Below are positions 1 through 64,000 of a DNA stretch of 64,000 nt, one piece after another; position 1 is the stretch's first letter, and every line of letters begins with the position of its first letter. The notes below the pieces were generated by a model. The model did no database searches. It saw only the letters and a list, made by a program, of their open reading frames with translations, and was not told the origin of the DNA. The DNA comes from Minisyncoccota bacterium. GTDB taxonomy: Bacteria > Patescibacteriota > Minisyncoccia > Phycocordibacterales > PALSA-1337. The position numbers were made by a program, and so were the translations under genes. The stretch spans positions 1,048 to 65,047 of the forward strand of contig JBAYJB010000004.1 of NCBI GenBank assembly GCA_041665325.1. The letters are read 5' to 3'.

Positions 1-3000
1 TTGCCCTGCTTCGTGATCGAAACAGTATATGTGGACACGCTCGAATAGCAAGCAGATGAGTTGAACACACCCCCAGAGACAAGATTCTCATTCTCGAAAC
101 AGAGCTGAGCAGGAATCTTATTCTTGTAACCGGAAACATCGGGGCCGATCGGCGGCCAGGCGACACTGCCGAACCAGCTCGGCTTGCTACCAAGATACAA
201 GGAGTTTGGTATGGCTGTAGAACACGCGGAATTATCTGTTTGATAAGCATCGGCGTAGAGATCGTAGTTACCGCACATGTTCGCTGTCCCCTGCGAGCGG
301 GTGTCGAACTGGGTATTGTCATTCTGATCCAATCCCCAACTGATCGTCTTGTTGCCGTTCACTCCGGGCGTGTTGAATATGTTGCCGACCAGATTGGTAT
401 ACAGACTATCCTTCTGGATATCGACAGTCCATGGATAATAGATCTGGCCAGGGGGATTGATCCCCAAAGAATGATCCCTAGTCGCCCAATTCCGGAAGAA
501 GGTGTTGTACTTGCTTCCCCCAGTGGCGTTATCACTACCAAGATGGGCGACGATGTTGCCCTCGTAAAGATTCATGTAATTCCCGCCGCCGTGAACGACC
601 GCGTCTATCATCAGATAATCCATCGGTATTGATTCATTCAGGGGATCTTTTGAGTAATTATAACCATAGATATTGCCATTGACGCCGATCTCCATCTCTA
701 GAGCATGCCTGGTGTGATAGAAGATATTATTCTCCACTAGATTATTCCCGGCATTGTTGAACATCGCGATGCCATAGCCGGCATTCCCACCATACTGCCA
801 GCTCTCGTGAAAATAGCTGTCTCGCACAACACAGCCGTATGTTGAATTCAAATTAACATGATAATTGTATGTCTTGTAACTTTCTACCCCGCTGATCCAA
901 CAATTCACCGCCTTGCCGATGTTGATGTTGCTGCCAGAGGTGTTATCTGTCTTCTCTACATATAGATCTTCGATACCGGCGTTAGTCGTGTTATTCAATT
1001 TGAATATTTCGGGCCCGTACGACTGTTCGTAGGTCACGAACAAGGGGTCGCTCAAGCCGACATCATAGTATCCGCCCAGGTCTGCGCTCTTACTGGTGAT
1101 CTTCACGATTTGTGATGTTTCGTATGGCAGATAATCATAATTTTCCTTCAAAACCGGGATAGCGTAGTTGTTCCCTGCCGGATAGATGTAATATTTGTCG
1201 CCGGCATTCCAGGTCGTGCGACCAGCCGGAGACCAATTGGAGACTGGTGAGACAGTGATCGTGTTTGAGGTGTTGGCTGTGATGGTGCCTATAGCAAACG
1301 CGCTATAGTTCTCTATCTTATAGCCGACCCACTGGTTAGCCGTCCATGTGACGGCACCGTCCGTCAGGGTTGTCGCCCCATTTGATCCCGTATGTGTGCC
1401 TGAATAAGTACAATTCGCATTCGCGCAATAAGAGAGGTTCTTCTGTCGGACCACGATATAATCTCCGACGCTGAAAGCAGAGCTCTGGACAACGCTGATG
1501 GTTTGGGAGTCCTTAGTCCAGTTCGTTGCCCCAGATTTCATCGTGCCCACCACGCCGACATTGGATGGGCCTTGAATAGCGATCGCTGTATTCGCATTGT
1601 GCAACATTATCTTTGTCAGAGCCGACCCGCTGCCTCTCAATGTCTTGTTGGATGGAACGGTCACCGCCGAATCTATCCGGTAGGTGCCGGCAGGAAGTTT
1701 GATCGTCCTATTTGATGACGCATTATTGAGACATGTTTGGATTTGTGCAGACATGTTTGTTGCTCCGGTATCATCCGATGGTGTACAGGCGACTTCTGTA
1801 TAGTCTGGTATGACATAGCTTGATCCGGCATTTCTGGACCAGTCGATCTTGGCTTGGTCCGGAATGACTCCTGATGGAATATTTGAACTGAAAGTCGCCG
1901 TGACTGTGAGATCGGCTGTCACCGTCACCACACAAGAACCACTGCCCGAACATCCGCCCCCGGACCAACCGGAGAAAGTAGAACCTGAAGAAGGAGTGGC
2001 AGTGAGGGTTATCTGTGTACCACTGGTGATATTCGATTGAGTACAAGTGGAGCCACAAGAAATAGAGCCGCCTGATACGGTACCTGATCCAAGCCCGGAC
2101 TTGGATGTCGATAAGGTGTAACTCGAAGCTACGGGAGAGGTCGTGAAAGTAGTACCGGCTGAAATCGCAAGGTTGCCAGAAGCGTCCCTGGACTTCACTC
2201 TATAGTGGTAGATAGTGTTGGAGGAAAGACCTGACAGAGTCCGCGTGTGCATGGTGACAAGAGAAGAATCAAGAGCGGTGATGCTACCATAATCGACAGT
2301 CAGCCCATATTCCACTTGAGAGTCGGATGATTCATCGGTAGCCCAGCTTATGATCGCCCCAGTCTGGGTGATCGTGGATGCATCTACCGAGGAGATGCTC
2401 GGTGGAGCTGTATCAGATGACGGTGAGGCAACAGAGAAGGATACACCATAATCGGCAGTATTCGCGTTGTTGGCCACATCCTGACACCTCACAAAATAAC
2501 CATATGAAGCGGCGTCGGCAAGACCAGTGATGACGGATGTGTGTGATGTCCCCCCAGTGGTCGTAAAGGTATCCGATATGGCGGCGTACGCGGTATTAGC
2601 GACGGTGCCGTATTTGCATGAAGCTGATTCATTCGTGGTCAACGACAGGGTCGTCTGGGTCGTTCCGGCCGGGAGCACGCCCGTCGGAGATCCGGCCGAC
2701 AAAACCGGCGGCGTCGTATCGGCCGGCGGCGTATAAGTGTAATTGTAGAGCTCGGTCACTTCGGCCGAAGATAGGGGCCGGTTGTATATGCGCACATCGT
2801 CCAGATTACCATCAAAATAGTTTCCTCCTGATGACGCGCCTGCTATGAGATTATGGGAACCATCAGATGTCTTGTTCCCATCCCCGCTAGTCGTGTATGA
2901 CTTAGTCATCTCCGCTCCGTTGATATAGATGTGTACATTGGACGCGGACGGACCGCCGTCCCATACGATCACGAGATGGCTCCATGTATTGAGGTATGAC

Positions 3001-3476
3001 GAGGGAAAAGCGATCCTAGCACTAAGGTCAGTCGCTCCGTCGTAATCTTTATTGAAATTGAGCGTCGGGCCATATCCATCGAAGACTATCTGGAAATTAC
3101 CTGACGCGTAGTTAGCTCCCTTGGCAACGATCGCTCCCGCTCTATTCACGCCATAAGAGCGTGGAAAGACCCAAGCGCTGATCGTCATGCCAGAACCGCT
3201 GGCGTCTATATTATCTACAGTTGAAGCAGAGCCGATATTGAGCACATCGTCCGCGCCGTCGAAAACCAAGGAGCCGGAACCGATGTGTCCGGCAGTCCAA
3301 GATGGTCCATTGCTCAGAGTCCCGGGATTGCTGCCAGAGGAATCTGCCGCCGTGAGCCCGGATCCTTCGTCCAGGGTCCAGTATCCGACGAGACCGGCCG
3401 TGATATCAGCTCTGGCGGACTGGTGTACGCCGAAAGAAAGGATGACCGCCAGAAATATCAGATTGGCCTTTTTCAA
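1..3476 (-). CDS. Large secreted multidomain surface protein, 5' part only (continues off the window start). It has a TTG start and the signal peptide MKKANLIFLAVILSFGVHQSARA. Domains read from the translation: LamG/ConA-like lectin (NLDDVRIYNRPLSSAEV), Ig/FN3-like repeats, and a right-handed parallel beta-helix of the pectin-lyase type (NNLVENNIFYHTRHALEME).
   Basis: I translated the reverse strand by hand from 3476 downwards as one long reading frame and noticed no stops, but this was not verified codon by codon. The ORF track misses it because its stop lies outside the window. There is an in-frame TGA immediately upstream of the TTG. Domain motifs were read by eye from the translation. Confidence 0.6.
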   Translation of the reverse strand, partial: MKKANLIFLAVILSFGVHQSARADITAGLVGYWTLDEGSGLTAADSSGSNPGTLSNGPSWTAGHIGSGSLVFDGADDVLNIGSASTVDNIDASGSGMTISAWVFPRSYGVNRAGAIVAKGANYASGNFQIVFDGYGPTLNFNKDYDGATDLSARIAFPSSYLNTWSHLVIVWDGGPSASNVHIYINGAEMTKSYTTSGDGNKTSDGSHNLIAGASSGGNYFDGNLDDVRIYNRPLSSAEVTELYNYTYTPPADTTPPVLSAGSPTGVLPAGTTQTTLSLTTNESASCKYGTVANTAYAAISDTFTTTGGTSHTSVITGLADAASYGYFVRCQDVANNANTADYGVSFSVASPSSDTAPPSISSVDASTITQTGAIISWATDESSDSQVEYGLTVDYGSITALDSSLVTMHTRTLSGLSSNTIYHYRVKSRDASGNLAISAGTTFTTSPVASSYTLSTSKSGLGSGTVSGGSISCGSTCTQSNITSGTQITLTATPSSGSTFSGWSGGGCSGSGSCVVTVTADLTVTATFSSNIPSGVIPDQAKIDWSRNAGSSYVIPDYTEVACTPSDDTGATNMSAQIQTCLNNASSNRTIKLPAGTYRIDSAVTVPSNKTLRGSGSALTKIMLHNANTAIAIQGPSNVGVVGTMKSGATNWTKDSQTISVVQSSAFSVGDYIVVRQKNLSYCANANCTYSGTHTGSNGATTLTDGAVTWTANQWVGYKIENYSAFAIGTITANTSNTITVSPVSNWSPAGRTTWNAGDKYYIYPAGNNYAIPVLKENYDYLPYETSQIVKITSKSADLGGYYDVGLSDPLFVTYEQSYGPEIFKLNNTTNAGIEDLYVEKTDNTSGSNINIGKAVNCWISGVESYKTYNYHVNLNSTYGCVVRDSYFHESWQYGGNAGYGIAMFNNAGNNLVENNIFYHTRHALEMEIGVNGNIYGYNYSKDPLNESIPMDYLMIDAVVHGGGNYMNLYEGNIVAHLGSDNATGGSKYNTFFRNWATRDHSLGINPPGQIYYPWTVDIQKDSLYTNLVGNIFNTPGVNGNKTISWGLDQNDNTQFDTRSQGTANMCGNYDLYADAYQTDNSACSTAIPNSLYLGSKPSWFGSVAWPPIGPDVSGYKNKIPAQLCFENENLVSGGVFNSSACYSSVSTYTVSITKQG

Positions 3477-3587
3477 GATGGATATATTGTATCAAAGGCA
3501 TTGCTAATTTGACAATCAAGTTCAATAATGTTTTACTAGTAGCAATAGCCGCCGGCGCTCCGAACGCCTACCGGCGGATTTTAATTC

Positions 3588-5378
3588 ATGCAGATACGCA
3601 ACATCGCAATCATCGCTCACGTCGACCACGGCAAGACCACCCTGACCGACGCCATCATGACCCAGTGTGGCCACGGGGATGACGGCTCCATGGACTCGAA
3701 CGCGCTCGAACAGGAGCGCGGCATCACCATATACGCCAAGAATACATCCATCGAATACAAGGACACCAAAATCAATATAGTAGACACTCCCGGTCACGCC
3801 GACTTCGGTTCCGAGGTGGAGCGCGTCCTGCGCTCGATCGACGCCGTCTTGCTCGTAGTTGATGCTCAAGAGGGCCCGATGCCCCAGACACGCTTTGTCC
3901 TCAAGAAATCCCTCGAGCTCGGCCTCCTACCGATCGTGATCATCAACAAGATCGACAAGCCAGCCGCCAATCCGGCGCGCGTCCATGACGAAGTTTTGGA
4001 GCTATTCATCGAGCTCGGCGCTCATGATTCCCAGATAGACTTCCCTACTATCTATGCCATCGGGCGCGAGGGTGTGGCCAAGAAGTCGCTCACCGATGAA
4101 TCAAAAGATATCTTCCCTCTTCTCGACTGCATTCTCGAGCACGTCCCGGCTGCCAATGCGAATAGCGCCGCACCGTTGAAGGCCCAGGTATTTAATTTGG
4201 GTTATGACAATTTCCTTGGCCGTCTAGCTGTTGCCCGCATCTATGAGGGCACTATCAAAGATCAACAGAATGTTTTTGTAAAAGATATTAGCGGCAAATC
4301 ATTCACGGGCAAGATCACCAAGCTCTTCACATTCGAAGGCAAGAAGAAGACGGAGGTGGCCCAAGCCGAGTCAGGCGATATCATCACCATCGCCGGCATT
4401 CCTGATATCTATATCGGAGAGACAATCGCTGATAGCGAGAAGACAGAAGCCATGCCGGCTATTAAAGTAGACGAGCCGACCATTTCCCTGCAGTTCCTGG
4501 TGAACAATTCCCCGTTCGCCGGTAAGGAAGGCACTTTTGTGACCGGCCGTCAGATCCGCGAGCGCCTAGAGCGCGAGCTTGAGACGAACGTCGGTCTCAA
4601 GGTCGACTTTGAATCAAATGAATTCTTCAACGTCTATGGCCGCGGCGAACTCCACATCGGCATTCTATTGGAAAATATGCGCCGTGAGGGTTATGAGCTC
4701 CAGGTTTCCCAGCCGAAGGTCATCATCCATGAAAAAGATGGCGTGAAGAGCGAGCCATTCGAGGAAGTGATCATCGATACGCCGCAGGAGACTTCCGGCA
4801 TCATCATCGAGAAGCTTGGCAAGCGCAAGGGTGTGATGACCAATATGACTACACACGGCAACCAGGTCCGGATGGTCTTCGAAGTTCCGACTCGCGGCCT
4901 CCTCGGCTACCGCAACGTATTTATGATCGACACCAAGGGCGAAGGCATCATGTCTTCGCGTATGTTGGAATTCCGCCCATGGGCCGGTGAGATCGAGAAG
5001 CGCGAGACCGGTTCGATGACCTCGATGGCCAGCGGCCGCACCTACGGCTTCTCGCTCTGGAACCTCCAGGATCGCGGACGCATCTTCATCATCCCGGCCA
5101 TCGAAGTCTACGAGGGCATGGTCATCGGCGACACCGCCAAAGGCGACGACCTCGACGTGAATCCCTGCAAAGCCAAGGCTATGTCCAACATGCGATCTTC
5201 CGGCAAGGACGAGGCCTTGATGCTCACACCTCCCTATATCCTCTCTATCGAACGCGGTCTCGAACTCATGCGCGACGACGAATACCTCGAGATCACCCCG
5301 AAGAATATCAGGCTGCGTAAGAAATTCTTGACGAACCTCGACCGCGCTCGTGCTTCCAGAAAAGATTTGGGGCAATAG
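3588..5378 (+). CDS. typA: Translational GTPase TypA/BipA
   Basis: N-terminus IAIIAHVDHGKTTLTD G-domain, EF-G-like architecture, 596 aa. Confidence 0.93.
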   Translation: MQIRNIAIIAHVDHGKTTLTDAIMTQCGHGDDGSMDSNALEQERGITIYAKNTSIEYKDTKINIVDTPGHADFGSEVERVLRSIDAVLLVVDAQEGPMPQTRFVLKKSLELGLLPIVIINKIDKPAANPARVHDEVLELFIELGAHDSQIDFPTIYAIGREGVAKKSLTDESKDIFPLLDCILEHVPAANANSAAPLKAQVFNLGYDNFLGRLAVARIYEGTIKDQQNVFVKDISGKSFTGKITKLFTFEGKKKTEVAQAESGDIITIAGIPDIYIGETIADSEKTEAMPAIKVDEPTISLQFLVNNSPFAGKEGTFVTGRQIRERLERELETNVGLKVDFESNEFFNVYGRGELHIGILLENMRREGYELQVSQPKVIIHEKDGVKSEPFEEVIIDTPQETSGIIIEKLGKRKGVMTNMTTHGNQVRMVFEVPTRGLLGYRNVFMIDTKGEGIMSSRMLEFRPWAGEIEKRETGSMTSMASGRTYGFSLWNLQDRGRIFIIPAIEVYEGMVIGDTAKGDDLDVNPCKAKAMSNMRSSGKDEALMLTPPYILSIERGLELMRDDEYLEITPKNIRLRKKFLTNLDRARASRKDLGQ

Positions 5379-5395
5379 GATTTCCATTCGTTGTA

Positions 5396-5437
5396 ATAAA
5401 AAACGCGCTCCGTAAGGGGCGCGCTTGTAAAAAAGGT
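5396..5437. terminator. Bidirectional intrinsic terminator between convergent typA and the 5458..5790 gene
   Basis: GC-rich hairpin ACGCGCTCC-GTAA-GGGGCGCG flanked by an A-run on one side and a T-run on the other. Confidence 0.55.
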
Positions 5438-5457
5438 AGGTGAGGCTTAGTTCACGA

Positions 5458-5790
5458 TTACTTAACCAGAAGATCAGAAATTAGGAATGAGTTTGCAAGT
5501 TTCGTCTCTTGCTCCCAAGTCATCTTAGATCTAATTGGCATGTGTCCATTCTCAATATCACTCCAAATCATTTCAAGTTCACTCACACACTGAGAAATCT
5601 TTCCTGAAGCAATTGCTTTTTCTATAAGCTCAAATTGGTCAATCATGTTATGTTTGCAGTATTTCCTGCAAACATCCCAAACACGATCAGCATTGCTTCC
5701 GAGCCGATTCCGAAAATATTTCTCAAAAATTGCCTCGAGATCTGTTCCTGCCTTCGCCCACATAAGGGTTTTTTTATTCCAAGGATGCAT
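5458..5790 (-). CDS. Hypothetical protein (110 aa), low-GC gene
   Basis: ORF followed by a terminator hairpin; about 38% GC versus about 52% in the neighbours; no recognisable motifs. Confidence 0.5.
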   Translation of the reverse strand: MHPWNKKTLMWAKAGTDLEAIFEKYFRNRLGSNADRVWDVCRKYCKHNMIDQFELIEKAIASGKISQCVSELEMIWSDIENGHMPIRSKMTWEQETKLANSFLISDLLVK

Positions 5791-5970
5791 AGATAAGTTT
5801 CACCGCAATTGTGCGACCCCTCACCCGCGAAACATTCGCGAAACCGTGAGAAAGCGCATCTTGCGGTGAAAATGTATGTCAGAGAACGATGTTTTGGCTG
5901 TCATATTCATAACATAATGTAAGTTGACTGTCAATGTGCGGTCAGTATTCATTCTTGATACAATTTAGTC

Positions 5971-6219
5971 ATGATTCAAAACTACCTTACAAGCAATCTC
6001 AATAAAGCCACCTATGAACTCATAGACGGCGGTAAACGCTACTACGGAGAGATTAAATCGCTTCGTGGGGTTTGGGCTGTTGGTAAGACATTAGAAGAAT
6101 GCAGGAGCAATCTGCTTACAACTATTGAGGGATGGTTGATTGTCAGACTCAAAAAAAATCTACCGATACCAAACTTCAAGGTTCCAACCATTCCACTTTC
6201 TGCCAGGAAGTATGCCTAA
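5971..6219 (+). CDS. hicB: HicB-family antitoxin-like protein (UPF0150/HicB fold)
   Basis: YYGEIKSLRGVWAVGKTLEECRSNLLTTIEGWL matches the HicB/UPF0150 pattern (GxxxxIPELPGCxxxGxTxEEAxxNxxEAIxxWL). Confidence 0.6.
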   Translation: MIQNYLTSNLNKATYELIDGGKRYYGEIKSLRGVWAVGKTLEECRSNLLTTIEGWLIVRLKKNLPIPNFKVPTIPLSARKYA

Positions 6220-6280
6220 ACTCTTTGGTAAAATTCTCAAGCAAGGTGGGATCTCAAGAGATGTGTGGATAAAAAAGTAA
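6212..6280 (+). pseudogene. hicA: Truncated HicA-like toxin remnant (22 codons, MPKLFGKILKQGGISRDVWIKK); its start overlaps the hicB stop (ATGCCTAA)
   Basis: The MPKL..GK..I..L.K.G pattern is typical of the HicA N-terminus, but it is only 22 aa where 60-80 aa is expected. The start/stop overlap is typical of TA translational coupling. Confidence 0.35.
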
Positions 6281-6310
6281 GGATCGTGCCAAGGCCAAGA
6301 GAACGGATTT

Positions 6311-6344
6311 GTAAAATAAAAAGGCCCGCTTCTTTCAGCGGGCC
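6311..6344 (-). terminator. Intrinsic terminator overlapping the last codons of the 6335..6886 gene
   Basis: On the minus strand: GGCCCGCTGAAAGAAGCGGGCC followed by TTTTTATTTTAC. Confidence 0.6.
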
Positions 6345-6886
6345 GGAATGATTTTGCTTGGGTCAAATTGATCGTGTATTTTATCACCACAACGAAAGAG
6401 GATTTTTGTCGTGCGCGGATTGCCATAATCCAGTGCGACCAATTTGTTCTCAGCAATTGCAAAATTAGCTGGATTGGAGAAATGGTGATGGTCGAAGCCT
6501 ATCCTTGACCACGACACGATTCTGATAAGCTGCACCCAGAAACCTTCGGTATTTGGATCTAGGGGCTCCGCATACTTCTGGATATTGAACAGACCCACAG
6601 AGAAGAAAGTCGGCTGAAGGATCTTTAGACGGGTCTTCCTGTAGAATCGGAATTCACACCAATTTTCCATAAGTCCTGCTAACAAGGGCTGCTTAATGGA
6701 GCTAGACCAATACCACCATTTAGTCCTGCGCTCGATACGGATATATTCAAGGGTGTCACTTGGGTGACGAAGAATCCTTTTGATGTGCCTGAGAACTGGC
6801 CAAAGCCTTATTTTAGCCAACTTGATGACAATTCCCCATTCCTGCAAGACAATGACAATTCGAGTCTTTCCTTTTACGAAGTACAT
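6335..6886 (-). CDS. Mini protein-kinase-like fold protein (Kdo/WaaP/RIO-like), 183 aa
   Basis: VIKLAK resembles the kinase beta3 lysine (VAIK-like). FDHHHFSNPANF resembles the catalytic loop (HxDxxxxN-like). LDYG resembles the DFG motif. Low GC. Confidence 0.4.
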   Translation of the reverse strand: MYFVKGKTRIVIVLQEWGIVIKLAKIRLWPVLRHIKRILRHPSDTLEYIRIERRTKWWYWSSSIKQPLLAGLMENWCEFRFYRKTRLKILQPTFFSVGLFNIQKYAEPLDPNTEGFWVQLIRIVSWSRIGFDHHHFSNPANFAIAENKLVALDYGNPRTTKILFRCGDKIHDQFDPSKIIPAR

Positions 6887-6938
6887 AAGATGTTAATTTG
6901 CTATATTGAAATTAACCTGAAAAATAGCACTTGTCAAT

Positions 6939-7682
6939 CTATTTCAAAAGGATCTTCGTCCTCTTGATAGACAGCGCAAACGCCCCTATTCCCGCTTCCT
7001 TCCCTATCCTATGTGCCAAAGAACGCATGTAGGTGCCGCTTGAACACTTCACCCTCATCTTCGTGGCATAGAAGCCTGAACCGGGATCGGATAATACCTC
7101 ATCCCATTTAGCCAATATTTCTTTCTGTCTAAAATCTCCTCTTACAAGAGTGATCTTTGCATTGATATATTTCTTAAGTTCAGGCGCTGGAATCTTGCGG
7201 TCATCCAATCTCTCTATTGAATATATTTCCACATCTTTGACCGGCATCTCATCGGGCAACTCTCCAGCGCGAGCTAGCGTGTGAAGCTGGACACCATCAA
7301 CAGTCTTGGAAGAATACGCCGGATATTCCTGACTGAACTTACCTGTGTATTTATTGAGATTAACCTTCGGTGGTATCACTTCTGCTCGAGCGTTGGTATC
7401 TGAATCAACTAAGCCAAGGGCATCATAGGTGTCAGTAGTTATGCCAAACACCATCTCTACTTCATATTCCTTGTCGAGGTTCAAATATTTCTCCTTGTTC
7501 TTACATTCATCGCCGATGAGGATGAGGAGGGTGCCTTCGGCCATAGGGTCTAATCTGCCGGCATAAGTCATCGGCAAACCCTTCAATTCCGGCCTGGTAA
7601 GGCGGTACCGTTCCAAGGCTTCGAGCGGCGTCTCGCCCGGCTGTTTGGCCACAAAGATGGATTTTTCCTGTTTACGGGCCAT
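6939..7682 (-). CDS. truB: tRNA pseudouridine(55) synthase TruB
   Basis: GRLDPMAEGTLLILIG catalytic-Asp motif of the TruB family, 247 aa. Confidence 0.9.
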   Translation of the reverse strand: MARKQEKSIFVAKQPGETPLEALERYRLTRPELKGLPMTYAGRLDPMAEGTLLILIGDECKNKEKYLNLDKEYEVEMVFGITTDTYDALGLVDSDTNARAEVIPPKVNLNKYTGKFSQEYPAYSSKTVDGVQLHTLARAGELPDEMPVKDVEIYSIERLDDRKIPAPELKKYINAKITLVRGDFRQKEILAKWDEVLSDPGSGFYATKMRVKCSSGTYMRSLAHRIGKEAGIGAFALSIKRTKILLK

Positions 7683-7720
7683 GACTAGAGCCTAGCATAT
7701 CGACATGTTACAATGCCTCT

Positions 7721-9031
7721 ATGTCCGACAAGGCCAAAAAACTCTCTACTGATGCTTACAAGGGCGTACGCGACTTCTTCCCTGCCGATATGGCTACCGA
7801 AAAGAAGATTTTTGGTATCTGGCGCAATGTCGTCGAGAAATATGGCTATGAAGAATACGGGGCTTCAGTACTCGAGCCCGCCGAGCTCTACAAGGCCAAG
7901 ACCGGCGAGGAGATCGTCAATGAGCAGACCTACACATTCATAGATCGCGGAGATCGCGAGGTGACCCTGCGCCCAGAGATGACACCGACCGTCGCCCGCA
8001 TGGTCGCTGCCAAGCGGCGCGAACTCGTCTTCCCTCTGCGCTGGTATTCCATCCCGAATCTCTTCCGTTACGAACAACCCCAGAGAGGCCGTGTCCGCGA
8101 ACATTGGCAGCTCAATGTAGACATCTTCGGCATCGACTCGATCGCCGCTGAGATCGAAGTCATCAATATCGCCTATGACATCACACGTGGCTATGGGCTT
8201 AAAGACGCCGAATTCGAGATCCGCCTGAACAACCGCAAGATCGTCAATTATGTCACTCGTGAAGTCTTTGGGCTGGACGAGGAAAAGGCTCACAAGATAG
8301 CCAAACTGATCGACAAGAAAGACAAGTTGGCCCGGGGCGACTTCGAGGCCGGCGCCCTGGAGCTCCTCGGCAGTAAGGCTGAACAATTTGTGACCCTGCT
8401 CAATTCCAAGAATTTCGAGGAGTTTGCGTCGCGCCTGCCGCAGACCAAAGAGGAGCACGTCGGCCTCGCGGAGATCCGCGCCGTCATGACTGGTCTTGAG
8501 CGACTAGGCATCACCAACGCACGCTTCGACCAGACGCTCATGCGCGGCTTCGATTATTATACCGGCACCATCTTCGAGATCTTCGATCTCGATCTGTCCA
8601 ACCGCCGTTCGGTCTTCGGCGGCGGCCGTTATGACGACCTCCTAGCTCTCTTCGGCAACGACAAGGCCTCCGCGGTCGGCTTCGGTGCAGGTGATGTTGT
8701 GGCCCAAGACCTCATGGAGACATATGGAACGACGCCCAAGAACGCACCCCCAGCCGATCTGGCCCTCTGTATCGTCGGCGAACAGAACACCCCCTACACG
8801 CTCGATCTGGCGCAGTCGCTCCGCACCAAAGGCGTGCGCGTCAGCGTCGACATCTCGGGCAAGAAGGTCGGCGACCAGATCGGCAATGTCGCCAAGCGCG
8901 GCATACCATACGTGATCGCGGTCGGAGACGAGGAAGTTAAGAATGGCAAGCTCCGGATCAAGCGGCTGTCTACCGGAGACGAGGTATTGCTGACCGAATC
9001 AGACATCGCCCGGCATGTCCTGGCCGCCTAA
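7721..9031 (+). CDS. hisS: Histidine--tRNA ligase
   Basis: Class II aaRS motifs, 436 aa with typical HisS length and N-terminus. TTACAAT lies 6 nt upstream of the ATG (leaderless arrangement). Confidence 0.92.
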   Translation: MSDKAKKLSTDAYKGVRDFFPADMATEKKIFGIWRNVVEKYGYEEYGASVLEPAELYKAKTGEEIVNEQTYTFIDRGDREVTLRPEMTPTVARMVAAKRRELVFPLRWYSIPNLFRYEQPQRGRVREHWQLNVDIFGIDSIAAEIEVINIAYDITRGYGLKDAEFEIRLNNRKIVNYVTREVFGLDEEKAHKIAKLIDKKDKLARGDFEAGALELLGSKAEQFVTLLNSKNFEEFASRLPQTKEEHVGLAEIRAVMTGLERLGITNARFDQTLMRGFDYYTGTIFEIFDLDLSNRRSVFGGGRYDDLLALFGNDKASAVGFGAGDVVAQDLMETYGTTPKNAPPADLALCIVGEQNTPYTLDLAQSLRTKGVRVSVDISGKKVGDQIGNVAKRGIPYVIAVGDEEVKNGKLRIKRLSTGDEVLLTESDIARHVLAA

Positions 9032-9611
9032 GTACATGCGCCGCATCACCCTAGACATAGAGACGCAGAACTTCTTCGAGGACGTCGGCTCCAATGATCC
9101 GGCTGACCTCGATATATCCGTATTGTGCATCCATGATTCTTCTGATGATTCCTACAGGAGCTTCACGGTCAATGACCTGCGCGGCCTCTGGCCGATCCTC
9201 GAGACGGCCGATATCTTGGTGACTTGGAACGGCGACCATTTCGATATACCCCTTTTGAATAAGTATTACCCGGGCGATCTCAAGAAGATCAAGAGCATCG
9301 ATCTCATGAAGGAGATGCAGCTAGTCCTCGGTCGACGGCTCAAACTAGACACGGTGGCCGGAGCTACGCTTGGCGTGGCAAAATCCGGCAACGGGATGGA
9401 GGCCGTAGATTGGTGGCGCAAGGGTGAAGTGGATAAGATCATCAAATACTGTATGGATGACGTGAGGATCACCAAGGAGCTATACGAATACGCCGTCAAG
9501 AATAACCATCTCAAATACCGCGATGTCGGCGCGATCGTGAAACTACCGCTTGATACCTCAAAATGGGAGGTGCTGGCCGCTAGCGCTCTGACTTTCACTT
9601 TGCCATTTTAA
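9015..9611 (+). CDS. RNase H-like 3'-5' exonuclease (DEDD/PolB-exonuclease-like). The true start is probably the ATG at 9036.
   Basis: ITLDIETQNFFED ... VTWNGDHFDIPLL ... YCMDDV: Exo I/II/III-like acidic motifs. Confidence 0.7.
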   Translation: MSWPPKYMRRITLDIETQNFFEDVGSNDPADLDISVLCIHDSSDDSYRSFTVNDLRGLWPILETADILVTWNGDHFDIPLLNKYYPGDLKKIKSIDLMKEMQLVLGRRLKLDTVAGATLGVAKSGNGMEAVDWWRKGEVDKIIKYCMDDVRITKELYEYAVKNNHLKYRDVGAIVKLPLDTSKWEVLAASALTFTLPF

Positions 9612-9634
9612 GAGGGCGCTTATACAATATCCCC

Positions 9635-10387
9635 ATGGAATCAGAGAAGAACAATCACGCGACCTTGTCCGGTGCCATCATCATCGCCGCGGCGCTCGTG
9701 GCCATAGCCATCATCTGGACCCAGAAGCCGGGAACAGCGCCTGCGAAGACATCGGCGACAGGTGTTGATACCCCTTCCCAGGGATCGAACAGTATCGCGG
9801 AGATCACCGCCGCGGATCATATCTTCGGCAATCCGGCCGCACCGATCAAATTCGTGGAGTATTCAGACCCGTCTTGCCCATATTGCAAGATATTCAATCC
9901 CGTCATGGAACGGCTCATGGATGATTATGGCGCAAAAGGCCAGGTCGCTTGGGTCTATCGGCATTTCCCGCTTTACAAACCAGACCCCAACGGGAACATC
10001 CTGCATCCCAATGCAGGCGTACAGGCTGAAGCCCTAGAATGCTCGGCCGCGCTCGGCGGGAACAGCGCTTTTTGGGCATATGAAAAAGAGTGGTATGCCG
10101 CGTTCCCGGAAGATGGCGCCAACCGGTCTGCCGGAGCCGATATGAAACAGATCCTTGATATCGCAAAGAAGGTCGGCCTTGAAGCTGTCTCATTCAACGA
10201 GTGTCTAGCCAGCGGACGCTTCAAAGCCAAGATCGATCAGGCGTATATATCCAGCATCAACGCCGGTATAAACGGTACGCCGTATACCGTGATCATCGGC
10301 CCTTCGGACTCGAAGATCATCCGGGCCGGGGCAGACACCTATGCCACGCTCAAGACGATCGTGGATACATTGCTTTCGGCACTATAA
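9635..10387 (+). CDS. Membrane-anchored thiol:disulfide oxidoreductase, DsbA/BdbD family
   Basis: N-terminal TM helix and the thioredoxin active site SCPYCKIF. Confidence 0.85.
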   Translation: MESEKNNHATLSGAIIIAAALVAIAIIWTQKPGTAPAKTSATGVDTPSQGSNSIAEITAADHIFGNPAAPIKFVEYSDPSCPYCKIFNPVMERLMDDYGAKGQVAWVYRHFPLYKPDPNGNILHPNAGVQAEALECSAALGGNSAFWAYEKEWYAAFPEDGANRSAGADMKQILDIAKKVGLEAVSFNECLASGRFKAKIDQAYISSINAGINGTPYTVIIGPSDSKIIRAGADTYATLKTIVDTLLSAL

Positions 10388-10409
10388 TAAATATATCCTG
10401 CGCGCGAGA

Positions 10410-11645
10410 TCAATAATTCCTCAACCGATTGGCCTGGTCGTGCTGGCGGATCTTCTCGTGGGCTTTGGCTTCGATCTGGCGGATGCGCTCGCGGGTGACG
10501 CCGAATTCGCGTCCTACTTCCTCAAGGGTATGAGTGATGCCGTCGGATAGGCCATGTCTCATCTCCAGGATCTTACGCTCCTTCTCGGAGAGGTCGTTCA
10601 GGATGGTGTTGACTTGGTCGCGGAGGATGCGGCGTGAAGATTCCTGGTCCGGCGAAAGGATCTTATCATCAGGAACGAAATCCTGCAGGGTCGATTTGCT
10701 GTCATCACTGTCGTCGCCAACGGGCGATTCCAGAGAGACGACATCCTGCTCGATCTTCTCGATCTGATAGACCTTCTCGACATCCATACCCATCTCCGTG
10801 GCGATCTCGTCAGGCAGAGGCTCGCGGCCCAGGTCCTGCATGAGGCGGCGGACCACCTGCTTATACTTGGCGATCGTCTCTACCATGTGGACGGGCACGC
10901 GGATGGTACGGGATTGGTCAGCCAGGGCGCGCGTGATAGCCTGGCGGATCCACCAGGTGGCATAAGTCGAGAATTTGTAGCCCTTGGTCCAGTCGAACTT
11001 ATCGACGGCGCGGAAGAGGCCGAGGTTGCCTTCTTGGATGAGGTCGAGCAGGGTCAAGTCCGGCGAGCGTCCGACGTACTTCTTGGCGATCGAGACCACC
11101 AGACGGAGGTTGGCCTTGGCGAGAAGATTCTTGGCTTCGAGGTCTTCTTTCTGGATGCGCTTGGCCAGTTCCTTCTCCATGGCAGCATTGATGAGAGGAT
11201 ATTGGCCGATCTCCTTCAAGTACATCTGGATGGAGTCGTAAGCGGAGTCGGAGCCAGAGCGTGAATAGTGCGGCACAGCCTTCTTGTCCTTCTCCTTGAG
11301 CTCCTCGACTTCGAGGAGGCCGCCGCCTTCGAGCACGTCTACGCCGGCTGTCGAAAGCTTGGTATAGAGACTATCGAGGAAGACGATATCGTTCTCGATC
11401 TGCGGGAACTCTTTCATGATCTCGTCATAGGTGACGAAACCGCGGTCGCGTCCCTTCTGGATGAGCGTGTTGGCCTTGGCCTCAAAATTCTTCACGTAAG
11501 AACCGGAGTCTTTGCGCGCCGGACCCTTTGTTTTGCCCTTTTTGGCCACGGCTTTCTTGGGCTTGCCCTTCTTCGCTGGCTTGGCGCGCTTGATAGACCG
11601 ACTAGAATGTGCAGCCGGACGAGCTGCTTTTTTGTGTTTAGGCAT
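10410..11645 (-). CDS. rpoD: RNA polymerase sigma factor RpoD (sigma-70) with a Lys-rich N-terminal tail
   Basis: Regions 2-4 are recognisable ([32 protein letters not shown]) and the gene sits in the classic dnaG-rpoD arrangement. Confidence 0.95.
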
Positions 11646-11705
11646 GAATTGAGAGAGTTGTCTTAGTCCATCATTCTACTCTAGATACAATAAGACGGCA
11701 AGTAT

Positions 11706-13556
11706 TTACTTATTCTCCCTCTTTTTGCCTATATCGGCCTTACGGATAGACAGGGCCTGGCATTTCTTGGCTAATTCAGCGACTAGCGCCTGCTCTCCCC
11801 CGGTCCTTTCAGCGGCCTTTAGCTCTGTCATGGCCTGGATCAACTCGATATTGACGAGATCCCCCTCGAAGTTGGTGATGAGCTCGCGCATATGGATGTC
11901 GAAGCGTTCGGGTTTATCACCATAGAATGCTTCGGCTTCAAAGGAGAAGTCGCTCATGAGCGGCTTGATCTTCTCTATCCGTTGCTCATATGTCGAGTCG
12001 GCAATCTTCCTGATCTCTTCGCGGTAGGCGACAGCGCCAGGTAGGGCGGCTTTTTCCATCAGGTCAAGAAGCCCGAACATGCGGCGCTCGACGAGGTCGA
12101 CTCGGGTGTTAGCGGACAGTGAAGCACCTGCACCGCCTCCTCTCGGGGACAACGGTACACCCCCTCGATCCTCGCCCTTGGCTCCTCCTCGAGGAGTACC
12201 GTTCTCCCCTGCGGAGGCGGCTGATTTGGAACTTTTGTCCGTCTCCTCCTTGCTTTTCTTCTCAACCGCACTCAAATCATCTCGCATCGCCTGTTCCGGC
12301 AGACCGGTCTTGTCGGCAATCAATTTGATCGCATAAGCCTTGTCGGTTGCACTTTCGATGGCTATTACGAAAGGTAAGACTCTTTCGCGGATCAACTTGG
12401 GAGTCTTCCTTGGATCTTTTTCTTCACGTAGCACGTTGTTCAGCTCAAACTCCACCACCGCTGTGGCTTTGCGCAGAACATTCTTCCAGTCTTCAGGATT
12501 GCCCAAGACGAGATCAGCCGGATCTTTTCCACCGGTAATATCCGCAACCTTCACATCCATCCCAAGCGAGAGGGCTATGCCGGCCGCGCGCATAGCAGCC
12601 TTCCGTCCCGCGGCATCAGAATCAAAGGCGATGATGACATTCTGGGAAAGGCGGCGCAAAAGACCCAGGTTGTTGATGACGCCGTCCTTGTTCGATTCAG
12701 CATCCGTCAGGGCTGTCCCAGAAGCCGCCACGACATTCTTGACGCCAGCCTGATATGACATGATGAGGTCCATCTGCCCTTCCACCATGATGGAATAGTC
12801 CAACTGGCGGATGAATGATTTTGATTTATCCAAACCATAGAGCACAGACGACTTGTCGAAGAGCGGCGTATCGGGGCTATTCAAGTACTTTGCCGACTTA
12901 CCGTCGTCCTTCAGGATGCGGCCGGTGAATGCCACGACGCGCCCGCTCGAATCGGTGATCGGGAACATCACGCGCCCGCGGAAACGATCGTAGTAATTAC
13001 CGGTGTTGTCTTCTGCCCTCTTGGCCAAGCCGGCCTTCTCGATCAGATCATTTGGCCACTTCTTGGCCTGCAAATAAGCATGCAGATTCCTCCAGCCTTC
13101 TGGAGCCCAACCTATTCTAAATTCTTTAGCCGTCTTATCAGTGATACCGCGCCTCTTCACATATTCTTTAGCTTCAGTTGACTTACTCAACTGATCCTCA
13201 AAATATTTCGCCGTCTCCTCCATGATCTGGAACAATCGGTCTTTCTCACCGTCGGCCTTGGCATCGAAGACCAATGGCACCCCTGCCCTGTCGGCCAACA
13301 CTTTCAATGCGCCCCGGAAGTCCAACCCCTCGAACTGCTCCACAAATGAGAAGATATCGCCCTTGGCGCCACAGCCGAAACAGTAGTAACCACCGCGCTC
13401 CGGTGAGATGAAGAACGAGGCCGTCTTCTCGTGGTGGAAGGGACACTTGGCCTTGAATGACTTGCCGGCCTTCTCGAGTTTGACATACGACGCTATAACC
13501 TCCTCGATCGGTAGGCGGCTCTTGATCTCCTCGACAGTACTGCGGTTCATGGGCAT
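11706..13556 (-). CDS. dnaG: DNA primase DnaG
   Basis: Zinc ribbon CPFHHEKTASF...CFGCG and a TOPRIM domain. GGTTATAAT lies 6 nt upstream of the ATG. Confidence 0.95.
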   Translation of the reverse strand: MPMNRSTVEEIKSRLPIEEVIASYVKLEKAGKSFKAKCPFHHEKTASFFISPERGGYYCFGCGAKGDIFSFVEQFEGLDFRGALKVLADRAGVPLVFDAKADGEKDRLFQIMEETAKYFEDQLSKSTEAKEYVKRRGITDKTAKEFRIGWAPEGWRNLHAYLQAKKWPNDLIEKAGLAKRAEDNTGNYYDRFRGRVMFPITDSSGRVVAFTGRILKDDGKSAKYLNSPDTPLFDKSSVLYGLDKSKSFIRQLDYSIMVEGQMDLIMSYQAGVKNVVAASGTALTDAESNKDGVINNLGLLRRLSQNVIIAFDSDAAGRKAAMRAAGIALSLGMDVKVADITGGKDPADLVLGNPEDWKNVLRKATAVVEFELNNVLREEKDPRKTPKLIRERVLPFVIAIESATDKAYAIKLIADKTGLPEQAMRDDLSAVEKKSKEETDKSSKSAASAGENGTPRGGAKGEDRGGVPLSPRGGGAGASLSANTRVDLVERRMFGLLDLMEKAALPGAVAYREEIRKIADSTYEQRIEKIKPLMSDFSFEAEAFYGDKPERFDIHMRELITNFEGDLVNIELIQAMTELKAAERTGGEQALVAELAKKCQALSIRKADIGKKRENK

Positions 13557-13592
13557 AGAAGTATTATAACCCCAAAACGAGTTTGCGCACGT

Positions 13593-14051
13593 TCACGCGA
13601 GCTTCTCAAATGCCTCCAAGATTGGCATCTGATATGGATAGATCTTTTGCTTGGCTTGTTCGATTGTAAAATATTCCCCACGGTCCACCTCAGGAATAGT
13701 CATCCTCTTGCCGGAATGTGGCGGCCAGTCGATCTCACAAGTGTTGCTGACCAGATTGGCCGGGTCAAAATCTCCCTGGAATGCCCAGGCATGAACAATT
13801 TTATTTGGATATTTGGCAGAACCAAGTGGAAAAAAAGGTTCTGTAGATTTGAAATTTGTTTCTTCCTCAAACTCCCTGACCGCCGTAACAAGTAAACCTT
13901 CCCCGTCATGAGTTTCCCCTTTCGGTATGCTCCAATAACCAAAATCTTTATTCTTCCAGAATGGGCCGCCGGGATGCACAAGGAATACCTCCCGTTTACT
14001 ATCGCGGATACGGTACATGAGCAATCCTGCGGCGATCTTAGGGGGTATCAT
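13593..14051 (-). CDS. NUDIX hydrolase
   Basis: Nudix box GETHDGEGLLVTAVREFEEETN. Confidence 0.85.
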   Translation of the reverse strand: MIPPKIAAGLLMYRIRDSKREVFLVHPGGPFWKNKDFGYWSIPKGETHDGEGLLVTAVREFEEETNFKSTEPFFPLGSAKYPNKIVHAWAFQGDFDPANLVSNTCEIDWPPHSGKRMTIPEVDRGEYFTIEQAKQKIYPYQMPILEAFEKLA

Positions 14052-14692
14052 TATTTGTAGAGATTCTTAATATCTTTGACAAGCTCTGGGAATTTTTCCT
14101 GTCGGAAATGACCGCGGTCTTTGAAGATCTTAATCTGTGCCTTAGGTAAAAACGTCACGTATTTTTTGAAGTCAGCAAATTTTACCAGTGGATCATCCTT
14201 GCTGTGATATAGGTGTAAACGATCTCCCAAATCATTCAACTTCGTAAGTTTCTTTGGCAGAATGAAATCAGCCATCTTCTCTTTATTTGTATTGCAAAAC
14301 GGCGCAGCAATCAAAAATATGCCTGCAGACTTTTTGGTATCCTTATTCTCCGAAAAATACTTCGCCAAAAAGATGCCCCCCAACGAGTGGCCGACGAAGA
14401 CCGCACCCTTATCAACGAAGCGAAGCAGCCTTTCGAACCAGATCTTCCATTCACTGTACTTTCCATTCCAACGTTTGCCCGGCATCTCCGGATAGAATAG
14501 CTCAAAATCAGAGCCAAGATCGATGCCTAGATTTTCTTTCCACTTATTTTTATCTTCCGATTTGAAATCCTCTCGATCAACCGGGCATTTTTTCAGGTCA
14601 GATATGTATTCCTGATACGTATCATATGCATTGCCTCCATGAATCAAAATGACTTGTTTCCTCATGGGTCGTATTATACACAAAATAAACAC
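14051..14692 (-). CDS. Alpha/beta-fold serine hydrolase (YdeN/RBBP9-like esterase)
   Basis: Nucleophile-elbow motif VFVGHSLGG, about 200 aa. Confidence 0.7.
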   Translation of the reverse strand: MFILCIIRPMRKQVILIHGGNAYDTYQEYISDLKKCPVDREDFKSEDKNKWKENLGIDLGSDFELFYPEMPGKRWNGKYSEWKIWFERLLRFVDKGAVFVGHSLGGIFLAKYFSENKDTKKSAGIFLIAAPFCNTNKEKMADFILPKKLTKLNDLGDRLHLYHSKDDPLVKFADFKKYVTFLPKAQIKIFKDRGHFRQEKFPELVKDIKNLYK

Positions 14693-14861
14693 AAAAGCCC
14701 CCGAAGGGGCGACTGTGTTACCACTAACATTAGGTCCGGTCTACCAGCCGACATTAATCGACTAAATAAGTTTACGCCCAATTGCACGGTTGTCAATTGT
14801 AGACACGACGGGAAATGTTTAAGAAGTTATGAATAAAAGTTAAAATAATTATGAAGATTTT

Positions 14862-14903
14862 TTGGGCAAAAAAATGGCCCCAGGATCAGAAGATCCCGGG
14901 GCC
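14862..14903 (-). terminator. Strong intrinsic terminator (minus strand)
   Basis: Reverse-strand GGGCCCCGGGATCTTCTGATCCTGGGGCC followed by ATTTTTTTGCCC. Confidence 0.75.
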
Positions 14904-15262
14904 CTAACATCTAACTTTTCAGAAGCTTTTGGCTTATGGATGCGCGCGCATCCGAGTGATTGTTCCCAGATAAATGTCTCTGTGGAGTTCCCTGCACTCA
15001 GCCGACAGGGAAAGCTTGTCTTTTATTCTATTTCCCAAAACCAGTGTTGACGATATTGCTTTCAGATTCTCGTCTACAAAGGTCTGGTAAGACACATTAC
15101 TAACGCGATATTACGCCGCCTGCTCGTATGTGACAAGACACAGGGGCATCGCATCAAACATCTAACCGTTTACGAAGAACTAACGAATCTAACTCCCTAA
15201 CAAGTTGCCAACAGTACCTAGGTACATCAGGATCGTAGCCTCTATCACCACTTCATCCTGAC
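14864..15262 (-). ncRNA. Candidate structured ncRNA of unknown family (about 400 nt), bounded by a consensus promoter and a terminator and lacking any ORF
   Basis: An extended -10 promoter lies at 15269-15296, a terminator at 14862-14903, and there is no ORF longer than 16 codons on this strand. Internal hairpins are present, e.g. TCAGGAT...ATCCTGA and the palindrome GGATGCGCGCGCATCC. Confidence 0.45.
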
Positions 15263-15268
15263 TAGACC

Positions 15269-15296
15269 AGTATAGCACACTCATTAGTTTTGTCAA
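15269..15296 (-). promoter_or_regulatory. Near-consensus sigma-70 promoter with an extended -10 element (TTGACA-N16-TGcTATACT) on the minus strand
   Basis: Reverse strand reads TTGACAaaactaatgagtgtgcTATACT. Confidence 0.6.
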
Positions 15297-15371
15297 GTAC
15301 AATTAAACTTTGTATGTTTCATGGCTAAAAGAAGCCTAAAATAAGGGTTTTTAGGACATCTGATTTGTGAT

Positions 15372-15402
15372 TACAAAAACAGCCCTTATTCAGGGCCGCT
15401 TT
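15372..15402 (-). terminator. Intrinsic terminator just after the rpoC stop codon
   Basis: Reverse strand: GCCCTGAATAAGGGC followed by TGTTTTTGT. Confidence 0.6.
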
Positions 15403-15426
15403 TGTGCTTATAAAATACTGATTTTT

Positions 15427-19116
<3,690 letters not shown>

Positions 19117-19131
19117 GGTAGTTTGGGTCGA

Positions 19132-22100
19132 TTACTCTTCTGAAACGATCTTCGACTTGCTGATAAGTTCCACATTCAAGGCCAAGCCACGCAAAGTTTT
19201 CAAGAGGACATTGAAGGAAGCCGGTAGGTTCGGCGCGCGGAGCTTCTCGCCCTTGACGATGGCATCGAAGGTCTGCGAACGGCCGATGATGTCGTCTGAC
19301 TTGACCGTGAGGATCTCACGCAGAGTGTGTGCGGCACCGTGGCCAAGGAGGGCCCAGACTTCCATCTCTCCGAAGCGCTGGCCTCCGCCCTGGGCCTTGC
19401 CACCAAGCGGCTGTTGAGTGATCAGGGAGTAAGGTCCGATGGAACGCATGTGGATCTTGTCTTCCACCATGTGGTGTAGCTTCATGATGTACATATAACC
19501 GACAGCGACTGGCTGGTGGAAATGTTCGCCGGTGCGGCCGTCGCGGAGCTTCATCTTGCCGCTGGCATCGAAGCCGGCCTTGACGAGCTCCTGTTTGATC
19601 TCGGCATCAGTAGCTCCGGTGAATGGCGGGACGATGGCCTGATAGCCGAGAGCATTCGCGGCCAGACCGAGGTGGAGCTCTAGGATCTGACCGAGGTTCA
19701 TGCGGCTAGGCACGCCGAGCGGAGTGAGGATCACGTCGATCGGGCGGCCATCTTCCATATACGGCATCTCTTCGACAGGTAGGATCTTGGAGATGACGCC
19801 TTTGTTGCCGTGGCGGCCGGCCATCTTGTCGCCGACGGAGATATTCCTGACTTCAGCCACTTCGATATAGATCTTCTTGATGATGCCGGACTCGAGCTTG
19901 TCTCCCCTCTCACGAGAGAAGATCTTGACCGAGATGACGCGGCCGCGTTTGCCGTTCTCCATACGTTTCGAAGTGTCTTTGACGTCGCGAGCCTTCTCGC
20001 CGAAGATCGAGCGCAGAAGGCGCTCCTCGGGAGTGAGCTGGGTCTCGCCTTTCGGAGAGATCTTGCCGACGAGGATATCGCCGGGACGGACTTCAGCGCC
20101 GATCCTGATGATGCCCTCTTCCGTGAGATTCTTGAGCTTGACTTCACCGATGTTCGGGATATCACAGGTCGTGATCTCCGGACCGAGCTTGGTGTCGCGG
20201 ACATTCACCACGAATTCCTCGATGTGGATGGAGCTCCACTTGGAGTTCTGGACCACGCGCTCGGAAAGGATGATAGCGTCTTCGTAGTTGTTACCGGACC
20301 AGGACATGAAGGCGATCAGGGCGTTGTGGCCGAGAGCGATCTGACCCTGGTCAGAGGTAGAAGTATCGGCCAGGATGTCTCCCTTCTTGACCTTGTCACC
20401 GACCGAGACGATCGGACGTTGATGGAAAGCCGTGAAACCGTTGGTGCGCTGGAAGAGGACGAGCGGATACTCGTGCTTCTTGCTGCCTTTCTTGTCTCCC
20501 TGGAAGATGATCTTCCGAGCATCTACCGAGACGATCTCCCCATCTTCCGGAGCGACGACGACGCGGCCGGTGTCTAGGACGGCCTTGGCCTCGATACCGG
20601 TGGCGACGAAGGGGGCCTCCGGTACGAGACATGGCGTGGCTTGTCTCTGCATGTTCGAGCCCATGAGCGCGCGGTTGGCGTCATCATGGTTGAGGAACGG
20701 GATGAGCGAAGTGGCGATAGAGAAGGCCTGATCAGTAGCCACGTCGATGAAGTCTACTTCAGTAGTCTTGGCCAAGTCGGGCTTGCCGTTCCGGCGCACT
20801 TCGATGTCGTCGCCGATGAGCGTGCCGTCGGCTTGGCGCGGCGTAGCGGCGTGAGCGATGCGATAATTCTCCTCTTCCAGAGCATTCAAGTAGAGGATCT
20901 CTTTGGTGATCTTGCCGTCCTTGACCTTGGCATACGGAGTCTCGATCATGCCGAAATCATTGATATGGGCGTAAGTCGTGAGGCGCAGCACGAGGCCGAT
21001 GTTCGGACCTTCCGGCGTGTGGATCGGACAAAGGCGGCCATAGTGGGACGGGTGCACGTCGCGGACTTCGAAGCCGGCGCGATCGCGCGAGAGGCCGCCG
21101 GGTCCGAGGGCCGTCAGGGTGCGGAGATTCTCGACTTCGGCGAGGACGTTCTCCTGGGTCATGAATTGCGAAAGCTGGTTGGTCGTGAAAAATTCCTTGA
21201 TACGGGCCTGCAGAGGGCGCGGATAGATGAAGGAGACGGGCATGGTGATGTCCGGCTCGATCGTGGACATCTTGTCCTGGATATTCCTCTTCATCTGCGA
21301 GAGGCCGAGGCGGATGCGCTGTTCGAGGAGCTCGCCGATATACCTGACACGGCGGGAGCCGAGGTGGTCGATGTCATCGGCCTGCATGTCTGGCGTGGCA
21401 TTGAGCATGATGATATGAGAAATGGCGGTAGCGATATCGTCGAGAGAGAGCGTGCGGCGCTCGAGAGCCTTCTCGTCCATGGGCTTGGCGAAGCGCTTAT
21501 TGAAGCGGAAACGTCCGACGCGCGAGATATCATAGCGGTCGTGGTGGAGGATGGCGGTGATGAAGGAACGGGCGTTCTCGGCTGTGGCTAGATCACCATC
21601 GCGCAGGCGCTTGTGGATCTCGATGTAAGCTTCCGGAATGGTCTTGGCATGATCCTTGGCGAGCGTGAGCTCGATCGACTTCGTGGCGATATCGTTGCCC
21701 TTGAAGAGGTCCAATATGGCTTGATTGGTATCAGCGCCGAGGACGCGGATGAGTGAAGTGACCGGGAATTTGCGCTTGCGATCGATGCGGCAATAGATGG
21801 TGCCGTCAGCATCGGTCTCGATCTCCATCCAGACACCGCGAGCCGGGATGATCTTGGCGCCAAAATAGTTGCGGCCCTTGACTTCGGTGGCCGTGAAGAA
21901 GATACCGAAGGAGCGAGCGAGTTGCGGCACGATGACACGCTCGACGCCGTTCACGATGAATGTGCCGTGATCAGTCATGAATGGCAAGTCGGCCAGGAAG
22001 ATCTCCTGCTCCTTGACCACATTGAGAGACTTATTCTTGAGGGTGACCTTGATCTTGATCTGGCCCTCGTAGTTGAGCTTGTTGTCCTTGGCGTAGTGCT

Positions 22101-22320
22101 CGCCGAACTTGGGCGGGATGACTTCGAGGCCGCCGAGCGAGAGCTCGAACTTCTTCTCGGCATAGTCCTTGATCGGAGAGAATTCCTTGAGGAGGTTCGG
22201 CATCCCCTTCTCAATGAGCGAAGTGAAAGAGAGGAGCTGGGACTCGACCAGATGCGGCATCTCCGTGAGCGGTTCCTGATACTTGGAGAAATATTTCTTG
22301 GGACGGGCGGCGGTAGTCAT
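19132..22320 (-). CDS. rpoB: DNA-directed RNA polymerase subunit beta
   Basis: 1062 aa with conserved RpoB blocks (e.g. GEMEVWALLGHGAAHTLRE near the C-terminus), located directly upstream of rpoC. Confidence 0.98.
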   Translation of the reverse strand: MTTAARPKKYFSKYQEPLTEMPHLVESQLLSFTSLIEKGMPNLLKEFSPIKDYAEKKFELSLGGLEVIPPKFGEHYAKDNKLNYEGQIKIKVTLKNKSLNVVKEQEIFLADLPFMTDHGTFIVNGVERVIVPQLARSFGIFFTATEVKGRNYFGAKIIPARGVWMEIETDADGTIYCRIDRKRKFPVTSLIRVLGADTNQAILDLFKGNDIATKSIELTLAKDHAKTIPEAYIEIHKRLRDGDLATAENARSFITAILHHDRYDISRVGRFRFNKRFAKPMDEKALERRTLSLDDIATAISHIIMLNATPDMQADDIDHLGSRRVRYIGELLEQRIRLGLSQMKRNIQDKMSTIEPDITMPVSFIYPRPLQARIKEFFTTNQLSQFMTQENVLAEVENLRTLTALGPGGLSRDRAGFEVRDVHPSHYGRLCPIHTPEGPNIGLVLRLTTYAHINDFGMIETPYAKVKDGKITKEILYLNALEEENYRIAHAATPRQADGTLIGDDIEVRRNGKPDLAKTTEVDFIDVATDQAFSIATSLIPFLNHDDANRALMGSNMQRQATPCLVPEAPFVATGIEAKAVLDTGRVVVAPEDGEIVSVDARKIIFQGDKKGSKKHEYPLVLFQRTNGFTAFHQRPIVSVGDKVKKGDILADTSTSDQGQIALGHNALIAFMSWSGNNYEDAIILSERVVQNSKWSSIHIEEFVVNVRDTKLGPEITTCDIPNIGEVKLKNLTEEGIIRIGAEVRPGDILVGKISPKGETQLTPEERLLRSIFGEKARDVKDTSKRMENGKRGRVISVKIFSRERGDKLESGIIKKIYIEVAEVRNISVGDKMAGRHGNKGVISKILPVEEMPYMEDGRPIDVILTPLGVPSRMNLGQILELHLGLAANALGYQAIVPPFTGATDAEIKQELVKAGFDASGKMKLRDGRTGEHFHQPVAVGYMYIMKLHHMVEDKIHMRSIGPYSLITQQPLGGKAQGGGQRFGEMEVWALLGHGAAHTLREILTVKSDDIIGRSQTFDAIVKGEKLRAPNLPASFNVLLKTLRGLALNVELISKSKIVSEE

Positions 22321-22552
22321 TTTTTTTGATAAATTATTAAATGGTAGTGGCTCGGCTCTTGGTCAAGACTAGATCGAAACGCACAAAAACATAAAATCCG
22401 CTCTCTTTATTTTGAGGGCGGCCAAAAAGCGCTTTTTATTATGAATGGTTGATCAAGGGTAGGAGTGATCGAGCCGTTGTAATCCTCCGCTAGGGCAGAA
22501 CTCAATCTGCGAAGTTAGGGAGAGCCTAGCAGAAGGGCTCTATTACGTCAAG

Positions 22553-22581
22553 TTGACTTATATCAGTAAACATGATAATAT
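22553..22581 (+). promoter_or_regulatory. Near-consensus sigma-70 promoter TTGACT-N17-TAATAT (plus strand), divergent from the rpoB upstream region
   Basis: TTGACTtatatcagtaaacatgaTAATAT. Confidence 0.55.
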
Positions 22582-22845
22582 ATATCTTATATTGGATTTT
22601 TGACATACAGCCTGTCACCAAGGCTCCTTAGGGAATTATCCCAAGTGTGAACTAGTCCGTGAGACTGTGGATAATCCACATGAAAAAAACATACCGTGAA
22701 AGGGACGAGGGAGTTAACCGCTGGGGCAGGACTCCGACGACCAACACGATGGCTAGATAGATGAAGATCACCGCCACTATCCGATGGATACGCAAACGCT
22801 CTTCCTCACCTTCGTAAATTCCTAAGTGATTTCACCTGGGAGTTT

Positions 22846-23094
22846 GTGTATGGATCTTCAGATGATCAGGCAGTTGAATTGGTTCGGAGGTCAGATTATG
22901 TCTGGCTCGCCCAACCAGGCTTAGATGTCAGCATGGGATTGGTTACTGCAGTGCGTAAAAATCTTAGCGGCCAAAAGGCACGTGGAATCGCCTACTTCCC
23001 AACCGCCGACATAGGTGAGATCGAGATCTGCTGGCCAGTCGAAGCACTCCGCGGGGGAGGTTGCCGGATATTGGCAGACGACCGGTTCTTGTAA
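22846..23094 (+). CDS. Small hypothetical protein (82 aa) inside the roughly 560-nt promoter-to-terminator unit; it could instead be part of a ncRNA
   Basis: GGGAG lies 7 nt upstream of the ATG and a terminator follows 23 nt after the stop; there are no recognisable motifs. Confidence 0.35.
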   Translation: MYGSSDDQAVELVRRSDYVWLAQPGLDVSMGLVTAVRKNLSGQKARGIAYFPTADIGEIEICWPVEALRGGGCRILADDRFL

Positions 23095-23116
23095 CACCTT
23101 CAAATGTAACTCGGGG

Positions 23117-23146
23117 CGCCTAAGCGATTAGGCGCCCTTTTTTGTT
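23117..23146 (+). terminator. Intrinsic terminator (plus strand)
   Basis: GGCGCCTAAGCGATTAGGCGCC followed by CTTTTTTG. Confidence 0.75.
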
Positions 23147-23153
23147 GGAGAGA

Positions 23154-23567
23154 TTATTTGCTAGTCAGTTTAGAAACAACCGATGTTAGATTGCCCACCC
23201 TACCAATCAAACTTTCCACTTTTCCAGTAAGGAAAACTACTCTGGTTATGATGCTCTCAGTTTTTTCATTGATATCTTCGATTCTATTATAGTCCTTGTA
23301 TGTCTTAACAGAGCCATGCTCATTGGTGATCACATACTCCAAGGTTTTAACATCCCCGTTCATCTGCCTCAAGATACGCAGAATAGCGTTATGGAACTTC
23401 TTTTGGAGCCATTCCTGAGTAAATGAATTAGGAACACCGATGTAAACAATGCCATCTTCCTGACGCAGGATTGAAGTATCTTTGAACCACGTGGAAAAAT
23501 TGGCTTGTGAGACGGCACTCTCAATCTCTAGCAGGGCTGTTTCCCACATTTTTGCTGTATCAATCAT
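23154..23567 (-). CDS. Standalone DnaA N-terminal (domain I)-like protein, 137 aa, with no AAA+ or DNA-binding domains
   Basis: MWETALLEIESAVSQANFSTWFKDTSILRQEDGIVYIGVPNSFTQEWLQKKFHNAILRILRQ follows the DnaA domain-I pattern (W..L..L...F..W......L..VPN.F...W....Y). The C-terminal 55 aa are unrelated to DnaA. Low GC. Confidence 0.6.
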   Translation of the reverse strand: MIDTAKMWETALLEIESAVSQANFSTWFKDTSILRQEDGIVYIGVPNSFTQEWLQKKFHNAILRILRQMNGDVKTLEYVITNEHGSVKTYKDYNRIEDINEKTESIITRVVFLTGKVESLIGRVGNLTSVVSKLTSK

Positions 23568-23964
23568 GAGGTGTGGAGTTATCTCTTAATAGCTCTTTCT
23601 TAAAATCATCCATGTATTTAGTGAAGTAGTCCTGATCTAGCTTTCTGTCTAGTTTCTTATCTAGTTCTTTTCCAAACGCGATAAAACTATTGTTTACGTA
23701 CTTTTCCATCGCCTCAAAACCTTCACTAACACGAACGTCCAATTGATCGAAGCGCACTTCTAGATCATTAAAACGTCCGAAAATAAAAGTGAAATTCTGA
23801 TGAACATTCTTGAAACACTCATCAACGGTCTTAAAATTAGCATCGATAGTCTCAAACCACCCATCCGCGGTTTGAAAGCTTTGTTCTATGCGAGACTCAA
23901 ACCCTTGAAACTCTTTCTTAGTAACTGGACTGGGATACAGTGGAGATATAGTCATAGTACTCAT
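23560..23964 (-). CDS. Hypothetical protein (134 aa), helical/repetitive, overlapping the DnaA_N-like gene by 8 nt (co-transcribed)
   Basis: The ORF overlaps the downstream gene, has low GC, and contains periodic F/L/V repeats. Confidence 0.5.
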   Translation of the reverse strand: MSTMTISPLYPSPVTKKEFQGFESRIEQSFQTADGWFETIDANFKTVDECFKNVHQNFTFIFGRFNDLEVRFDQLDVRVSEGFEAMEKYVNNSFIAFGKELDKKLDRKLDQDYFTKYMDDFKKELLRDNSTPHD

Positions 23965-24121
23965 CAGTAAAATGATTAAAGATTATTAAATTCACACTCA
24001 CTCCACAGAGATGCGGGACTTCTAAACGTATGTCCCGCCAATTAAGATTTATTGTTAGAGCCATTTTACCAAACAGAAGAAGCAAGCTGCAAGCTCACAA
24101 GCATTAAAATTCGTGTCTTAA

Positions 24122-24808
24122 TTATTTCCTGCCCTTCAACTTCCACTCATCTATCTTTTTGTGGTCTCCTGTTAAGAGGATTTTTGGCACTTTGTATTTT
24201 TTTCCTTTGTATTCGATGACTTCCGGGCGAGTGTAGACATCTGAGCTGGATATGCGATTTTCCTCAACTGATGAGTCGTGCCCGAGAACCCCTGGAATCC
24301 TACGGGTAATAGCATCTATGACGATCATGGCCGGCAGTTCCCCACCAGTTACGACGTAGGGCCCGGTAGAAATATCAACCATTGGGAATACTTTTTTAAT
24401 CCTGACATCAATACCCTCATAGCGGCCGCAAACCAGAACAATGTCCGTGAATTTCTTGAATGAATCGGCGGTAATATTTGAGAACTCCTTACCAGCCGGA
24501 CTAAAGAACACGATCTGAACTTTCTTTTTGGATTTAGCTGATTTTAATTTGGCGCCAACGGCTTTCTCAATAGCCTTAATCACTGGAACAGCCTCAATGA
24601 CCATTCCGGGCCCTCCGCCATATGGACGATTATCAACTCGGCGGTCAGCATATGATGGAGACTTCCCTTTCTTGACCGTCACGAAATCACGCGGATTATA
24701 GTACTTAACCGCTATATGCTTCTCCTTTTGCGCACGACCGAGAATAGAAGCGCCAAGATATGACTCTAGGGATTCTGGGAAAAGCGTGATGATATGGAAG
24801 GTGATCAC
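24122..24808 (-). CDS. trmD: tRNA (guanine37-N1)-methyltransferase TrmD
   Basis: SPOUT-fold TrmD with conserved blocks, located in the rpsP-KH-trmD cluster. Confidence 0.92.
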   Translation of the reverse strand: MITFHIITLFPESLESYLGASILGRAQKEKHIAVKYYNPRDFVTVKKGKSPSYADRRVDNRPYGGGPGMVIEAVPVIKAIEKAVGAKLKSAKSKKKVQIVFFSPAGKEFSNITADSFKKFTDIVLVCGRYEGIDVRIKKVFPMVDISTGPYVVTGGELPAMIVIDAITRRIPGVLGHDSSVEENRISSSDVYTRPEVIEYKGKKYKVPKILLTGDHKKIDEWKLKGRK

Positions 24809-25149
24809 AACTTGAGGTCAGCCATAGCTTCATCAACAGACTTGGAAGCCGAAGCGGCCGAGACCGGAACCGGAGGCGCCATGCGCTCGGCTGACTTGAG
24901 TCCGCCAATCGGCTCATTGATCTTGAGATTGACGCGGCTATTGTTCTTCATGCCGACGACGCGCAGGAGCGTGCGGATGGACTTGGCGGTATTGCCCTGG
25001 CGGCCGATGATCTTGCCCATGTCGGCGGCCGAACATTCGAGGGTGAGCAGGACCCCCATCTCATCTACTGTGCGCACTGTCTTGACTTCATCTGGACTGT
25101 CTACTAACGCCTTCACAACATACTCTAGGAATTGCTGATCTGTATTCAT
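24805..25149 (-). CDS. KH-domain RNA-binding protein (YlqC-like)
   Basis: The GxxG KH motif IIGRQGNTAKSIR, plus the conserved position between rpsP and trmD. Confidence 0.8.
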   Translation of the reverse strand: MNTDQQFLEYVVKALVDSPDEVKTVRTVDEMGVLLTLECSAADMGKIIGRQGNTAKSIRTLLRVVGMKNNSRVNLKINEPIGGLKSAERMAPPVPVSAASASKSVDEAMADLKL

Positions 25150-25235
25150 ATATTCGTATAGACTAACTTTTAATCAGTACTGGCATTCGATACCGTACTA
25201 TCGGAATTGTAGCGAGACGCGCAGCGGGCGTCAAT

Positions 25236-25637
25236 CTAAGCTGTGACAGGAGCGGCCTCGGCTTTTGCCTCTTCTTTGGCGGCGGGAGCTTCGGTTGGTG
25301 CGACGGCAGGAGCAGTCTGGGCGGCGGCGGCCGGAGCGGCGGCTTCTTCCTTCTTGATCGGCTTCTTCTTGGGGAGAGCGTTGAGCTTCTTGCCCGAGAT
25401 TACCTTGTGATTCACGAGGAAATTGTGAAGAGTGAGGGAGAGCTTGGCGCCCTTGGACATCCAGCCCTTGATCTGCTCGATATCAAGCTGATCGACAGTA
25501 TTCTTGCGGCGGGTATCGTACCAACCGAGGTTGCTCAAGTACTTGCCGCTCTTGGGGCCGTTCTTGGAATCAGTCAAAACCACACGAAAAGTCGGTTCGT
25601 GTTTGCGGCCTGTGCGTTGCAAGCGGATCATTAACAT
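25236..25637 (-). CDS. rpsP: 30S ribosomal protein S16 with an Ala/Pro/Lys-rich C-terminal extension
   Basis: MLMIRLQRTGRKHEPTFRVVLTDSKNGPKSGKYL is a typical bS16 N-terminus. Confidence 0.93.
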   Translation of the reverse strand: MLMIRLQRTGRKHEPTFRVVLTDSKNGPKSGKYLSNLGWYDTRRKNTVDQLDIEQIKGWMSKGAKLSLTLHNFLVNHKVISGKKLNALPKKKPIKKEEAAAPAAAAQTAPAVAPTEAPAAKEEAKAEAAPVTA

Positions 25638-25692
25638 GGGTCAGACTCTACCAGATTGCGGATGAGAACGCAACTTTGCTATACTCTGAGCC

Positions 25693-26391
25693 ATGAAAGT
25701 ATTGATCGTCGAGGACGACCGGAACATGGCGGAGACCGTCAAGGAGAGCTTGGCAGCCTACTCTCACACTGTGGACATCTCGCCCGACGGTGCTGACGGA
25801 TCATTCCTTGGCCGAAGCTATGCCTACGACGCGATCGTCCTGGATTATTCCCTGCCCAAGAAAGACGGCCTGGCCGTATGCGACGAGATCAGAAAGTCCG
25901 GCAAAGATACGCCAATCCTCTTCATGTCCGTCTCCGGCGACACCGAAACCAAGATCGCCGCCTTCAAGAGCGGGGCCGACGACTATATCACCAAGCCGTT
26001 CTCGCTCGATGAGCTCCGGGCCCGGCTCGATGCCGTCACACGTCGCTCCCCCGCCCTCAAGAGCCACACCCTAGCGATCGGAGATCTGATGCTCGACCAG
26101 GACACCAATACCGTGAAGCGAGGTGATCGAGCCATCCATCTCACTCGCAAGGAATTCCACATGCTCCAATACTTCATGCAGAATGCCGGGACGGTCCTCT
26201 CTCGCGCCCAGCTCATGGAACATATCTGGACAGCCGACGGCAATCCTTTTTCCAATACCGTAGAAGCCCATATCCGCAACTTGCGCAAGAAGATCAATAG
26301 TAGCGACGCCCCGAACCTGATCATCAACATCCCCGGGCGCGGATATCTCATCGACACCGCCGAGAAGATAGCCAAATTACAGCAAAGATAG
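25693..26391 (+). CDS. OmpR-family response regulator (REC + winged-helix domains); no cognate histidine kinase gene in the window
   Basis: Receiver Asp pocket (VLDYSLPKKDG), the C-terminal Trans_reg_C motif, and no adjacent kinase gene. Confidence 0.88.
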   Translation: MKVLIVEDDRNMAETVKESLAAYSHTVDISPDGADGSFLGRSYAYDAIVLDYSLPKKDGLAVCDEIRKSGKDTPILFMSVSGDTETKIAAFKSGADDYITKPFSLDELRARLDAVTRRSPALKSHTLAIGDLMLDQDTNTVKRGDRAIHLTRKEFHMLQYFMQNAGTVLSRAQLMEHIWTADGNPFSNTVEAHIRNLRKKINSSDAPNLIINIPGRGYLIDTAEKIAKLQQR

Positions 26392-26422
26392 GTTTTTTAG
26401 GGATTTTAGTGATTTTTTGGTC

Positions 26423-26487
26423 TTTCTTCATGAAGATTTGAACTTTTCTTCATGGAAATTTGAAGTTTTCTTGAACGTTCCTTGAAC
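26423..26487 (+). promoter_or_regulatory. Three imperfect direct repeats of about 21 nt (TTTCTTCATGAAGATTTGAAC / TTTTCTTCATGGAAATTTGAAG / TTTTCTTGAACGTTCCTTGAAC); candidate OmpR-type binding sites
   Basis: Tandem repeats with roughly 21-22 bp periodicity immediately downstream of the response-regulator gene. Confidence 0.35.
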
Positions 26488-26644
26488 CAGCCATTGATAT
26501 GATATCCGCGGTTATGAGTCGAAATAACCCTTATCAATCATTTGGTGATGGTCAGTGGGCAAGGATATTTTCTCACCGCCCGGATCTCCGACATCCGGGC
26601 GCCCGCGACAAGACAAGATATCGATCTAGGAAACAGTGAGGCGC

Positions 26645-26690
26645 TACGCCGCTTACCCCTGGCAGGGTGTGAGCGGCGGCGTCTTTTTTG
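26645..26690 (+). terminator. Intrinsic terminator (plus strand) about 270 nt downstream of the response-regulator gene
   Basis: ACGCCGC...GCGGCGGCGT hairpin followed by CTTTTTTGGGG. Confidence 0.55.
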
Positions 26691-26714
26691 GGGGGCTGCT
26701 GGCGAGGATGCGGT

Positions 26715-27473
26715 TTATTTCTGGACGTCGCGAGCGGCTTTGCGATAGTTGCAATAGTCGCAGGATGCGGATGGCTTCGGTGGTTTCTCGAGCATGAGAC
26801 ATGCATGCATATCCGCGAGAGCCTTCTCGACCCACGCATCGTCGCCATCATATGGGATGAGATCGATATCGAACTCGAGCTTGCCGTCGAAAGACTTCCT
26901 ATCAGTCTTGCCGTTGCAATAGACGAAGTAGCCGGTCTTCGAAACCTTGAAGCCGTTCTGACGCAGGAGCCACTGATAGACTTCCATCTGGCGCTTGTAG
27001 CCGATCTGCCATTCCTTGTCGAGAGAGACCTTCTCTTCTTTGCTCGTCGCCTTGTAGTCGACGATGATGAGCTCACCCTTCTTGTTGATCCAGACATCGT
27101 CTACCCCGCCGGTGACCAGGAAGTTGGTCGGCTCATGGACGTATGTCACGCCGCGCTTCATGGCATCGCGCCAGGCATCCATCCGTTCGTCTTGATATGG
27201 CACTATGCCCTTGAGGCCGTAAGCATCCATGAGAGGGTGTGAAGATTTGGCAGCACGATGGATGTCGAACTCCTTCTTGAGGAGAGTGTCCACGGCCGAG
27301 TTCAAGTTGAATGGGAATCCCGGCGGCCTCCCCACCCCGAGTCGACGGTCGAGATAGAAGCACATCGGACAGTTGAGGAAGAGGTCGATCTTAGAACGGC
27401 TTACGCGGAAAGACTCTTTGCTCTCAGGATCAAAGAGGCCTTTGGTGCGGCGGGGATTGTAGAAGTCGGACAT
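26715..27473 (-). CDS. PD-(D/E)xK nuclease of the Cas4/RecB family with four Cys (putative Fe-S cluster); standalone, with no CRISPR or cas genes nearby
   Basis: N-terminal CPMC, motif II GGVDDVW, motif III IVDYKATS, the QxxxY motif QMEVYQWL, and C-terminal CDYCNY. Confidence 0.65.
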   Translation of the reverse strand: MSDFYNPRRTKGLFDPESKESFRVSRSKIDLFLNCPMCFYLDRRLGVGRPPGFPFNLNSAVDTLLKKEFDIHRAAKSSHPLMDAYGLKGIVPYQDERMDAWRDAMKRGVTYVHEPTNFLVTGGVDDVWINKKGELIIVDYKATSKEEKVSLDKEWQIGYKRQMEVYQWLLRQNGFKVSKTGYFVYCNGKTDRKSFDGKLEFDIDLIPYDGDDAWVEKALADMHACLMLEKPPKPSASCDYCNYRKAARDVQK

Positions 27474-27548
27474 GCTGTAATGTTAGCATACGGCAATCCT
27501 CCGCGCGCTTCATTCAAGGTGGGTGGCGAGGTGTTCCGCTTTTCCTCA

Positions 27549-27583
27549 AAAATTTCTAAGTCAAAACTCGAAAAACATGGTCT
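27549..27583 (+). repeat. 35-nt sequence AAAATTTCTAAGTCAAAACTCGAAAAACATGGTCT, copy 1 of 2 (identical copy at 38194..38228)
   Basis: Exact 35/35 identity found by reading; similarity extends a few nt on both sides; intergenic in both cases. Confidence 0.8.
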
Positions 27584-27678
27584 GGTATAGTCTCTTTTTG
27601 CTCCTCCAGCGAAGTGACCACTTTTCGGTCACTTCAAAGAAGTTAAGAGGAGAGCTATCCGGCTGCGCAAGACCAAAT

Positions 27679-28311
27679 CTATTTCGTCGCCACCGTCACC
27701 GCCTGCATCGTTACGGCCGTAAGCGGCTTATCATTGCCATCTACTTGCGAAGCCGCGATGGCGTCCACGACATCCATGCCCGAGACTACCCTACCGAAGA
27801 TCGTATAGCTGTGCGGGAGCGGAGTATCTTTGTGCATGATGAAGAATTGCGAGCCGTTCGTATTCGGGCCGGAATTGGCCATGGCGACCGTGCCGCGAAC
27901 ATAGCCGGCCTTGTAGGAGGGAGTGTTCGAATCGAGCTCGTCGGCAAACTTGTAGCCGGGACCGCCCATACCGGTACCGGTCGGATCGCCGCCCTGGATC
28001 ATGAAGCCCTCGATCACGCGGTGGAAGATCGTGCCATTGTAGAAGCCCTTATTCGCGAGCGTGATGAAGTTCTCGGCGGTCTTGGGCGCATCGGCGTCGT
28101 AAGTCTCGATAACGATCGCTCCCTTGTTGGTGTTGATGGTGACTGTGTGCATAGAATTTTTTGCTGATTGGTTAGTATTTGTAGTCGTGGTTGTAGTTGT
28201 AGTTGTTTCTTCGTTGTTTTTTGTGCCGGCACGATTGTCCAAGAAGAACCAGCCGATGACGATGATAACGATGACGACAACGATGCTGATCCATTGCGAT
28301 TTTGAATTCAT
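27679..28311 (-). CDS. ppiB: Cyclophilin-type peptidyl-prolyl cis-trans isomerase with an N-terminal TM anchor and a poly-Thr linker
   Basis: HRVIEGFMIQGGDPTGTGMGGPGYKFADE and a TTTTTTTTNTN linker. Confidence 0.9.
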   Translation of the reverse strand: MNSKSQWISIVVVIVIIVIGWFFLDNRAGTKNNEETTTTTTTTTNTNQSAKNSMHTVTINTNKGAIVIETYDADAPKTAENFITLANKGFYNGTIFHRVIEGFMIQGGDPTGTGMGGPGYKFADELDSNTPSYKAGYVRGTVAMANSGPNTNGSQFFIMHKDTPLPHSYTIFGRVVSGMDVVDAIAASQVDGNDKPLTAVTMQAVTVATK

Positions 28312-28329
28312 AATATATAAATTATTAAC

Positions 28330-29343
28330 TTAGAGATTATACAGTTCTTTGGCCTTGGCGACTACTTTAGTTTTTATTTCCTCCAAAGTACCACTCATAG
28401 TCGCACCTGAGGCCGCCTTGTGTCCCCCGCCATTCATCGCCACAGCCAACTTGGATACATCATATCTATCGCCGTCCTTGCTGCGGAAATTCATCTTGAT
28501 CTTACCCGGTTCGATCTCGGTCAAAATGCCGGAAACGGCCCATGCGGATACGGTCCGTAACTCATATGTGACTGAAGCGGTATTGATCTTGTCCAGAGGG
28601 ATATTCTTGGCCTTGAGAGCTTCGTTGGATACGACCGCCAAGCCGATCTTGCCTCCACCAAAAACCTCAACCGATTCTAGCGCTAAGGCCTTGAATGACA
28701 AGTCGGCAAGAGTATTGGAATTCTCCATATCAGAGATGAGCTTAGGAAAATCCGGGATGTATTGGAGGAGATCTGCGGCGATGGCGAACGACCTCTGTGT
28801 CGTCAAGCTATATTTGAAACCGCCGGTATCCGTATAGATCCCGATAAACAGATTGGAGGCGATCTCCGGAGTGATCTTGACTCCCCAGATGCCAAATAGC
28901 TCAAATAAGATCTGACAAACAGCCGGGGATGATGCTTCGATCAGATTGATGTCGGCAAAACCGGCATTCGACGCGTGATGATCGATGATGACGCTGCGGA
29001 TCGGAAATGGGAGATCGATCGGCCGGACGCGCGATATCTGCGTAGGCGATCCGGTGTCGAGGATGATGAACAGGTCGAAATCCTTCAGGTCCATCTCGAA
29101 GAAATTATTCTGGACGATCTGGTCGGCGCCGGGAAAATGCATGAACCCGTCCGGAATCTCGGAATCACCTTTGATGACCGTCGCCTTCTTCCCCATCTGT
29201 TCGAGTGCGGCCTTCATGGCCAACGTCGAACCGACAGAATCCGGATCAGGCGACGGATGGCAGTGCAGGAGCACTGACTTCGCCTTCTGGATCTCGGCGA
29301 GGATGAGGGGGGCTTTCTCTTTGATTATCGGGGAGACTTCCAT
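28330..29343 (-). CDS. nrnA: DHH/DHHA1 phosphoesterase (NrnA-like oligoribonuclease/pAp phosphatase)
   Basis: DHH motif IIDHHASN and the DHHA1 motif GGGH. Confidence 0.85.
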   Translation of the reverse strand: MEVSPIIKEKAPLILAEIQKAKSVLLHCHPSPDPDSVGSTLAMKAALEQMGKKATVIKGDSEIPDGFMHFPGADQIVQNNFFEMDLKDFDLFIILDTGSPTQISRVRPIDLPFPIRSVIIDHHASNAGFADINLIEASSPAVCQILFELFGIWGVKITPEIASNLFIGIYTDTGGFKYSLTTQRSFAIAADLLQYIPDFPKLISDMENSNTLADLSFKALALESVEVFGGGKIGLAVVSNEALKAKNIPLDKINTASVTYELRTVSAWAVSGILTEIEPGKIKMNFRSKDGDRYDVSKLAVAMNGGGHKAASGATMSGTLEEIKTKVVAKAKELYNL

Positions 29344-29352
29344 ATTGCCAGT

Positions 29353-29817
29353 CTACTGGAACACGATGGGAATCTCAACCGCAGCATCATGCACGGGCAA
29401 ACCGGAGGGGTTGTCTTTCTTCAGGATGAGCGCACCACGGCGGCAGTAGTCGGCGGCGAACGGCGGCTTGGCGAAGACGAGTTCGGCCGTGAATGGTACC
29501 TGGCCTTCGGTCATCCAGTCGGATTGCGCTTGGGCATAGCTCTCAGCGATGATCAGGCCGTCCCAATCGACGAGGACGATCGGGAAGCTCGCTTCGAAGT
29601 ACCACGTCCCCGGTGCCGTACCCGATACGATGAGCGGCGAGGCGATGGCACCACCGGACTGTGGCAAATCGATGATGAGCGGCGAGGTAGAAGCTGATAC
29701 TGAGGCAGGCGCAGAAGCCGGCCCCGGTATCGGCGCGAACATGCGGGCGGCGGCGAGTGCGAACGCAGCTACAACGACTACCAGGATGAGCAAGATGACC
29801 TGGCCGATGGTTTTCAT
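29353..29817 (-). CDS. Secreted GerMN/Gmad2 Ig-like domain protein
   Basis: Signal/TM segment and YFEASFPIVLVDWDGLIIAESYAQ, a pattern I read as the Gmad2 family. Confidence 0.6.
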   Translation of the reverse strand: MKTIGQVILLILVVVVAAFALAAARMFAPIPGPASAPASVSASTSPLIIDLPQSGGAIASPLIVSGTAPGTWYFEASFPIVLVDWDGLIIAESYAQAQSDWMTEGQVPFTAELVFAKPPFAADYCRRGALILKKDNPSGLPVHDAAVEIPIVFQ

Positions 29818-29879
29818 GCCTTAATTATAGCAAATATCACCCGAGGCCACTCCATAATATCTATGTTATAGTTATCGGC

Positions 29880-31208
29880 ATGAAACGCACATATATCAAG
29901 GATCTCAAGGACGCGATCGGCCAGGAGGTCTCCATCTCCGGCTGGGTGGACATCCGCCGCGACCACGGCAAGCTCATCTTCATCGACTTACGCGACGTGA
30001 GCGGCAAGGTGCAGATGGTGGTCCTGCCGAACCACAAAGAGGCGCACGATGCCGCCAAGGAACTCCGCAGTGAATGGGTTGTGACCGTGACCGGCAAGGT
30101 CAATGCCCGTCCGACCAAGATGGTCAAAGAGGGTGAGCTCAATGGAACGCTCGAGCTCGAAGTCCTGTCGATCGCAGTGTTGTCCGCCGCCAAGGAATTG
30201 CCGTTCGAGCTCGGAGCCGACGTCAACATGGACACTTATCTGGACAACCTACCACTCACGCTCCGAACATCGCGAGCATGCGCCATATTCACGGTTCAAT
30301 CCACGATAACCAAGTCATATAGGGATTTCTTCAACAGCAAAGGATTCATCGAATTCCAAGCTCCGAAACTAATCGGCGACGATGCCGAGGGCGGAGCGAA
30401 CTCGTTCGATGTCACTTATTTCAAACACATCGCACACCTAGCCCAGAGCCCACAGCTCTACAAACAGATCATGGTCGGCATATTCGAGCGGGTATTCGCC
30501 ATCGGCAATGTATATCGAGCCGAGAAGCATTCGACCACTCGCCATCTCAACGAATACACATCCATGGATATGGAAATGGGATTCATCAAATCATACGAGG
30601 ATATTATGGATATGGAGACCGAGATGCTCGCTTACGTCACCGGTGAGCTTCGGAAATCGTGCGCGGCGGAGTTTACCTTGCTCAAAGCAGCCATCCCGGA
30701 AGTGCCCGCAAAGATCCCGCGTCTGACTTTGCGCGAGGCCCAGAAGCTCATCACGGCCGCGACCGGCAAGGATTGCACCAACGAACCAGACCTCGAGCCG
30801 GAGCATGAACGCTGGCTATGCGACTATTCCGCGAAGAATCTCGGCTCCGATTTCATCTTCATCACGAACTTCCCTACCGCCAAGCGGCCTTTCTATACTT
30901 ACAGGAATGAGAAAGACCCGGCCTACACCATGGGATTCGATCTGCTCTTCCGCGGAGTCGAGATCACAACTGGCGCCCAGCGTATCCACATATATGACGA
31001 TCTCATTGCTTCGATGAAAGAGAAAGGTCTTGATCCGGAGAAATTCAAGTTCTATCTGCAGGCATTCAAATACGGCATGCCGCCGCATGGTGGCTTCGGC
31101 TTCGGGCTTGAGCGCTTCACGGGCAAGCTCCTCGGTATCGACAACGTCAAAGAAGCGACTCTCTTCCCGAGAGATCTGAATAGGATCGATAACCTCCTTT
31201 CGCAATAG
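29880..31208 (+). CDS. aspS: Aspartate--tRNA ligase, short archaeal/eukaryal-type class IIb form (Asx-type; could be non-discriminating)
   Basis: 442 aa, N-terminal OB-fold domain, motif 3 GMPPHGGFGFGLERF, and no bacterial GAD insertion domain. Confidence 0.8.
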   Translation: MKRTYIKDLKDAIGQEVSISGWVDIRRDHGKLIFIDLRDVSGKVQMVVLPNHKEAHDAAKELRSEWVVTVTGKVNARPTKMVKEGELNGTLELEVLSIAVLSAAKELPFELGADVNMDTYLDNLPLTLRTSRACAIFTVQSTITKSYRDFFNSKGFIEFQAPKLIGDDAEGGANSFDVTYFKHIAHLAQSPQLYKQIMVGIFERVFAIGNVYRAEKHSTTRHLNEYTSMDMEMGFIKSYEDIMDMETEMLAYVTGELRKSCAAEFTLLKAAIPEVPAKIPRLTLREAQKLITAATGKDCTNEPDLEPEHERWLCDYSAKNLGSDFIFITNFPTAKRPFYTYRNEKDPAYTMGFDLLFRGVEITTGAQRIHIYDDLIASMKEKGLDPEKFKFYLQAFKYGMPPHGGFGFGLERFTGKLLGIDNVKEATLFPRDLNRIDNLLSQ

Positions 31209-31214
31209 GCTCTA

Positions 31215-31613
31215 CTATCTATTCAGCCACGTCACCGATAGCTGTAGGACTGTCGCGAACAGTACCCACACCAAGTACGGTATCTGCCAGTAGGCGATCT
31301 TCCTCGAATACGGCCAGATCATAGCCATGCCCCAGATGATCGTACCGAGCACGAGCAGGATGTCTACAGCTGCCAGATAATTGTTTTGCAATTGGAATTG
31401 TATCGGCGAAAAAGCGAGGTTGAAGATGATATTCAAGGCGAACGGGATGGCAATCTTGGCGGGAATGATCCGCTTGATCGCCAACTGGAAGACCCGGAAA
31501 TAACTGACGGCAATGATGACATAGAGCACGGACCAGACCGGGCCGAAGAGCCAGGCCGGCGGCGCGAATGACGGTTTGATGAGATGCGCGTACCAATCTT
31601 GGGTTTGATTCAT
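31215..31613 (-). CDS. tspO: TspO/MBR family tryptophan-rich membrane protein
   Basis: WYAHLIKPSFAPPAWLFGPVWSVLY matches the TspO N-terminal signature. Confidence 0.75.
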   Translation of the reverse strand: MNQTQDWYAHLIKPSFAPPAWLFGPVWSVLYVIIAVSYFRVFQLAIKRIIPAKIAIPFALNIIFNLAFSPIQFQLQNNYLAAVDILLVLGTIIWGMAMIWPYSRKIAYWQIPYLVWVLFATVLQLSVTWLNR

Positions 31614-31618
31614 CAGTG

Positions 31619-32176
31619 TTATTTTACCATGAGCGCAGAAAAACGTTTCTCAAGGTGCTCCAGCTTCGGCGCGATCACGATCTGACAGTATGCTTGGTCT
31701 GGATGATTCTTGTAATAATCCTTGTGATAATCCTCGGCTGGGTAGAAAACATCAAACGGCCTTATGTCCGTAATAACCGGCTTGTCATAGGCCTTCGAAA
31801 CGTTCAACTCCTTGATCAAATCCTCTGCAATCTTCTTCTGTTCATTATCTAAATAGAATATCGAAGACTGATATTGGACGCCAACATCATCGCCTTGCCT
31901 GTTCCTAGTCGTAGGATCATGCGTATGGAAAAAGACTAATAACAGGTCGTCGAAGGAGATGACACTCGGATCATACTCGATCTTGATCGATTCTACATAT
32001 CCGGTATTGCCGCCCGAGACTTGTTCGTATGATGGATCCTTGGTCGTACCGCCGGTGTATCCGGGCATGACGGATAAAACCCCCTTCAATGAAGAAAATA
32101 CCGCTTCCGTACACCAAAAACAGCCTCCACCGAAGACGGCTGTTGATAATTGAGGAGTTCCGTTATTTCCAACCAT
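31619..32176 (-). CDS. msrA: Peptide methionine sulfoxide reductase MsrA
   Basis: Active site GGGCFWC. Confidence 0.93.
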   Translation of the reverse strand: MVGNNGTPQLSTAVFGGGCFWCTEAVFSSLKGVLSVMPGYTGGTTKDPSYEQVSGGNTGYVESIKIEYDPSVISFDDLLLVFFHTHDPTTRNRQGDDVGVQYQSSIFYLDNEQKKIAEDLIKELNVSKAYDKPVITDIRPFDVFYPAEDYHKDYYKNHPDQAYCQIVIAPKLEHLEKRFSALMVK

Positions 32177-32278
32177 GCTTAGCGGCCTTCTTCACGCGGC
32201 GGGCGTGCTTAGTCGCTAGGCGCTTCTTGGTCTTCCTGGAACGCGAGCCGTGGGCTTGGACTGATGCTCTTTTTGCCA
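32163..32278 (-). CDS. Small highly basic protein (38 aa, MAKRASVQAHGSRSRKTKKRLATKHARRVKKAAKHGWK); ribosomal-protein-like with a weak bL34-like C-terminal pattern
   Basis: TATAAT lies 6 nt upstream of the ATG (leaderless arrangement) and the ORF overlaps the msrA start by 14 nt. The longer 181-aa ORF in the track overlaps the SDR gene and is rejected. Confidence 0.35.
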
Positions 32279-32345
32279 TGGGGGCATTATATACTATATG
32301 GCAGTGAATGAGAAATCCGCGCCGCGTCTGTGTTAAAATAAAGCT

Positions 32346-33029
32346 ATGAAAACCGTCCTCATCACCGGCGTAGGCCGGGGCATCGGCAAGGCTCTGGCCG
32401 AGAGATTCTTGCACGAAGGGTACGCCGTCATCGGCACAGCACAAACAGGTAAGGTTGATTACTCGAATGACAATCTGAAGATACACAAGCTGGACCTGAC
32501 TTCGCACAAGTCGATCGGGGAATGTGCGACAGAGATCAGAGAGTCCGGGGCGAAGATCGATGTTCACATAAATAACTCTGGCACGCTCGAGGATGAAGAA
32601 GAAACCGCGGTCAAGATAGACAAGCTCCGCCAAACACTGGAAGTCAATCTGATCGGTACGATCGACCTGACCGAACATGTCATCCCTCTCATCGTTCGGG
32701 GCGGCCACATCGTGAGCATCACTTCCCAGGCCGGCTCGCTCACTGATATGGACAACATCGAGGACTCACATGAGCCATATCACTACCCGGCTTACAAGAT
32801 CTCCAAGGCCGCGCTCAATATGTACACACGCACTCTGGCTGCACGTCTCAAGCACGAAGGCGCGGACATCATCGTTTCCTCGGTCCACCCCGGTTGGGTC
32901 CGTACTAACATGGGCGGCAAGGAAGCTCCGATCACGCCGGAAGAAGCGGCGGGCGACATCTTCAAGCTCGCTACATCACACCCCGAGACCGGGCAATTCT
33001 GGTACAAGGGCGAGAAGTTTGTGTGGTAA
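32346..33029 (+). CDS. Short-chain dehydrogenase/reductase (SDR)
   Basis: Rossmann TGVGRGIG and the catalytic YxxxK motif (YKISK). Confidence 0.88.
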   Translation: MKTVLITGVGRGIGKALAERFLHEGYAVIGTAQTGKVDYSNDNLKIHKLDLTSHKSIGECATEIRESGAKIDVHINNSGTLEDEEETAVKIDKLRQTLEVNLIGTIDLTEHVIPLIVRGGHIVSITSQAGSLTDMDNIEDSHEPYHYPAYKISKAALNMYTRTLAARLKHEGADIIVSSVHPGWVRTNMGGKEAPITPEEAAGDIFKLATSHPETGQFWYKGEKFVW

Positions 33030-33075
33030 CAAAAAGGCCGTGCTCTACATCTTTAGAGTACAGCCTAAAACTGAT

Positions 33076-33441
33076 TTATAGATCCATTCGCCGAAGGAAT
33101 TCAGTCACTTCCTGATGACTACGATCGCAATGCGGTGCAAGGAATCCAATGATTCTATTCATGTTCTCTGGAACGATCCGATCTGTCACAAAGGTCGGTC
33201 TGGCGATGAGACGCCGTTCAACATCGATATGAACGCCCAATTCGCTTCCCGGGCGGACAAAGTCCTGAACAAAATCGATACAGCCGCGAGAACGGAGCCA
33301 GCGACGATACGGATCAGGGTCAGCGGCTTCGACTACTACATCCCTTTTGAGAAAGATAGTGCAGTAGAGAGTCAGGTCGCGGAACGATGGAAGCCAAGTT
33401 GGAGGATTGACTAGCTGGTCACGGATGACGATGGTTGGCAT
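33076..33441 (-). CDS. Hypothetical protein (start probably the internal Met, MPTIVIRD)
   Basis: ORF only; no motifs recognised. Confidence 0.4.
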   Translation of the reverse strand: MPTIVIRDQLVNPPTWLPSFRDLTLYCTIFLKRDVVVEAADPDPYRRWLRSRGCIDFVQDFVRPGSELGVHIDVERRLIARPTFVTDRIVPENMNRIIGFLAPHCDRSHQEVTEFLRRMDL

Positions 33442-33511
33442 TTTTAAAATCCCTCTTGTGGAGCTGGGGTTGCTATGCAGTTTGGAAAATCTGGCCAAGT
33501 TGAATAATACT

Positions 33512-34156
33512 CTATTTGGCACCATCCGCAACTCTCCAGAGATACCACGAAGCGGCCGTGGCGTGCGCGCGCCAATGTTTTGCCAATCTCTCCATGGTTC
33601 GGATACTAGGCAATGATTTGAATCCGTAAACTATCTGAAATCCCTTTTGAATGCCCAGATCCCCAGTCGGGAATATGTCCGGCCTATTCAGCGTGAATAT
33701 GAGGAACATATGCGCCGTCCACTCCCCTATCCCTTTCACTTGGGTGAGATGTTCGATGATCTCTTCATTCGTGAGTTTGTGAATATTTTTGTGCTTGATA
33801 GAGCCGTCTGTGAATCTTGAAGCTAGGTCATGGATATAAGAAGCCTTTTGCCCTGACAATCCGGCAGTTCTAAGTTTTTTGATCGGAGTCTTTCGTACTT
33901 TTTCCGGACTTGGGAACTTCTTACCTGAACCGAACAGATTAACGAACTTATTATAAATGCTCTGCGCCGCCTTCCCCGATACTTGCTGGTGAATGATTGA
34001 GCGCGCCAAGGCCTGGAAATGATCCTTGCCGCGCGTAAGGTCCGGCAGGCCGTACTTCTTGATGAGTGGCTTGAATTTTGGGTCTTTGCGGAGGTGTTCG
34101 ATCGAGGGGTGGAGGGACATGGGATCATCATATCTGTTTTGAAGGTCGACCACCAA
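33512..34156 (-). CDS. HhH-GPD base-excision DNA glycosylase (AlkA/3-methyladenine glycosylase II-like)
   Basis: HhH-GPD motif LTQVKGIGEWTAHMFLIF followed by a catalytic Asp. Confidence 0.8.
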   Translation of the reverse strand: MVVDLQNRYDDPMSLHPSIEHLRKDPKFKPLIKKYGLPDLTRGKDHFQALARSIIHQQVSGKAAQSIYNKFVNLFGSGKKFPSPEKVRKTPIKKLRTAGLSGQKASYIHDLASRFTDGSIKHKNIHKLTNEEIIEHLTQVKGIGEWTAHMFLIFTLNRPDIFPTGDLGIQKGFQIVYGFKSLPSIRTMERLAKHWRAHATAASWYLWRVADGAK

Positions 34157-34214
34157 TCATTTGACTTCGACCGTTCCTTATCCTAACCTAAAAATCAGAT
34201 AACCCATCTATACT

Positions 34215-34658
34215 ATGAAAATCAGACTAAGACCCGCCACCGCGGATGATGTCGGAGCCTATGTCCGCATCGCCCGGGGCGTAGCTTCGCCCATCAACCT
34301 GACCATCATTGATCCGGCAGAGGTCCTCGCCGAGATCAACAGCGCCTGCGTATTTATGATCAAGCGCGACACTGAGATCGTCGGATATATCTCTTACGAG
34401 GAGAGGTCCTCTACCCACACCTATATCTCCGAGCTTGCCATCCATCCAGATTTCCAGGGCAGTGGCATGGGGAGCCAAGCACTCGGCACACTGCTCATGG
34501 ATCTTGGTCGGGCCGGTTACAACCACATCGAACTCGTCACTCACCCGGACAATCCTGCCAAACGGCTTTACGAGCGACATGGCTTCACGGTGACAGGGCG
34601 GATCGAGGATTACGAAGGCAGCCACACTCCCCGGCTCGTCTTGAGCCGCCGTATCTAA
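34215..34658 (+). CDS. GNAT family N-acetyltransferase
   Basis: Acetyl-CoA-binding motif ELAIHPDFQGSGMGSQAL. Confidence 0.85.
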   Translation: MKIRLRPATADDVGAYVRIARGVASPINLTIIDPAEVLAEINSACVFMIKRDTEIVGYISYEERSSTHTYISELAIHPDFQGSGMGSQALGTLLMDLGRAGYNHIELVTHPDNPAKRLYERHGFTVTGRIEDYEGSHTPRLVLSRRI

Positions 34659-34725
34659 GACCGAGAGCCTGAATGTCGCCTCGCATGCATCGCAACCGCC
34701 TGAAACATGGCGGTTTTTTGTTGTC

Positions 34726-34965
34726 TTATCTCAGAATATTGACGATTGCTATCAACGCCACCACGAACCACACGATATTGAGCACGCCCGGCTGGTAGTC
34801 TTTCTTGTGGAATGAAACTGTGACGATTCCTAGAGCACCGGTAAGATTGAGAATTTGATAAGAAACAGAGTCTGATGTTACGACTGAAAAACTGACCAAT
34901 GCATATGCAAGCATGATTGCGCATGTCCCATACCAACCAAAGATTTCGATGAGTTTAGTTTTCAT
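34726..34965 (-). CDS. Small membrane protein (about 79 aa, 2 TM)
   Basis: Hydrophobic ORF with its start overlapping the stop of the upstream NUDIX gene. Confidence 0.45.
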   Translation of the reverse strand: MKTKLIEIFGWYGTCAIMLAYALVSFSVVTSDSVSYQILNLTGALGIVTVSFHKKDYQPGVLNIVWFVVALIAIVNILR

Positions 34966-35411
34966 TATTTTTTCCCTATCTCCAAATACTCCTTCACTCC
35001 CTTGAGCCACCCACCCTTGAAATAATCCTCCGGCTTGAATGTATTCATGTCGGCCCACAACTCCTCGACATGCTGTGCTGACATCTTAGGTGAGCCTGAT
35101 ATGAGCGTAGCCTGATATCCGACGGCAAATATGCGCGTGAGATTGCCCCCGGCTGCGTCTATCCGCTCATGACGCATGAAGACGATGGGCTTGCCGAGCT
35201 CATACACAAGCCCGTCGCCGATCTCCTCTTTCATCTTCCTTCTGATGATCTCTTCGAGGGGCGCGTCGAATTCATGTTTCTTGATCCGACCGCCAGGAAT
35301 ATCCCAGTCGCCGAAGCGATCCTTAAAGACATAGAACTTCCCATCTTTTTCCAAGAAGACCTTGACTGCTACGAAGTACGTGTCTTTCTGTTTTGAGTCT
35401 AGGTCAGGCAT
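34965..35411 (-). CDS. NUDIX hydrolase
   Basis: Nudix box GGRIKKHEFDAPLEEIIRRKMKEEIG. Confidence 0.85.
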   Translation of the reverse strand: MPDLDSKQKDTYFVAVKVFLEKDGKFYVFKDRFGDWDIPGGRIKKHEFDAPLEEIIRRKMKEEIGDGLVYELGKPIVFMRHERIDAAGGNLTRIFAVGYQATLISGSPKMSAQHVEELWADMNTFKPEDYFKGGWLKGVKEYLEIGKK

Positions 35412-35414
35412 AAG

Positions 35415-35771
35415 TTACATTCCGATGTTGGGATTACTTCTAAACTGGCTTTTGAACTGTTGATCTTGTACGGCTCTTTCTGCTTTTGTGTACTCATTAA
35501 TATCAACACCGAAGCTCACTCTACTCACAGTAGAATTTTTTAACTCAGCAGACCCAGTTGCCCCCAGTTGACCAATGCCCCAAACTTTAATTTCTCCGCC
35601 TCCCTTTCCTGAATTAGTTGATTCAACGGTAACCGCAACATCAAATTCAAGGGCTGTTCTTTGTTCCTTAACCCCCTTAAATCTGACATCCCTTCCCGTT
35701 TCTTTGTTTGCCTCAGAAACGGCCTGATCAAGGTCGATTATTACTTTTTTCACAAAATCCTTTAGTTCCAT
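35415..35771 (-). CDS. Small hypothetical protein whose pattern resembles a Trypco2-like, conflict-system-associated domain (118 aa)
   Basis: ALEFDVAVTVESTNSGKGGGEIKVWGIGQLGATGSAEL...VSFGV pattern; low GC; family assignment by memory only. Confidence 0.45.
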   Translation of the reverse strand: MELKDFVKKVIIDLDQAVSEANKETGRDVRFKGVKEQRTALEFDVAVTVESTNSGKGGGEIKVWGIGQLGATGSAELKNSTVSRVSFGVDINEYTKAERAVQDQQFKSQFRSNPNIGM

Positions 35772-35795
35772 TTTTGATATTTTAATTTAAATTCT

Positions 35796-37475
35796 CTACG
35801 ACTCCCTCACAATATGCTTGAACGCATACTCCAAGGTCCCGCCGACCTTCTTCCCCGGATTAAATATGCCCTTGGGGTCCCAGATCTTCTTGGTCTCTTC
35901 AAACAGCCGATAGACCGCCTCGCCGTACTGCATCTTCACGAACGGGGTGCGGATGATGCCGTCGTTGTGCTCGCCAGTGATGGAGCCGCCGAATTCATGC
36001 ACGAGCGTATAGACCTTGACCGAGAGCTCCTCGATGATCTTGTGCGCCTTCTCCTGCTTCAGGTCCATGAGCGGGATGATGTGGAAGTTGCCGTCGCCGA
36101 CGTGCCCCGCGATGGTGTAGGTCAGGTCCTTCTTGTACGGTTCGAGCAAGGCGTAGAGCTTAGGCAGGAATACCGGCAAGTCCTTGGGCATGACCACGAA
36201 ATCGTCGATAAATGGGGCCGTGCGCACACCATGGATGTGTTTGCGCAACATGTTGAAGCTCTCGCGGCGGATGACCCAATACTTGTGCGAGTCTGCTTCC
36301 GTCTTGGTCACGCGGCTCTTCTCGTGGAAGCCCTTGAGCGAATCGTGCGCCTCGGTGGCCATCTTCAAGGCCTCGGCATCCGTGTCCGCCGTGAACTCCG
36401 CCATGAGGACAAGCTTCGGCAAGCCGCCAGACTCTAGGACTGCCAACATTTCTGGCATGAATGAGAGGCCGAGCGTGATCAAGTTCCCGCCCATCTGCTT
36501 CATGAGTTGTGGCAAGAATTTGATCGCCACCTTGAGCGTCTGATCGTCGTATGATTCAAAACTCTCCGGCTTGTGTTCGAGGATATGCGTCGCTGTTTCA
36601 CCGAGCAGTTTCAAGTCAGGCAAGAATACTACCAACATGTGCGAGTGCAGTTTCGGCTTCACCAGCCCGAACTCTATCTCCGTGATCATGCCCAACGTTC
36701 CCTGTGCACCCACGATCATCTTAGTCAGGTCGAAAGTGTCGGCGGCCTCATCGCGGACATTCCACAAATAATAGCCGCAGGAATTTTTTGATACCTGTGG
36801 CTTGGCGTTTTTGATGATCTCCGCATTGTCATCGATCAGGACCGACATCTTGCGATATATCTCCCCCTCAAATGTTTTCAGTGCTTTCTTGGCTTCGAGT
36901 TCCGCCGGATTCATGGCCTTAAATTCATACTCATTTCCATCCGCGCAAACCATCTTGAGACGGCGGATGTATCTTTCAGTTTTTCCGTAAGTTAATGTCT
37001 TCTCACCCCCAGAGTTATTTGCCGCGATGCCACCAACAGTGCAGAGCTCGCGCGAAGCCGGATATGACGGCATGATTTGCCCGCCAGCCGCCATCGTGGC
37101 CTTGTCGAAGTCGCGATAATAGACGCCGGGCTCCGTAACAACGTATCCGGAGATCTCTGTTCCCTTCTGACTTCCCTGCGGCTCTTCCCTGACTTCCTTG
37201 ATCTTATTGAAATATTTCGTGAATGAGACGACGATCGATTCCGAGAGCGGCCCGCCCGACATGTCTGTTCCCGCCGAGCGCGCGGTCAGATTGACCCCCT
37301 CGTGCGCGTTGGCGTATGTGACAAGCTTCTTCAGATCTTCGACATCCTTGGGATCTACTACGACCTGCGGCCGGACTTCAAATAGGCTGGCGTCGTGGCT
37401 AGCTGCAGTAAGTGCCTCATCGGAAGTTTCCACGTCGCCGGAGATGAGGGATTTCAATTCTTGTGGGTCGATCAT
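35796..37475 (-). CDS. FAD-linked oxidase (GlcD/D-lactate dehydrogenase-like). The probable start is the internal Met (MIDPQ), 7 nt after a TATAAT box.
   Basis: FAD-binding PCMH domain and C-terminal FAD-oxidase domain, about 560 aa. The track's 19-aa N-terminal extension overlaps the divergent promoter. Confidence 0.8.
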   Translation of the reverse strand: MIDPQELKSLISGDVETSDEALTAASHDASLFEVRPQVVVDPKDVEDLKKLVTYANAHEGVNLTARSAGTDMSGGPLSESIVVSFTKYFNKIKEVREEPQGSQKGTEISGYVVTEPGVYYRDFDKATMAAGGQIMPSYPASRELCTVGGIAANNSGGEKTLTYGKTERYIRRLKMVCADGNEYEFKAMNPAELEAKKALKTFEGEIYRKMSVLIDDNAEIIKNAKPQVSKNSCGYYLWNVRDEAADTFDLTKMIVGAQGTLGMITEIEFGLVKPKLHSHMLVVFLPDLKLLGETATHILEHKPESFESYDDQTLKVAIKFLPQLMKQMGGNLITLGLSFMPEMLAVLESGGLPKLVLMAEFTADTDAEALKMATEAHDSLKGFHEKSRVTKTEADSHKYWVIRRESFNMLRKHIHGVRTAPFIDDFVVMPKDLPVFLPKLYALLEPYKKDLTYTIAGHVGDGNFHIIPLMDLKQEKAHKIIEELSVKVYTLVHEFGGSITGEHNDGIIRTPFVKMQYGEAVYRLFEETKKIWDPKGIFNPGKKVGGTLEYAFKHIVRES

Positions 37476-37525
37476 GCCGGGTATTATAACCTGAAAAACC
37501 ACTGAAATAAGGTTATTCCTATGCA

Positions 37526-37555
37526 TTGACAAGTAGTAGAGTTTAATGCTATAAT
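37526..37555 (+). promoter_or_regulatory. Consensus sigma-70 promoter TTGACA-N18-TGcTATAAT driving the 37667 gene with an about 105-nt structured leader
   Basis: TTGACAagtagtagagtttaatgcTATAAT. Confidence 0.6.
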
Positions 37556-37666
37556 ATAAGCAGATTCTTAATCGTATGGTTAAGTCGTTTCCTGCATCGC
37601 AAGATGGGAAATAAGGGGGTATGTGCGTTCCTCATCTAATGCACAGTTCAAAGAAAAAGGTGTTGT

Positions 37667-38140
37667 ATGACACAATACAAAATAGTAAATGGTCCGTCTA
37701 AACACGACCTTGACATAGCATTCATCAATCGGATCAATGGGAAGCGCCTGCCCGTTGAGTTTTGGGTCGAGGGGCTATATAGCACAAATCCGAACGAACG
37801 AACGAATGTATGTGCCGTCATAAACAGTCTTAGCTGGGAAGATGGTTCCGGCGAAAGCTGGAACTTCGAGGGATATGTCACCTGCCACGACAAGGAGGTT
37901 ATGTATCCAGGCAAGATTAAGGGTCAATACTGGACGAGCAGTCGTGAGGGGATCATGACCATCAGTCAGGAGGTTGACGGACTCAACACGATAATCGTGA
38001 GCAAGAGAAGTGATGATTACCATGCCCAGCTGGCCCACTATTGCGGTGCTTGGGATTGTGGAAAAACGGCTGACGAGGCCATCGGCGCTCTGATCCGAAC
38101 ACACAGCAAAAAGTTTGGCATCAAGCTCGAAAGCAGCTAA
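37667..38140 (+). CDS. Hypothetical protein (157 aa)
   Basis: ORF bounded by a consensus promoter and a strong terminator; no motifs recognised. Confidence 0.55.
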   Translation: MTQYKIVNGPSKHDLDIAFINRINGKRLPVEFWVEGLYSTNPNERTNVCAVINSLSWEDGSGESWNFEGYVTCHDKEVMYPGKIKGQYWTSSREGIMTISQEVDGLNTIIVSKRSDDYHAQLAHYCGAWDCGKTADEAIGALIRTHSKKFGIKLESS

Positions 38141-38189
38141 GCCCCCTCAAGGAAGTCCACGCGACAACCTTGCGGGGGCTTTCTTTTTT
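38141..38189 (+). terminator. Strong intrinsic terminator
   Basis: GCCCCCTCAAGG...CCTTGCGGGGGC followed by TTTCTTTTTT. Confidence 0.75.
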
Positions 38190-38193
38190 GCAT

Positions 38194-38228
38194 AAAATTT
38201 CTAAGTCAAAACTCGAAAAACATGGTCT
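38194..38228 (+). repeat. 35-nt sequence, copy 2 of 2 (identical to 27549..27583)
   Basis: Exact identity; lies between the terminator and the 3' end of the anti-sigma gene. Confidence 0.8.
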
Positions 38229-38254
38229 AGTAATACGCGCTATGCTCGTCTTTC

Positions 38255-38598
38255 CTATGCGCCGACAGTCTGGGCAAACCGCGCATGCCTCACATTCCTC
38301 ACGATATCCGATACGAACCAAACCCCAATAGCGACGGCCAGAACGAGAGTAGACTGTACGCCAAGCTCGGTATGAGCAAATGCCCCCAACAGATACTTCG
38401 CACACGCGACGAAACCACCGACATGGGACATATTTCCCAAGACATGCGGCACGGAAACCAGAGAGACGAACGAGATGACTGAGACCGCCAAGGCCGCCGC
38501 CTTCGCCGTCACCGGACTGAAGACCCGGCGCATCAGATGGACCGCACGCACGCGACGCATGATATCGGTAGTGAGTTGTGCTTCTTTTTGGTTCATTT
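38255..38598 (-). CDS. Putative membrane anti-sigma factor (about 114 aa, start MNQKEAQ) overlapping the stop of the ECF sigma gene
   Basis: Overlaps the ECF sigma gene by 4 nt and has two TM segments. The 222-aa ORF in the track has a spurious N-terminal extension. Confidence 0.45.
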
Positions 38599-39183
38599 TA
38601 TTGATATTGGGGACAAGGACATATTCATGTCTATCTTTTGCATCTCTTTCTTGGCGCGATGGATGCGCTGGCGGATCACTCCGTGCGAGACGCCTTCCCG
38701 CTCGGCGATCTCCTTCTGCGGCAACCCATCGATGAAGTGGAGCTCGACGGCGCGCCGCAACAAGACCGGCAATTTCGAGAGCAATCTCATGACATGATCG
38801 GCCGTAAGTCTCTGCTCGAGCGCCGCCAGGCCCGCCTGATCCGGGATGATCTCCGCGAACTCCGGTTCGAGATCGAGCGAGACCGTATCGGCGCGCTGTT
38901 TCTTGCGATAAGCCGTGTAGCACTGGTTGACTAGGATGGTATAAGCCCAGGAAGAGAACGAGGCCCCTGCCTGCGGGCGGAACTTCCCCGCGGCGATATA
39001 GATGCGCACAAAAGTCTCCTGGACGACATCATTGGCGTCATCCTCGTTGCCGAGGATCGAGGTAGCCTTGCGTACAAATGCACGCTGATATCGGCCCACT
39101 AGCTCCTCGAAAAAGGCCGGTTTATCTATAGAAAGCTTGAGGATATCGGCGTCCCCCAGCGACTTTGGATCTGCAATATTCAT
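38593..39183 (-). CDS. ECF-type RNA polymerase sigma factor (sigma-70 regions 2 and 4)
   Basis: FVRIYIAAGKFRPQAGASFSSWAYTILVNQCYTAYRKK in region 2 and a region 4 helix-turn-helix. GGTTATAAT lies 8 nt upstream of the ATG. Confidence 0.85.
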   Translation of the reverse strand: MNIADPKSLGDADILKLSIDKPAFFEELVGRYQRAFVRKATSILGNEDDANDVVQETFVRIYIAAGKFRPQAGASFSSWAYTILVNQCYTAYRKKQRADTVSLDLEPEFAEIIPDQAGLAALEQRLTADHVMRLLSKLPVLLRRAVELHFIDGLPQKEIAEREGVSHGVIRQRIHRAKKEMQKIDMNMSLSPISIK

Positions 39184-39241
39184 GTTCGGTCATTATAACC
39201 TACCCTATACCGGGAATGTTACAACCTGTTATACTCTGCTT

Positions 39242-40033
39242 ATGAAACAACATTCCTCCCTCATTTCCGCTCTGATAATAGTCGTCATCATCGCCTTTGT
39301 GGTATTCGATATCTTTGCGCCGAAGAAGATCGGCATCCCGCAGGATAGCGAGCCGACGGCTACATCTTCCACCACCGATAAGTCGGTGACTGGGAGCGTC
39401 AGTGCCTCCACCGTCTCAGTCAAGGAATCATCCCCATCCACCCCTACAATAGATGTCGAATTTCCCCAATTCACCGGCTTGCCGGCTGACTTCAACGAAA
39501 CCATCGGCGCGTCCGTCTCCGGTCGATTGGCCGACTTCCGTGAGATCATAATGGAGAATGATATCGCCAGGAAAACGACCTCCGCGTCAGGCGGAGCGGC
39601 GATCCCGCTCTCGGCTTTTTCATTCAATGCCTCATGGAAACCGGGACGAGTGGATGATCGATATGTGAGCATCGTCGTCCGTTATGATTCGTATGCCGGC
39701 GGCGCCAACGAGAACCAGGAATTGGAGACTTTCAACTACGATGTCGCGGCCAAGAAGACCCTGGTCCTAAGCGACCTCTTCCCCGGCACCACGGACTATC
39801 TCGTGCAGATCTCGACCTTGGCGCGCGCCGACCTCAAAGCCAAGCTCGAACAAGCTTCGAACGGAAGCATCCTGCCGGAGATGTTCGACGCCGGCACGGT
39901 GGCCATCGACGAGAACTACCACAACTTCACCTTCACCGACAATACAGTGACGATCTACTTCCCGAAATATTCAGTGGCGCCGGGTGCCTTCGGTGAACAG
40001 AAAGTGGTCATCCAGAGGGACGCGGTCAAATAG
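39242..40033 (+). CDS. Membrane-anchored DUF3298/DUF4163 (RsiV-like ectodomain) protein
   Basis: N-terminal TM helix and ETFNYDVAAKKTLVLSDLF...VTIYFPKYSVAPGAFG, a pattern I read as the DUF3298 family. TATACT lies 6 nt upstream of the ATG at 39242; the track's 39137 start is probably spurious. Confidence 0.6.
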   Translation: MKQHSSLISALIIVVIIAFVVFDIFAPKKIGIPQDSEPTATSSTTDKSVTGSVSASTVSVKESSPSTPTIDVEFPQFTGLPADFNETIGASVSGRLADFREIIMENDIARKTTSASGGAAIPLSAFSFNASWKPGRVDDRYVSIVVRYDSYAGGANENQELETFNYDVAAKKTLVLSDLFPGTTDYLVQISTLARADLKAKLEQASNGSILPEMFDAGTVAIDENYHNFTFTDNTVTIYFPKYSVAPGAFGEQKVVIQRDAVK

Positions 40034-40050
40034 GCGCCGAGAGTTGAGTG

Positions 40051-41355
40051 TTAGAGCTTGGTGATATCGCGCGGCGAGATGAGCTCGAAGGACCATTCGG
40101 CAGCGATCCTGATGCGCTTGCGCCAAGAAGCGAATTTGAATAAATAGACCGTGCGCCAGAGCCACCAAGTCAGGAGGCCGGCGATATTCATAGAATAGAT
40201 CTCGCCGATAGCGAACCATTGGCCGATCGAGACCATACTGCCCCGGGAACGATAATGGAAATCCCGCAGCTTGCGTCCGCGGATGGATGCGAGGATGTTG
40301 GCGGCGAGATGCCGAGCCTCGGCTTCAGCGACTTGGGCGAGCATCGGCAAGGGGCGGACATTCTTGGTATCGAGGGCGAAGCCGCGCGCATCCACATAGG
40401 CCGCGATATCCCCGACCGCGAAGACACGCTCACAGCCGAGCACGCGGAAGAAGCTGTCGACCGACAAACGGCCGCCGGAGACTGTCGGGGAGATATCCTC
40501 GAATTTCGGGATGATGGCCTTGACGCCGGCGGTCCAGATGATGGTCGAGGCGGCGACGGTTCGGCCGCCGGAGATAGACAGGCCGGCTTTGGTGACTTCG
40601 GTGACGGCGGTATCAGCCATGACAGTCACGCCATTTTTCGTCAATCGGTTGAGGGCGGCACGACGCAGAGACGGCGCGAATTGCTCGAGTAGCTCCTTGC
40701 CAGCATGGACGAGCGTGATGGTCGGCTCTCCCGGCTCGCAACGATGCGGGTCGTCAGAACGGCAATGTTCCACGCCATAATATCTCTTGACAATCTTCCG
40801 GGTGAATTCGGCTAGCTCGGCTGCCAGCTCCACACCTGTGGCACCGCCGCCCACGACGGCAAAAGACAGGAATGATCGGCGTTCGGCTTCATCAGAGACC
40901 AAAACCGCCTTCTCAAATGAATCGATGATCCTATTCCTGACCAGTGCCGCATCGGCAAGCGTCTTGAGGGGTAAGGTCAGTTTGTCGGCGCCTGGGATGC
41001 CATAGTAGTTGGTCTCGGCGCCGGTGGCGATGATCAGATAGTCATAGTGGATGCTGTGAGAGCGTCCATCCGCGTCTATCTTGACGACCCGGTCGGATTT
41101 GTTGATCGACTGGACGCTCCCCTGCACGATGCAGATATCGGTGCCCCGGAAGACCTCTCGCAGAGGTTCGGCCACGCTCGAGGGCGAGAGGGCGCCGGTG
41201 GCTACTTCATGGAGGAGGGGCGTGAATAGGAAATAGTTCGTCCGATTGACGATCGTGATGTCGATCTCACCCTTGCGGACGGCATGCTCGAGGTTCTTGG
41301 CGATATAAGTCCCGGCGAACCCGGCGCCGAGGATGACGATGTGAGGGCGGAGCAT
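40051..41355 (-). CDS. ndh: Type II NADH dehydrogenase (NDH-2)
   Basis: Two Rossmann GxGxxG motifs (IVILGAGFAG and AVVGGGATG), about 430 aa. Confidence 0.85.
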   Translation of the reverse strand: MLRPHIVILGAGFAGTYIAKNLEHAVRKGEIDITIVNRTNYFLFTPLLHEVATGALSPSSVAEPLREVFRGTDICIVQGSVQSINKSDRVVKIDADGRSHSIHYDYLIIATGAETNYYGIPGADKLTLPLKTLADAALVRNRIIDSFEKAVLVSDEAERRSFLSFAVVGGGATGVELAAELAEFTRKIVKRYYGVEHCRSDDPHRCEPGEPTITLVHAGKELLEQFAPSLRRAALNRLTKNGVTVMADTAVTEVTKAGLSISGGRTVAASTIIWTAGVKAIIPKFEDISPTVSGGRLSVDSFFRVLGCERVFAVGDIAAYVDARGFALDTKNVRPLPMLAQVAEAEARHLAANILASIRGRKLRDFHYRSRGSMVSIGQWFAIGEIYSMNIAGLLTWWLWRTVYLFKFASWRKRIRIAAEWSFELISPRDITKL

Positions 41356-41380
41356 GATGGAGGTATTTTAACATTCCGCT

Positions 41381-42124
41381 CTAAATCCCCGCAAACTGTA
41401 TCGCCACATACAAGACCGCCGCTCCGAGGAGAGTCATGGCGGTCGTCAAGAATTTGGGATGGCTGTGGTGGCTCTCCGGGATGAGGTCGCTCGCGCCGAT
41501 GTATAGGAAGAAGCCGCAGAAGAGCGCCAGGATGATGCCCAAACTCTGTTGCGGCAGGACGAAGAACATAGTCGAGAACGCGCCTAGAACAGGCGCCACC
41601 GCATCCACCATGAGCCAGCGAAAGGCTTGTTTGCGTCCGCCGTCATTCTTGAGGATCATATTGACCGTGTTGATCCCATCAGAGAAATCGTGGGTGAGGA
41701 CGGCGATCGTCACCACCGCCCCGACGGCTGTCGACACCTGGAAAGCCAGGCCGATGGCCACGCCATCGAGGAAGCTATGGACAGACATACTCCCCGCCCC
41801 GAGGATACCTCTTTCTTTCGCGCCATGTGATCCAATTTCCGACGATTCATGATCCTCATCATGCGTGTGCGCATGGAGGAAAATCAGCCGGTCTAGGACT
41901 AGATAGACCAGGAAGCCCAACGCCACCACCGAAGCGATCGTCGACACATCGTAATACTCCCCGCCAAGCTCGATAGCTTCCGGCAGAAGATCGAAGAAAG
42001 CTACCGCGATGACGGCGCCAGCCGAAAATCCCAGGATCAAGTGGAGTTTGTCCTTGAAACGCAGAGCGAACAACCCTCCGACGAGAGTAGAAAAGAAAGT
42101 AGCTATAGCGATGAGGATGATCAT
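41381..42124 (-). CDS. zupT: ZIP family metal (Zn/Fe) transporter
   Basis: 8 TM segments and the HSFLDGVAIG signature. Confidence 0.8.
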   Translation of the reverse strand: MIILIAIATFFSTLVGGLFALRFKDKLHLILGFSAGAVIAVAFFDLLPEAIELGGEYYDVSTIASVVALGFLVYLVLDRLIFLHAHTHDEDHESSEIGSHGAKERGILGAGSMSVHSFLDGVAIGLAFQVSTAVGAVVTIAVLTHDFSDGINTVNMILKNDGGRKQAFRWLMVDAVAPVLGAFSTMFFVLPQQSLGIILALFCGFFLYIGASDLIPESHHSHPKFLTTAMTLLGAAVLYVAIQFAGI

Positions 42125-42134
42125 AATATATCGG

Positions 42135-43046
42135 TCAAAATGAATTGGTGCCTTGAATGAGCGTCGGCTTGCCGGTATCAGTCGGTATCACCGGTCCGCT
42201 GGCCGAGCTCGGAGGCGGCTCGTCATCACTCGAAGAAGAACCTCCCGTCGATCCCCCGGTGGACCCGCCACCGGTGCCCCCTGTGTCCCCCCCGCTCGGA
42301 TCGCTCGGGAAGTTGTCGATGATACCTTCCAGCTCATCGACCTCTCCCTGTGCCTTGTCGACGGCATCTTTTTGCTTCTCGATATCCTCGGGCGTCACTA
42401 CACCGCCCGGGTTGGGATCATTCGTAACTTCATCTACGACCTTCTCGGCATCGGACACAGCCTCCTTGTACTTATCGATCTCGGCTTGCGTCAGGCCGGA
42501 ATTGGCCGGAGTGATGATGGAGACGATCGCCTTGAGTTCCTCCAGGTAATTATTGATGAGGTTAACGTCGGCTGGTTTGATGGGGCTATTGTCCGCCTTC
42601 CATGAAAGGAATAGTTTGTTGATCTCCTGACGCAGAGCTTCGATGCGCCTGGCCGCGGCACTGTCGACTTGCGCTTTGAAGGTCGGATCAGTGGAACGCG
42701 GATCATTGAAGAGAGGGTCGCTAGACCAGAGCGCGTTCTCGACACCGGCTTGCTGTTCGATGATGAATCCCCTGTAAGCGGAGAGACTGAAACCCGCCCG
42801 CATATAGGAAAGCTTGGCCGCTTCGGCCGCGAGCGCGGCCCTGGCGGCTTGGAGGTCAGCGGCGATCTCTGCCGCGGACTTCTGGCGTTGGTCGATGAGG
42901 CCCTGTCTCGAGCGGAGCAAGGCATCAGAGTCATGACCATCATCCCAAGCCTTCTTGGCATACATACTGCCCTTGACCGCGCCGCCGACCACCGCTACCA
43001 GGACGACGACCATGACCAAATCTTTGAGGATGGTTCCCATGCCCAA
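42135..43046 (-). CDS. Membrane-anchored hypothetical protein with a helical ectodomain and a Gly/Ser/Thr-rich tail
   Basis: N-terminal TM helix and a low-complexity GGTGGGSTGGSTGGSSSS stretch. Confidence 0.5.
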   Translation of the reverse strand: MGMGTILKDLVMVVVLVAVVGGAVKGSMYAKKAWDDGHDSDALLRSRQGLIDQRQKSAAEIAADLQAARAALAAEAAKLSYMRAGFSLSAYRGFIIEQQAGVENALWSSDPLFNDPRSTDPTFKAQVDSAAARRIEALRQEINKLFLSWKADNSPIKPADVNLINNYLEELKAIVSIITPANSGLTQAEIDKYKEAVSDAEKVVDEVTNDPNPGGVVTPEDIEKQKDAVDKAQGEVDELEGIIDNFPSDPSGGDTGGTGGGSTGGSTGGSSSSDDEPPPSSASGPVIPTDTGKPTLIQGTNSF

Positions 43047-43084
43047 TAGTGTAACATGGTTGCAGGTATGAGATAATACCCCCG

Positions 43085-43531
43085 ATGACCCTGCAGACTT
43101 TCGACCTGGACCTCATCCATTTCTTCCGCCGGATCAGCATCCCTGTGGCGCGATTTGGCCTATTCGTGGTCTTCTTCTGGTTCGGCGCGCTCAAGGTCAT
43201 CGGTCAGAGTCCGGCTGGCCCGCTCGTCGAGGATCTTTTCAATCATACCTTCCCGCCGATCATGACTTTCGGCGCTTTCATTGTGCTATTCGGGTTATTT
43301 GAGTGCTTGATCGGACTCTTGTTCCTGATCCCGGGCACGGAGCGCGTAGTCATCCCTCTCCTCTTGATCCACATGGTCACTACGGTCATGCCGCTTTTCG
43401 CTATTCCAACTGCGACCTGGTCGGGCTTGATGGTCCCGACGCTCGAAGGTCAATACATCATCAAAAATCTCCTTATCATCGCCGCTGCTGTTGGTATAGC
43501 CGCGCATCTGCATCCGTTGAGGGTGCGTTGA
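43085..43531 (+). CDS. DUF417/DoxX-like membrane protein (YkgB-like)
   Basis: 4-TM hydrophobic profile and the motif FFWFGALKV. Confidence 0.5.
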   Translation: MTLQTFDLDLIHFFRRISIPVARFGLFVVFFWFGALKVIGQSPAGPLVEDLFNHTFPPIMTFGAFIVLFGLFECLIGLLFLIPGTERVVIPLLLIHMVTTVMPLFAIPTATWSGLMVPTLEGQYIIKNLLIIAAAVGIAAHLHPLRVR

Positions 43532-43562
43532 TTGGAGCAAACGTAGTACTAAATATTAAAAC

Positions 43563-44813
43563 TTACCCGATGAAAGTCAGGGCCTTGCCCTTCTTGCTAC
43601 CGCGGCCGGTGCGGCCAATACGGTGGACATAGTCGTCGTAGGTGCCCGGAAGCTCATAGTTGATGACATGGCTGATGTCGGCGATATCTAGACCGCGCGC
43701 GGCTACATCAGTAGCCACCAGGACTTGCACATTGCCCTCCTTGAACAAGCGCAGGGCCTGCTGGCGCTTGCTGTGGTTCTTGTTGCCATGGATAGATTCC
43801 GTCTTGAATCCCCTCTCGATCAGGAGCTGTGACAGCCGCTCGACGCCGTGCTTGGTCCGACCGAAGATGAGAACCTTGCTGAATTCTTTCTGGTTGAGAA
43901 GCTCACGCAGGACGTCGATCTTATTCTTGCCGTTCGCCACCCTCACGACATCCTGTTCGACATTGCGCGAGGTATCGCCGGTCTTCACGGAAATACGCAC
44001 CGGCTCCTTGAGAAATTCTCCGATGAGCTTCTCGATCTCCGGCGAAAGCGTAGCCGAGAAGAAGAGCGTGTGGCGGTCCTTGGGCATAGCCGACATCACT
44101 AGGCGCATGTCTCCGATGAAGCCCATATCGAGCATGCGGTCAGCCTCGTCGAGCACGATGGTGCGGAAGTTGGCCGGTTTGATCATACCGCGATGGATGA
44201 GGTCCTTGAGGCGTCCGGGGGTACCGATCACGAAGTTGTGGGTGAGGCGCAGAGAAGAGATCTGCCTACCGATCGGCATACCGCCGACACAGCAGACCGA
44301 CCACATCTTCATGCCTTTGCTGAAACCCTTGAATTCCTGATCGATCTGGAGGGCGAGCTCGCGCGTCGGCACGATGATCATGACATGTTCCTTGGGCTGA
44401 AGGAGGACCTTATGGATGAGCGGGAGCAAGAAAGCTGCGGTCTTACCGGTACCGGTGTTGGCGATACCCACGAGGTCGGAGCCCTTGAGGATGTGCGGGA
44501 TGGTCCGGTCTTGGATAGGAGTTGGGACAACATAGCCCTTCGAGATAATCGCCTGCTTGAGGCGATCATCGATGGCAAAGTCGCTGAAGGCGTGCTCCGG
44601 CTTGAAGGCGGCCACTTCCTCGGTCATGACGACCTTATTGATGAACCTGGCCGGATTGATGAATTCGCCCAGATTGCCACCCTTCTTACCGCCGCCGCGC
44701 GGAGCATGCTTGGGCCGGCCACCGCGAAAAGGCCTGCTTGAGGCCGAAGTATGATGGCGCGGACCAGAAAATGACCTAGCGGGACGCGCAGAGTTACTGT
44801 GGTTGTTATACAT
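43563..44813 (-). CDS. DEAD-box ATP-dependent RNA helicase
   Basis: Q-motif, Walker A GTGKT, DEAD, SAT and HRIGRTGR. Confidence 0.92.
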   Translation of the reverse strand: MYNNHSNSARPARSFSGPRHHTSASSRPFRGGRPKHAPRGGGKKGGNLGEFINPARFINKVVMTEEVAAFKPEHAFSDFAIDDRLKQAIISKGYVVPTPIQDRTIPHILKGSDLVGIANTGTGKTAAFLLPLIHKVLLQPKEHVMIIVPTRELALQIDQEFKGFSKGMKMWSVCCVGGMPIGRQISSLRLTHNFVIGTPGRLKDLIHRGMIKPANFRTIVLDEADRMLDMGFIGDMRLVMSAMPKDRHTLFFSATLSPEIEKLIGEFLKEPVRISVKTGDTSRNVEQDVVRVANGKNKIDVLRELLNQKEFSKVLIFGRTKHGVERLSQLLIERGFKTESIHGNKNHSKRQQALRLFKEGNVQVLVATDVAARGLDIADISHVINYELPGTYDDYVHRIGRTGRGSKKGKALTFIG

Positions 44814-44852
44814 ATACTACGTATTCTGTCTCGAGAGGAGTATTGAGAGCGG

Positions 44853-45584
44853 ATGCGATGCCGTGCCAAAACCAATGAGATTGAATTACCTGTTCAATAT
44901 AGCCTAGAAGTGTGGTTTTGTCAATCTATGATGCTATACTTGAAGACAATGGAGTGGTATCGAAACAAAACATATATAATCATCGGCGTCATCGTGCTTG
45001 TTGCGGCCATCTGGTTCGCTTTCCGCTCACTCGGCACGTCCCAGATCAAGAACTTAGATTCTGACGGATCGACTATCGTGGCCTTCGGCGACAGCTTGGT
45101 TCAGGGTGTGGGAGCATCGAAGGGCAATGACTTCGTCTCTCTCCTATCGCAACGCATCGGCCAGCCAATCATCAACCTGGGGGTGAGCGGCGATACCACC
45201 GCCGACGCCCTACTCCGTCTGGATGATGTCTTTGTTCAAGACCCCAGGATCGTCATCGTCCTCCTCGGCGGCAATGATTTCCTGCGCAGGATACCGATGG
45301 ATGAGACCTTCGCCAACCTAGATAAGATCGTGAATGCGATCCAAGCCCACGAATCGGCCATTCTCCTGCTCGGCGTACGCGGTGGCTTGCTCTTCGACAG
45401 TTACGACACTAGGTTCGATAAGTTCGCCGGATCTCATGGCGTAGGCTTCGTCCCGAACGTGCTCTCTGGTTTGCTCGGCGACCAGAGATATATGTCAGAC
45501 ACTATCCACCCAAATAATGTCGGATATGTGAAGGTGGCGGACAAGGTGGAGCCGGTGCTGAAGAAGATGTTGGGCGAGTTATGA
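44853..45584 (+). CDS. SGNH/GDSL hydrolase with an N-terminal TM anchor
   Basis: IVAFGDSLVQG (GDSL block I) and DTIHPN (block V). Confidence 0.8.
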   Translation: MRCRAKTNEIELPVQYSLEVWFCQSMMLYLKTMEWYRNKTYIIIGVIVLVAAIWFAFRSLGTSQIKNLDSDGSTIVAFGDSLVQGVGASKGNDFVSLLSQRIGQPIINLGVSGDTTADALLRLDDVFVQDPRIVIVLLGGNDFLRRIPMDETFANLDKIVNAIQAHESAILLLGVRGGLLFDSYDTRFDKFAGSHGVGFVPNVLSGLLGDQRYMSDTIHPNNVGYVKVADKVEPVLKKMLGEL

Positions 45585-45974
45585 TCAGAAGTTTGAAAGA
45601 TAAGGCCAGAATACCAGCACCCCTACCACGAGCGCCGTCAGCGCCGCAATCAGGACCGCCGCGGCCGCCACATCCTTGGTATCGCGCGCGTACGGATGGT
45701 ATTCCGGCGAAGTCAGATTCATGTCTATCTCGATAGCAGTATTGAAGGCCTCTGCCGCTAACACGAACCCAGCGGCTAACACGAGCATGATCCATTCGAG
45801 GCGCGTGATCCGGAAATAACAAGCAAGACCGATCACGAGGACAAGAATGACGAGGTGGATCCAGGCATTGTGAGTAGTCTTCAGAAACAACCAAAGCCCC
45901 CGACCGGCATGGGCAAAGCTTTTGGCTCTCTTCACGAGCGAGAATTCTTCCTTGGTATCTAGTTTGTTTTCCAT
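45585..45974 (-). CDS. dgkA: Diacylglycerol kinase / undecaprenol kinase, DgkA family
   Basis: 3-TM protein of about 120 aa with the conserved EAFNTAIE motif. Confidence 0.8.
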   Translation of the reverse strand: MENKLDTKEEFSLVKRAKSFAHAGRGLWLFLKTTHNAWIHLVILVLVIGLACYFRITRLEWIMLVLAAGFVLAAEAFNTAIEIDMNLTSPEYHPYARDTKDVAAAAVLIAALTALVVGVLVFWPYLSNF

Positions 45975-45994
45975 GGAGTGATTGTATCAGATGC

Positions 45995-47041
45995 TTAGCG
46001 GCTCTTCGCAGTGATCATGAAGCGATATTCGCCATCGAGGGTCTTGCGCGTCGAGATCGGATATGGGGTGACACTATCGAGCGTAAATGACAAAGTTTCT
46101 GTAGTCACATTTTGTCCGAGTCCGATCTCCATACTCGAAGGCCCGAACGGAGAAACAATGTCCAGAACAACGGTCACCTTCCCCGCTTGGATACAAGTCA
46201 CATCCGATGGACAGCGACTGTCCTGTGTCACGGCAGAGATCTTGATCGTGGTCCCGCCGATCGAAACTGGTTTATTGAGCTCCAGGGTAACTTTGGAGTT
46301 GATCGGGGCAACTGGTATGTCAGATTTTAGCTCCTCATAACTTGAAACTTTGATGATGCCTTCCACGGCATACTTCTGCCACTGATCAGTGCTGAGAGCC
46401 TCAAGCGACACGAATAATCCCGTCACCGAGAACTTCCGATCCATCGGTAGGTCGAAAGCTGAGGTAGCTGAGTCTCCCCAATCGAGCGCGTAGAAAAGCC
46501 CGTCGTCAGCCTTGAGACCGAAGGCGCATTCCAAGGTCTGTGGCCCGCTTGTATCGCGATGTGGCAAGCATGTGAATACACCAACCACAGTCTTGGTCGC
46601 CGAGACGGGCGCAGACTCGTTCGGCGTGATATTCACAGGTCCTGAACCGGTCCTAGACCTGAATTCTATCTCGAACCGATACATCCCCATCCCGCACATC
46701 CCCTGAAGGGTCGTAGCTAGCTGGCTGCCGAGGTCTATATCCGTTATCCCCGAACTCGGGAGATTTCGGCTTATATTCATGCTGGGGATCCTGACAGACG
46801 AGGAACAATCGAATGTTCCGTTGGTGTTGAATCGCAGGATAGTCGGTATGCCAGCTTGCGCGACGCTTTTTCTGGGCTGATAACCGCCCCTCGCCCCGAT
46901 CTCGATGATCTGTTTCCCGTCGACGATAGTGACATTGTTCGCTCCCGATATCTGTTCGGCGCCGGTCCGAGGACCAGTCAAGACAATGATGCTTCCGATG
47001 ATGACGGCGGCAATCAATATCGCTATAGCGGTTGCTTTCAT
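45995..47041 (-). CDS. Secreted two-domain protein: an N-terminal cupredoxin-like copper-binding domain plus a C-terminal domain of unknown function
   Basis: MCGMGMYRF is the signature of a cupredoxin-like domain, and the gene lies in the copA operon. Confidence 0.6.
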   Translation of the reverse strand: MKATAIAILIAAVIIGSIIVLTGPRTGAEQISGANNVTIVDGKQIIEIGARGGYQPRKSVAQAGIPTILRFNTNGTFDCSSSVRIPSMNISRNLPSSGITDIDLGSQLATTLQGMCGMGMYRFEIEFRSRTGSGPVNITPNESAPVSATKTVVGVFTCLPHRDTSGPQTLECAFGLKADDGLFYALDWGDSATSAFDLPMDRKFSVTGLFVSLEALSTDQWQKYAVEGIIKVSSYEELKSDIPVAPINSKVTLELNKPVSIGGTTIKISAVTQDSRCPSDVTCIQAGKVTVVLDIVSPFGPSSMEIGLGQNVTTETLSFTLDSVTPYPISTRKTLDGEYRFMITAKSR

Positions 47042-47054
47042 ATGTCTGATTATA

Positions 47055-48089
47055 CTAGAGATTGAATAGGGGCGGTATGAGACCGATGACCACGAGACTA
47101 TTTAGGATATTGAGCAGAGCGAACAAGATGACGACGAGCCCGGCGCTCTTGAAGAAGATCCCCTTCTTGCTGCTATCCTTGATGCTAAACGAGCTGAAGC
47201 TCACCAGGGCTAAGACCGGAAGAGTTCCTAGAGCGAAAGCCAACATCGTCAAACCGCCCTCAAGGAAATTCCCCGTCGTAAGAGTGTAAAGCTGCATCGA
47301 CTGTGTGAAGCCGCAGGGCAAGAAGAAGGTGGCGACGCCTACGAAAAGCGGCGTGAAGGTATGATTGAATCTCGATACCCCGTGGGCATACTTGCCTACT
47401 GATTGCGGCAGTGAGGGCTGCAATCTCTTGGCCCAGCGGAAGACGTCCAGGAGATTCACACCCAAGATGAGCATCACGATGCCGATGAGGAGGCTTAAGA
47501 CAAATGTCGCAGAGATGTTGAGCGTAAAGGCTGATCCGAGGAGGCCGATCATACCCCCCAGGATGAAGAATGATACGAGCCTTCCGGCATGGAACATGAG
47601 CTGCGGCCTGACTCGATCACCTTCCTTGGCAAAAGTAGCTGACATCGAGAGCACTAGACCTCCGACAACCGCCATGCATGTCGATAGCGACGCCACGATG
47701 CCGATGGCAAATGCTGTGCCGTAGGTCACATTGCCGGCGCTGATCAGATCGACGATGCCGAGCTTCTGGAGGAGCACAAAGAGCGCGATGAACCCGAGAG
47801 CGATCGGGACCGCTGACTTGAAGTCTGACCACTTGCTAGCGTGCCCCACCTTATCCACTGATACTGTATAGCCATGTGGCTTGAGCAGGGCTGTGAGCTC
47901 TGCGGCGACCTGTAACGGCTCCTTGTTGCCGAAGTCACCCGTCACCTCTAGCGTATGATCTTTGAGGTTGGATATGACATGCGTGACATGTGGCAGATCA
48001 CCGACCTCGCTTTCCGTCATGAGCACACAGGCGTTGCAGTGCATGCCTTGGATATGGAAAATATGCTTTTGTGTTGATGGGGACATATG
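47055..48089 (-). CDS. HMA (heavy-metal-associated) domain fused to a TauE/SafE- or DsbD-like multi-TM permease
   Basis: GMHCNACV metal-binding motif, then about 8 TM segments with conserved Cys (LSTCMAVVGG and FLPCGF). Confidence 0.6.
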   Translation of the reverse strand, partial: HMSPSTQKHIFHIQGMHCNACVLMTESEVGDLPHVTHVISNLKDHTLEVTGDFGNKEPLQVAAELTALLKPHGYTVSVDKVGHASKWSDFKSAVPIALGFIALFVLLQKLGIVDLISAGNVTYGTAFAIGIVASLSTCMAVVGGLVLSMSATFAKEGDRVRPQLMFHAGRLVSFFILGGMIGLLGSAFTLNISATFVLSLLIGIVMLILGVNLLDVFRWAKRLQPSLPQSVGKYAHGVSRFNHTFTPLFVGVATFFLPCGFTQSMQLYTLTTGNFLEGGLTMLAFALGTLPVLALVSFSSFSIKDSSKKGIFFKSAGLVVILFALLNILNSLVVIGLIPPLFNL

Positions 48090-48090
48090 A

Positions 48091-50382
48091 TTATAGCCTT
48101 CTTGCCTTGATCCTGAGCGAGTTAGAGACCACCGATACGCTCGAGAGCGCCATGGCCATGCCGGCAAAGACGGGGCTCAAAAGCCAGCCGAATATAGGGT
48201 AGAAGATCCCGGCAGCCAGCGGGATGCCGACGATGTTGTAGATGAAGGCCCAGAAGAGGTTCTGCTTGATGCCGCGCATGGTCATCTTGGAAAGTTTGAT
48301 GGCCTTGACGAGCTTCGAGATATCTCCGCCGAGAAGCGTGATGCCGGCCGATTCGATAGCCACATCCGTGCCAGTTCCCATGGCGATGCCGACATCGGCT
48401 TGAGCCAGAGCGGGAGCGTCGTTCACTCCGTCTCCGGCCATAGCCACGACCCTACCCTGTGATTGGAGTTCCTTGATCTTCTCGAGCTTGTTCTGGGGCA
48501 ACACATGCGCGACCACGTCATCTATACCGACAAGCGACGCCATGTATCGGGCCGCCTTCTCATCATCGCCAGTGAGCATCACCACCTTGATACCGAGCTT
48601 GTGGAGGTCGGCCACGGCTTGCTTCGATGCCACCTTGATCTCGTCGGCCACCATGACAAATCCAAGCACCTTCTCCCTAGTCGAAAGGATGACTGGCGTT
48701 TTACCCTGAGCGGTGAACTTTTCTATCGTCGCGACATCGAATGCAACACCGAGATCATTCATGAGCTTCGCATTGCCAACATGGTATTCGGCGCATCCGA
48801 TCGTTCCCTTCAATCCCTTGCCTTGTATGGCTTCGAAGCCAGAAACATCTTCGATCTTGATGCCCTTCCCTTCAGCATAGCTCACAACAGCATGTGCGAT
48901 GGGGTGCTCCGACTTCTTCTCCAGAGAGGCCAGAATAGATACAAGGACATCTTCTGCAAGCCCGGAAAGGTTCCGGATATCTACCAGAGTCGGCTTGCCG
49001 ATAGTGATAGTGCCGGTCTTGTCTACGACCACGGTATCCACCTTGTGGAGCTTCTCGAGCGTGGCGGCATCCTTGATCAGGATGCCTTCCTTGGCCCCCT
49101 TGCCTACCCCCACGATGATCGCCGTCGGCGTAGCCAAACCGAGGGCGCAGGGGCAAGCGATGACCAGGATGCCTACAAACGAGACGAGCCCAAGCGACAA
49201 GGCTTGCGATAGACCGAGCGCGCTCGTGCCGATGATAAGCCAGGACCCAAGAGTCAGGAAGGCGATGACGAGCACGATCGGCACAAAGACGCCCGAGATC
49301 TTGTCTGCCAAGGCCTGGATCGGCGCCTTACTGCCCTGGGCATCTTCGACCATCTTGATGATCTGGGCGAGAAGCGTCTCCGATCCGACCTTGGTCGCCT
49401 TAAATATAAATGACCCACTGGTGTTGATGGTACCGGCGACCACACTGTCTCCAACTTTCTTCTTAGCCGGCATCGGTTCGCCGGTAACCATGGATTCGTC
49501 GACAAATGACGCGCCGTCTACGATCACCCCGTCGACGGGGATCTTTGCCCCCGGCTTGACGATGATGTGATCGCCGTGCCGCACATCACCAACCGAGATC
49601 TCCATCTCCTTACCGTCGCGGACGACTAGGGCGGTCTTGGCCTGAAGATTGAGCAGTTTCTCGATGGCATCGCCGGTCTTCACCTTGGAGCGGGCCTCGA
49701 GATATTTGCCGAGCGCGATGAAAGTGATGACGACGATGGTAACGTCATAATAAGTCTGATCGACATTGATGAAGGGTTTGAGGACATCTTCAAATGCGGT
49801 CACGGCAAAGCTATAGAGATAGGCGGCTACTGTGCCGATGCCGATGAGCGTGTCCATATTGGCCTTGCCATAGCGGAGAAATCGATAGAAACCAAGCAGG
49901 TACGGCTTGCCTACGACGAACAGCGTATATGTAGCCAAGAGGGGCAAGAGATGGTGGAAAAACTCCCCCACTGTATAACTCATCTCTGGCACTGATCCGT
50001 ATCCCGCCAGGATATCCCAACCCATCACGAAGATGCTAAGTATGGCCAATGGGATCGCCGATATGACTTTGGCTTTCATGGCCTTGATCTCGGCGAGCTT
50101 CTCTTTCTTGGACTGACCGATGCCCGTGTGGGCGGCATGCTCATCGGGCGACATGCCCATGCCTTCGGCCGTCTCGGTGACGAGCGAGTAACCGAACTTC
50201 GCGATCTTCTGCGAGAGCTGCTGCGGAGTGACCTTCTCTGGGTCGAGAGCTAGCTTCGCCGTCTCGGTACCATAGTTCACTTCGGCAGATTGGACGCCGG
50301 CTGTCTTCTTGAATGTCTTTTCGATGATGCCGGCGCAGGAAGCGCAATGCATGCCCCTCACCTTGTATGTTTGCTTGTGCAT
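48091..50382 (-). CDS. copA: Copper-translocating P1B-type ATPase
   Basis: N-terminal HMA domain [12 protein letters not shown] motif, DKTGT motif, 763 aa. Confidence 0.95.
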
Positions 50383-50385
50383 GGT

Positions 50386-50697
50386 TTATTTCCTTTTGAG
50401 CTTATAGACGCGGAGGATCTCCCCGACGGCCTTGGCGGTCTGTCCCTTGGCGACTTGCTTGGTGACACAACCGCTCAAGTGGTTCTCGAGCAGAAGATCT
50501 TCGATATTGGACAATCCCTGTTTCACAGCTGATGTCTGGGTTATGACATCGATGCAGTAAGTATCCTTCTCGATCATCCTCCCAAGGCCACGGACCTGGC
50601 CCTCGAGGAGCTTGAGGCGACGGATGACCTTGTGCTTGTTGCTATCTTTCATGTATTTCATGCCAGAAAGTATATACCCCCCTAGGGGTATCGTCAA
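50386..50697 (-). CDS. csoR: CsoR/RcnR-family metal-sensing transcriptional repressor
   Basis: RLKLLEGQVRGLGRMIEKDTYCIDVITQTSAV...HLSGC (W-x-Y-z motif with Cys and His ligands). Confidence 0.8.
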   Translation of the reverse strand: MTIPLGGYILSGMKYMKDSNKHKVIRRLKLLEGQVRGLGRMIEKDTYCIDVITQTSAVKQGLSNIEDLLLENHLSGCVTKQVAKGQTAKAVGEILRVYKLKRK

Positions 50698-51530
50698 TGG
50701 TATATACTGAAACAGTGAAACGCCTATACCTCCTATCCATGGTCATGGTGCCATTGCTACAGATCACGCCGGCCAATATATACCAGGGCGAGCCGGTCAT
50801 GGTCACTGTCCAGGGCACGACCTCGGTCCCTGTGAAGAGCGTACCTCCCTTATTGTTCTTCATGTATCAGGGCAGACCCACAGCTCTCTATGGGAACGAT
50901 ATAAACAAAACACCGGGCACAACTACGGTCGTCGCCACATTCCGGGACGGCTCGCGGGCATCCGGGTCATACCTCGTTCTGCCCCGATTGCGGCCACAGG
51001 AATCCATGCCCGTCCCAGTCGCGATCGGCGGTAATAGCCCGGCCAATCAGACACGGATCCTTTCCATTCTGGCCAAGGAGAATGCCGAGCTCGCCGCGGT
51101 CTATTCCCGCAAAGACAAAGCTCTTTGGACCAGCGCCTTCGCCTATCCGGTCGCCGACCCATTTGTGACCGATCCATACGGCTATGACCGCGACAGCGGC
51201 CTCAGTGTAATCACTCACAAGGGTTCCGACTTCCGCGCCGCGACTGGCACCCCGATCCACGCCGTCAATCGCGGCGTAGTCAGGGTGGCGAAGACCTTCG
51301 TGATGTACGGCAACACCGCCATCGTCTACCACGACCTCGGCCTCCTCTCGATGTATATGCATCTCTCGAAGCTCGCCGTCGTGCCCGGACAGCTGGTCGA
51401 GAAGGGTCAGCTCGTGGGCCTCTCCGGCATGACCGGCTACGCCGAAGGCCCGCATCTGCATCTTACTGTGCGCGTGGGCGGCATATCGATCGACCCCATG
51501 AAATTCTTCGCTTTGTTCGGAGTGAGATAA
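50697..51530 (+). CDS. M23 family metallopeptidase (LytM-like)
   Basis: HKGSDF...GTPIHAV...GPHLHLTV: HxxxD and HxH motifs. Confidence 0.85.
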   Translation: MVYTETVKRLYLLSMVMVPLLQITPANIYQGEPVMVTVQGTTSVPVKSVPPLLFFMYQGRPTALYGNDINKTPGTTTVVATFRDGSRASGSYLVLPRLRPQESMPVPVAIGGNSPANQTRILSILAKENAELAAVYSRKDKALWTSAFAYPVADPFVTDPYGYDRDSGLSVITHKGSDFRAATGTPIHAVNRGVVRVAKTFVMYGNTAIVYHDLGLLSMYMHLSKLAVVPGQLVEKGQLVGLSGMTGYAEGPHLHLTVRVGGISIDPMKFFALFGVR

Positions 51531-51546
51531 GAGCGAGTATCGATAT

Positions 51547-51834
51547 ATGAAAGCGCCCAGAATGATCGACATCAAAGTCCCACCTGACCTGCGCAAGGCT
51601 CTCGCGGCTGCCCCGCAGGCCCGGAACACGTGGACGGACATCACACCGATCGCGCGCCGGGACTGGATCCTCTGGATCATCACGGCCAAACTAGCGGAGA
51701 CACGCAAGCGCCGGATCGAGAAAGCCTGCAACATGCTCTCCCGCGGCAAGCGCCGAGCATGCTGCTTCGGCGGCATAAACTGGCTTATGAAGACGGGCCA
51801 GTTGCCTGTTCGTAGTAGTCGCAAGGGCTCTTAA
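51547..51834 (+). CDS. YdeI/OmpD-associated family protein
   Basis: WTDITPIARRDWILWIITAKLAETRKRRIEKACNML matches the YdeI/OmdA pattern. Confidence 0.6.
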   Translation: MKAPRMIDIKVPPDLRKALAAAPQARNTWTDITPIARRDWILWIITAKLAETRKRRIEKACNMLSRGKRRACCFGGINWLMKTGQLPVRSSRKGS

Positions 51835-51882
51835 ACTTTTCCAATCTTGATTTTGTTAGCCGTTTGGAAAGAAGCTGGAAAC

Positions 51883-52344
51883 TTACTTCCAAATCTCCCA
51901 AATCATCATAAGCACCACAAACCATAAAACCAAAATCGCATATGCAGGAAATTGTGAAGTGAATCTGTCGAAGAAATCTGATTCATGCTTCTCACCTCTA
52001 ATTCTCCCAGACAACAGGTACCAAATCGATTGCTTCAAATTAAGGGAAACATCTTTATTGACATTATTTAATGCATTTAGTTCTTTCATTGCTTTTGTAT
52101 TCAATCCGATAGTTTCTGAATAATAGATCTGAAGAGACAGTATCATCAGAAGCAGTAAAATTGTTGCCAAATACTTTATTGTAATCGTAACAGAAAATAA
52201 ATCACCCGCACTTCCTAATGCAAGCAAGGCGATCATTAGACCAGACAATATGGGAAGTATTGCAAACTTGTCTCTTGTTGATTGAACAGATAGGTCTAAG
52301 AGATACTCTTTAAATTTTTGTTTATTATAATTTTCTTGTGACAT
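51883..52344 (-). CDS. Hypothetical membrane protein, low GC
   Basis: Two or three TM helices and about 33% GC. Confidence 0.45.
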   Translation of the reverse strand: MSQENYNKQKFKEYLLDLSVQSTRDKFAILPILSGLMIALLALGSAGDLFSVTITIKYLATILLLLMILSLQIYYSETIGLNTKAMKELNALNNVNKDVSLNLKQSIWYLLSGRIRGEKHESDFFDRFTSQFPAYAILVLWFVVLMMIWEIWK

Positions 52345-52392
52345 CTGGACTGTTTTATTTGCTGGCAGTTTGGTTCGATGTTGGAACTAACT

Positions 52393-53535
52393 TCACTGAT
52401 AAATCTCAGGGATCTTCAGTCCAGTAAAATGATCTGTGAGTAGTTTGCCTGTTAGCATCCCGTTAGTAAGTCCGTTTCCTGAATGACCAAATATTTCATA
52501 ATATCCATTATTATTTTGAATATGTGGGTGATAATCGCTTGTAGAAACCATGAGCCCACTCCATCGATGGGAAATTCTAAGACCCTCTTTCTTGAGCGTT
52601 GGGAAGAATGAGAGTAGTTTTGTAATCTGCCAATTTTCGTTATCAATCAACTCTTCTTTGGTTGGATTTATCGGAAGATTCTTACACGCAAATAGCCGGA
52701 TACCTATTTTTCTACAAGAGATGTATTCCTCGCCAGTCGTCCACAACATGCCTCCGATTTGCCAATCGATCTCATCCCATTTTTCTTTTGATAGTGGCTC
52801 AGTTACTACGGCTTGTGAGCGTACTATCTTCACTCCTTGTCCCATATTAGAATTAGCACTTTCGATTGCTACAACAACTCTCTTTGAGCTGATCACCCCT
52901 TCTAAAGTAATGACTTTGTGGGCATCGAAATCAAGAGCGGGAGTATGTTCGTATATTCTTAATCCCGATCGTTCGGCCACCTCAGCAAGCCCTCTGATGA
53001 ATTTTACCGGGTGAAGCAAAAGATCCGACGGGTTGAACAAGGCTGTGCTAAATGGACTTCTCTCTAACTGCCTCCCGTTCTCTATCATTTCGCATACAAA
53101 GCCGGACTCCGTTCTCTTTTCTGCCTCCATACGCAATTGTCTGTCATCACTATCGCTACGGCTCACATACAAGCTTCCTGGATTTTCTAGATCGCAATCA
53201 ATCTTATTATCTTTTATGACCGACTCCACTAGCTTCCTCGCTTCTATAGTATGCTCCCACAAATCTTTCGCTATCTTTAAACCAAACTCCTCTATCGCTT
53301 CATTGAAATCCAACTCCATCCCCTCAACTACCATTCCACCATTCCTTCCGGCTGAACCAAAAGCGATGGTATCTTTTTCAATCAAAATGGTTTTAAACCC
53401 TGCTTTGACACAATGATAAGCAGTAGAAACACCAGTGATTCCTCCTCCGATAACAACCACGTCCGCATCTGCATCCTCCTTAAGAGCGGTACGAGAGGTG
53501 TATGGCATGTCTAACCAATAGGGTAAATCTTTCAT
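52393..53535 (-). CDS. FAD-dependent oxidoreductase (DAO/glycine oxidase-like)
   Basis: N-terminal dinucleotide-binding motif VVVIGGGITG; low GC. Confidence 0.8.
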   Translation of the reverse strand: MKDLPYWLDMPYTSRTALKEDADADVVVIGGGITGVSTAYHCVKAGFKTILIEKDTIAFGSAGRNGGMVVEGMELDFNEAIEEFGLKIAKDLWEHTIEARKLVESVIKDNKIDCDLENPGSLYVSRSDSDDRQLRMEAEKRTESGFVCEMIENGRQLERSPFSTALFNPSDLLLHPVKFIRGLAEVAERSGLRIYEHTPALDFDAHKVITLEGVISSKRVVVAIESANSNMGQGVKIVRSQAVVTEPLSKEKWDEIDWQIGGMLWTTGEEYISCRKIGIRLFACKNLPINPTKEELIDNENWQITKLLSFFPTLKKEGLRISHRWSGLMVSTSDYHPHIQNNNGYYEIFGHSGNGLTNGMLTGKLLTDHFTGLKIPEIYQ

Positions 53536-53589
53536 ACAATTATTATACTCTGATTTACTGACGTGTGGGACGAAGTCGGAACTTCAATG

Positions 53590-54483
53590 TCATTCTCTCA
53601 ACAAAATCACTCCGAGTACCAAAATTGCAAAAAATAGGATCTTTTTAAGAAGATGTCCTTTGTGTAGATCTTCTTTGAATAATGATGGGAAGAAACCTCG
53701 ACCTAACCAAGCAAAGATAAGCAGGTAGAAAGGCGAGATCATAGTTATTCCCTTAACCACGCTAACCGAGGTCAGTGAGATTGCGTATGCTTCGGCTGCT
53801 AAACCAAAGAAGGTGAGCATCTCTTCTAGTAAAAACAGAGGCGATAGTCTTATGAATGTCGGCAGTGATGCCTTTATATCATGCCGTACGCGAGGAAAAG
53901 CCAGTAGTGATAAAGCTAAGACCAGGGCAATGACCGCCTCGCCGCCTATCGCAGTGCTAACCGATACCCCCTTATCAAATAGCAGCTTGAATAACACTCC
54001 TTCAAACGCAAGAATGAATGCCGCAAGCCCTATGTGCCACATGGCTTTGCTGAACCTGAACTTGGCTTTAGTGTGATGCAACCCAAGCGCTATCACGCTC
54101 GTAACGATCAGAGCGATTCCGATATACTGGACCAGATCAAGCCTCTCTCCGACGATAAGAAAAGCCAGTACTGGAATAAATAGCCTGCCTATAGCGAAAA
54201 ACGAAATTGCTATAGAGGTATCATCAGATTGTAACCCTTTGTAGTATGGATAGAGATACCCAATACTGATGAAGCCTAGAATGACAAAGATGGGCAACGT
54301 ATGAAGGGGTGGGATTTGCGGTGGATCAAATAAGAAAAGAACGGGTATGAAAATAAGATTGAAAAGAGAGGTATAAAATACCAACGTAAGAAGCTTCTTG
54401 AATTTTTTGTTCGCTAGAAAGTTGTCAAAAACTTCTGCGATCGAGTACAAGGCCGGTGCCAGAAAAGCAAAGAATAGCCACAT
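53590..54483 (-). CDS. Polytopic membrane protein, probably a DMT/EamA-like transporter
   Basis: About 10 TM helices and internal duplication; low GC. Confidence 0.5.
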   Translation of the reverse strand: MWLFFAFLAPALYSIAEVFDNFLANKKFKKLLTLVFYTSLFNLIFIPVLFLFDPPQIPPLHTLPIFVILGFISIGYLYPYYKGLQSDDTSIAISFFAIGRLFIPVLAFLIVGERLDLVQYIGIALIVTSVIALGLHHTKAKFRFSKAMWHIGLAAFILAFEGVLFKLLFDKGVSVSTAIGGEAVIALVLALSLLAFPRVRHDIKASLPTFIRLSPLFLLEEMLTFFGLAAEAYAISLTSVSVVKGITMISPFYLLIFAWLGRGFFPSLFKEDLHKGHLLKKILFFAILVLGVILLRE

Positions 54484-54503
54484 GTGCGAATTATATCACA
54501 GGT

Positions 54504-54845
54504 CTAATTAACCAAGAGTGATATCAAATAATCCTTGATTACAAAAACCAATATTACAAAACATGCTGTACCCAGTAGTGACATTTTTGAATAATTGTCT
54601 TCATGTGTCTTGCCTCTCGATAGAAGAAAGGTCAGTTCATCTATAAACAACCCTAACCCGATTGCGCATAAAATAATCGAGTTAAAAAGATATCCGATTA
54701 TTAATATGATGAGACCATACACATAATGATGAACCCTGAATCCAAAAATAGTAGGGCCCGGTGTCGGACAAACAAAAAGAAAAATACGCGCTATGAGAAT
54801 AGTCGCGAGAAAAATTGTAAAAAACATCTGGCTAGTTTCTAACAT
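54504..54845 (-). CDS. Small membrane protein (start trimmed to avoid the tRNA-Gln)
   Basis: Hydrophobic ORF; the N-terminal part of the track ORF is the antisense of the tRNA and the repeats. Confidence 0.4.
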   Translation of the reverse strand: MLETSQMFFTIFLATILIARIFLFVCPTPGPTIFGFRVHHYVYGLIILIIGYLFNSIILCAIGLGLFIDELTFLLSRGKTHEDNYSKMSLLGTACFVILVFVIKDYLISLLVN

Positions 54846-54851
54846 GATTTG

Positions 54852-54922
54852 CTGCGGGACTTGGACTCGAACCAAGATAACGACCTCCAGAGGGTCGCGT
54901 CCTACCATTAGACGATCCCGCA
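54852..54922 (-). tRNA. tRNA-Gln (anticodon CUG)
   Basis: Folded by hand: U1-A72 acceptor pair (typical of bacterial tRNA-Gln), D-arm GTCT/AATGGTA/GGAC, anticodon loop CUCUGGA, T-arm CTTGG/TTCGAGT/CCAAG; CCA is not encoded. Confidence 0.8.
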
Positions 54923-55004
54923 AAGTTAAACAACGGACCCTCGGACCATTCATGATCCCGCAAAGTTAAACAACGGACCCTCGGACCATTCATGATCCCG
55001 CAAG
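54914..55004 (-). repeat. 2.3 tandem copies of a 40-nt unit (GATCCCGCAAAGTTAAACAACGGACCCTCGGACCATTCAT); each unit is a deletion derivative of the tRNA-Gln 5' half, and the first copy overlaps the tRNA 5' end
   Basis: Perfect 40-nt tandem identity, with unit alignment to the tRNA acceptor, D and anticodon arms. Confidence 0.85.
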
Positions 55005-55044
55005 TACCATACAAAATACGCTAAAAAGACCGAATATTCAAGGG

Positions 55045-55326
55045 TTAGCCAAAGAGCTTGGAATGACTACCAATGCGCCATAAGATGACACTCGCAGTCG
55101 ACTGATCTATCCTATATATCACAAGTAGATCGAAACTCAGGTGATATTCGCGATATTCAGACATGTCACCTCCCAGAGCATGGTCTTGATAGATATCATC
55201 GAGCCTCACACCCATAGCCAAAGTTCTAATAGTATATGCAAACTTCCCACGGTCAAAAAAACCGGACTTAGCGAGTTTCCGGAATTCTTTTTTGAACCTT
55301 CTGCTGTATATGACCGCGTATATCAA
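55045..55326 (-). CDS. yafQ: Type II toxin, YafQ/RelE family mRNA interferase
   Basis: HALGGDMSEYREYHLSFDLLVIYRID...WRIGSHSKLF matches the YafQ pattern (H.L.G...Y.E.H...D.LLIY...R.GTH..LF). Confidence 0.75.
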   Translation of the reverse strand: MIYAVIYSRRFKKEFRKLAKSGFFDRGKFAYTIRTLAMGVRLDDIYQDHALGGDMSEYREYHLSFDLLVIYRIDQSTASVILWRIGSHSKLFG

Positions 55327-55599
55327 CTAGGACATCATATCATCCATCATTTCTTCGACGCTAGAGAATCTCTTGCTAAGCTTTTCAGTTCTTACTTGAC
55401 GTAAGAACTTCTGCTCTTGCGCTACAGTATAACCATTTACAGTCAATCCCTTGATAGGTAGAGACTTGCTCCTTACCACCTGTGTGAGAAAAACCTTGAT
55501 CGCCGACGAGAGGTCCATACCCAGCTCCTTCAAGATCTTCTGGGCCTTGGCCTTGGTGGATGCGTCGATGCGCAGTTGTAGTGTGGTATCCATGCTCAT
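55327..55599 (-). CDS. dinJ: Type II antitoxin, DinJ/RelB family
   Basis: LQLRIDASTKAKAQKILKELGMDLSSAIKVFLTQVVRSKSLPI: ribbon-helix-helix N-terminus typical of DinJ. Confidence 0.75.
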   Translation of the reverse strand: MSMDTTLQLRIDASTKAKAQKILKELGMDLSSAIKVFLTQVVRSKSLPIKGLTVNGYTVAQEQKFLRQVRTEKLSKRFSSVEEMMDDMMS

Positions 55600-55605
55600 G
55601 GCTCC

Positions 55606-55633
55606 AGTATAGACGATGTACGTACATTGTCAA
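55606..55633 (-). promoter_or_regulatory. Consensus promoter TTGACA-N16-TATACT with the 12-nt palindrome ATGTACGTACAT in the spacer (putative TA operator). The ATG lies 6 nt after the -10 box.
   Basis: Reverse strand TTGACAatgtacgtacatcgtcTATACTggagccATG. Confidence 0.6.
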
Positions 55634-55645
55634 TACACGCCAGAT

Positions 55646-57454
55646 CTAGGCAAACAACTCTTTCTTGATCGAGATCTTCTTTGAACCGGGTTTCGCGGCT
55701 TCTTTGGCATCCGGCTCTGCATGCCTCTTGGATTGGTTGTCCTTGTTCCGCACCTTGGCCGCCTTCATGAAGGCCGTAAATAAGGGGTGCGGCATGAGTG
55801 GGCGAGCGAGGAGTTCGGGATGGAACTGGGTACCGAGGAAGAATGGGTGCTTGGAACGCGGTAGCTCGGCGATCTCCATGAGCACGCCATCGGGCGACTT
55901 GCCCGAGAAGACCAGACCTCCCTTCTCCAGGCGCTCGACATACTTGGGATTGACCTCGTAGCGGTGGCGATGACGTTCCTTGATGAGCGTGGTCGGCCGC
56001 TTGAGCCTCTCTCCATCGAAGATCGAGTAGGCATCCTGCGCGATTGAGCCCTTGGCGAGCTTGGCCGGGTAGAGGCCGAGACGCATCGAACCGCCGTACT
56101 TGCCTTCGGCAATGAGCTTCTTCTGGTCCGGCATGATGTCGATGACTGGATGTGGCGACTTTGGGTCGATCTCGGCGGTATGAGCGCCCTGGAGGTGCAG
56201 GACATGCCTGGCATACTCGATAGTCATGAGCTGCATGCCATAGCACAGTCCGAAGTACGGGATGTTGTGCTTCCTAGCATATCCGATGACATTGAGCTTG
56301 CCCTCTATACCGCTCTCACCGAAGCCCCCCGGTACGATGATGCCGTCCAGATCGTCGAGTGACGCATAGTCTGGGTCCTTACTCTCAAAATCGCGAGAAT
56401 TGATGCTGTGGATGACCGCCTTGACCCCATTGGCATAAGCCGAGAATTTGATGGCCTCAAGGACCGAGATATAGGAATCGGAGAGGATGAAGTCCCCGGT
56501 ATTGAAATATTTACCTACTACACCGATCGAAACTTCGTGGCGGGTGTGATTCTTGACGCCGCGAGCCATCTTCTTCCAGTCCAGGAAGAACTTGTTGGTC
56601 TTGCGGTCAGAAATATTCAGGAGCTCTAGGATGATCTCGCCCAAGCGATCATGCTCGAAGTTGACCGGCACGTCATATATACTCTCGATGTCCGGCGCCG
56701 AGACTACCCGCTTCGGCAGGATATTGCAGGCGGCGGCGATCTTCTCCTTGCGCTTCTGGTCGAGCGGGATCTCCGAACGGCCGATGATGATATCGGTATT
56801 GACGCCGTACGAGGCCAGTTGGTTGACGGCATTCTGGGTCGGACGCGTCTTCATCTCCCCCAACTTCGAGGGGATAGGCAGGTACGAGACCATCACGAAG
56901 GCCACATCGTGCGGGTGGCGGATCTTGAGAGTGCGGGCGGCCTCGATGAACATGATGTTCTGGTAGTCGCCGATGGTGCCGCCGATCTCGATGATGGAGA
57001 TATCGGACTTGTTGACTTTGACGGCATGCTCGAACCGGCCGATGATCTCGTCGCGGATATGCGGGATGGCTTCGACACACTTACCGCCATAGCCGAGCGC
57101 ACGCTCGCGCTCGATGACATGCTTATAGACCATACCGCTTGTGACATAGTCTGCATCGGTCAGGTCGCGACCGAGGAAACGCTCATAGTTACCCATGTCC
57201 TGGTCGGTCTCTAGACCGGAATTGAGCACGAATACTTCACCATGCTCGGTCGGATTCATGGTGCCGGCGTCTACATTCAAATACGGGTCGACTTTGACCA
57301 GGTTGACGCGGAAACCCTTGGCCGAGAGGAGCGTGCCGATCGAGGAGGTGGCTACGCCCTTCCCCACGCCCGACATCACGCCGCCGAGGACGAAAATATA
57401 CTTATGGTGAGTTTTACCCTTGGATATCCGCGACTTTCTGGCCGGGCGTTTCAT
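55646..57454 (-). CDS. pyrG: CTP synthase
   Basis: N-terminal synthetase domain (YIFVLGGVMSGVGKG), a C-terminal GATase with the catalytic Cys (GLCYGMQ), and TACAAT 6 nt upstream of the internal ATG chosen as start. Confidence 0.93.
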   Translation of the reverse strand: MKRPARKSRISKGKTHHKYIFVLGGVMSGVGKGVATSSIGTLLSAKGFRVNLVKVDPYLNVDAGTMNPTEHGEVFVLNSGLETDQDMGNYERFLGRDLTDADYVTSGMVYKHVIERERALGYGGKCVEAIPHIRDEIIGRFEHAVKVNKSDISIIEIGGTIGDYQNIMFIEAARTLKIRHPHDVAFVMVSYLPIPSKLGEMKTRPTQNAVNQLASYGVNTDIIIGRSEIPLDQKRKEKIAAACNILPKRVVSAPDIESIYDVPVNFEHDRLGEIILELLNISDRKTNKFFLDWKKMARGVKNHTRHEVSIGVVGKYFNTGDFILSDSYISVLEAIKFSAYANGVKAVIHSINSRDFESKDPDYASLDDLDGIIVPGGFGESGIEGKLNVIGYARKHNIPYFGLCYGMQLMTIEYARHVLHLQGAHTAEIDPKSPHPVIDIMPDQKKLIAEGKYGGSMRLGLYPAKLAKGSIAQDAYSIFDGERLKRPTTLIKERHRHRYEVNPKYVERLEKGGLVFSGKSPDGVLMEIAELPRSKHPFFLGTQFHPELLARPLMPHPLFTAFMKAAKVRNKDNQSKRHAEPDAKEAAKPGSKKISIKKELFA

Positions 57455-57532
57455 GCCTCTATTGTAATCAAGCCCCAAGCCTCTTGTCTACTTGGACAAG
57501 TATCCTGATATGTGTCACTAGGAAAAATAAGT

Positions 57533-58498
57533 TTATACCCTCAGATACCTCCTCGCCGCTATATAGCTAGAGATACCGCCCAGAATGATGCCAGAGCCCA
57601 AAATGATGCCAAATAGCTGGCCGAAATTCCTGGTGAAATAGTCCGAAAAGACATTTACGGCAAAAGCGAAGTTCGCGGCAGTGTCCACCCCGGCAAAACG
57701 CAGGATCAGCGCATCGCTCCAGTAGGCCACCGCTGCAATGACTATGAGCGCGATGATGCCAGCGACGATGCCGTACATCATGCCCGAGATCACTAATGGT
57801 CCGCGAACATATATATTCGACGCTCCGACGAGCTTCATCACCGAGATCTCGTCGCGCGCCGTGAAAGTGATAAGGCGGATGGTGTTGAAGACGACGACGA
57901 CGGCTACGATAGCAAAGATGATCGTGATGATGATGCCGGTCTGTTCCACCGCCGGGATGATCCGGCCTAAGCGGTCGATGATCAGCTTGTTCTCCTGATA
58001 GTTGATCTTGTCGATGATCGGAGCTCCGGACTCGTCCGTCGGGCTCTTATTCTCCAGATAATTGGCGATGCCGCCATACTGGCCGGGGTCCTTGGCTTTG
58101 ACATTGAGCGAGGCGGGGAATGGATTGCTGCCAAGTTCCTGGAGGCCCTGCATGATGAGCGTGTTGTTCTGCCATTTGGTCTGGAAATCCGCGAGCGCCT
58201 GGTCGCGCGAAACAAAGACAGTCGAGTCTACTTCGGCGAGATCGTCGATCTCCCCTCTCAAGGCCAGGATGCTCTGCTCCGAAGCCGAAAGGGAGAAATA
58301 GATGTTGATATCCACCTGGCTCTTCACTTCCTTGAGCATGGCCTGGCCGAAGGCCCCTGCGAAGATGAGCGCCCCGAAGGAGAGGAGCGTGATCGTCAGG
58401 ATCACGATCGCGGTGAATGACAGGAAGCCGTTGCGCCAGAAGTTGACGAAGCCGGTCTTGAATATTCTCTTGGGAGTGGTGAGGATCATGATCTTCAT
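57533..58498 (-). CDS. ftsX: Cell-division ABC transporter permease FtsX
   Basis: 4 TM segments with a large periplasmic loop; located downstream of ftsE. Confidence 0.85.
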   Translation of the reverse strand: MKIMILTTPKRIFKTGFVNFWRNGFLSFTAIVILTITLLSFGALIFAGAFGQAMLKEVKSQVDINIYFSLSASEQSILALRGEIDDLAEVDSTVFVSRDQALADFQTKWQNNTLIMQGLQELGSNPFPASLNVKAKDPGQYGGIANYLENKSPTDESGAPIIDKINYQENKLIIDRLGRIIPAVEQTGIIITIIFAIVAVVVVFNTIRLITFTARDEISVMKLVGASNIYVRGPLVISGMMYGIVAGIIALIVIAAVAYWSDALILRFAGVDTAANFAFAVNVFSDYFTRNFGQLFGIILGSGIILGGISSYIAARRYLRV

Positions 58499-58504
58499 TA
58501 TAGC

Positions 58505-59185
58505 TTACAGGACGTATTTGCCGTGCTTGTCGTCGAGCACGATCTTGCCGTTCTTCATGGTGATGATGCGGCCGCCGACCGTGTCGACTACGCCCTTGTT
58601 GTGGGTGGCGAGGAGCACCGTCGTGCCAAGCTCGTTGATCTTCTGCAGGATGCGGATGATCTCGAAAGTGTTGGCCGGGTCGAGGTTGCCGGTCGGCTCG
58701 TCGGCAATGATTACATCGGGCTGAGTGACGATAGCCCGGGCGATGGCCACACGCTGGCTCTCGCCGCCGGACAATTCCCTGGGAAAATTCCAGATCTTGT
58801 GGCCGATATCGACGAGTTCGAGGACATGCGGCACATCAGCGGCGATCTCGGCATCGGTGCGCCCGGCCGCTTCCATGGCGAAAGCGATATTCTCGTAGAC
58901 GGTCTTTGTGGGGATGAGGCGGTAATCCTGGAAGACTGTGCCGATACGGCGGCGCAGCCGGTTGGTCTCCTTCTTGTTCAGACGGTGGATGTTCGCGGAC
59001 TCAAAAAAGACCGCTCCCTCGGTCGGCCGATCTTCGGCGATGAGGAGGCGCATGAGCGTGGTCTTGCCGGCGCCGCTGTGGCCGACAATCGTGACAAATT
59101 CTTTGGGCTCCACGCCAAAACTGATATCTTCCAGGGCCTTGGTCTTGTCTTTGAAGACTTTGCTGACTTTGTCGTAATAGATCAC
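58505..59185 (-). CDS. ftsE: Cell-division ABC transporter ATPase FtsE
   Basis: Walker A GHSGAGKT, the ABC signature LSGGESQR and Walker B. The printed sequence has GTG at 59184-59186 where the track ends the ORF at 59185; I treat the start codon as probably GTG. Confidence 0.9.
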   Translation of the reverse strand: MIYYDKVSKVFKDKTKALEDISFGVEPKEFVTIVGHSGAGKTTLMRLLIAEDRPTEGAVFFESANIHRLNKKETNRLRRRIGTVFQDYRLIPTKTVYENIAFAMEAAGRTDAEIAADVPHVLELVDIGHKIWNFPRELSGGESQRVAIARAIVTQPDVIIADEPTGNLDPANTFEIIRILQKINELGTTVLLATHNKGVVDTVGGRIITMKNGKIVLDDKHGKYVL

Positions 59186-59192
59186 TTATGGA

Positions 59193-60080
59193 TTATAACA
59201 TCTTCTCGGCCTCGATGAACTCTTGGATTTCCCCGTCCAGAACCTTGTCTACTTGGGAAGTCTCGACATCCGTGCGGTGGTCTTTGACCATCTTGTATGG
59301 GTGCAAGACATATGAGCGGATCTGATTGCCCCATTCGATCGAGGTCGTCGAGGAGAGCTGCATACCCTTCTCTTTGGCGATGCGCTCGTCCTCTGCCCGC
59401 TTCCAGAGCTTGCCGCGCAGGATGTCCATGGCCTTCTCGCGATTCTGTGCTTGCGAGCGCTCGGAAGTGACGTGGATAGAGATGCCTGTCGGCTTGTGGA
59501 GGAGGCGCACGGCAGTCTCGCGCTTGTTCACATTCTGGCCGCCGGGGCCGCCAGACTTGGCAATCGAGACTTCGATGTCGGCGTCGGCAATGACGATGTC
59601 GCTCGAGGAAGTCTTCTCAAACTTGGGGATGACCTCGACGAGCGAGAATGACGTGTGCCGCTTGGCATTGGAATCGAACGGTGAGACGCGGACCAGACGA
59701 TGGACGCCAGACTCATTCTTGAGCGTACCATAGACGTCTTTTCCTTTGATCTCGACGGTGAGGTTGCGGTAGCCGCCGTGATCGTTGGTATTCTCATGGA
59801 TGACTGTCCAGCCCCAGCCGTTGCCATCGGAGTATCGGCGATACATGCGCAGGAGCATGGCCGAGAAGTCCTCGGCATCGTCTCCACCAGCGCCGGAAAG
59901 GATCGAGAGCAGGGCGTCGCCCTTGTCGTATTTGCCGATGCCTTCGAGCTCGTTCTTAAGATTCTGGAGCTCCCTGACGGCCGCCTGGGCCTTGCCCTTG
60001 TCGGACCAAAAGTCCCCCGAGGCCATCTCGGTCTCCAGTTCGGCGATGCGCTTGGCGATGTTTTCTTTGTTGTCTGCCAT
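59193..60080 (-). CDS. prfB: Peptide chain release factor 2, single continuous frame (start MADNKEN at 60080)
   Basis: SPF tripeptide (VRVSPFDS) and the GGQ motif. The N-terminal 27 aa of the track ORF run through tRNA-Thr and are rejected. Confidence 0.9.
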
Positions 60081-60100
60081 AGTGAGTGCTTCTAATTCCT

Positions 60101-60176
60101 TGGAGCCGAAGGCCGGGATTGAACCGGCGACCCCATCTTTACGAAAGATGTGCTCTACCAACTGAGCTACTTCGGC
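60101..60176 (-). tRNA. tRNA-Thr (anticodon CGU), CCA encoded
   Basis: Cloverleaf folded by hand: acceptor GCCGAAG/CTTCGGC, anticodon loop TTCGTAA, T-loop TTCAATC. Confidence 0.85.
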
Positions 60177-60190
60177 GGTGACTCCACACT

Positions 60191-60266
60191 GGAGCCGATG
60201 GCCAGAATTGAACTGGCGACCTACTCCTTACCATGGAGTTGCTCTACCAACTGAGCTACATCGGCG
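60191..60266 (-). tRNA. tRNA-Thr (anticodon GGU), CCA encoded
   Basis: Cloverleaf folded by hand: anticodon loop ATGGTAA. Confidence 0.85.
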
Positions 60267-60315
60267 GATTGGTACTATAAAATGGGACAAGAAAGGAACT
60301 CACAAACGAACCGAG

Positions 60316-60389
60316 CGCGCCCGATGGGACTCGAACCCACGACCTCTCCCGTGACAGGGGAGCGTTCTAGCCAGCTGAACTACGGGCGC
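60316..60389 (-). tRNA. tRNA-Asp (anticodon GUC)
   Basis: Cloverleaf folded by hand: anticodon loop CTGTCAC, T-loop TTCGAGT. Confidence 0.85.
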
Positions 60390-60430
60390 ATGGAGAGTAA
60401 TGTATCAGAAGAACCGCTAAAATCAAAATG

Positions 60431-60504
60431 TGTCGGCGGCAGGACTTGCACCTGCGACCTAGGGCTTATGAGTCCCTCGCTCTAACTACCTGAGCTACGC
60501 CGAC
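60431..60504 (-). tRNA. tRNA with a CAU anticodon (Met elongator, or Ile2 via lysidine); the T-loop TGCAAGT is unusual
   Basis: Folded by hand: G28-G30/C40-C42 run in the anticodon stem with a 31-39 A/G mismatch, and G at position 55. Confidence 0.6.
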
Positions 60505-60587
60505 GTGGAATGAGCGCTTCGTAACAATAAACGAAAAAACTCATACTTGCAACGACCTCTCCGTTGTGGCACAATGTCTCTCTCACG

Positions 60588-60662
60588 CCGCGGGGTAGGG
60601 TAACGGTAACCCGTCAGGCTCATAACCTGAAAATTGGCGGTTCGATTCCGCCCCCCGCAACC
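60588..60662 (+). tRNA. tRNA-Met (anticodon CAU) with a C1xA72 mismatch (initiator-like); CCA encoded
   Basis: Folded by hand: acceptor CGCGGGG/CCCCGCA with an unpaired C1/A72, anticodon loop CTCATAA, T-loop TTCGATT. Confidence 0.7.
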
Positions 60663-60663
60663 A

Positions 60664-61791
60664 TTATTTAATGTCCGTGAAAGAGCCGTTTGCCAAGACT
60701 TCTCTCCAAGTTAATCCGGTGTTTATATTCTGACAAGATGAGTCAAATTTTATCTCGCCCGTAATCCCTTGGTATGCGGGCATCTTTACGAGCGCCTTGG
60801 CGATTTTCTGTGGGTCTCCTCCCTCTTCCTGAATAGCCGCCACAAGTATGTTGAGACTATCGTAAGTCAATGCCCCAAGTAATATTGGTACAGCATTATA
60901 TTTGGTCTGGTAAGATTGCGCATACCTCATCGCATTTGGATTACGATTTAACGCAACTTGAGGAGTATAGATATAATCTACAAATCTTGTCCCATTAGCC
61001 ACAGTGCGATCTTTCATATTGGGGCTAGTAATAGTCCAGATGTCGCTCAAAATAGGTTTATCCCAACCGAGTTCCGCCAACTGTTTGAACATTGGTTCGG
61101 GCGTTATGTTGTTTATCACAACTAAGGCATCAACGTCTTTCTCGTATTGAAGGAGTTTCAGAACGTTTGACCTTAAATCTCCTGATGTCTGATCATACAA
61201 TTCGACTTTAACAATCTTACCCGTGAACGAACTAACAATAGCATCCCTCATTACTGTCCCATATTCATTATTGGGCACAAATATAGCCAACTTATTATAA
61301 GACAGTTCACTGGCATATGCAGATACGCTCGGCCCGAGGATATCTGCAGTCAAGCCAACCCTACAGGTAAGAGGACTGGTATCCGTAAAGACTGGTGTGG
61401 TGGCTGACTGAGCGAAAATCATGATTCCATCCTGAACAGCCTTCTCTCTGATTGCAGCAACAACAGGACTTCCATCGGCTATAATGATCCTTGCACCTTT
61501 CAACTTAAGAGACTCATAACCGCTCAATGAGGTCTTGGGGTCATATTTAGAATCTTCGTATACGAGTTGGTACATACTTGTATCAATACCCGCAGATCGG
61601 AGATCCTCCAGCGCCATAGAGATAGCGTTCTTTTGAACCTCCCCGGCAACAGCAATTGGCCCTGATAATGGAGTAAGTACTCCGATCTTTACCCCTTCCC
61701 TATCAGACAGATTCGATTGTTTATTAACACTTATAATAATGACCGCGAGAGCAATAACAATCAATACGGTAATCGAAATGTTTCTTTTCAT
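60664..61791 (-). CDS. Periplasmic substrate-binding protein, type I PBP (Leu/Ile/Val-binding, LivJ-like), with no ABC permease or ATPase genes adjacent
   Basis: Signal/TM segment and GVLTPLSGPIAVAGEVQKNAISMALEDL, a pattern I read as typical of LivJ-type binding proteins. Confidence 0.75.
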   Translation of the reverse strand: MKRNISITVLIVIALAVIIISVNKQSNLSDREGVKIGVLTPLSGPIAVAGEVQKNAISMALEDLRSAGIDTSMYQLVYEDSKYDPKTSLSGYESLKLKGARIIIADGSPVVAAIREKAVQDGIMIFAQSATTPVFTDTSPLTCRVGLTADILGPSVSAYASELSYNKLAIFVPNNEYGTVMRDAIVSSFTGKIVKVELYDQTSGDLRSNVLKLLQYEKDVDALVVINNITPEPMFKQLAELGWDKPILSDIWTITSPNMKDRTVANGTRFVDYIYTPQVALNRNPNAMRYAQSYQTKYNAVPILLGALTYDSLNILVAAIQEEGGDPQKIAKALVKMPAYQGITGEIKFDSSCQNINTGLTWREVLANGSFTDIK

Positions 61792-61845
61792 GATTGAATT
61801 TAAACACTCGGAAATTATTTTATCAAGCGCTTATCAACACCCACG

Positions 61846-62508
61846 TTATATATAATAGAACTCCTCGAACACGCGCTTGTAGCGCTGGATGGCTTCGTTG
61901 GCCTCATGGTGAGACATCGGGAAGCTACTACCGTCGTGGGCGATGCGGTTCCGGACCTTGTGAGCCTCCCAAGCGTCATCGATATTCTTGAATTCGCCCG
62001 GCTGGACGCGCTTGAGCATCTCCCCAACCCCGTCACCCTGATAACCGAGCCCGCGGAGCACATCCTCGAGCATCGTGTCCGCTTCCAGGATGGCCTGCTT
62101 CCAATCATTCTCATTCTGTGAATTGAGGAGGTTGGCGGCCTTGTCCCAGCGGACCGACAGGTCGCGATTGCCTTCACCGGGCACCTTCTCGAAGGCCGGT
62201 TCGACCTTGAGGTCGAACTTCTCCACTTCCCGAGCTCGGATGCGCTTGAGGCCTTCGATGCAATAGACGATACCGATGAGACAGAAGAGTGAGAATGGGA
62301 TCGACAGCACCACGAAGAAGCTCAGGGTGCCCTTACCGAAGCGCTCCAGAGTCGGGAGAAAATGGTTGAGCGAACCGAGCGATGGGGCAAGCAACCGGTC
62401 GAGATATGCGTAGATCGAAGGCCAGAGGGCGACCAGGATCACGATGATCACGAATATTCCGACTCCCGGAGCTACGACATTTTCTTTTTTCTTCTTATCT
62501 TTATCCAT
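61846..62508 (-). CDS. Membrane-anchored protein with a C-terminal HEPN-like (DUF4145-type) domain carrying an Rx4H motif
   Basis: 2 N-terminal TM helices, then a helical C-terminal domain containing RNRIAHDG (R-x4-H). Confidence 0.45.
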   Translation of the reverse strand: MDKDKKKKENVVAPGVGIFVIIVILVALWPSIYAYLDRLLAPSLGSLNHFLPTLERFGKGTLSFFVVLSIPFSLFCLIGIVYCIEGLKRIRAREVEKFDLKVEPAFEKVPGEGNRDLSVRWDKAANLLNSQNENDWKQAILEADTMLEDVLRGLGYQGDGVGEMLKRVQPGEFKNIDDAWEAHKVRNRIAHDGSSFPMSHHEANEAIQRYKRVFEEFYYI

Positions 62509-62532
62509 AGTAAAAGTGCGCCCGAGATATCT

Positions 62533-63969
62533 CTATTGTATCTCACCCAGGAATTCCTTGCCCGCCTCGAAGAGCGTGGCCTCATCGCCATGTCGAGCCG
62601 TGAGCTGGAGGCCTAGCGGCAGTTGTTTGCCATCTCTTTCTGCCATGCCGCATGGGACGGATATGGCCGGCATGCCCGTCAGATTGGCCGTCACTGTGAA
62701 TATATCCTCGAGATACATAGCGACCGGGTCGCTCCCCTTCTCGCCGATCTTGAAGGCTGGCGAAGGAGTCGTCGGAGTAGCGATGAGATCCACGGACTCG
62801 AAGGCTTTGTTGAAGTCCTGGGTGATCAGACCTTTCACGGCATTCGCGCGGTTGTAGTACGCATCATAATAGCCGGATGAGAGGACATATGTCCCGAGCA
62901 GGATGCGGCGGATCGATTCTTTGCCGAATCCGGCACGGCGCGTCTTGAAATAATCCTCTATGCCGTCTTTGCCATCCATATGGAGACCGTATCTGACTCC
63001 GTCGAAACGAGCCAGGTTGGAAGAGACCTCGGCAGGCATGATGACATAATAGACCGGCAGAGCATGGGCAGAATTGGGCAGATCGATCTGCTTGATCTCA
63101 TAGCCCTTACTCTCGAATGATCTGATCGCCGAAGCAAATGCTTCGCTGACAGAACTATCTAAGCCTCCAAACTCCAGGAAAGCTTTCGGCACACCGATGA
63201 CTGGTTTCTTCCGACCGATGCGCTCACTTTTGTAAGTAGAACCATCTATCGTCGTGCCGTCTTTGCCATCCTGACCATGGATGGCGTTGTGTACGATCTC
63301 ACAATCTGCGACTGTCTTGCCGATCGGACCGATCTGGTCGAGCGAAGATCCCATAGCGATGGCTCCGTAGCGAGAGACTCCCCCATATGTCGGCTTGAAT
63401 CCGACCACCCCGCAAAGGCTGGCAGGTTGTCTGATGGAACCACCGGTGTCCGTACCGAGAGCAAACATGGCTCCATCCATCGCCACAGCCGCGGCTGAAC
63501 CACCTGAAGAGCCGCCGGCTACACGCGAAAGGTCATGAGGATTCTTCGTCACTCCGTAGGCAGAATTCTCCGTCGAACTTCCCATAGCAAATTCATCCAT
63601 ATTGGTGCGGCCAAGGAAGACGACGCCCTCTTCCTTCAGCTTGGCGATGACTGTCGCATCGTAGGTGGCATGATAATCTGCGAGGATCTTCGAACCTGCA
63701 CTAGCGATCTTGCCCTGAATGAGCAGGTTGTCCTTGGTCGCGCACGGGATGCCAGTCAGGAGAGTCGCTGTACCGTCCTTGAATCTCTTGTCTGCGGCCT
63801 TGGCCTGATCGAGTGCATCATCGAATACTTCCAGATACGCATTTATATCTTTATTCTTCGCCTTGATCACCTCCAAATAAGCTTGGGTAAGTTCGACGGC
63901 TGAAAATTCGCCGGCTTTCATGGCGGCGTGAGCTTTACGGATGGTCAGGTTGTGTAGGTCTATTTTCAT
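62533..63969 (-). CDS. gatA: Glu-tRNA(Gln)/Asp-tRNA(Asn) amidotransferase subunit A
   Basis: Amidase signature GGSSGGSAAAVA with the Ser-cisSer-Lys triad context, 478 aa. Confidence 0.93.
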   Translation of the reverse strand: MKIDLHNLTIRKAHAAMKAGEFSAVELTQAYLEVIKAKNKDINAYLEVFDDALDQAKAADKRFKDGTATLLTGIPCATKDNLLIQGKIASAGSKILADYHATYDATVIAKLKEEGVVFLGRTNMDEFAMGSSTENSAYGVTKNPHDLSRVAGGSSGGSAAAVAMDGAMFALGTDTGGSIRQPASLCGVVGFKPTYGGVSRYGAIAMGSSLDQIGPIGKTVADCEIVHNAIHGQDGKDGTTIDGSTYKSERIGRKKPVIGVPKAFLEFGGLDSSVSEAFASAIRSFESKGYEIKQIDLPNSAHALPVYYVIMPAEVSSNLARFDGVRYGLHMDGKDGIEDYFKTRRAGFGKESIRRILLGTYVLSSGYYDAYYNRANAVKGLITQDFNKAFESVDLIATPTTPSPAFKIGEKGSDPVAMYLEDIFTVTANLTGMPAISVPCGMAERDGKQLPLGLQLTARHGDEATLFEAGKEFLGEIQ

Positions 63970-64000
63970 CAGAGTAGGAATTGACTAATTTTTCGTAAAA

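Follow-up and report, generated by a model that had tools for sequence, protein, structure and literature searches.

The low-GC segment between pyrG and the ydeI/OmdA gene probably consists of two independent insertions that flank a native tRNA-Gln(CUG) gene, namely an array of three cassettes on the 3' side, which would have been built up by serial site-specific integration, and a dinJ-yafQ toxin-antitoxin (TA) module on the 5' side. The segment is part of a 64-kb stretch of DNA, here called the window, and its features are listed in Table 1.

Table 1. Features of the low-GC segment and its flanks in the window
Feature	Position	Strand	Evidence or remark
M23 peptidase	50697-51530	+	Pfam
ydeI/OmdA, native flank, convergent with the array	51547-51834	+	Pfam; GC ~0.60
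Motif copy M3, distal array boundary	51853-51885	-	
Cassette 3: 153-aa membrane protein mem153 (51883-52344)	51886-52357	-	Orphan family, 5 proteins
Motif copy M2	52358-52390	-	
Cassette 2: DAO-family FAD oxidoreductase (52393-53535)	52391-53553	-	Pfam DAO 7e-55
Motif copy M1, putative cassette-terminal att-type scar	53554-53586	-	
Cassette 1: small membrane protein mem113 (54504-54845) and 297-aa EamA/DMT transporter (53590-54483)	53587-54850	-	Pfam EamA
tRNA-Gln(CUG), native anchor	54851-54922	-	ARAGORN; Rfam tRNA 58.9 bits
40-nt tandem repeat in the tRNA leader	54914-55003	-	2.2 copies, 100% identity
Native tRNA-Gln promoter block CTTGAAT-N13-TAGCGTATTTT	55000-55040	-	15 columns invariant in the window and 7 relatives
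yafQ (YafQ/RelE-family toxin), directly abuts dinJ	55045-55326	-	Pfam YafQ_toxin 6.4e-22, full length
dinJ (RelB/DinJ-family antitoxin)	55327-55599	-	Pfam RelB 4.4e-11; NCBIfam RelB_DinJ 71.6 bits (cutoff 45.65)
Promoter-like TTGACA-16-TATACT overlapping a 30-nt palindrome (55607-55636), upstream of dinJ	55606-55636	-	
pyrG (CTP synthase), native flank	55646-57478	-	Pfam

Base composition and native anchor

In 400-nt windows the GC content is 0.335-0.472 from 51,800 to about 55,400 and 0.52-0.61 in both flanks, and the drop that the original prediction had placed at about 51.85-55.6 kb is thus borne out, with a GC of 0.33-0.47 between 51.85 and 55.5 kb. All genes that it named are present, and so are the tandem repeat of 40 nt, tRNA-Gln(CUG) and the palindrome at dinJ-yafQ. 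The GC3 is 0.34 for mem153, 0.40 for DAO, 0.46 for EamA, 0.39 for mem113, 0.46 for yafQ and 0.60 for dinJ, in comparison with 0.65-0.77 for core genes and 0.75 for pyrG, and the segment constitutes the longest low-GC3 run of the window. Five smaller low-GC3 patches are also found there.

The pyrG gene is the last of a prfB-ftsE-ftsX-pyrG block that is kept in most of 80 relatives, and in 43 of the 80 relatives, all Paceibacteria, tRNA-Gln(CUG) follows it on the same strand after 84-6773 nt. In locus L001 there is an abrupt divergence boundary within pyrG, as recombination between lineages would produce. Within the clade tRNA-Gln hardly varies in sequence, homology among the relatives breaks off at its 3' end, and both the tRNA gene and its promoter are native. 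The 3' flank of the tRNA is a hotspot in the relatives, where 124 ORFs belong to 97 Pfam families, and direct repeats of the tRNA-Gln 3' end are located downstream of the tRNA in nine of them.

The three cassettes

None of the four cargo genes is found at the syntenic locus in 80 species-level relatives, which together with the foreign composition supports the earlier claim that the DNA 3' of tRNA-Gln was horizontally acquired and integrated at the tRNA. The two membrane ORFs at 51883-52344 and 54504-54845 have no match in Pfam. The DAO protein, a predicted amine/amino-acid-type FAD oxidoreductase, belongs to a small CPR-restricted subfamily, scores below all NCBIfam cutoffs and has its best PDB match at 3.5e-11, and its homologs elsewhere adjoin a large serine recombinase (LSR) gene, a TA pair, or tRNAs in low-GC patches. 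One homolog with 55% identity is found in L085, a metagenome contig with a uniformly low GC of 0.41, where it lies on the 3' side of that contig's tRNA-Gln at a distance of about 2 kb, so some vertical persistence at the locus is conceivable.

Cassette 1 is also present in L173, a different contig from the same metagenome, with 87-91% nucleotide identity and 96% amino acid identity for EamA, and forms there a low-GC islet between SOD and ComEC with a GC contrast as in the window. The two EamA copies show 79 synonymous and 13 non-synonymous codon differences, indicating purifying selection. The homology starts at tRNA position 50, inside the T-arm, and the last 23 nt of tRNA-Gln (54851-54873), the proximal junction on the attL side, thus travel with the cassette into a locus without an intact tRNA. 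At the other end it extends about 45 nt beyond M1 and takes in the start of the following ORF, a misfit with a crossover exactly at the motif. A homolog of cassette 3 is found in L324/L325 in a purC/purN context, as the first cassette directly after a tRNA-Gln 3' end, and the homology to L324 stops at 51876, inside M3. The cargo serves ordinary accessory functions in metabolism and transport and comes from the gene pool of low-GC Paceibacteria.

A motif at the end of each cassette

A motif of about 33 nt (consensus AGTTCCAACnTCGTCCCACACnGCCAGC) begins 0-3 nt after the stop codon in each of the three co-oriented cassettes. The spacers that follow EamA, DAO and mem153 resemble one another and three spacers of L173 (p<=0.003 in almost all pairwise comparisons), and a profile built from these six copies found further matches in L004 (E=8e-6), L026 (E=3e-5) and L064, all outside the training set; iteration gave six copies in L064 and one in L040. 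The motif family is based on about 20 copies in 6-7 genomes. At loci with a tRNA-Gln all copies at E<0.01 (12/12) are on the tRNA strand, 0.8-4.7 kb 3' of the tRNA, those of L173 adjoin a tRNA-Gln 3' fragment, and the profile search gave no copies elsewhere in the window nor in 80 loci from other phyla. Copies begin 0-4 nt past the stop codon of most Pfam-supported cargo ORFs, and 30 nt past tRNA_bind in L173. The conservation has a 3-nt periodicity, as if the motif were coding-derived.

The bases after ...CAG agree with the tRNA-Gln flank of the same genome at 3.93 of 7 positions and with that of other genomes at 2.17 of 7 (label-permutation p=0.002). In L040 an exact 19-nt repeat, CAGCCACCACGAGCTAGCT, is present at the tRNA end and at the motif, with a third, more tRNA-like copy at +5.9 kb. 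The 3' end of the motif thus matches each genome's own tRNA-Gln terminus and flank, indicating an attR-type scar of serial site-specific integration. As a whole the motif is no nearer to tRNA-Gln than to the 3' ends of other tRNAs, since the common part is a generic T-loop, and neither M3 nor any other single copy has by itself a significant similarity to the tRNA 3' end. The degenerate repeat of the tRNA-Gln 3' end that the original prediction suggested looking for at 51.8-52.0 kb is present, at 51853-51885, but is significant only as a member of the motif family.

Proposed integration and the missing recombinase

For the cassettes we infer an order of events, a recombination mechanism and a type of enzyme. 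The cassettes with mem113 and EamA, with DAO, and with mem153 (54,850 to 51,853) would have entered successively through site-specific recombination right at the 3' end of tRNA-Gln. Every such event would leave the tRNA intact and a scar of about 33 nt, of attR type, at the distal end of the cassette, where a conserved element arm (GTTCCAACnTCGTCCCACACnGC) that seems to mimic the tRNA T-loop and acceptor strand would be joined at ...CAG(C) to the sequence following the tRNA in that genome, and older cassettes would be displaced away from the tRNA by newer ones. The 64-kb window and the loci with the motif gave no match to any family of integrases or recombinases, in line with the earlier statement that no integrase remains, so the enzyme must have acted in trans or been lost.

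It is unlikely that the low-GC block was instead copied from a low-GC member of the Paceibacteria by homologous or illegitimate recombination, with tRNA-Gln as the anchor and the motif as a regulatory or termination element of the donor operon. The near identity of the tRNA in the clade, the DAO gene 3' of the same tRNA in L085, the window-L173 homology beyond M1, the boundary in pyrG of L001 and the absence of a recombinase would all fit, but the motif has no consistent fold, is found exclusively 3' of tRNA-Gln, and also closes arrays lacking a downstream co-oriented gene (M3 faces ydeI and the third L173 copy faces ComEC). Moreover, a donor element would not co-vary with the host's own tRNA flank, as the 3' part of the motif does.

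LSR genes (Resolvase, Recombinase and Zn_ribbon) are located directly 3' of tRNA-Gln and antiparallel to it in seven relatives (L005, L006, L012, L039, L060, L065 and L072), their domains are the most frequent Pfam families of this flank, and in L172 an LSR that is 59% identical to that of L072 abuts a DAO homolog. Serine integrases leave no long direct repeats behind, which would explain the weak att signal if an LSR element had integrated 3' of tRNA-Gln and the recombinase gene had been deleted later. We regard this as improbable, as the motif is found in none of the seven LSR-bearing loci and an LSR in none of the motif-bearing loci, no LSR remnant is detected in the window by tblastn at E<=1e-4, the first cargo ORF begins 5 nt past the tRNA and leaves no room for an LSR, and the 19-nt direct repeat of L040 is atypical for serine integrases.

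The 5' side of the tRNA

The dinJ and yafQ genes are both intact and full length, and the module lies upstream of the tRNA-Gln promoter. As in other DinJ-YafQ pairs of the RelB/RelE superfamily (type II TA) the antitoxin gene directly precedes the toxin gene, and a palindrome overlaps the σ70-like promoter; this palindrome is a putative operator and presumably functions as one. The toxin aligns with solved YafQ-family structures (PDB 4nrn, 2otr and 4ml2, down to 6e-13), including the conserved KDH...H...D...GSH..LF positions. It differs in that the predicted toxin resembles YafQ of the Helicobacter HP0892/HP0894 type more closely than that of E. coli, and scores under the NCBIfam YafQ subfamily cutoff (67 vs 87 bits).

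The unit of the 40-nt repeat in the tRNA leader is composed of 31 nt and the first 9 nt of tRNA-Gln (TGCGGGATC). It had been described as a degenerate tRNA 5' half, but only these 9 nt correspond to the tRNA 5' end, the remaining 31 nt show no resemblance to the tRNA body (p=0.91), and the copies are not recognised as tRNA by Rfam. The repeat is unique in the window, has an edge that is polymorphic in L083, and arose by recent duplication of the leader together with 9 nt of the tRNA, with no demonstrated link to the TA insertion or the cassette array. Fragments of the tRNA 5' end are also located upstream of tRNA-Gln in L034 and L065.

The original proposal, one old and decayed island around the tRNA that takes in TA module, tRNA-fragment repeats and cargo, is very doubtful and largely refuted already. 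The entire 3.8 kb is low in GC, islands are often stabilised by TA modules, and the 5' tRNA fragments recur in L034 and L065. The conserved native tRNA promoter, however, lies between the TA module and the tRNA with its cargo, the spacer from pyrG to the tRNA varies on its own among the relatives and contains ordinary genes, the motif is absent from the TA side, which has no repeat in common with the 3' side, and dinJ has a GC3 near the core value. Nor is the 3' segment decayed, since its three cassettes are intact and arranged in order, their att-type scars are conserved, and the EamA gene is under purifying selection. The dinJ-yafQ module is a separate insertion between pyrG and the tRNA promoter, in this variable spacer. 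Vertical inheritance of native genes, with a low GC due to membrane-protein composition or weak selection, is scarcely credible; membrane proteins make up three of the four cargo products and the window has other low-GC3 genes, but the soluble DAO also has a low GC3, the common module shows the same GC contrast in L173, and the reading seems already contradicted by the absence of orthologs at the locus (0/80 relatives) and by the same cassettes in other genomic contexts.

Comparison with known systems

Like the cassette arrays of integrons, the array consists of co-oriented, mostly single-gene cassettes, each closely trailed by a repeat resembling a recombination site, and the cargo of the relatives is integron-typical (GNAT acetyltransferase, glyoxalase/bleomycin resistance, a small kinase and unknowns). 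Arrays without an integrase also exist among integrons as CALINs, which are clusters of attC sites. The present array differs in having no intI, in being anchored at a tRNA 3' end instead of attI, in a sequence-conserved repeat of about 33 nt that has neither an attC-like imperfect palindrome nor a stable fold, and in at least one cassette spacer with its own TATAAT-like box.

With genomic islands in tRNA genes (tDNA islands; Islander definition, PMC4383910) it has in common a tRNA gene at one end, a displaced tRNA 3' end with flank at the other, and an atypical composition. There is no tyrosine integrase on board, the array would represent three tandem micro-islands and not one island, and, unlike in tDNA islands, hardly any of the tRNA is duplicated, as the crossover apparently lies right at its 3' end.

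The tycheposon-type islands of Prochlorococcus (Hackl et al., bioRxiv 10.1101/2020.12.28.424599) are similar in several respects. They are found in streamlined genomes at a conserved position adjoining a tRNA gene, repeated integration at one site shifts older modules distally, remnants without an integrase and att repeats of partial tRNAs are dispersed in the island, the cargo is niche metabolism and transport, and a minority of the elements (27 of 937) use an LSR, as seen here in the relatives. The modules described here comprise one or two genes (0.5-1.3 kb) in an array without integration or replication genes, the repeat joins a conserved arm of non-tRNA sequence to the end and flank of the tRNA and is not a plain partial tRNA, the phylum is Patescibacteria, and excision and mobility of the cassettes are presumptive. 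Serial integration at tRNA-Gln would be a concrete route of gene gain in the poorly understood Patescibacteria with their tiny genomes.

Composition of the islet and its native surroundings

The GC content falls from 0.52–0.61 on either side to 0.335–0.472 at 51.8–55.4 kb, which bears out the drop described in the original prediction, and all the features named there are found in the window. Five of the six islet genes have a GC3 of 0.34–0.46 vs 0.65–0.77 in the core genes, and no other low-GC3 run in the window is as long, the remaining five being smaller patches. Gene patches with a GC3 of 0.34–0.48 are located at four other positions (see the table) in a genome with a GC3 of 0.65–0.77, and this genome is a mosaic. 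The 154-kb ENA contig L083 represents the genome of the window, with 99.986% identity across 21 kb. PyrG and the genes around it assign the window to Patescibacteria, amid Paceibacteria/Parcubacteria-type MAGs, and the closest species-level relative by PyrG shows only 77% identity.

The block tRNA cluster-prfB-ftsE-ftsX-pyrG is kept across 80 species-level relatives, and synteny is lost directly past pyrG. A tRNA-Gln(CUG) gene follows pyrG on the same strand in 43 of the 80, after a spacer of 84–6773 nt. Its promoter block, CTTGAAT-N13-TAGCGTATTTT, is invariant in the window and seven relatives, and the similarity between relatives ends at the last base of tRNA-Gln, indicating that the tRNA gene and its promoter are ancestral and lie outside any island. 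The M23 peptidase gene directly adjoins pyrG in one relative (L028), and pyrG, an HD-domain gene, M23 and tRNA-Gln are contiguous in another (L022), so the genes flanking the islet neighbour each other elsewhere without it; none of the four cargo genes is present at the syntenic locus in the 80 relatives. An exact look-up of the M23 and YdeI protein sequences returned no record.

Coordinates of features in the window and in related loci
Feature	Location	Strand	Remarks
Low-GC3 gene patch	window 5458-6219
Low-GC3 gene patch	window 13593-14692
Low-GC3 gene patch	window 23154-24808
Low-GC3 gene patch	window 34655-35771
csoR-copA	window 48091-50697		copper resistance
M23 peptidase	window 50697-51530	(+)	flank
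ydeI	window 51547-51834	(+)	native flank
M3	window 51853-51885	(-)	motif copy
mem153	window 51883-52344	(-)	membrane protein
M2	window 52358-52390	(-)	motif copy
TATAAT/TATGAT box	window 53536-53553		past M1
M1	window 53554-53586	(-)	motif copy
tRNA-Gln(CUG)	window 54851-54922	(-)	intact
tRNA-Gln promoter block	window 55,000-55,040
dinJ-yafQ	window 55045-55599	(-)	5' of tRNA-Gln
pyrG	window 55646-57478	(-)	native flank
tRNA-Met	window 60589-60663		conserved tRNA cluster
Low-GC gene	window 60664-61791	(-)	GC3 0.42
TATAAT/TATGAT box	L173:10932-10968
Copy of tRNA-Gln 5' end	L034:12853-12870		18 nt
Duplicate of tRNA-Gln 3' half	L034:13039-13082		44 nt, perfect
Copy of tRNA-Gln 5' end	L065:14482-14494		13 nt
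LSR	L005:16625-17923	(-)	Pfam, 3' of tRNA-Gln
LSR	L006:11832-13337	(-)	Pfam, 3' of tRNA-Gln
LSR	L012:13498-14817	(-)	Pfam, 3' of tRNA-Gln
LSR	L039:5879-7432	(-)	Pfam, 3' of tRNA-Gln
LSR	L060:12288-13832	(-)	Pfam, 3' of tRNA-Gln
LSR	L065:14673-16184	(-)	Pfam, 3' of tRNA-Gln
LSR	L072:16705-18045	(-)	Pfam, 3' of tRNA-Gln

A cassette array closed by a repeated motif

The cargo begins 5 nt past the 3' end of the intact tRNA-Gln gene and consists of three cassettes, with mem113 and EamA in the first, the FAD oxidoreductase gene (DAO) in the second and mem153 in the third. A search with EamA gave a 96%-identical protein on L173, another contig, of 103 kb, which shares its metagenome with the genome of the window. 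The nucleotide homology between L173 and the window (87–91%) starts at position 50 of tRNA-Gln (GGTTCGA, window 54873), covers both mem113 and EamA, and peters out about 45 nt past the motif in the spacer after EamA. The L173 locus has no intact tRNA, only a 23-nt tRNA-Gln 3' fragment that immediately follows the stop codon of a superoxide dismutase gene. In L173, too, the shared module has a low GC content, with a GC3 of 0.33–0.44 vs 0.67–0.73 in the flanks.

When the spacers were compared, a shared motif of about 33 nt emerged: it follows EamA, DAO and mem153 in the window (M1, M2 and M3), and L173 has three copies. These six copies are mutually similar (p≤0.003 for nearly every pair), with the consensus AGTTCCAACnTCGTCCCACACnGCCAGC, and were used to train a profile that was then iterated once. 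Matches outside the training set are found in the closest relative, L004 (E=8e-6, the top score overall), in L026 (E=3e-5) and several times in L064. In L064 the iterated profile detects six copies and in L040 one, and it has weak matches on L166, which carries the closest DAO homolog. The rest of the window and 80 loci from other phyla have none. At loci with a tRNA-Gln, all twelve copies with E<0.01 are on the tRNA strand, 0.8–4.7 kb to its 3' side.

For most of the Pfam-supported cargo genes, which include GNAT, a CPT-like kinase, an SRPBCC protein, purD and tRNA_bind, the motif starts 0–4 nt past the stop codon, the distance being 30 nt after tRNA_bind in L173, and arrays end in a copy that lies opposite a native gene of convergent orientation (ydeI in the window, ComEC in L173). 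The placement after stop codons and the terminal copies facing convergent genes indicate that the motif marks cassette ends, not promoters. Co-oriented cassettes, each closed by a repeat resembling a recombination site, number three in the window, and the repeats number six in L064 and three in L173. Past M1, and likewise in L173, a TATAAT/TATGAT box is located 6–7 nt before the ATG of the next ORF, which leaves no room for a ribosomal binding site, and the cassettes may therefore have their own promoters and leaderless mRNAs.

Probable signature of integration at the tRNA 3' terminus

The bases that follow ...CAG in the motif match the 3' flank of tRNA-Gln in the same genome at 3.93 of 7 positions on average, and the flanks in other genomes at 2.17 of 7 (p=0.002 by label permutation). 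L040 has a 19-nt exact repeat, CAGCCACCACGAGCTAGCT, at the tRNA end and in the motif, with similarity continuing past it, and a third, more tRNA-like copy at +5.9 kb. The match to the own flank and the L040 repeat indicate that each copy is a conserved arm fused to the terminus and flank of the host's tRNA-Gln, as would be expected of an attR site arising from integration at the very 3' end of this gene. A search for a degenerate direct repeat of the tRNA-Gln 3' end at the far edge of the islet had been suggested, and searches of 51.6–54.85 kb with the 3' half, the last 25 nt and the 5' half of the tRNA gave nothing above shuffles, a result later superseded by the motif-family analysis: M3 reads ...GCTAACAAAATCAAG, vs ...GCAGCAAATCATG at the tRNA end, a likeness that is significant only by way of the motif family and the co-variation with the own flank, and not singly. 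Before integration, the empty site would have had the tRNA-Gln 3' end joined straight to ...AAAATCAAGATTGG, and then ydeI.

The mem153 family has five members only, and in two of the loci, L324 and L325, the homolog is the first gene past the tRNA-Gln 3' end, with purC/E and purN downstream, which is independent support for the att reading; their homology to the window stops at 51876, within M3. Paceibacteria might possess an undescribed system of gene-cassette capture, a possibility that we raise tentatively: its architecture would be integron- and tycheposon-like and its mechanism distinct, with cassettes of one or two genes and a conserved arm (about 25 nt) on each, a recombinase acting in trans, the tRNA-Gln 3' terminus as target, and arrays reshuffled between co-occurring lineages.

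Some contigs break at these junctions. L001 and L002, two independent contigs of the window's strain, both end at window 51736, and L324 and L325 both start inside tRNA-Gln; contig ends at the edges of the array would be expected from strain-level heterogeneity at the junctions. L001 is known to have been assembled with k=141; if this also holds for L002, the two ends at 51736 would be suggestive of a graph branch at about 51876. L001 is 100% identical to the window over 51736–56647, whereas its nt 1–800 (window 56648–57497) have 18 mismatches in 127 nt in the 5' end of pyrG and an unrelated upstream gene where ftsX is expected. This break is either a recombination breakpoint between diverged lineages with an identical islet, or the mark of a chimeric contig.

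Origin of the motif

An attC-like or terminator structure was rejected, since no consistent fold is found among the six folded spacers, five of which have z-scores of -0.8 to +1.2 and no structure in common. The motif is no specific derivative of tRNA-Gln either, as in a control with other tRNA 3' ends its likeness to tRNA-Gln was no better than to the others and is generic, the shared part being the T-loop. The pattern also has 150 matches in viral contigs, all coding and with no tRNA or array context, which were judged to be coincidence; those to the 20-nt pattern are from one phage C5-methyltransferase family.

Conservation of the motif is 3-nt periodic (15 copies, p=0.03), and two frames fit it, LAVWDEVGT on the opposite strand and VPTSSHTAS on the same strand, a hint that the arm may once have been the terminal part of a coding sequence in the intact element. 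In the opposite-strand peptide each of the four Ala codons and three of the Val codons are in use, and VWDDVGT is found in the phage C5 DNA methyltransferase family that is the source of more than 120 of the viral-contig matches. The opposite-strand ORFs of L064 that end in the motif peptide have no Pfam support on either strand.

Recombinases and the tRNA-Gln hotspot

No integrase remains in the window, as originally predicted: no recombinase Pfam domain is found in the islet ORFs, tblastn with one tyrosine integrase and four large serine recombinases (LSRs) gave no match in the window, and no tyrosine recombinase, IntI included, is present in the window or in the motif-bearing loci. Seven Paceibacteria relatives have an LSR gene (Resolvase, Recombinase and Zn_ribbon domains) 3' of tRNA-Gln(CUG), always antiparallel and in several cases 6–145 nt away. 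The low-GC cargo past the LSR encodes a DNA methylase and a ResIII helicase of restriction-modification type in L012, and in L060 there are two unannotated ORFs of similar size. No replication genes were identified at the LSR loci. The motif-bearing and the LSR-bearing loci do not overlap, and the seven LSRs therefore probably serve a different kind of element. Targeting of tRNA genes by serine integrases has been called unreported or unproven in the literature (PMC4383910; PMC7192596), which makes the pattern in the relatives notable by itself, and it bears on this open question of mobile-element biology.

Within 3.5 kb 3' of tRNA-Gln the relatives have 124 ORFs with 97 Pfam families, the commonest being the three LSR domains in the seven genomes. 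Direct repeats of the tRNA-Gln 3' end are located downstream in nine relatives, with a spacing of 24 nt to 5.9 kb. Inserts of about 130–175 nt separate tRNA-Gln from a 13–19-nt direct repeat of its 3' end in L013, L031, L038, L071, L079 and L324 (nt 46–189), and in some of them the acceptor or T-arm of the tRNA recurs in inverted form and could pair with the tRNA 3' end; these inserts could be miniature elements or scars after loss of cargo. In L034 a duplicate of the tRNA-Gln 3' half is found 24 nt downstream of the tRNA.

The csoR-copA pair of the window lies beside the M23 peptidase gene, and in L034 and L055 homologs are located 3–7 kb downstream of pyrG, in L046 upstream of it, so this neighbourhood loosely recurs around the hotspot. 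At the other side of pyrG a low-GC gene annotated in L083 as Peripla_BP_6/ANF_receptor abuts tRNA-Met, with no copy of the cassette motif, and in L013 and L014 the gene neighbouring tRNA-Met also touches the tRNA directly. This gene may be a second tRNA-adjacent insertion.

Cargo genes

EamA belongs to a Paceibacteria-wide family of 297-residue DMT transporters. The DAO subfamily is small: besides an identical copy, which comes from the genome of the window itself, it comprises 38 homologs with 43–65% identity, at least one of them labelled Nomurabacteria. Scanning metagenomes with the subfamily alignment gave only DAO proteins of 22–35% identity from other phyla. DAO scores far under all of the curated equivalog cutoffs, and the solved structures nearest to it are sarcosine and glycine oxidases (about 1e-11). 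Elsewhere the homologs neighbour an LSR (L172), a HigBA-type toxin-antitoxin (TA) pair (L170) and a low-GC patch at tRNA-Ser genes (L168), which fits a mobile accessory gene. As a caveat to the cassette reading, a homolog is located 2 kb 3' of the same tRNA-Gln in L085, a uniformly low-GC genome. A conserved EamA-DAO pair was rejected, as EamA of the window is not orthologous to the EamA beside DAO in L084, nor to those in the spacers of the relatives.

The 5' side: dinJ-yafQ and the 40-nt repeat

In the TA pair dinJ (RelB/DinJ) comes first and is abutted by yafQ (YafQ/RelE fold) at 55326/55327, as assigned by Pfam and NCBIfam. Aligned to 4nrn, YafQ conserves kDH..., the H of '..reyHl', the D of 'fDll' and 'GSHs.lF', and its His/Asp/His we take to be the catalytic residues from E. 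coli YafQ. A strong promoter-like site overlaps a palindrome ahead of the two genes. By sequence the type II TA module is intact, with putative toxin activity and autoregulation. It is placed between pyrG and the native tRNA promoter, a spacer that in the relatives is of variable length and holds ordinary genes (HD-domain proteins, MetK, rhodanese, ABC transporters), with no TA or recombinase genes among ORFs of at least 90 residues, a size that shorter TA genes would escape. The module has no motif copy and no repeat in common with the 3' side, and is therefore treated as a separate insertion. The observation in the original prediction is confirmed, and its interpretation is partly supported: the DNA on the 3' side is foreign and absent from the relatives, but the tRNA and its promoter are native and the TA module probably came separately.

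The tRNA leader contains 2.2 perfect copies of a 40-nt repeat, unique in the window, each unit with the first 9 nt of the tRNA. It had been taken for a degenerate tRNA half, a reading that does not hold (p=0.91, and Rfam sees no tRNA), and the likeness of the unit to the native leader of the relatives is not significant (p≥0.19), leaving only the spacing argument: with the duplication removed, the promoter is about 29 nt from the tRNA vs 28–31 nt in the relatives. The repeat is regarded as a recent slippage duplication. In L083 two bases differ just upstream of the array, resembling an older, partly deleted copy. Copies of the tRNA-Gln 5' end are also located 74 nt upstream of the tRNA in L034 and 137 nt upstream in L065, and such fragments, as in the 40-nt repeat of the window, recur in the clade.

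Comparison with known systems

The array shares with Islander-type tDNA islands the intact tRNA boundary, the atypical composition and the absence from relatives, but has no tyrosine integrase gene. Like integrons and CALINs it has co-oriented cassettes, each with a terminal repeat resembling a recombination site; attC sites, however, are imperfect palindromes (R''-L''...L'-R') that fold as single strands, whereas the spacers of the window have no attC fold and, on inspection, no RYYYAAC/GTTRRRY pair, and the array has no intI. Tycheposon-type islands have a similar conserved tRNA-side position, signs of serial integration and att repeats, but the window has no integrase, whether tyrosine recombinase or LSR, and no replication module. 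From LSR islands, present at this tRNA in seven relatives, it differs in having no LSR gene at its edge. The architecture is thus nearest to tycheposon-type islands and integron arrays, yet fits neither, because integrase, replication module and attC structure are all missing. A search of the literature covered here on Patescibacteria cassette arrays, integrons and serine-recombinase tRNA islands found nothing specific.

Implications for Patescibacteria

For the annotation, what is native (the tRNA, its promoter, ydeI and pyrG) can now be told apart from what is acquired (three cassettes and one TA module). The tRNA-Gln hotspot is conserved across Paceibacteria and serves at least two kinds of elements, motif-bounded micro-cassettes and LSR-carrying islands. 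Integron cassettes are mined from metagenomes by their attC sites, and the cassette motif is likewise a searchable signature for CPR accessory genes in metagenomes; if the capture system is real, the motif could serve as a probe with which to collect the flexible genes of this uncultured group. The genomes of Patescibacteria (CPR) are tiny and the cells mostly live as epibionts; to our knowledge few mobile elements are recognised in them and their routes of gene exchange are largely undescribed. The locus offers a concrete, testable route of gene exchange for one clade of Patescibacteria.

Follow-up and report, generated by a model that had tools for sequence, protein, structure and literature searches.

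A probable local tandem duplication of the leader and the first nine tRNA bases between the promoter and the tRNA-Gln(CUG) gene of a Paceibacteria-type bacterium

A 40-nt tandem repeat adjoins the tRNA-Gln(CUG) gene in the stretch of DNA analyzed here (64,000 nt in total, hereafter the window). With moderate confidence, we interpret it as a species-specific local tandem duplication of the leader together with tRNA nucleotides 1-9, situated in what would be the transcribed 5' leader of the gene and probably neutral. The unit is present 2.25 times with 100% identity between the copies, the array lies between a conserved promoter motif and the gene, and, as judged by alignment, only the first 9-10 nt of the unit (T followed by TGCGGGATC) are demonstrably derived from the tRNA. 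The features of the locus are the following:

54851..54922, minus strand: intact tRNA-Gln(CUG) gene (ARAGORN; Rfam RF00005, 58.9 bits versus a gathering score of 29)
54924..54963, minus strand: tRNA-proximal full unit, reading TTGCGGGATC + ATGAATGGTCCGAGGGTCCGTTGTTTAACT on the tRNA strand, 100% identical to the other full unit
54964..55003, minus strand: promoter-proximal full unit, with TGCGGGATC at 55002-54994, 10 nt past the -10 box
55004..55012, minus strand: leader bases GTATGGTAC, directly 3' of the -10 box
55013..55041, minus strand: putative sigma-70-type promoter of tRNA-Gln, with -35 box TTGAAT (55041-55036), a 17-nt spacer and -10 box TATTTT (55018-55013)
55045..55599, minus strand: relB/dinJ-yafQ toxin-antitoxin pair (Pfam YafQ_toxin, PF15738, 6.4e-22; RelB, 4.4e-11)
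about 51883-55600, on both sides of tRNA-Gln: lower-GC block, 41-45% GC versus about 55% in the flanking DNA

Tandem Repeats Finder reported the array at window positions 54914-55003 with a period of 40, 2.2 copies, 100% matches and a score of 180, and returned the 40-nt unit beside tRNA-Gln exactly as it had been quoted in a preliminary description of this DNA. The same array was recovered as family D4 in a separate repeat scan of the window, and its perfect self-match of 50 nt at offset 40 is beyond chance. The units stand head to tail, with no differing spacers between the copies. On the tRNA strand, the -10 box is followed by GTATGGTACT, then by TGCGGGATC ATGAATGGTCCGAGGGTCCGTTGTTTAACTT twice, and then by TGCGGGATC GTCTAATGG, which is the beginning of the tRNA. 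Every unit opens with TGCGGGATC, and bases 1-9 of the gene (54922-54914) double as the 3'-most copy of the repeated 9-mer, so that the array indeed adjoins the tRNA and carries its 5' end, as first proposed. The promoter-proximal unit starts with the tenth base of the leader (T at 55003), and the leader GTATGGTAC resembles the 8-mers ATGGTCCG and AGGGTCCG within each unit. The 10-mer TTGCGGGATC (T plus TGCGGGATC) occurs three times in the window, all at the array (0.3 expected), and the 31-nt remainder of the unit (hereafter the 31-mer) is confined, within the window, to the two full units. The tRNA-Gln itself is almost identical to that of the relative L043, from which it differs by a compensatory change in the T stem.

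On the minus strand, the genes prfB, ftsE, ftsX, pyrG, relB/dinJ and yafQ lie upstream of the array, and the array and tRNA-Gln are followed by genes for a small membrane protein, an EamA transporter, a DAO oxidoreductase and another membrane protein. The toxin-antitoxin pair thus sits between pyrG and the tRNA-Gln promoter, the stop codon of yafQ being 3 nt upstream of the -35 box. Within the lower-GC block, whose 41-45% GC was measured over 52000-56000, are two unannotated membrane proteins, the EamA transporter, the DAO oxidoreductase and relB-yafQ. Among relatives, pyrG and tRNA-Gln are separated by anything from ~50 nt to >4 kb, which marks the interval as a gene-insertion hotspot. These relatives, as identified by PyrG, are Patescibacteria of Paceibacteria (Parcubacteria) type; the best PyrG identity reached 76-78% among contigs from genomes and metagenomes, and 82% in a search of 5.8 billion proteins, and no intermediates between 82% and 100% identity were present in the collections searched. 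Exact-protein look-up of the full-length 93-aa YafQ ORF returned no record, and look-ups of a 56-aa version of YafQ and of the small membrane protein returned only the L004 contig. Elsewhere in the window (60101-60267), tRNA-Thr(CGT) and tRNA-Thr(GGT) form an 89-nt tandem pair with 82% identity, within a Thr-Thr-Asp-Met / Met cluster found in synteny in many of the relatives.

The position of the array relative to the promoter is central to its interpretation. The candidate promoter TTGAAT-17-TATTTT has 8 of 12 consensus matches, which is under the threshold of a generic promoter scan, and we infer its function from comparison with 75 related loci having tRNA-Gln(CUG) downstream of pyrG. The motif TTGAxx-17-TAxxxT precedes tRNA-Gln in 41/75 of them, with a 17-nt spacer in all but one, and the closest relatives and the window have a longer promoter consensus, CTTGAATA...TAGCGTATTTTGTAnGGAC, in common. 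The -10 box is usually separated from the tRNA start by 8-42 nt in the related loci, the short leaders being those of L135 and L143 (8 nt), L059 (9 nt), L093 and L047 (10 nt), and L014 and L044 (12 nt); in L168 (79% PyrG identity), which is among the closest loci carrying the tRNA, pyrG is followed by the promoter, a 12-nt leader and the tRNA, and the relB/yafQ pair is absent. In the window, the first copy of TGCGGGATC starts 10 nt past the -10 box and the true tRNA 90 nt past it. Since the first copy stands at the short-leader distance, the ancestral start would have stayed by the promoter while the intact gene was displaced by 80 nt (two units). Within the unit, no internal promoters were flagged by the scan, the best candidate being TTGTTT-17-AATGGT with 6 of 12 matches. 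Comparison of the same locus in related genomes, as proposed in the preliminary description, revealed no array or other tandem repeat touching the tRNA (0/76 related loci), i.e., the arrangement is not conserved outside this species.

All data on the array are metagenomic, and short tandem repeats are sometimes mis-assembled, so we considered whether the array is an artefact of assembly. The identical array with the identical copy number (2.25) is present in three further assemblies: L003 (ERZ27249449) and L004 (ERZ27247322), both built by MEGAHIT with k=141 in different ENA analyses, and L169 (JGI 3300028028). L003 differs from the window by three SNPs in 12.9 kb, two of which lie directly beside the array and make it a distinct haplotype; L004 differs by 22 mismatches, every one in pyrG. 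The array (90 nt) is shorter than k=141, and therefore the L003 and L004 assemblies resolve its copy number. In addition, the Logan k=31 contigs L001 and L002, from two further runs and samples, stop exactly 31 nt into the array, which is the point at which a repeated unit forces a branch in the de Bruijn graph. The agreement of the assemblies and the k=31 breakpoints at the predicted k-mer indicate that the repeat is real, and the artefact explanation is effectively refuted. No difference in copy number was found among the window, L003, L004 and L169, a comparison of near-identical strains only (at least 99.6% identity); the copy-number check suggested earlier thus gave 2.25 copies in every assembly that resolves the array, and ongoing slippage was not observed. 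As a side observation, the mismatches of L004 all fall within 56648-57392, 18 of the 22 being in 127 nt (57266-57392) near the 5' end of pyrG, and the 4.9 kb downstream of them are identical to the window; this cluster looks like a short recombination tract within the population.

The unit had initially been described as derived from the 5' half of tRNA-Gln, with the 31-mer taken as what deletions had left of the D and anticodon arms. The identity of the first 9-10 nt to the tRNA is confirmed. Aligned to tRNA nucleotides 10-72, the 31-mer scores no better than shuffled sequences (P=0.20 for local and P=0.54 for global alignment), and random genomic 31-mers match the remainder of the tRNA equally well 15-32% of the time. 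When the alignment is anchored right after the 9-mer, 10 of 15 positions match the D arm with one gap (P=0.016-0.034, post hoc), which we regard as a weak similarity; similarity to the anticodon arm was rejected, being at chance level versus both shuffles and random genomic 31-mers. Given this chance-level alignment with a weak D arm only, the description as a tRNA 5' half is not upheld beyond the first 9-10 nt. A reading of the units as iterated tRNA-half pseudogenes, in which the acceptor strand, D arm and anticodon arm of tRNA-Gln were copied and then decayed, could draw on the D-arm match and on the genuine 5' fragments reaching nucleotides 24-26 in the relatives L038, L113 and L148. However, if the unit were homologous throughout, its divergence would be uneven, with no changes in the 9-mer but about five, together with an indel, in the 13 nt that follow, which uniform decay of one duplicate would not give, and the supposed anticodon-arm part is better explained as two copies of a leader motif and a T-rich tail. 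We consider this reading improbable.

The interior of the unit instead points to the leader itself. It contains two tandem 8-mers, ATGGTCCG|AGGGTCCG, which are copies of the 7-mer that follows the -10 box. The leader after the -10 box is GTATGGTACT in the window and GTAGGGTCCT in L003, and relatives carry GTA(T/G/A)GGAC at this spot. The L003 leader 7-mer AGGGTCC has an exact match inside the unit (chance probability roughly 0.006), and in the window the corresponding comparison is ATGGTCC versus the leader ATGGTAC. Of the three SNPs that distinguish L003 from the window, two (55009 T/G and 55005 A/C) are 4 nt apart in the 10-nt leader beside the array and turn ATGGTAC into AGGGTCC, the 7-mer found within the unit. 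The location of both in the leader motif suggests one multi-base event, probably a single template switch or conversion between the leader and the array. That the interior copies a local leader motif points to local slippage and away from foreign DNA. Roughly 15 nt of the unit have no identifiable source besides tRNA nucleotides 1-9 and the leader 7-mer. A search for a source of the 31-mer covered the remaining window sequence, about 165 related loci (blastn-short versus shuffles), the upstream regions of the 75 tRNA-Gln loci (max-over-loci P=0.78) and viral contigs, and no match rose above chance. Kinship of the 31-mer to leaders of relatives was considered and is not claimed, the best single value (L010, P=0.027) being uncorrected for 10 tests.

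The following scenario could account for the array. An earlier event would have placed a second TTGCGGGATC some 40 nt ahead of the gene, the duplicated segment extending from the leader bases just past the -10 box through tRNA nucleotide 9. Later, a slipped-strand or unequal-recombination step between the TTGCGGGATC direct repeats may have produced the two perfect units; slippage as a source had been proposed at the outset and remains plausible, as the unit interior copies the leader 7-mer. The perfect identity of the two units indicates a recent origin, and the promoter-proximal copy would be the older, rearranged one. A one-step duplication fails to reproduce the 4-nt junction ATGA and the shortened promoter-proximal copy, so that extra events are needed. 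In the resulting arrangement, the promoter would face a truncated pseudo-start of the tRNA with the intact gene 80 nt further downstream, and the array would be transcribed as a leader of about 90 nt that is removed by the RNase P cut at the true 5' end. We infer transcription of the array, its removal by RNase P, the slippage mechanism and neutrality from the arrangement of the locus, and the repeat itself is probably without function, neutral or nearly so. Like minisatellites generated by slippage, the array is head-to-tail, spacerless, made of perfect full units, built on and flanked by a 10-nt direct repeat, species-specific and located in non-coding DNA; unlike them, it has a boundary inside a tRNA gene, each extra copy carries a pseudo tRNA 5' end, and copy-number polymorphism is absent among the available assemblies.

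The pyrG-tRNA-Gln(CUG) locus of Paceibacteria repeatedly gathers partial tRNA copies and is clearly recombinogenic in this clade. Exact tRNA matches of at least 10 nt within 400 nt were counted at 76 tRNA-Gln loci (75 relatives and the window), giving 15 direct matches downstream, nine inverted matches downstream and five direct matches upstream, against expectations per class of about 1.8 for 10-mers and 0.1 for matches of at least 12 nt. Upstream 5' fragments between the promoter and the gene are present in six loci (L013, L052, L038, L113, L148 and L085). In L013 (7960-8120), tRNA nucleotides 1-12 are followed by a 39-nt insert and then by nucleotides 10-18, and a motif of about 22 nt, CTCCTCGCAyGCTCGGAGCTTC, is repeated after each tRNA piece. 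The leader tRNA pieces of L013 and L052 (8995-9078) are broken at the same place, after GTC at nucleotide 12; their inserts (39 and 13 nt, respectively) are unrelated, and both have CTT at the start and CAG at the end. Three of the loci have a nested arrangement, referred to as type B:

L038:7845-8085, nested type B arrangement
L148:4510-4745, nested type B arrangement
L113:8330-8500, nested type B arrangement

The type B order is the promoter, tRNA-Gln nucleotides 1-24/26, a hairpin ATGAAAG..CTTTCAT, a conserved arm CCGGTCCCGAAGGGAATCGC.., and the intact tRNA-Gln; in L038 and L148, the 3' remainder (nucleotides 29/35-72) of a second tRNA-Gln follows downstream. A covarying stem (ATCGCGG/CCGCGAT versus ATCGCCG/CGGCGAT) encloses the intact tRNA, and the anticodon of the outer copy in L148 is CCG. 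Kinship of the 31-mer to the type B arms is not claimed, with P values that depend on the scoring used (0.03-0.05 or 0.3-0.7). In L085 (3662-4100), the D loop of tRNA-Gln is split by an insert of about 365 nt with inverted ends GCCCCGCCAAATT / AATTTGGCGGGG, which encodes a 60-aa GIY-YIG ORF (Pfam, 7e-9) and a complete tRNA-Gln; the D stem of the latter shows a compensatory change relative to the split copy, from GTC/GAC to GGC/GCC. This is the pattern expected of a nuclease cassette with an immune replacement gene. Separately, L133 carries a perfect tandem repeat (49 nt x 2.4) located 73-192 nt downstream of tRNA-Gln; apart from it and the window array, the 78 tRNA-Gln genes examined have no tandem repeat within 300 nt.

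These observations bear on an origin of the array from a mobile element, which the preliminary description had raised as repeated integration or excision at an attachment site. In such a scenario, an element that had inserted on the 5' side of the tRNA gene brought its own tRNA nucleotides 1-9 and pushed the resident 5' end towards the promoter; it was then mostly deleted, leaving 31 nt, and the scar was duplicated. The 5' fragment in the window does lie next to the intact gene on its upstream side, codirectional with it and where the ancestral gene would have started, which is the configuration expected of islands displacing a 5' tDNA fragment, a minority in Islander (159/3919; PMC4383910); tandem arrays of displaced tDNA end fragments are likewise known under the Islander principle (PMC4383910). 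The status of the locus as a clade hotspot, with 5' fragments between promoter and gene in the six relatives above, 3' tRNA fragments downstream in about 15 related loci and a nuclease ORF in the L085 insert, is also in keeping with a mobile origin, as are the toxin-antitoxin pair and lower-GC genes flanking the tRNA and the slight resemblance of the 31-mer to type B upstream arms at the lower of its P values. However, Islander islands have kilobases of DNA, including an integrase gene, between the fragment and the gene, whereas here the interval is 31 nt and no integrase, transposase or nuclease gene lies within it; no integrase is found among the neighbours either (YafQ, RelB, PyrG, the small membrane protein, EamA and the DAO oxidoreductase). 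Island fragments usually reach the gene end from a crossover in the anticodon or T loop, and no such identity block is present at the array, where identity stops after nucleotide 9 and the fragment, at 9-10 nt, is far below the usual size. No 3' tRNA-Gln fragment that could mark the end of an island occurs across the 64 kb, the 31-mer is without terminal inverted repeats and absent from viral contigs and all related loci searched, and the copies of the leader motif within the unit argue for a local origin. The attachment-site proposal is therefore not sustained, and we regard a mobile-element scar as unlikely. A transposon with target-site duplication was rejected as well: a direct repeat of 9-10 nt does exist, but the 31-nt insert lacks inverted ends and is far too short. 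Identical short sequences at regular spacing also recall CRISPR arrays; however, the "spacers" here are identical, there are only three repeats, no cas genes are found among the neighbours, and the repeat is the tRNA's own 5' end, in agreement with the original view that this is not a CRISPR array.

A function of the repeat has also to be weighed. It could act as a regulatory leader that throttles RNase P processing, with the additional TGCGGGA copies competing for the 3' acceptor strand, or serve as a source of small RNAs or decoys, or as a protein-binding array. UGCGGGA copies can in principle pair with the pre-tRNA 3' UCCCGCA, with the true acceptor pairing retained in the minimum free energy fold, and the arrangement is fixed across all assemblies seen, which would fit such roles. 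On the other hand, neither the 90-nt leader (z=-1.08) nor the entire pre-tRNA (z=-1.00) folds more stably than shuffled sequence, and a search of the whole window against Rfam 15 identified only six tRNAs, with no family match for the array. The array is confined to one species, its identical units suggest a recent origin with no sign of long-term selection, and nothing ties it to the neighbouring YafQ, a link that the preliminary description had itself called speculative and for which no evident basis was found. Taken jointly, these functional possibilities appear very unlikely, and we continue to favour a neutral local duplication of the leader and tRNA start.

The survey of relatives also revealed a conserved structured element of about 145 nt (120-180 nt overall, 120-160 nt for the seven copies behind tRNA-Gln listed here) downstream of tRNA-Gln(CUG) in related Paceibacteria, referred to as type A, at the following sites:

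L075:9734-9879, plus strand: type A element, 20-55 nt after tRNA-Gln
L155:5470-5605, plus strand: type A element, 20-55 nt after tRNA-Gln
L110:6179-6323, plus strand: type A element, 20-55 nt after tRNA-Gln
L116:8176-8326, plus strand: type A element, 20-55 nt after tRNA-Gln
L042:9737-9897, plus strand: type A element, 20-55 nt after tRNA-Gln
L080:3359-3496, plus strand: type A element, 20-55 nt after tRNA-Gln
L119:5816-5937, plus strand: type A element, 20-55 nt after tRNA-Gln
L151:863-986, minus strand: type A match just after tRNA-Met(CAT), with a closing stem that copies the 3' end of tRNA-Met, not of tRNA-Gln
L117:437-569, minus strand: type A match with no tRNA adjoining

In the RNAalifold consensus of four sequences, 16 of the 48 predicted pairs show compensatory changes. 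The closing stem reproduces the acceptor and T-stem strands of the adjoining tRNA, a single hairpin occupies the place of the D and anticodon arms, and two conserved hairpins (ACCTTG..CAAGGT and GAAnC-TGTAA-GnTTC) lie within the enlarged "T loop"; some copies end in CCA. No match to type A was found in Rfam 15, and literature searches on tRNA-fragment or tRNA-like elements in CPR bacteria returned nothing relevant; as far as these sources show, types A and B are undescribed. All nine sites above were matched by a covariance model (R1) comprising the closing stem that copies the tRNA 3' end and hairpins P2-P4. A core that is common together with ends that are tRNA-specific suggests mobility or templated capture of tRNA ends, and type A may represent an undescribed tRNA-like RNA or a small mobile element. 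In the window, the model gave no match at E<=1 with default filters, and with the filters off the best hit in 50000-64000 (9.4 bits) was the tRNA itself.

The window array has in common with the type A and type B elements the same gene, tRNA-Gln(CUG) downstream of pyrG, and the same theme of tRNA-end copies placed between the promoter and the gene or just after the gene. However, types A and B are 120-180 nt long, conserved across genera and supported by compensatory base changes, whereas the window unit is 40 nt long, lacks significant structure, is unmatched by the type A model and is only weakly like the type B arms. In our estimate, it is improbable that the array is the smallest footprint of an undescribed clade-wide process in Paceibacteria, with the unit as a degenerate type-B-like upstream arm. 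If this were true, small elements would copy the ends of tRNA genes, above all of tRNA-Gln(CUG), and lodge before or behind the gene, and the type A mimics, the nested type B arrangements and the GIY-YIG cassette would be related forms.

As a local duplication, the array would illustrate that a tRNA gene tolerates triplication of its first nine bases and leader between the promoter and the gene, and that annotators relying on tDNA-fragment logic can mistake very small products of slippage for att sites. For the biology of Paceibacteria, the array is chiefly of value in pointing to the type A element and to the partial tRNA copies at the pyrG-tRNA-Gln(CUG) locus.
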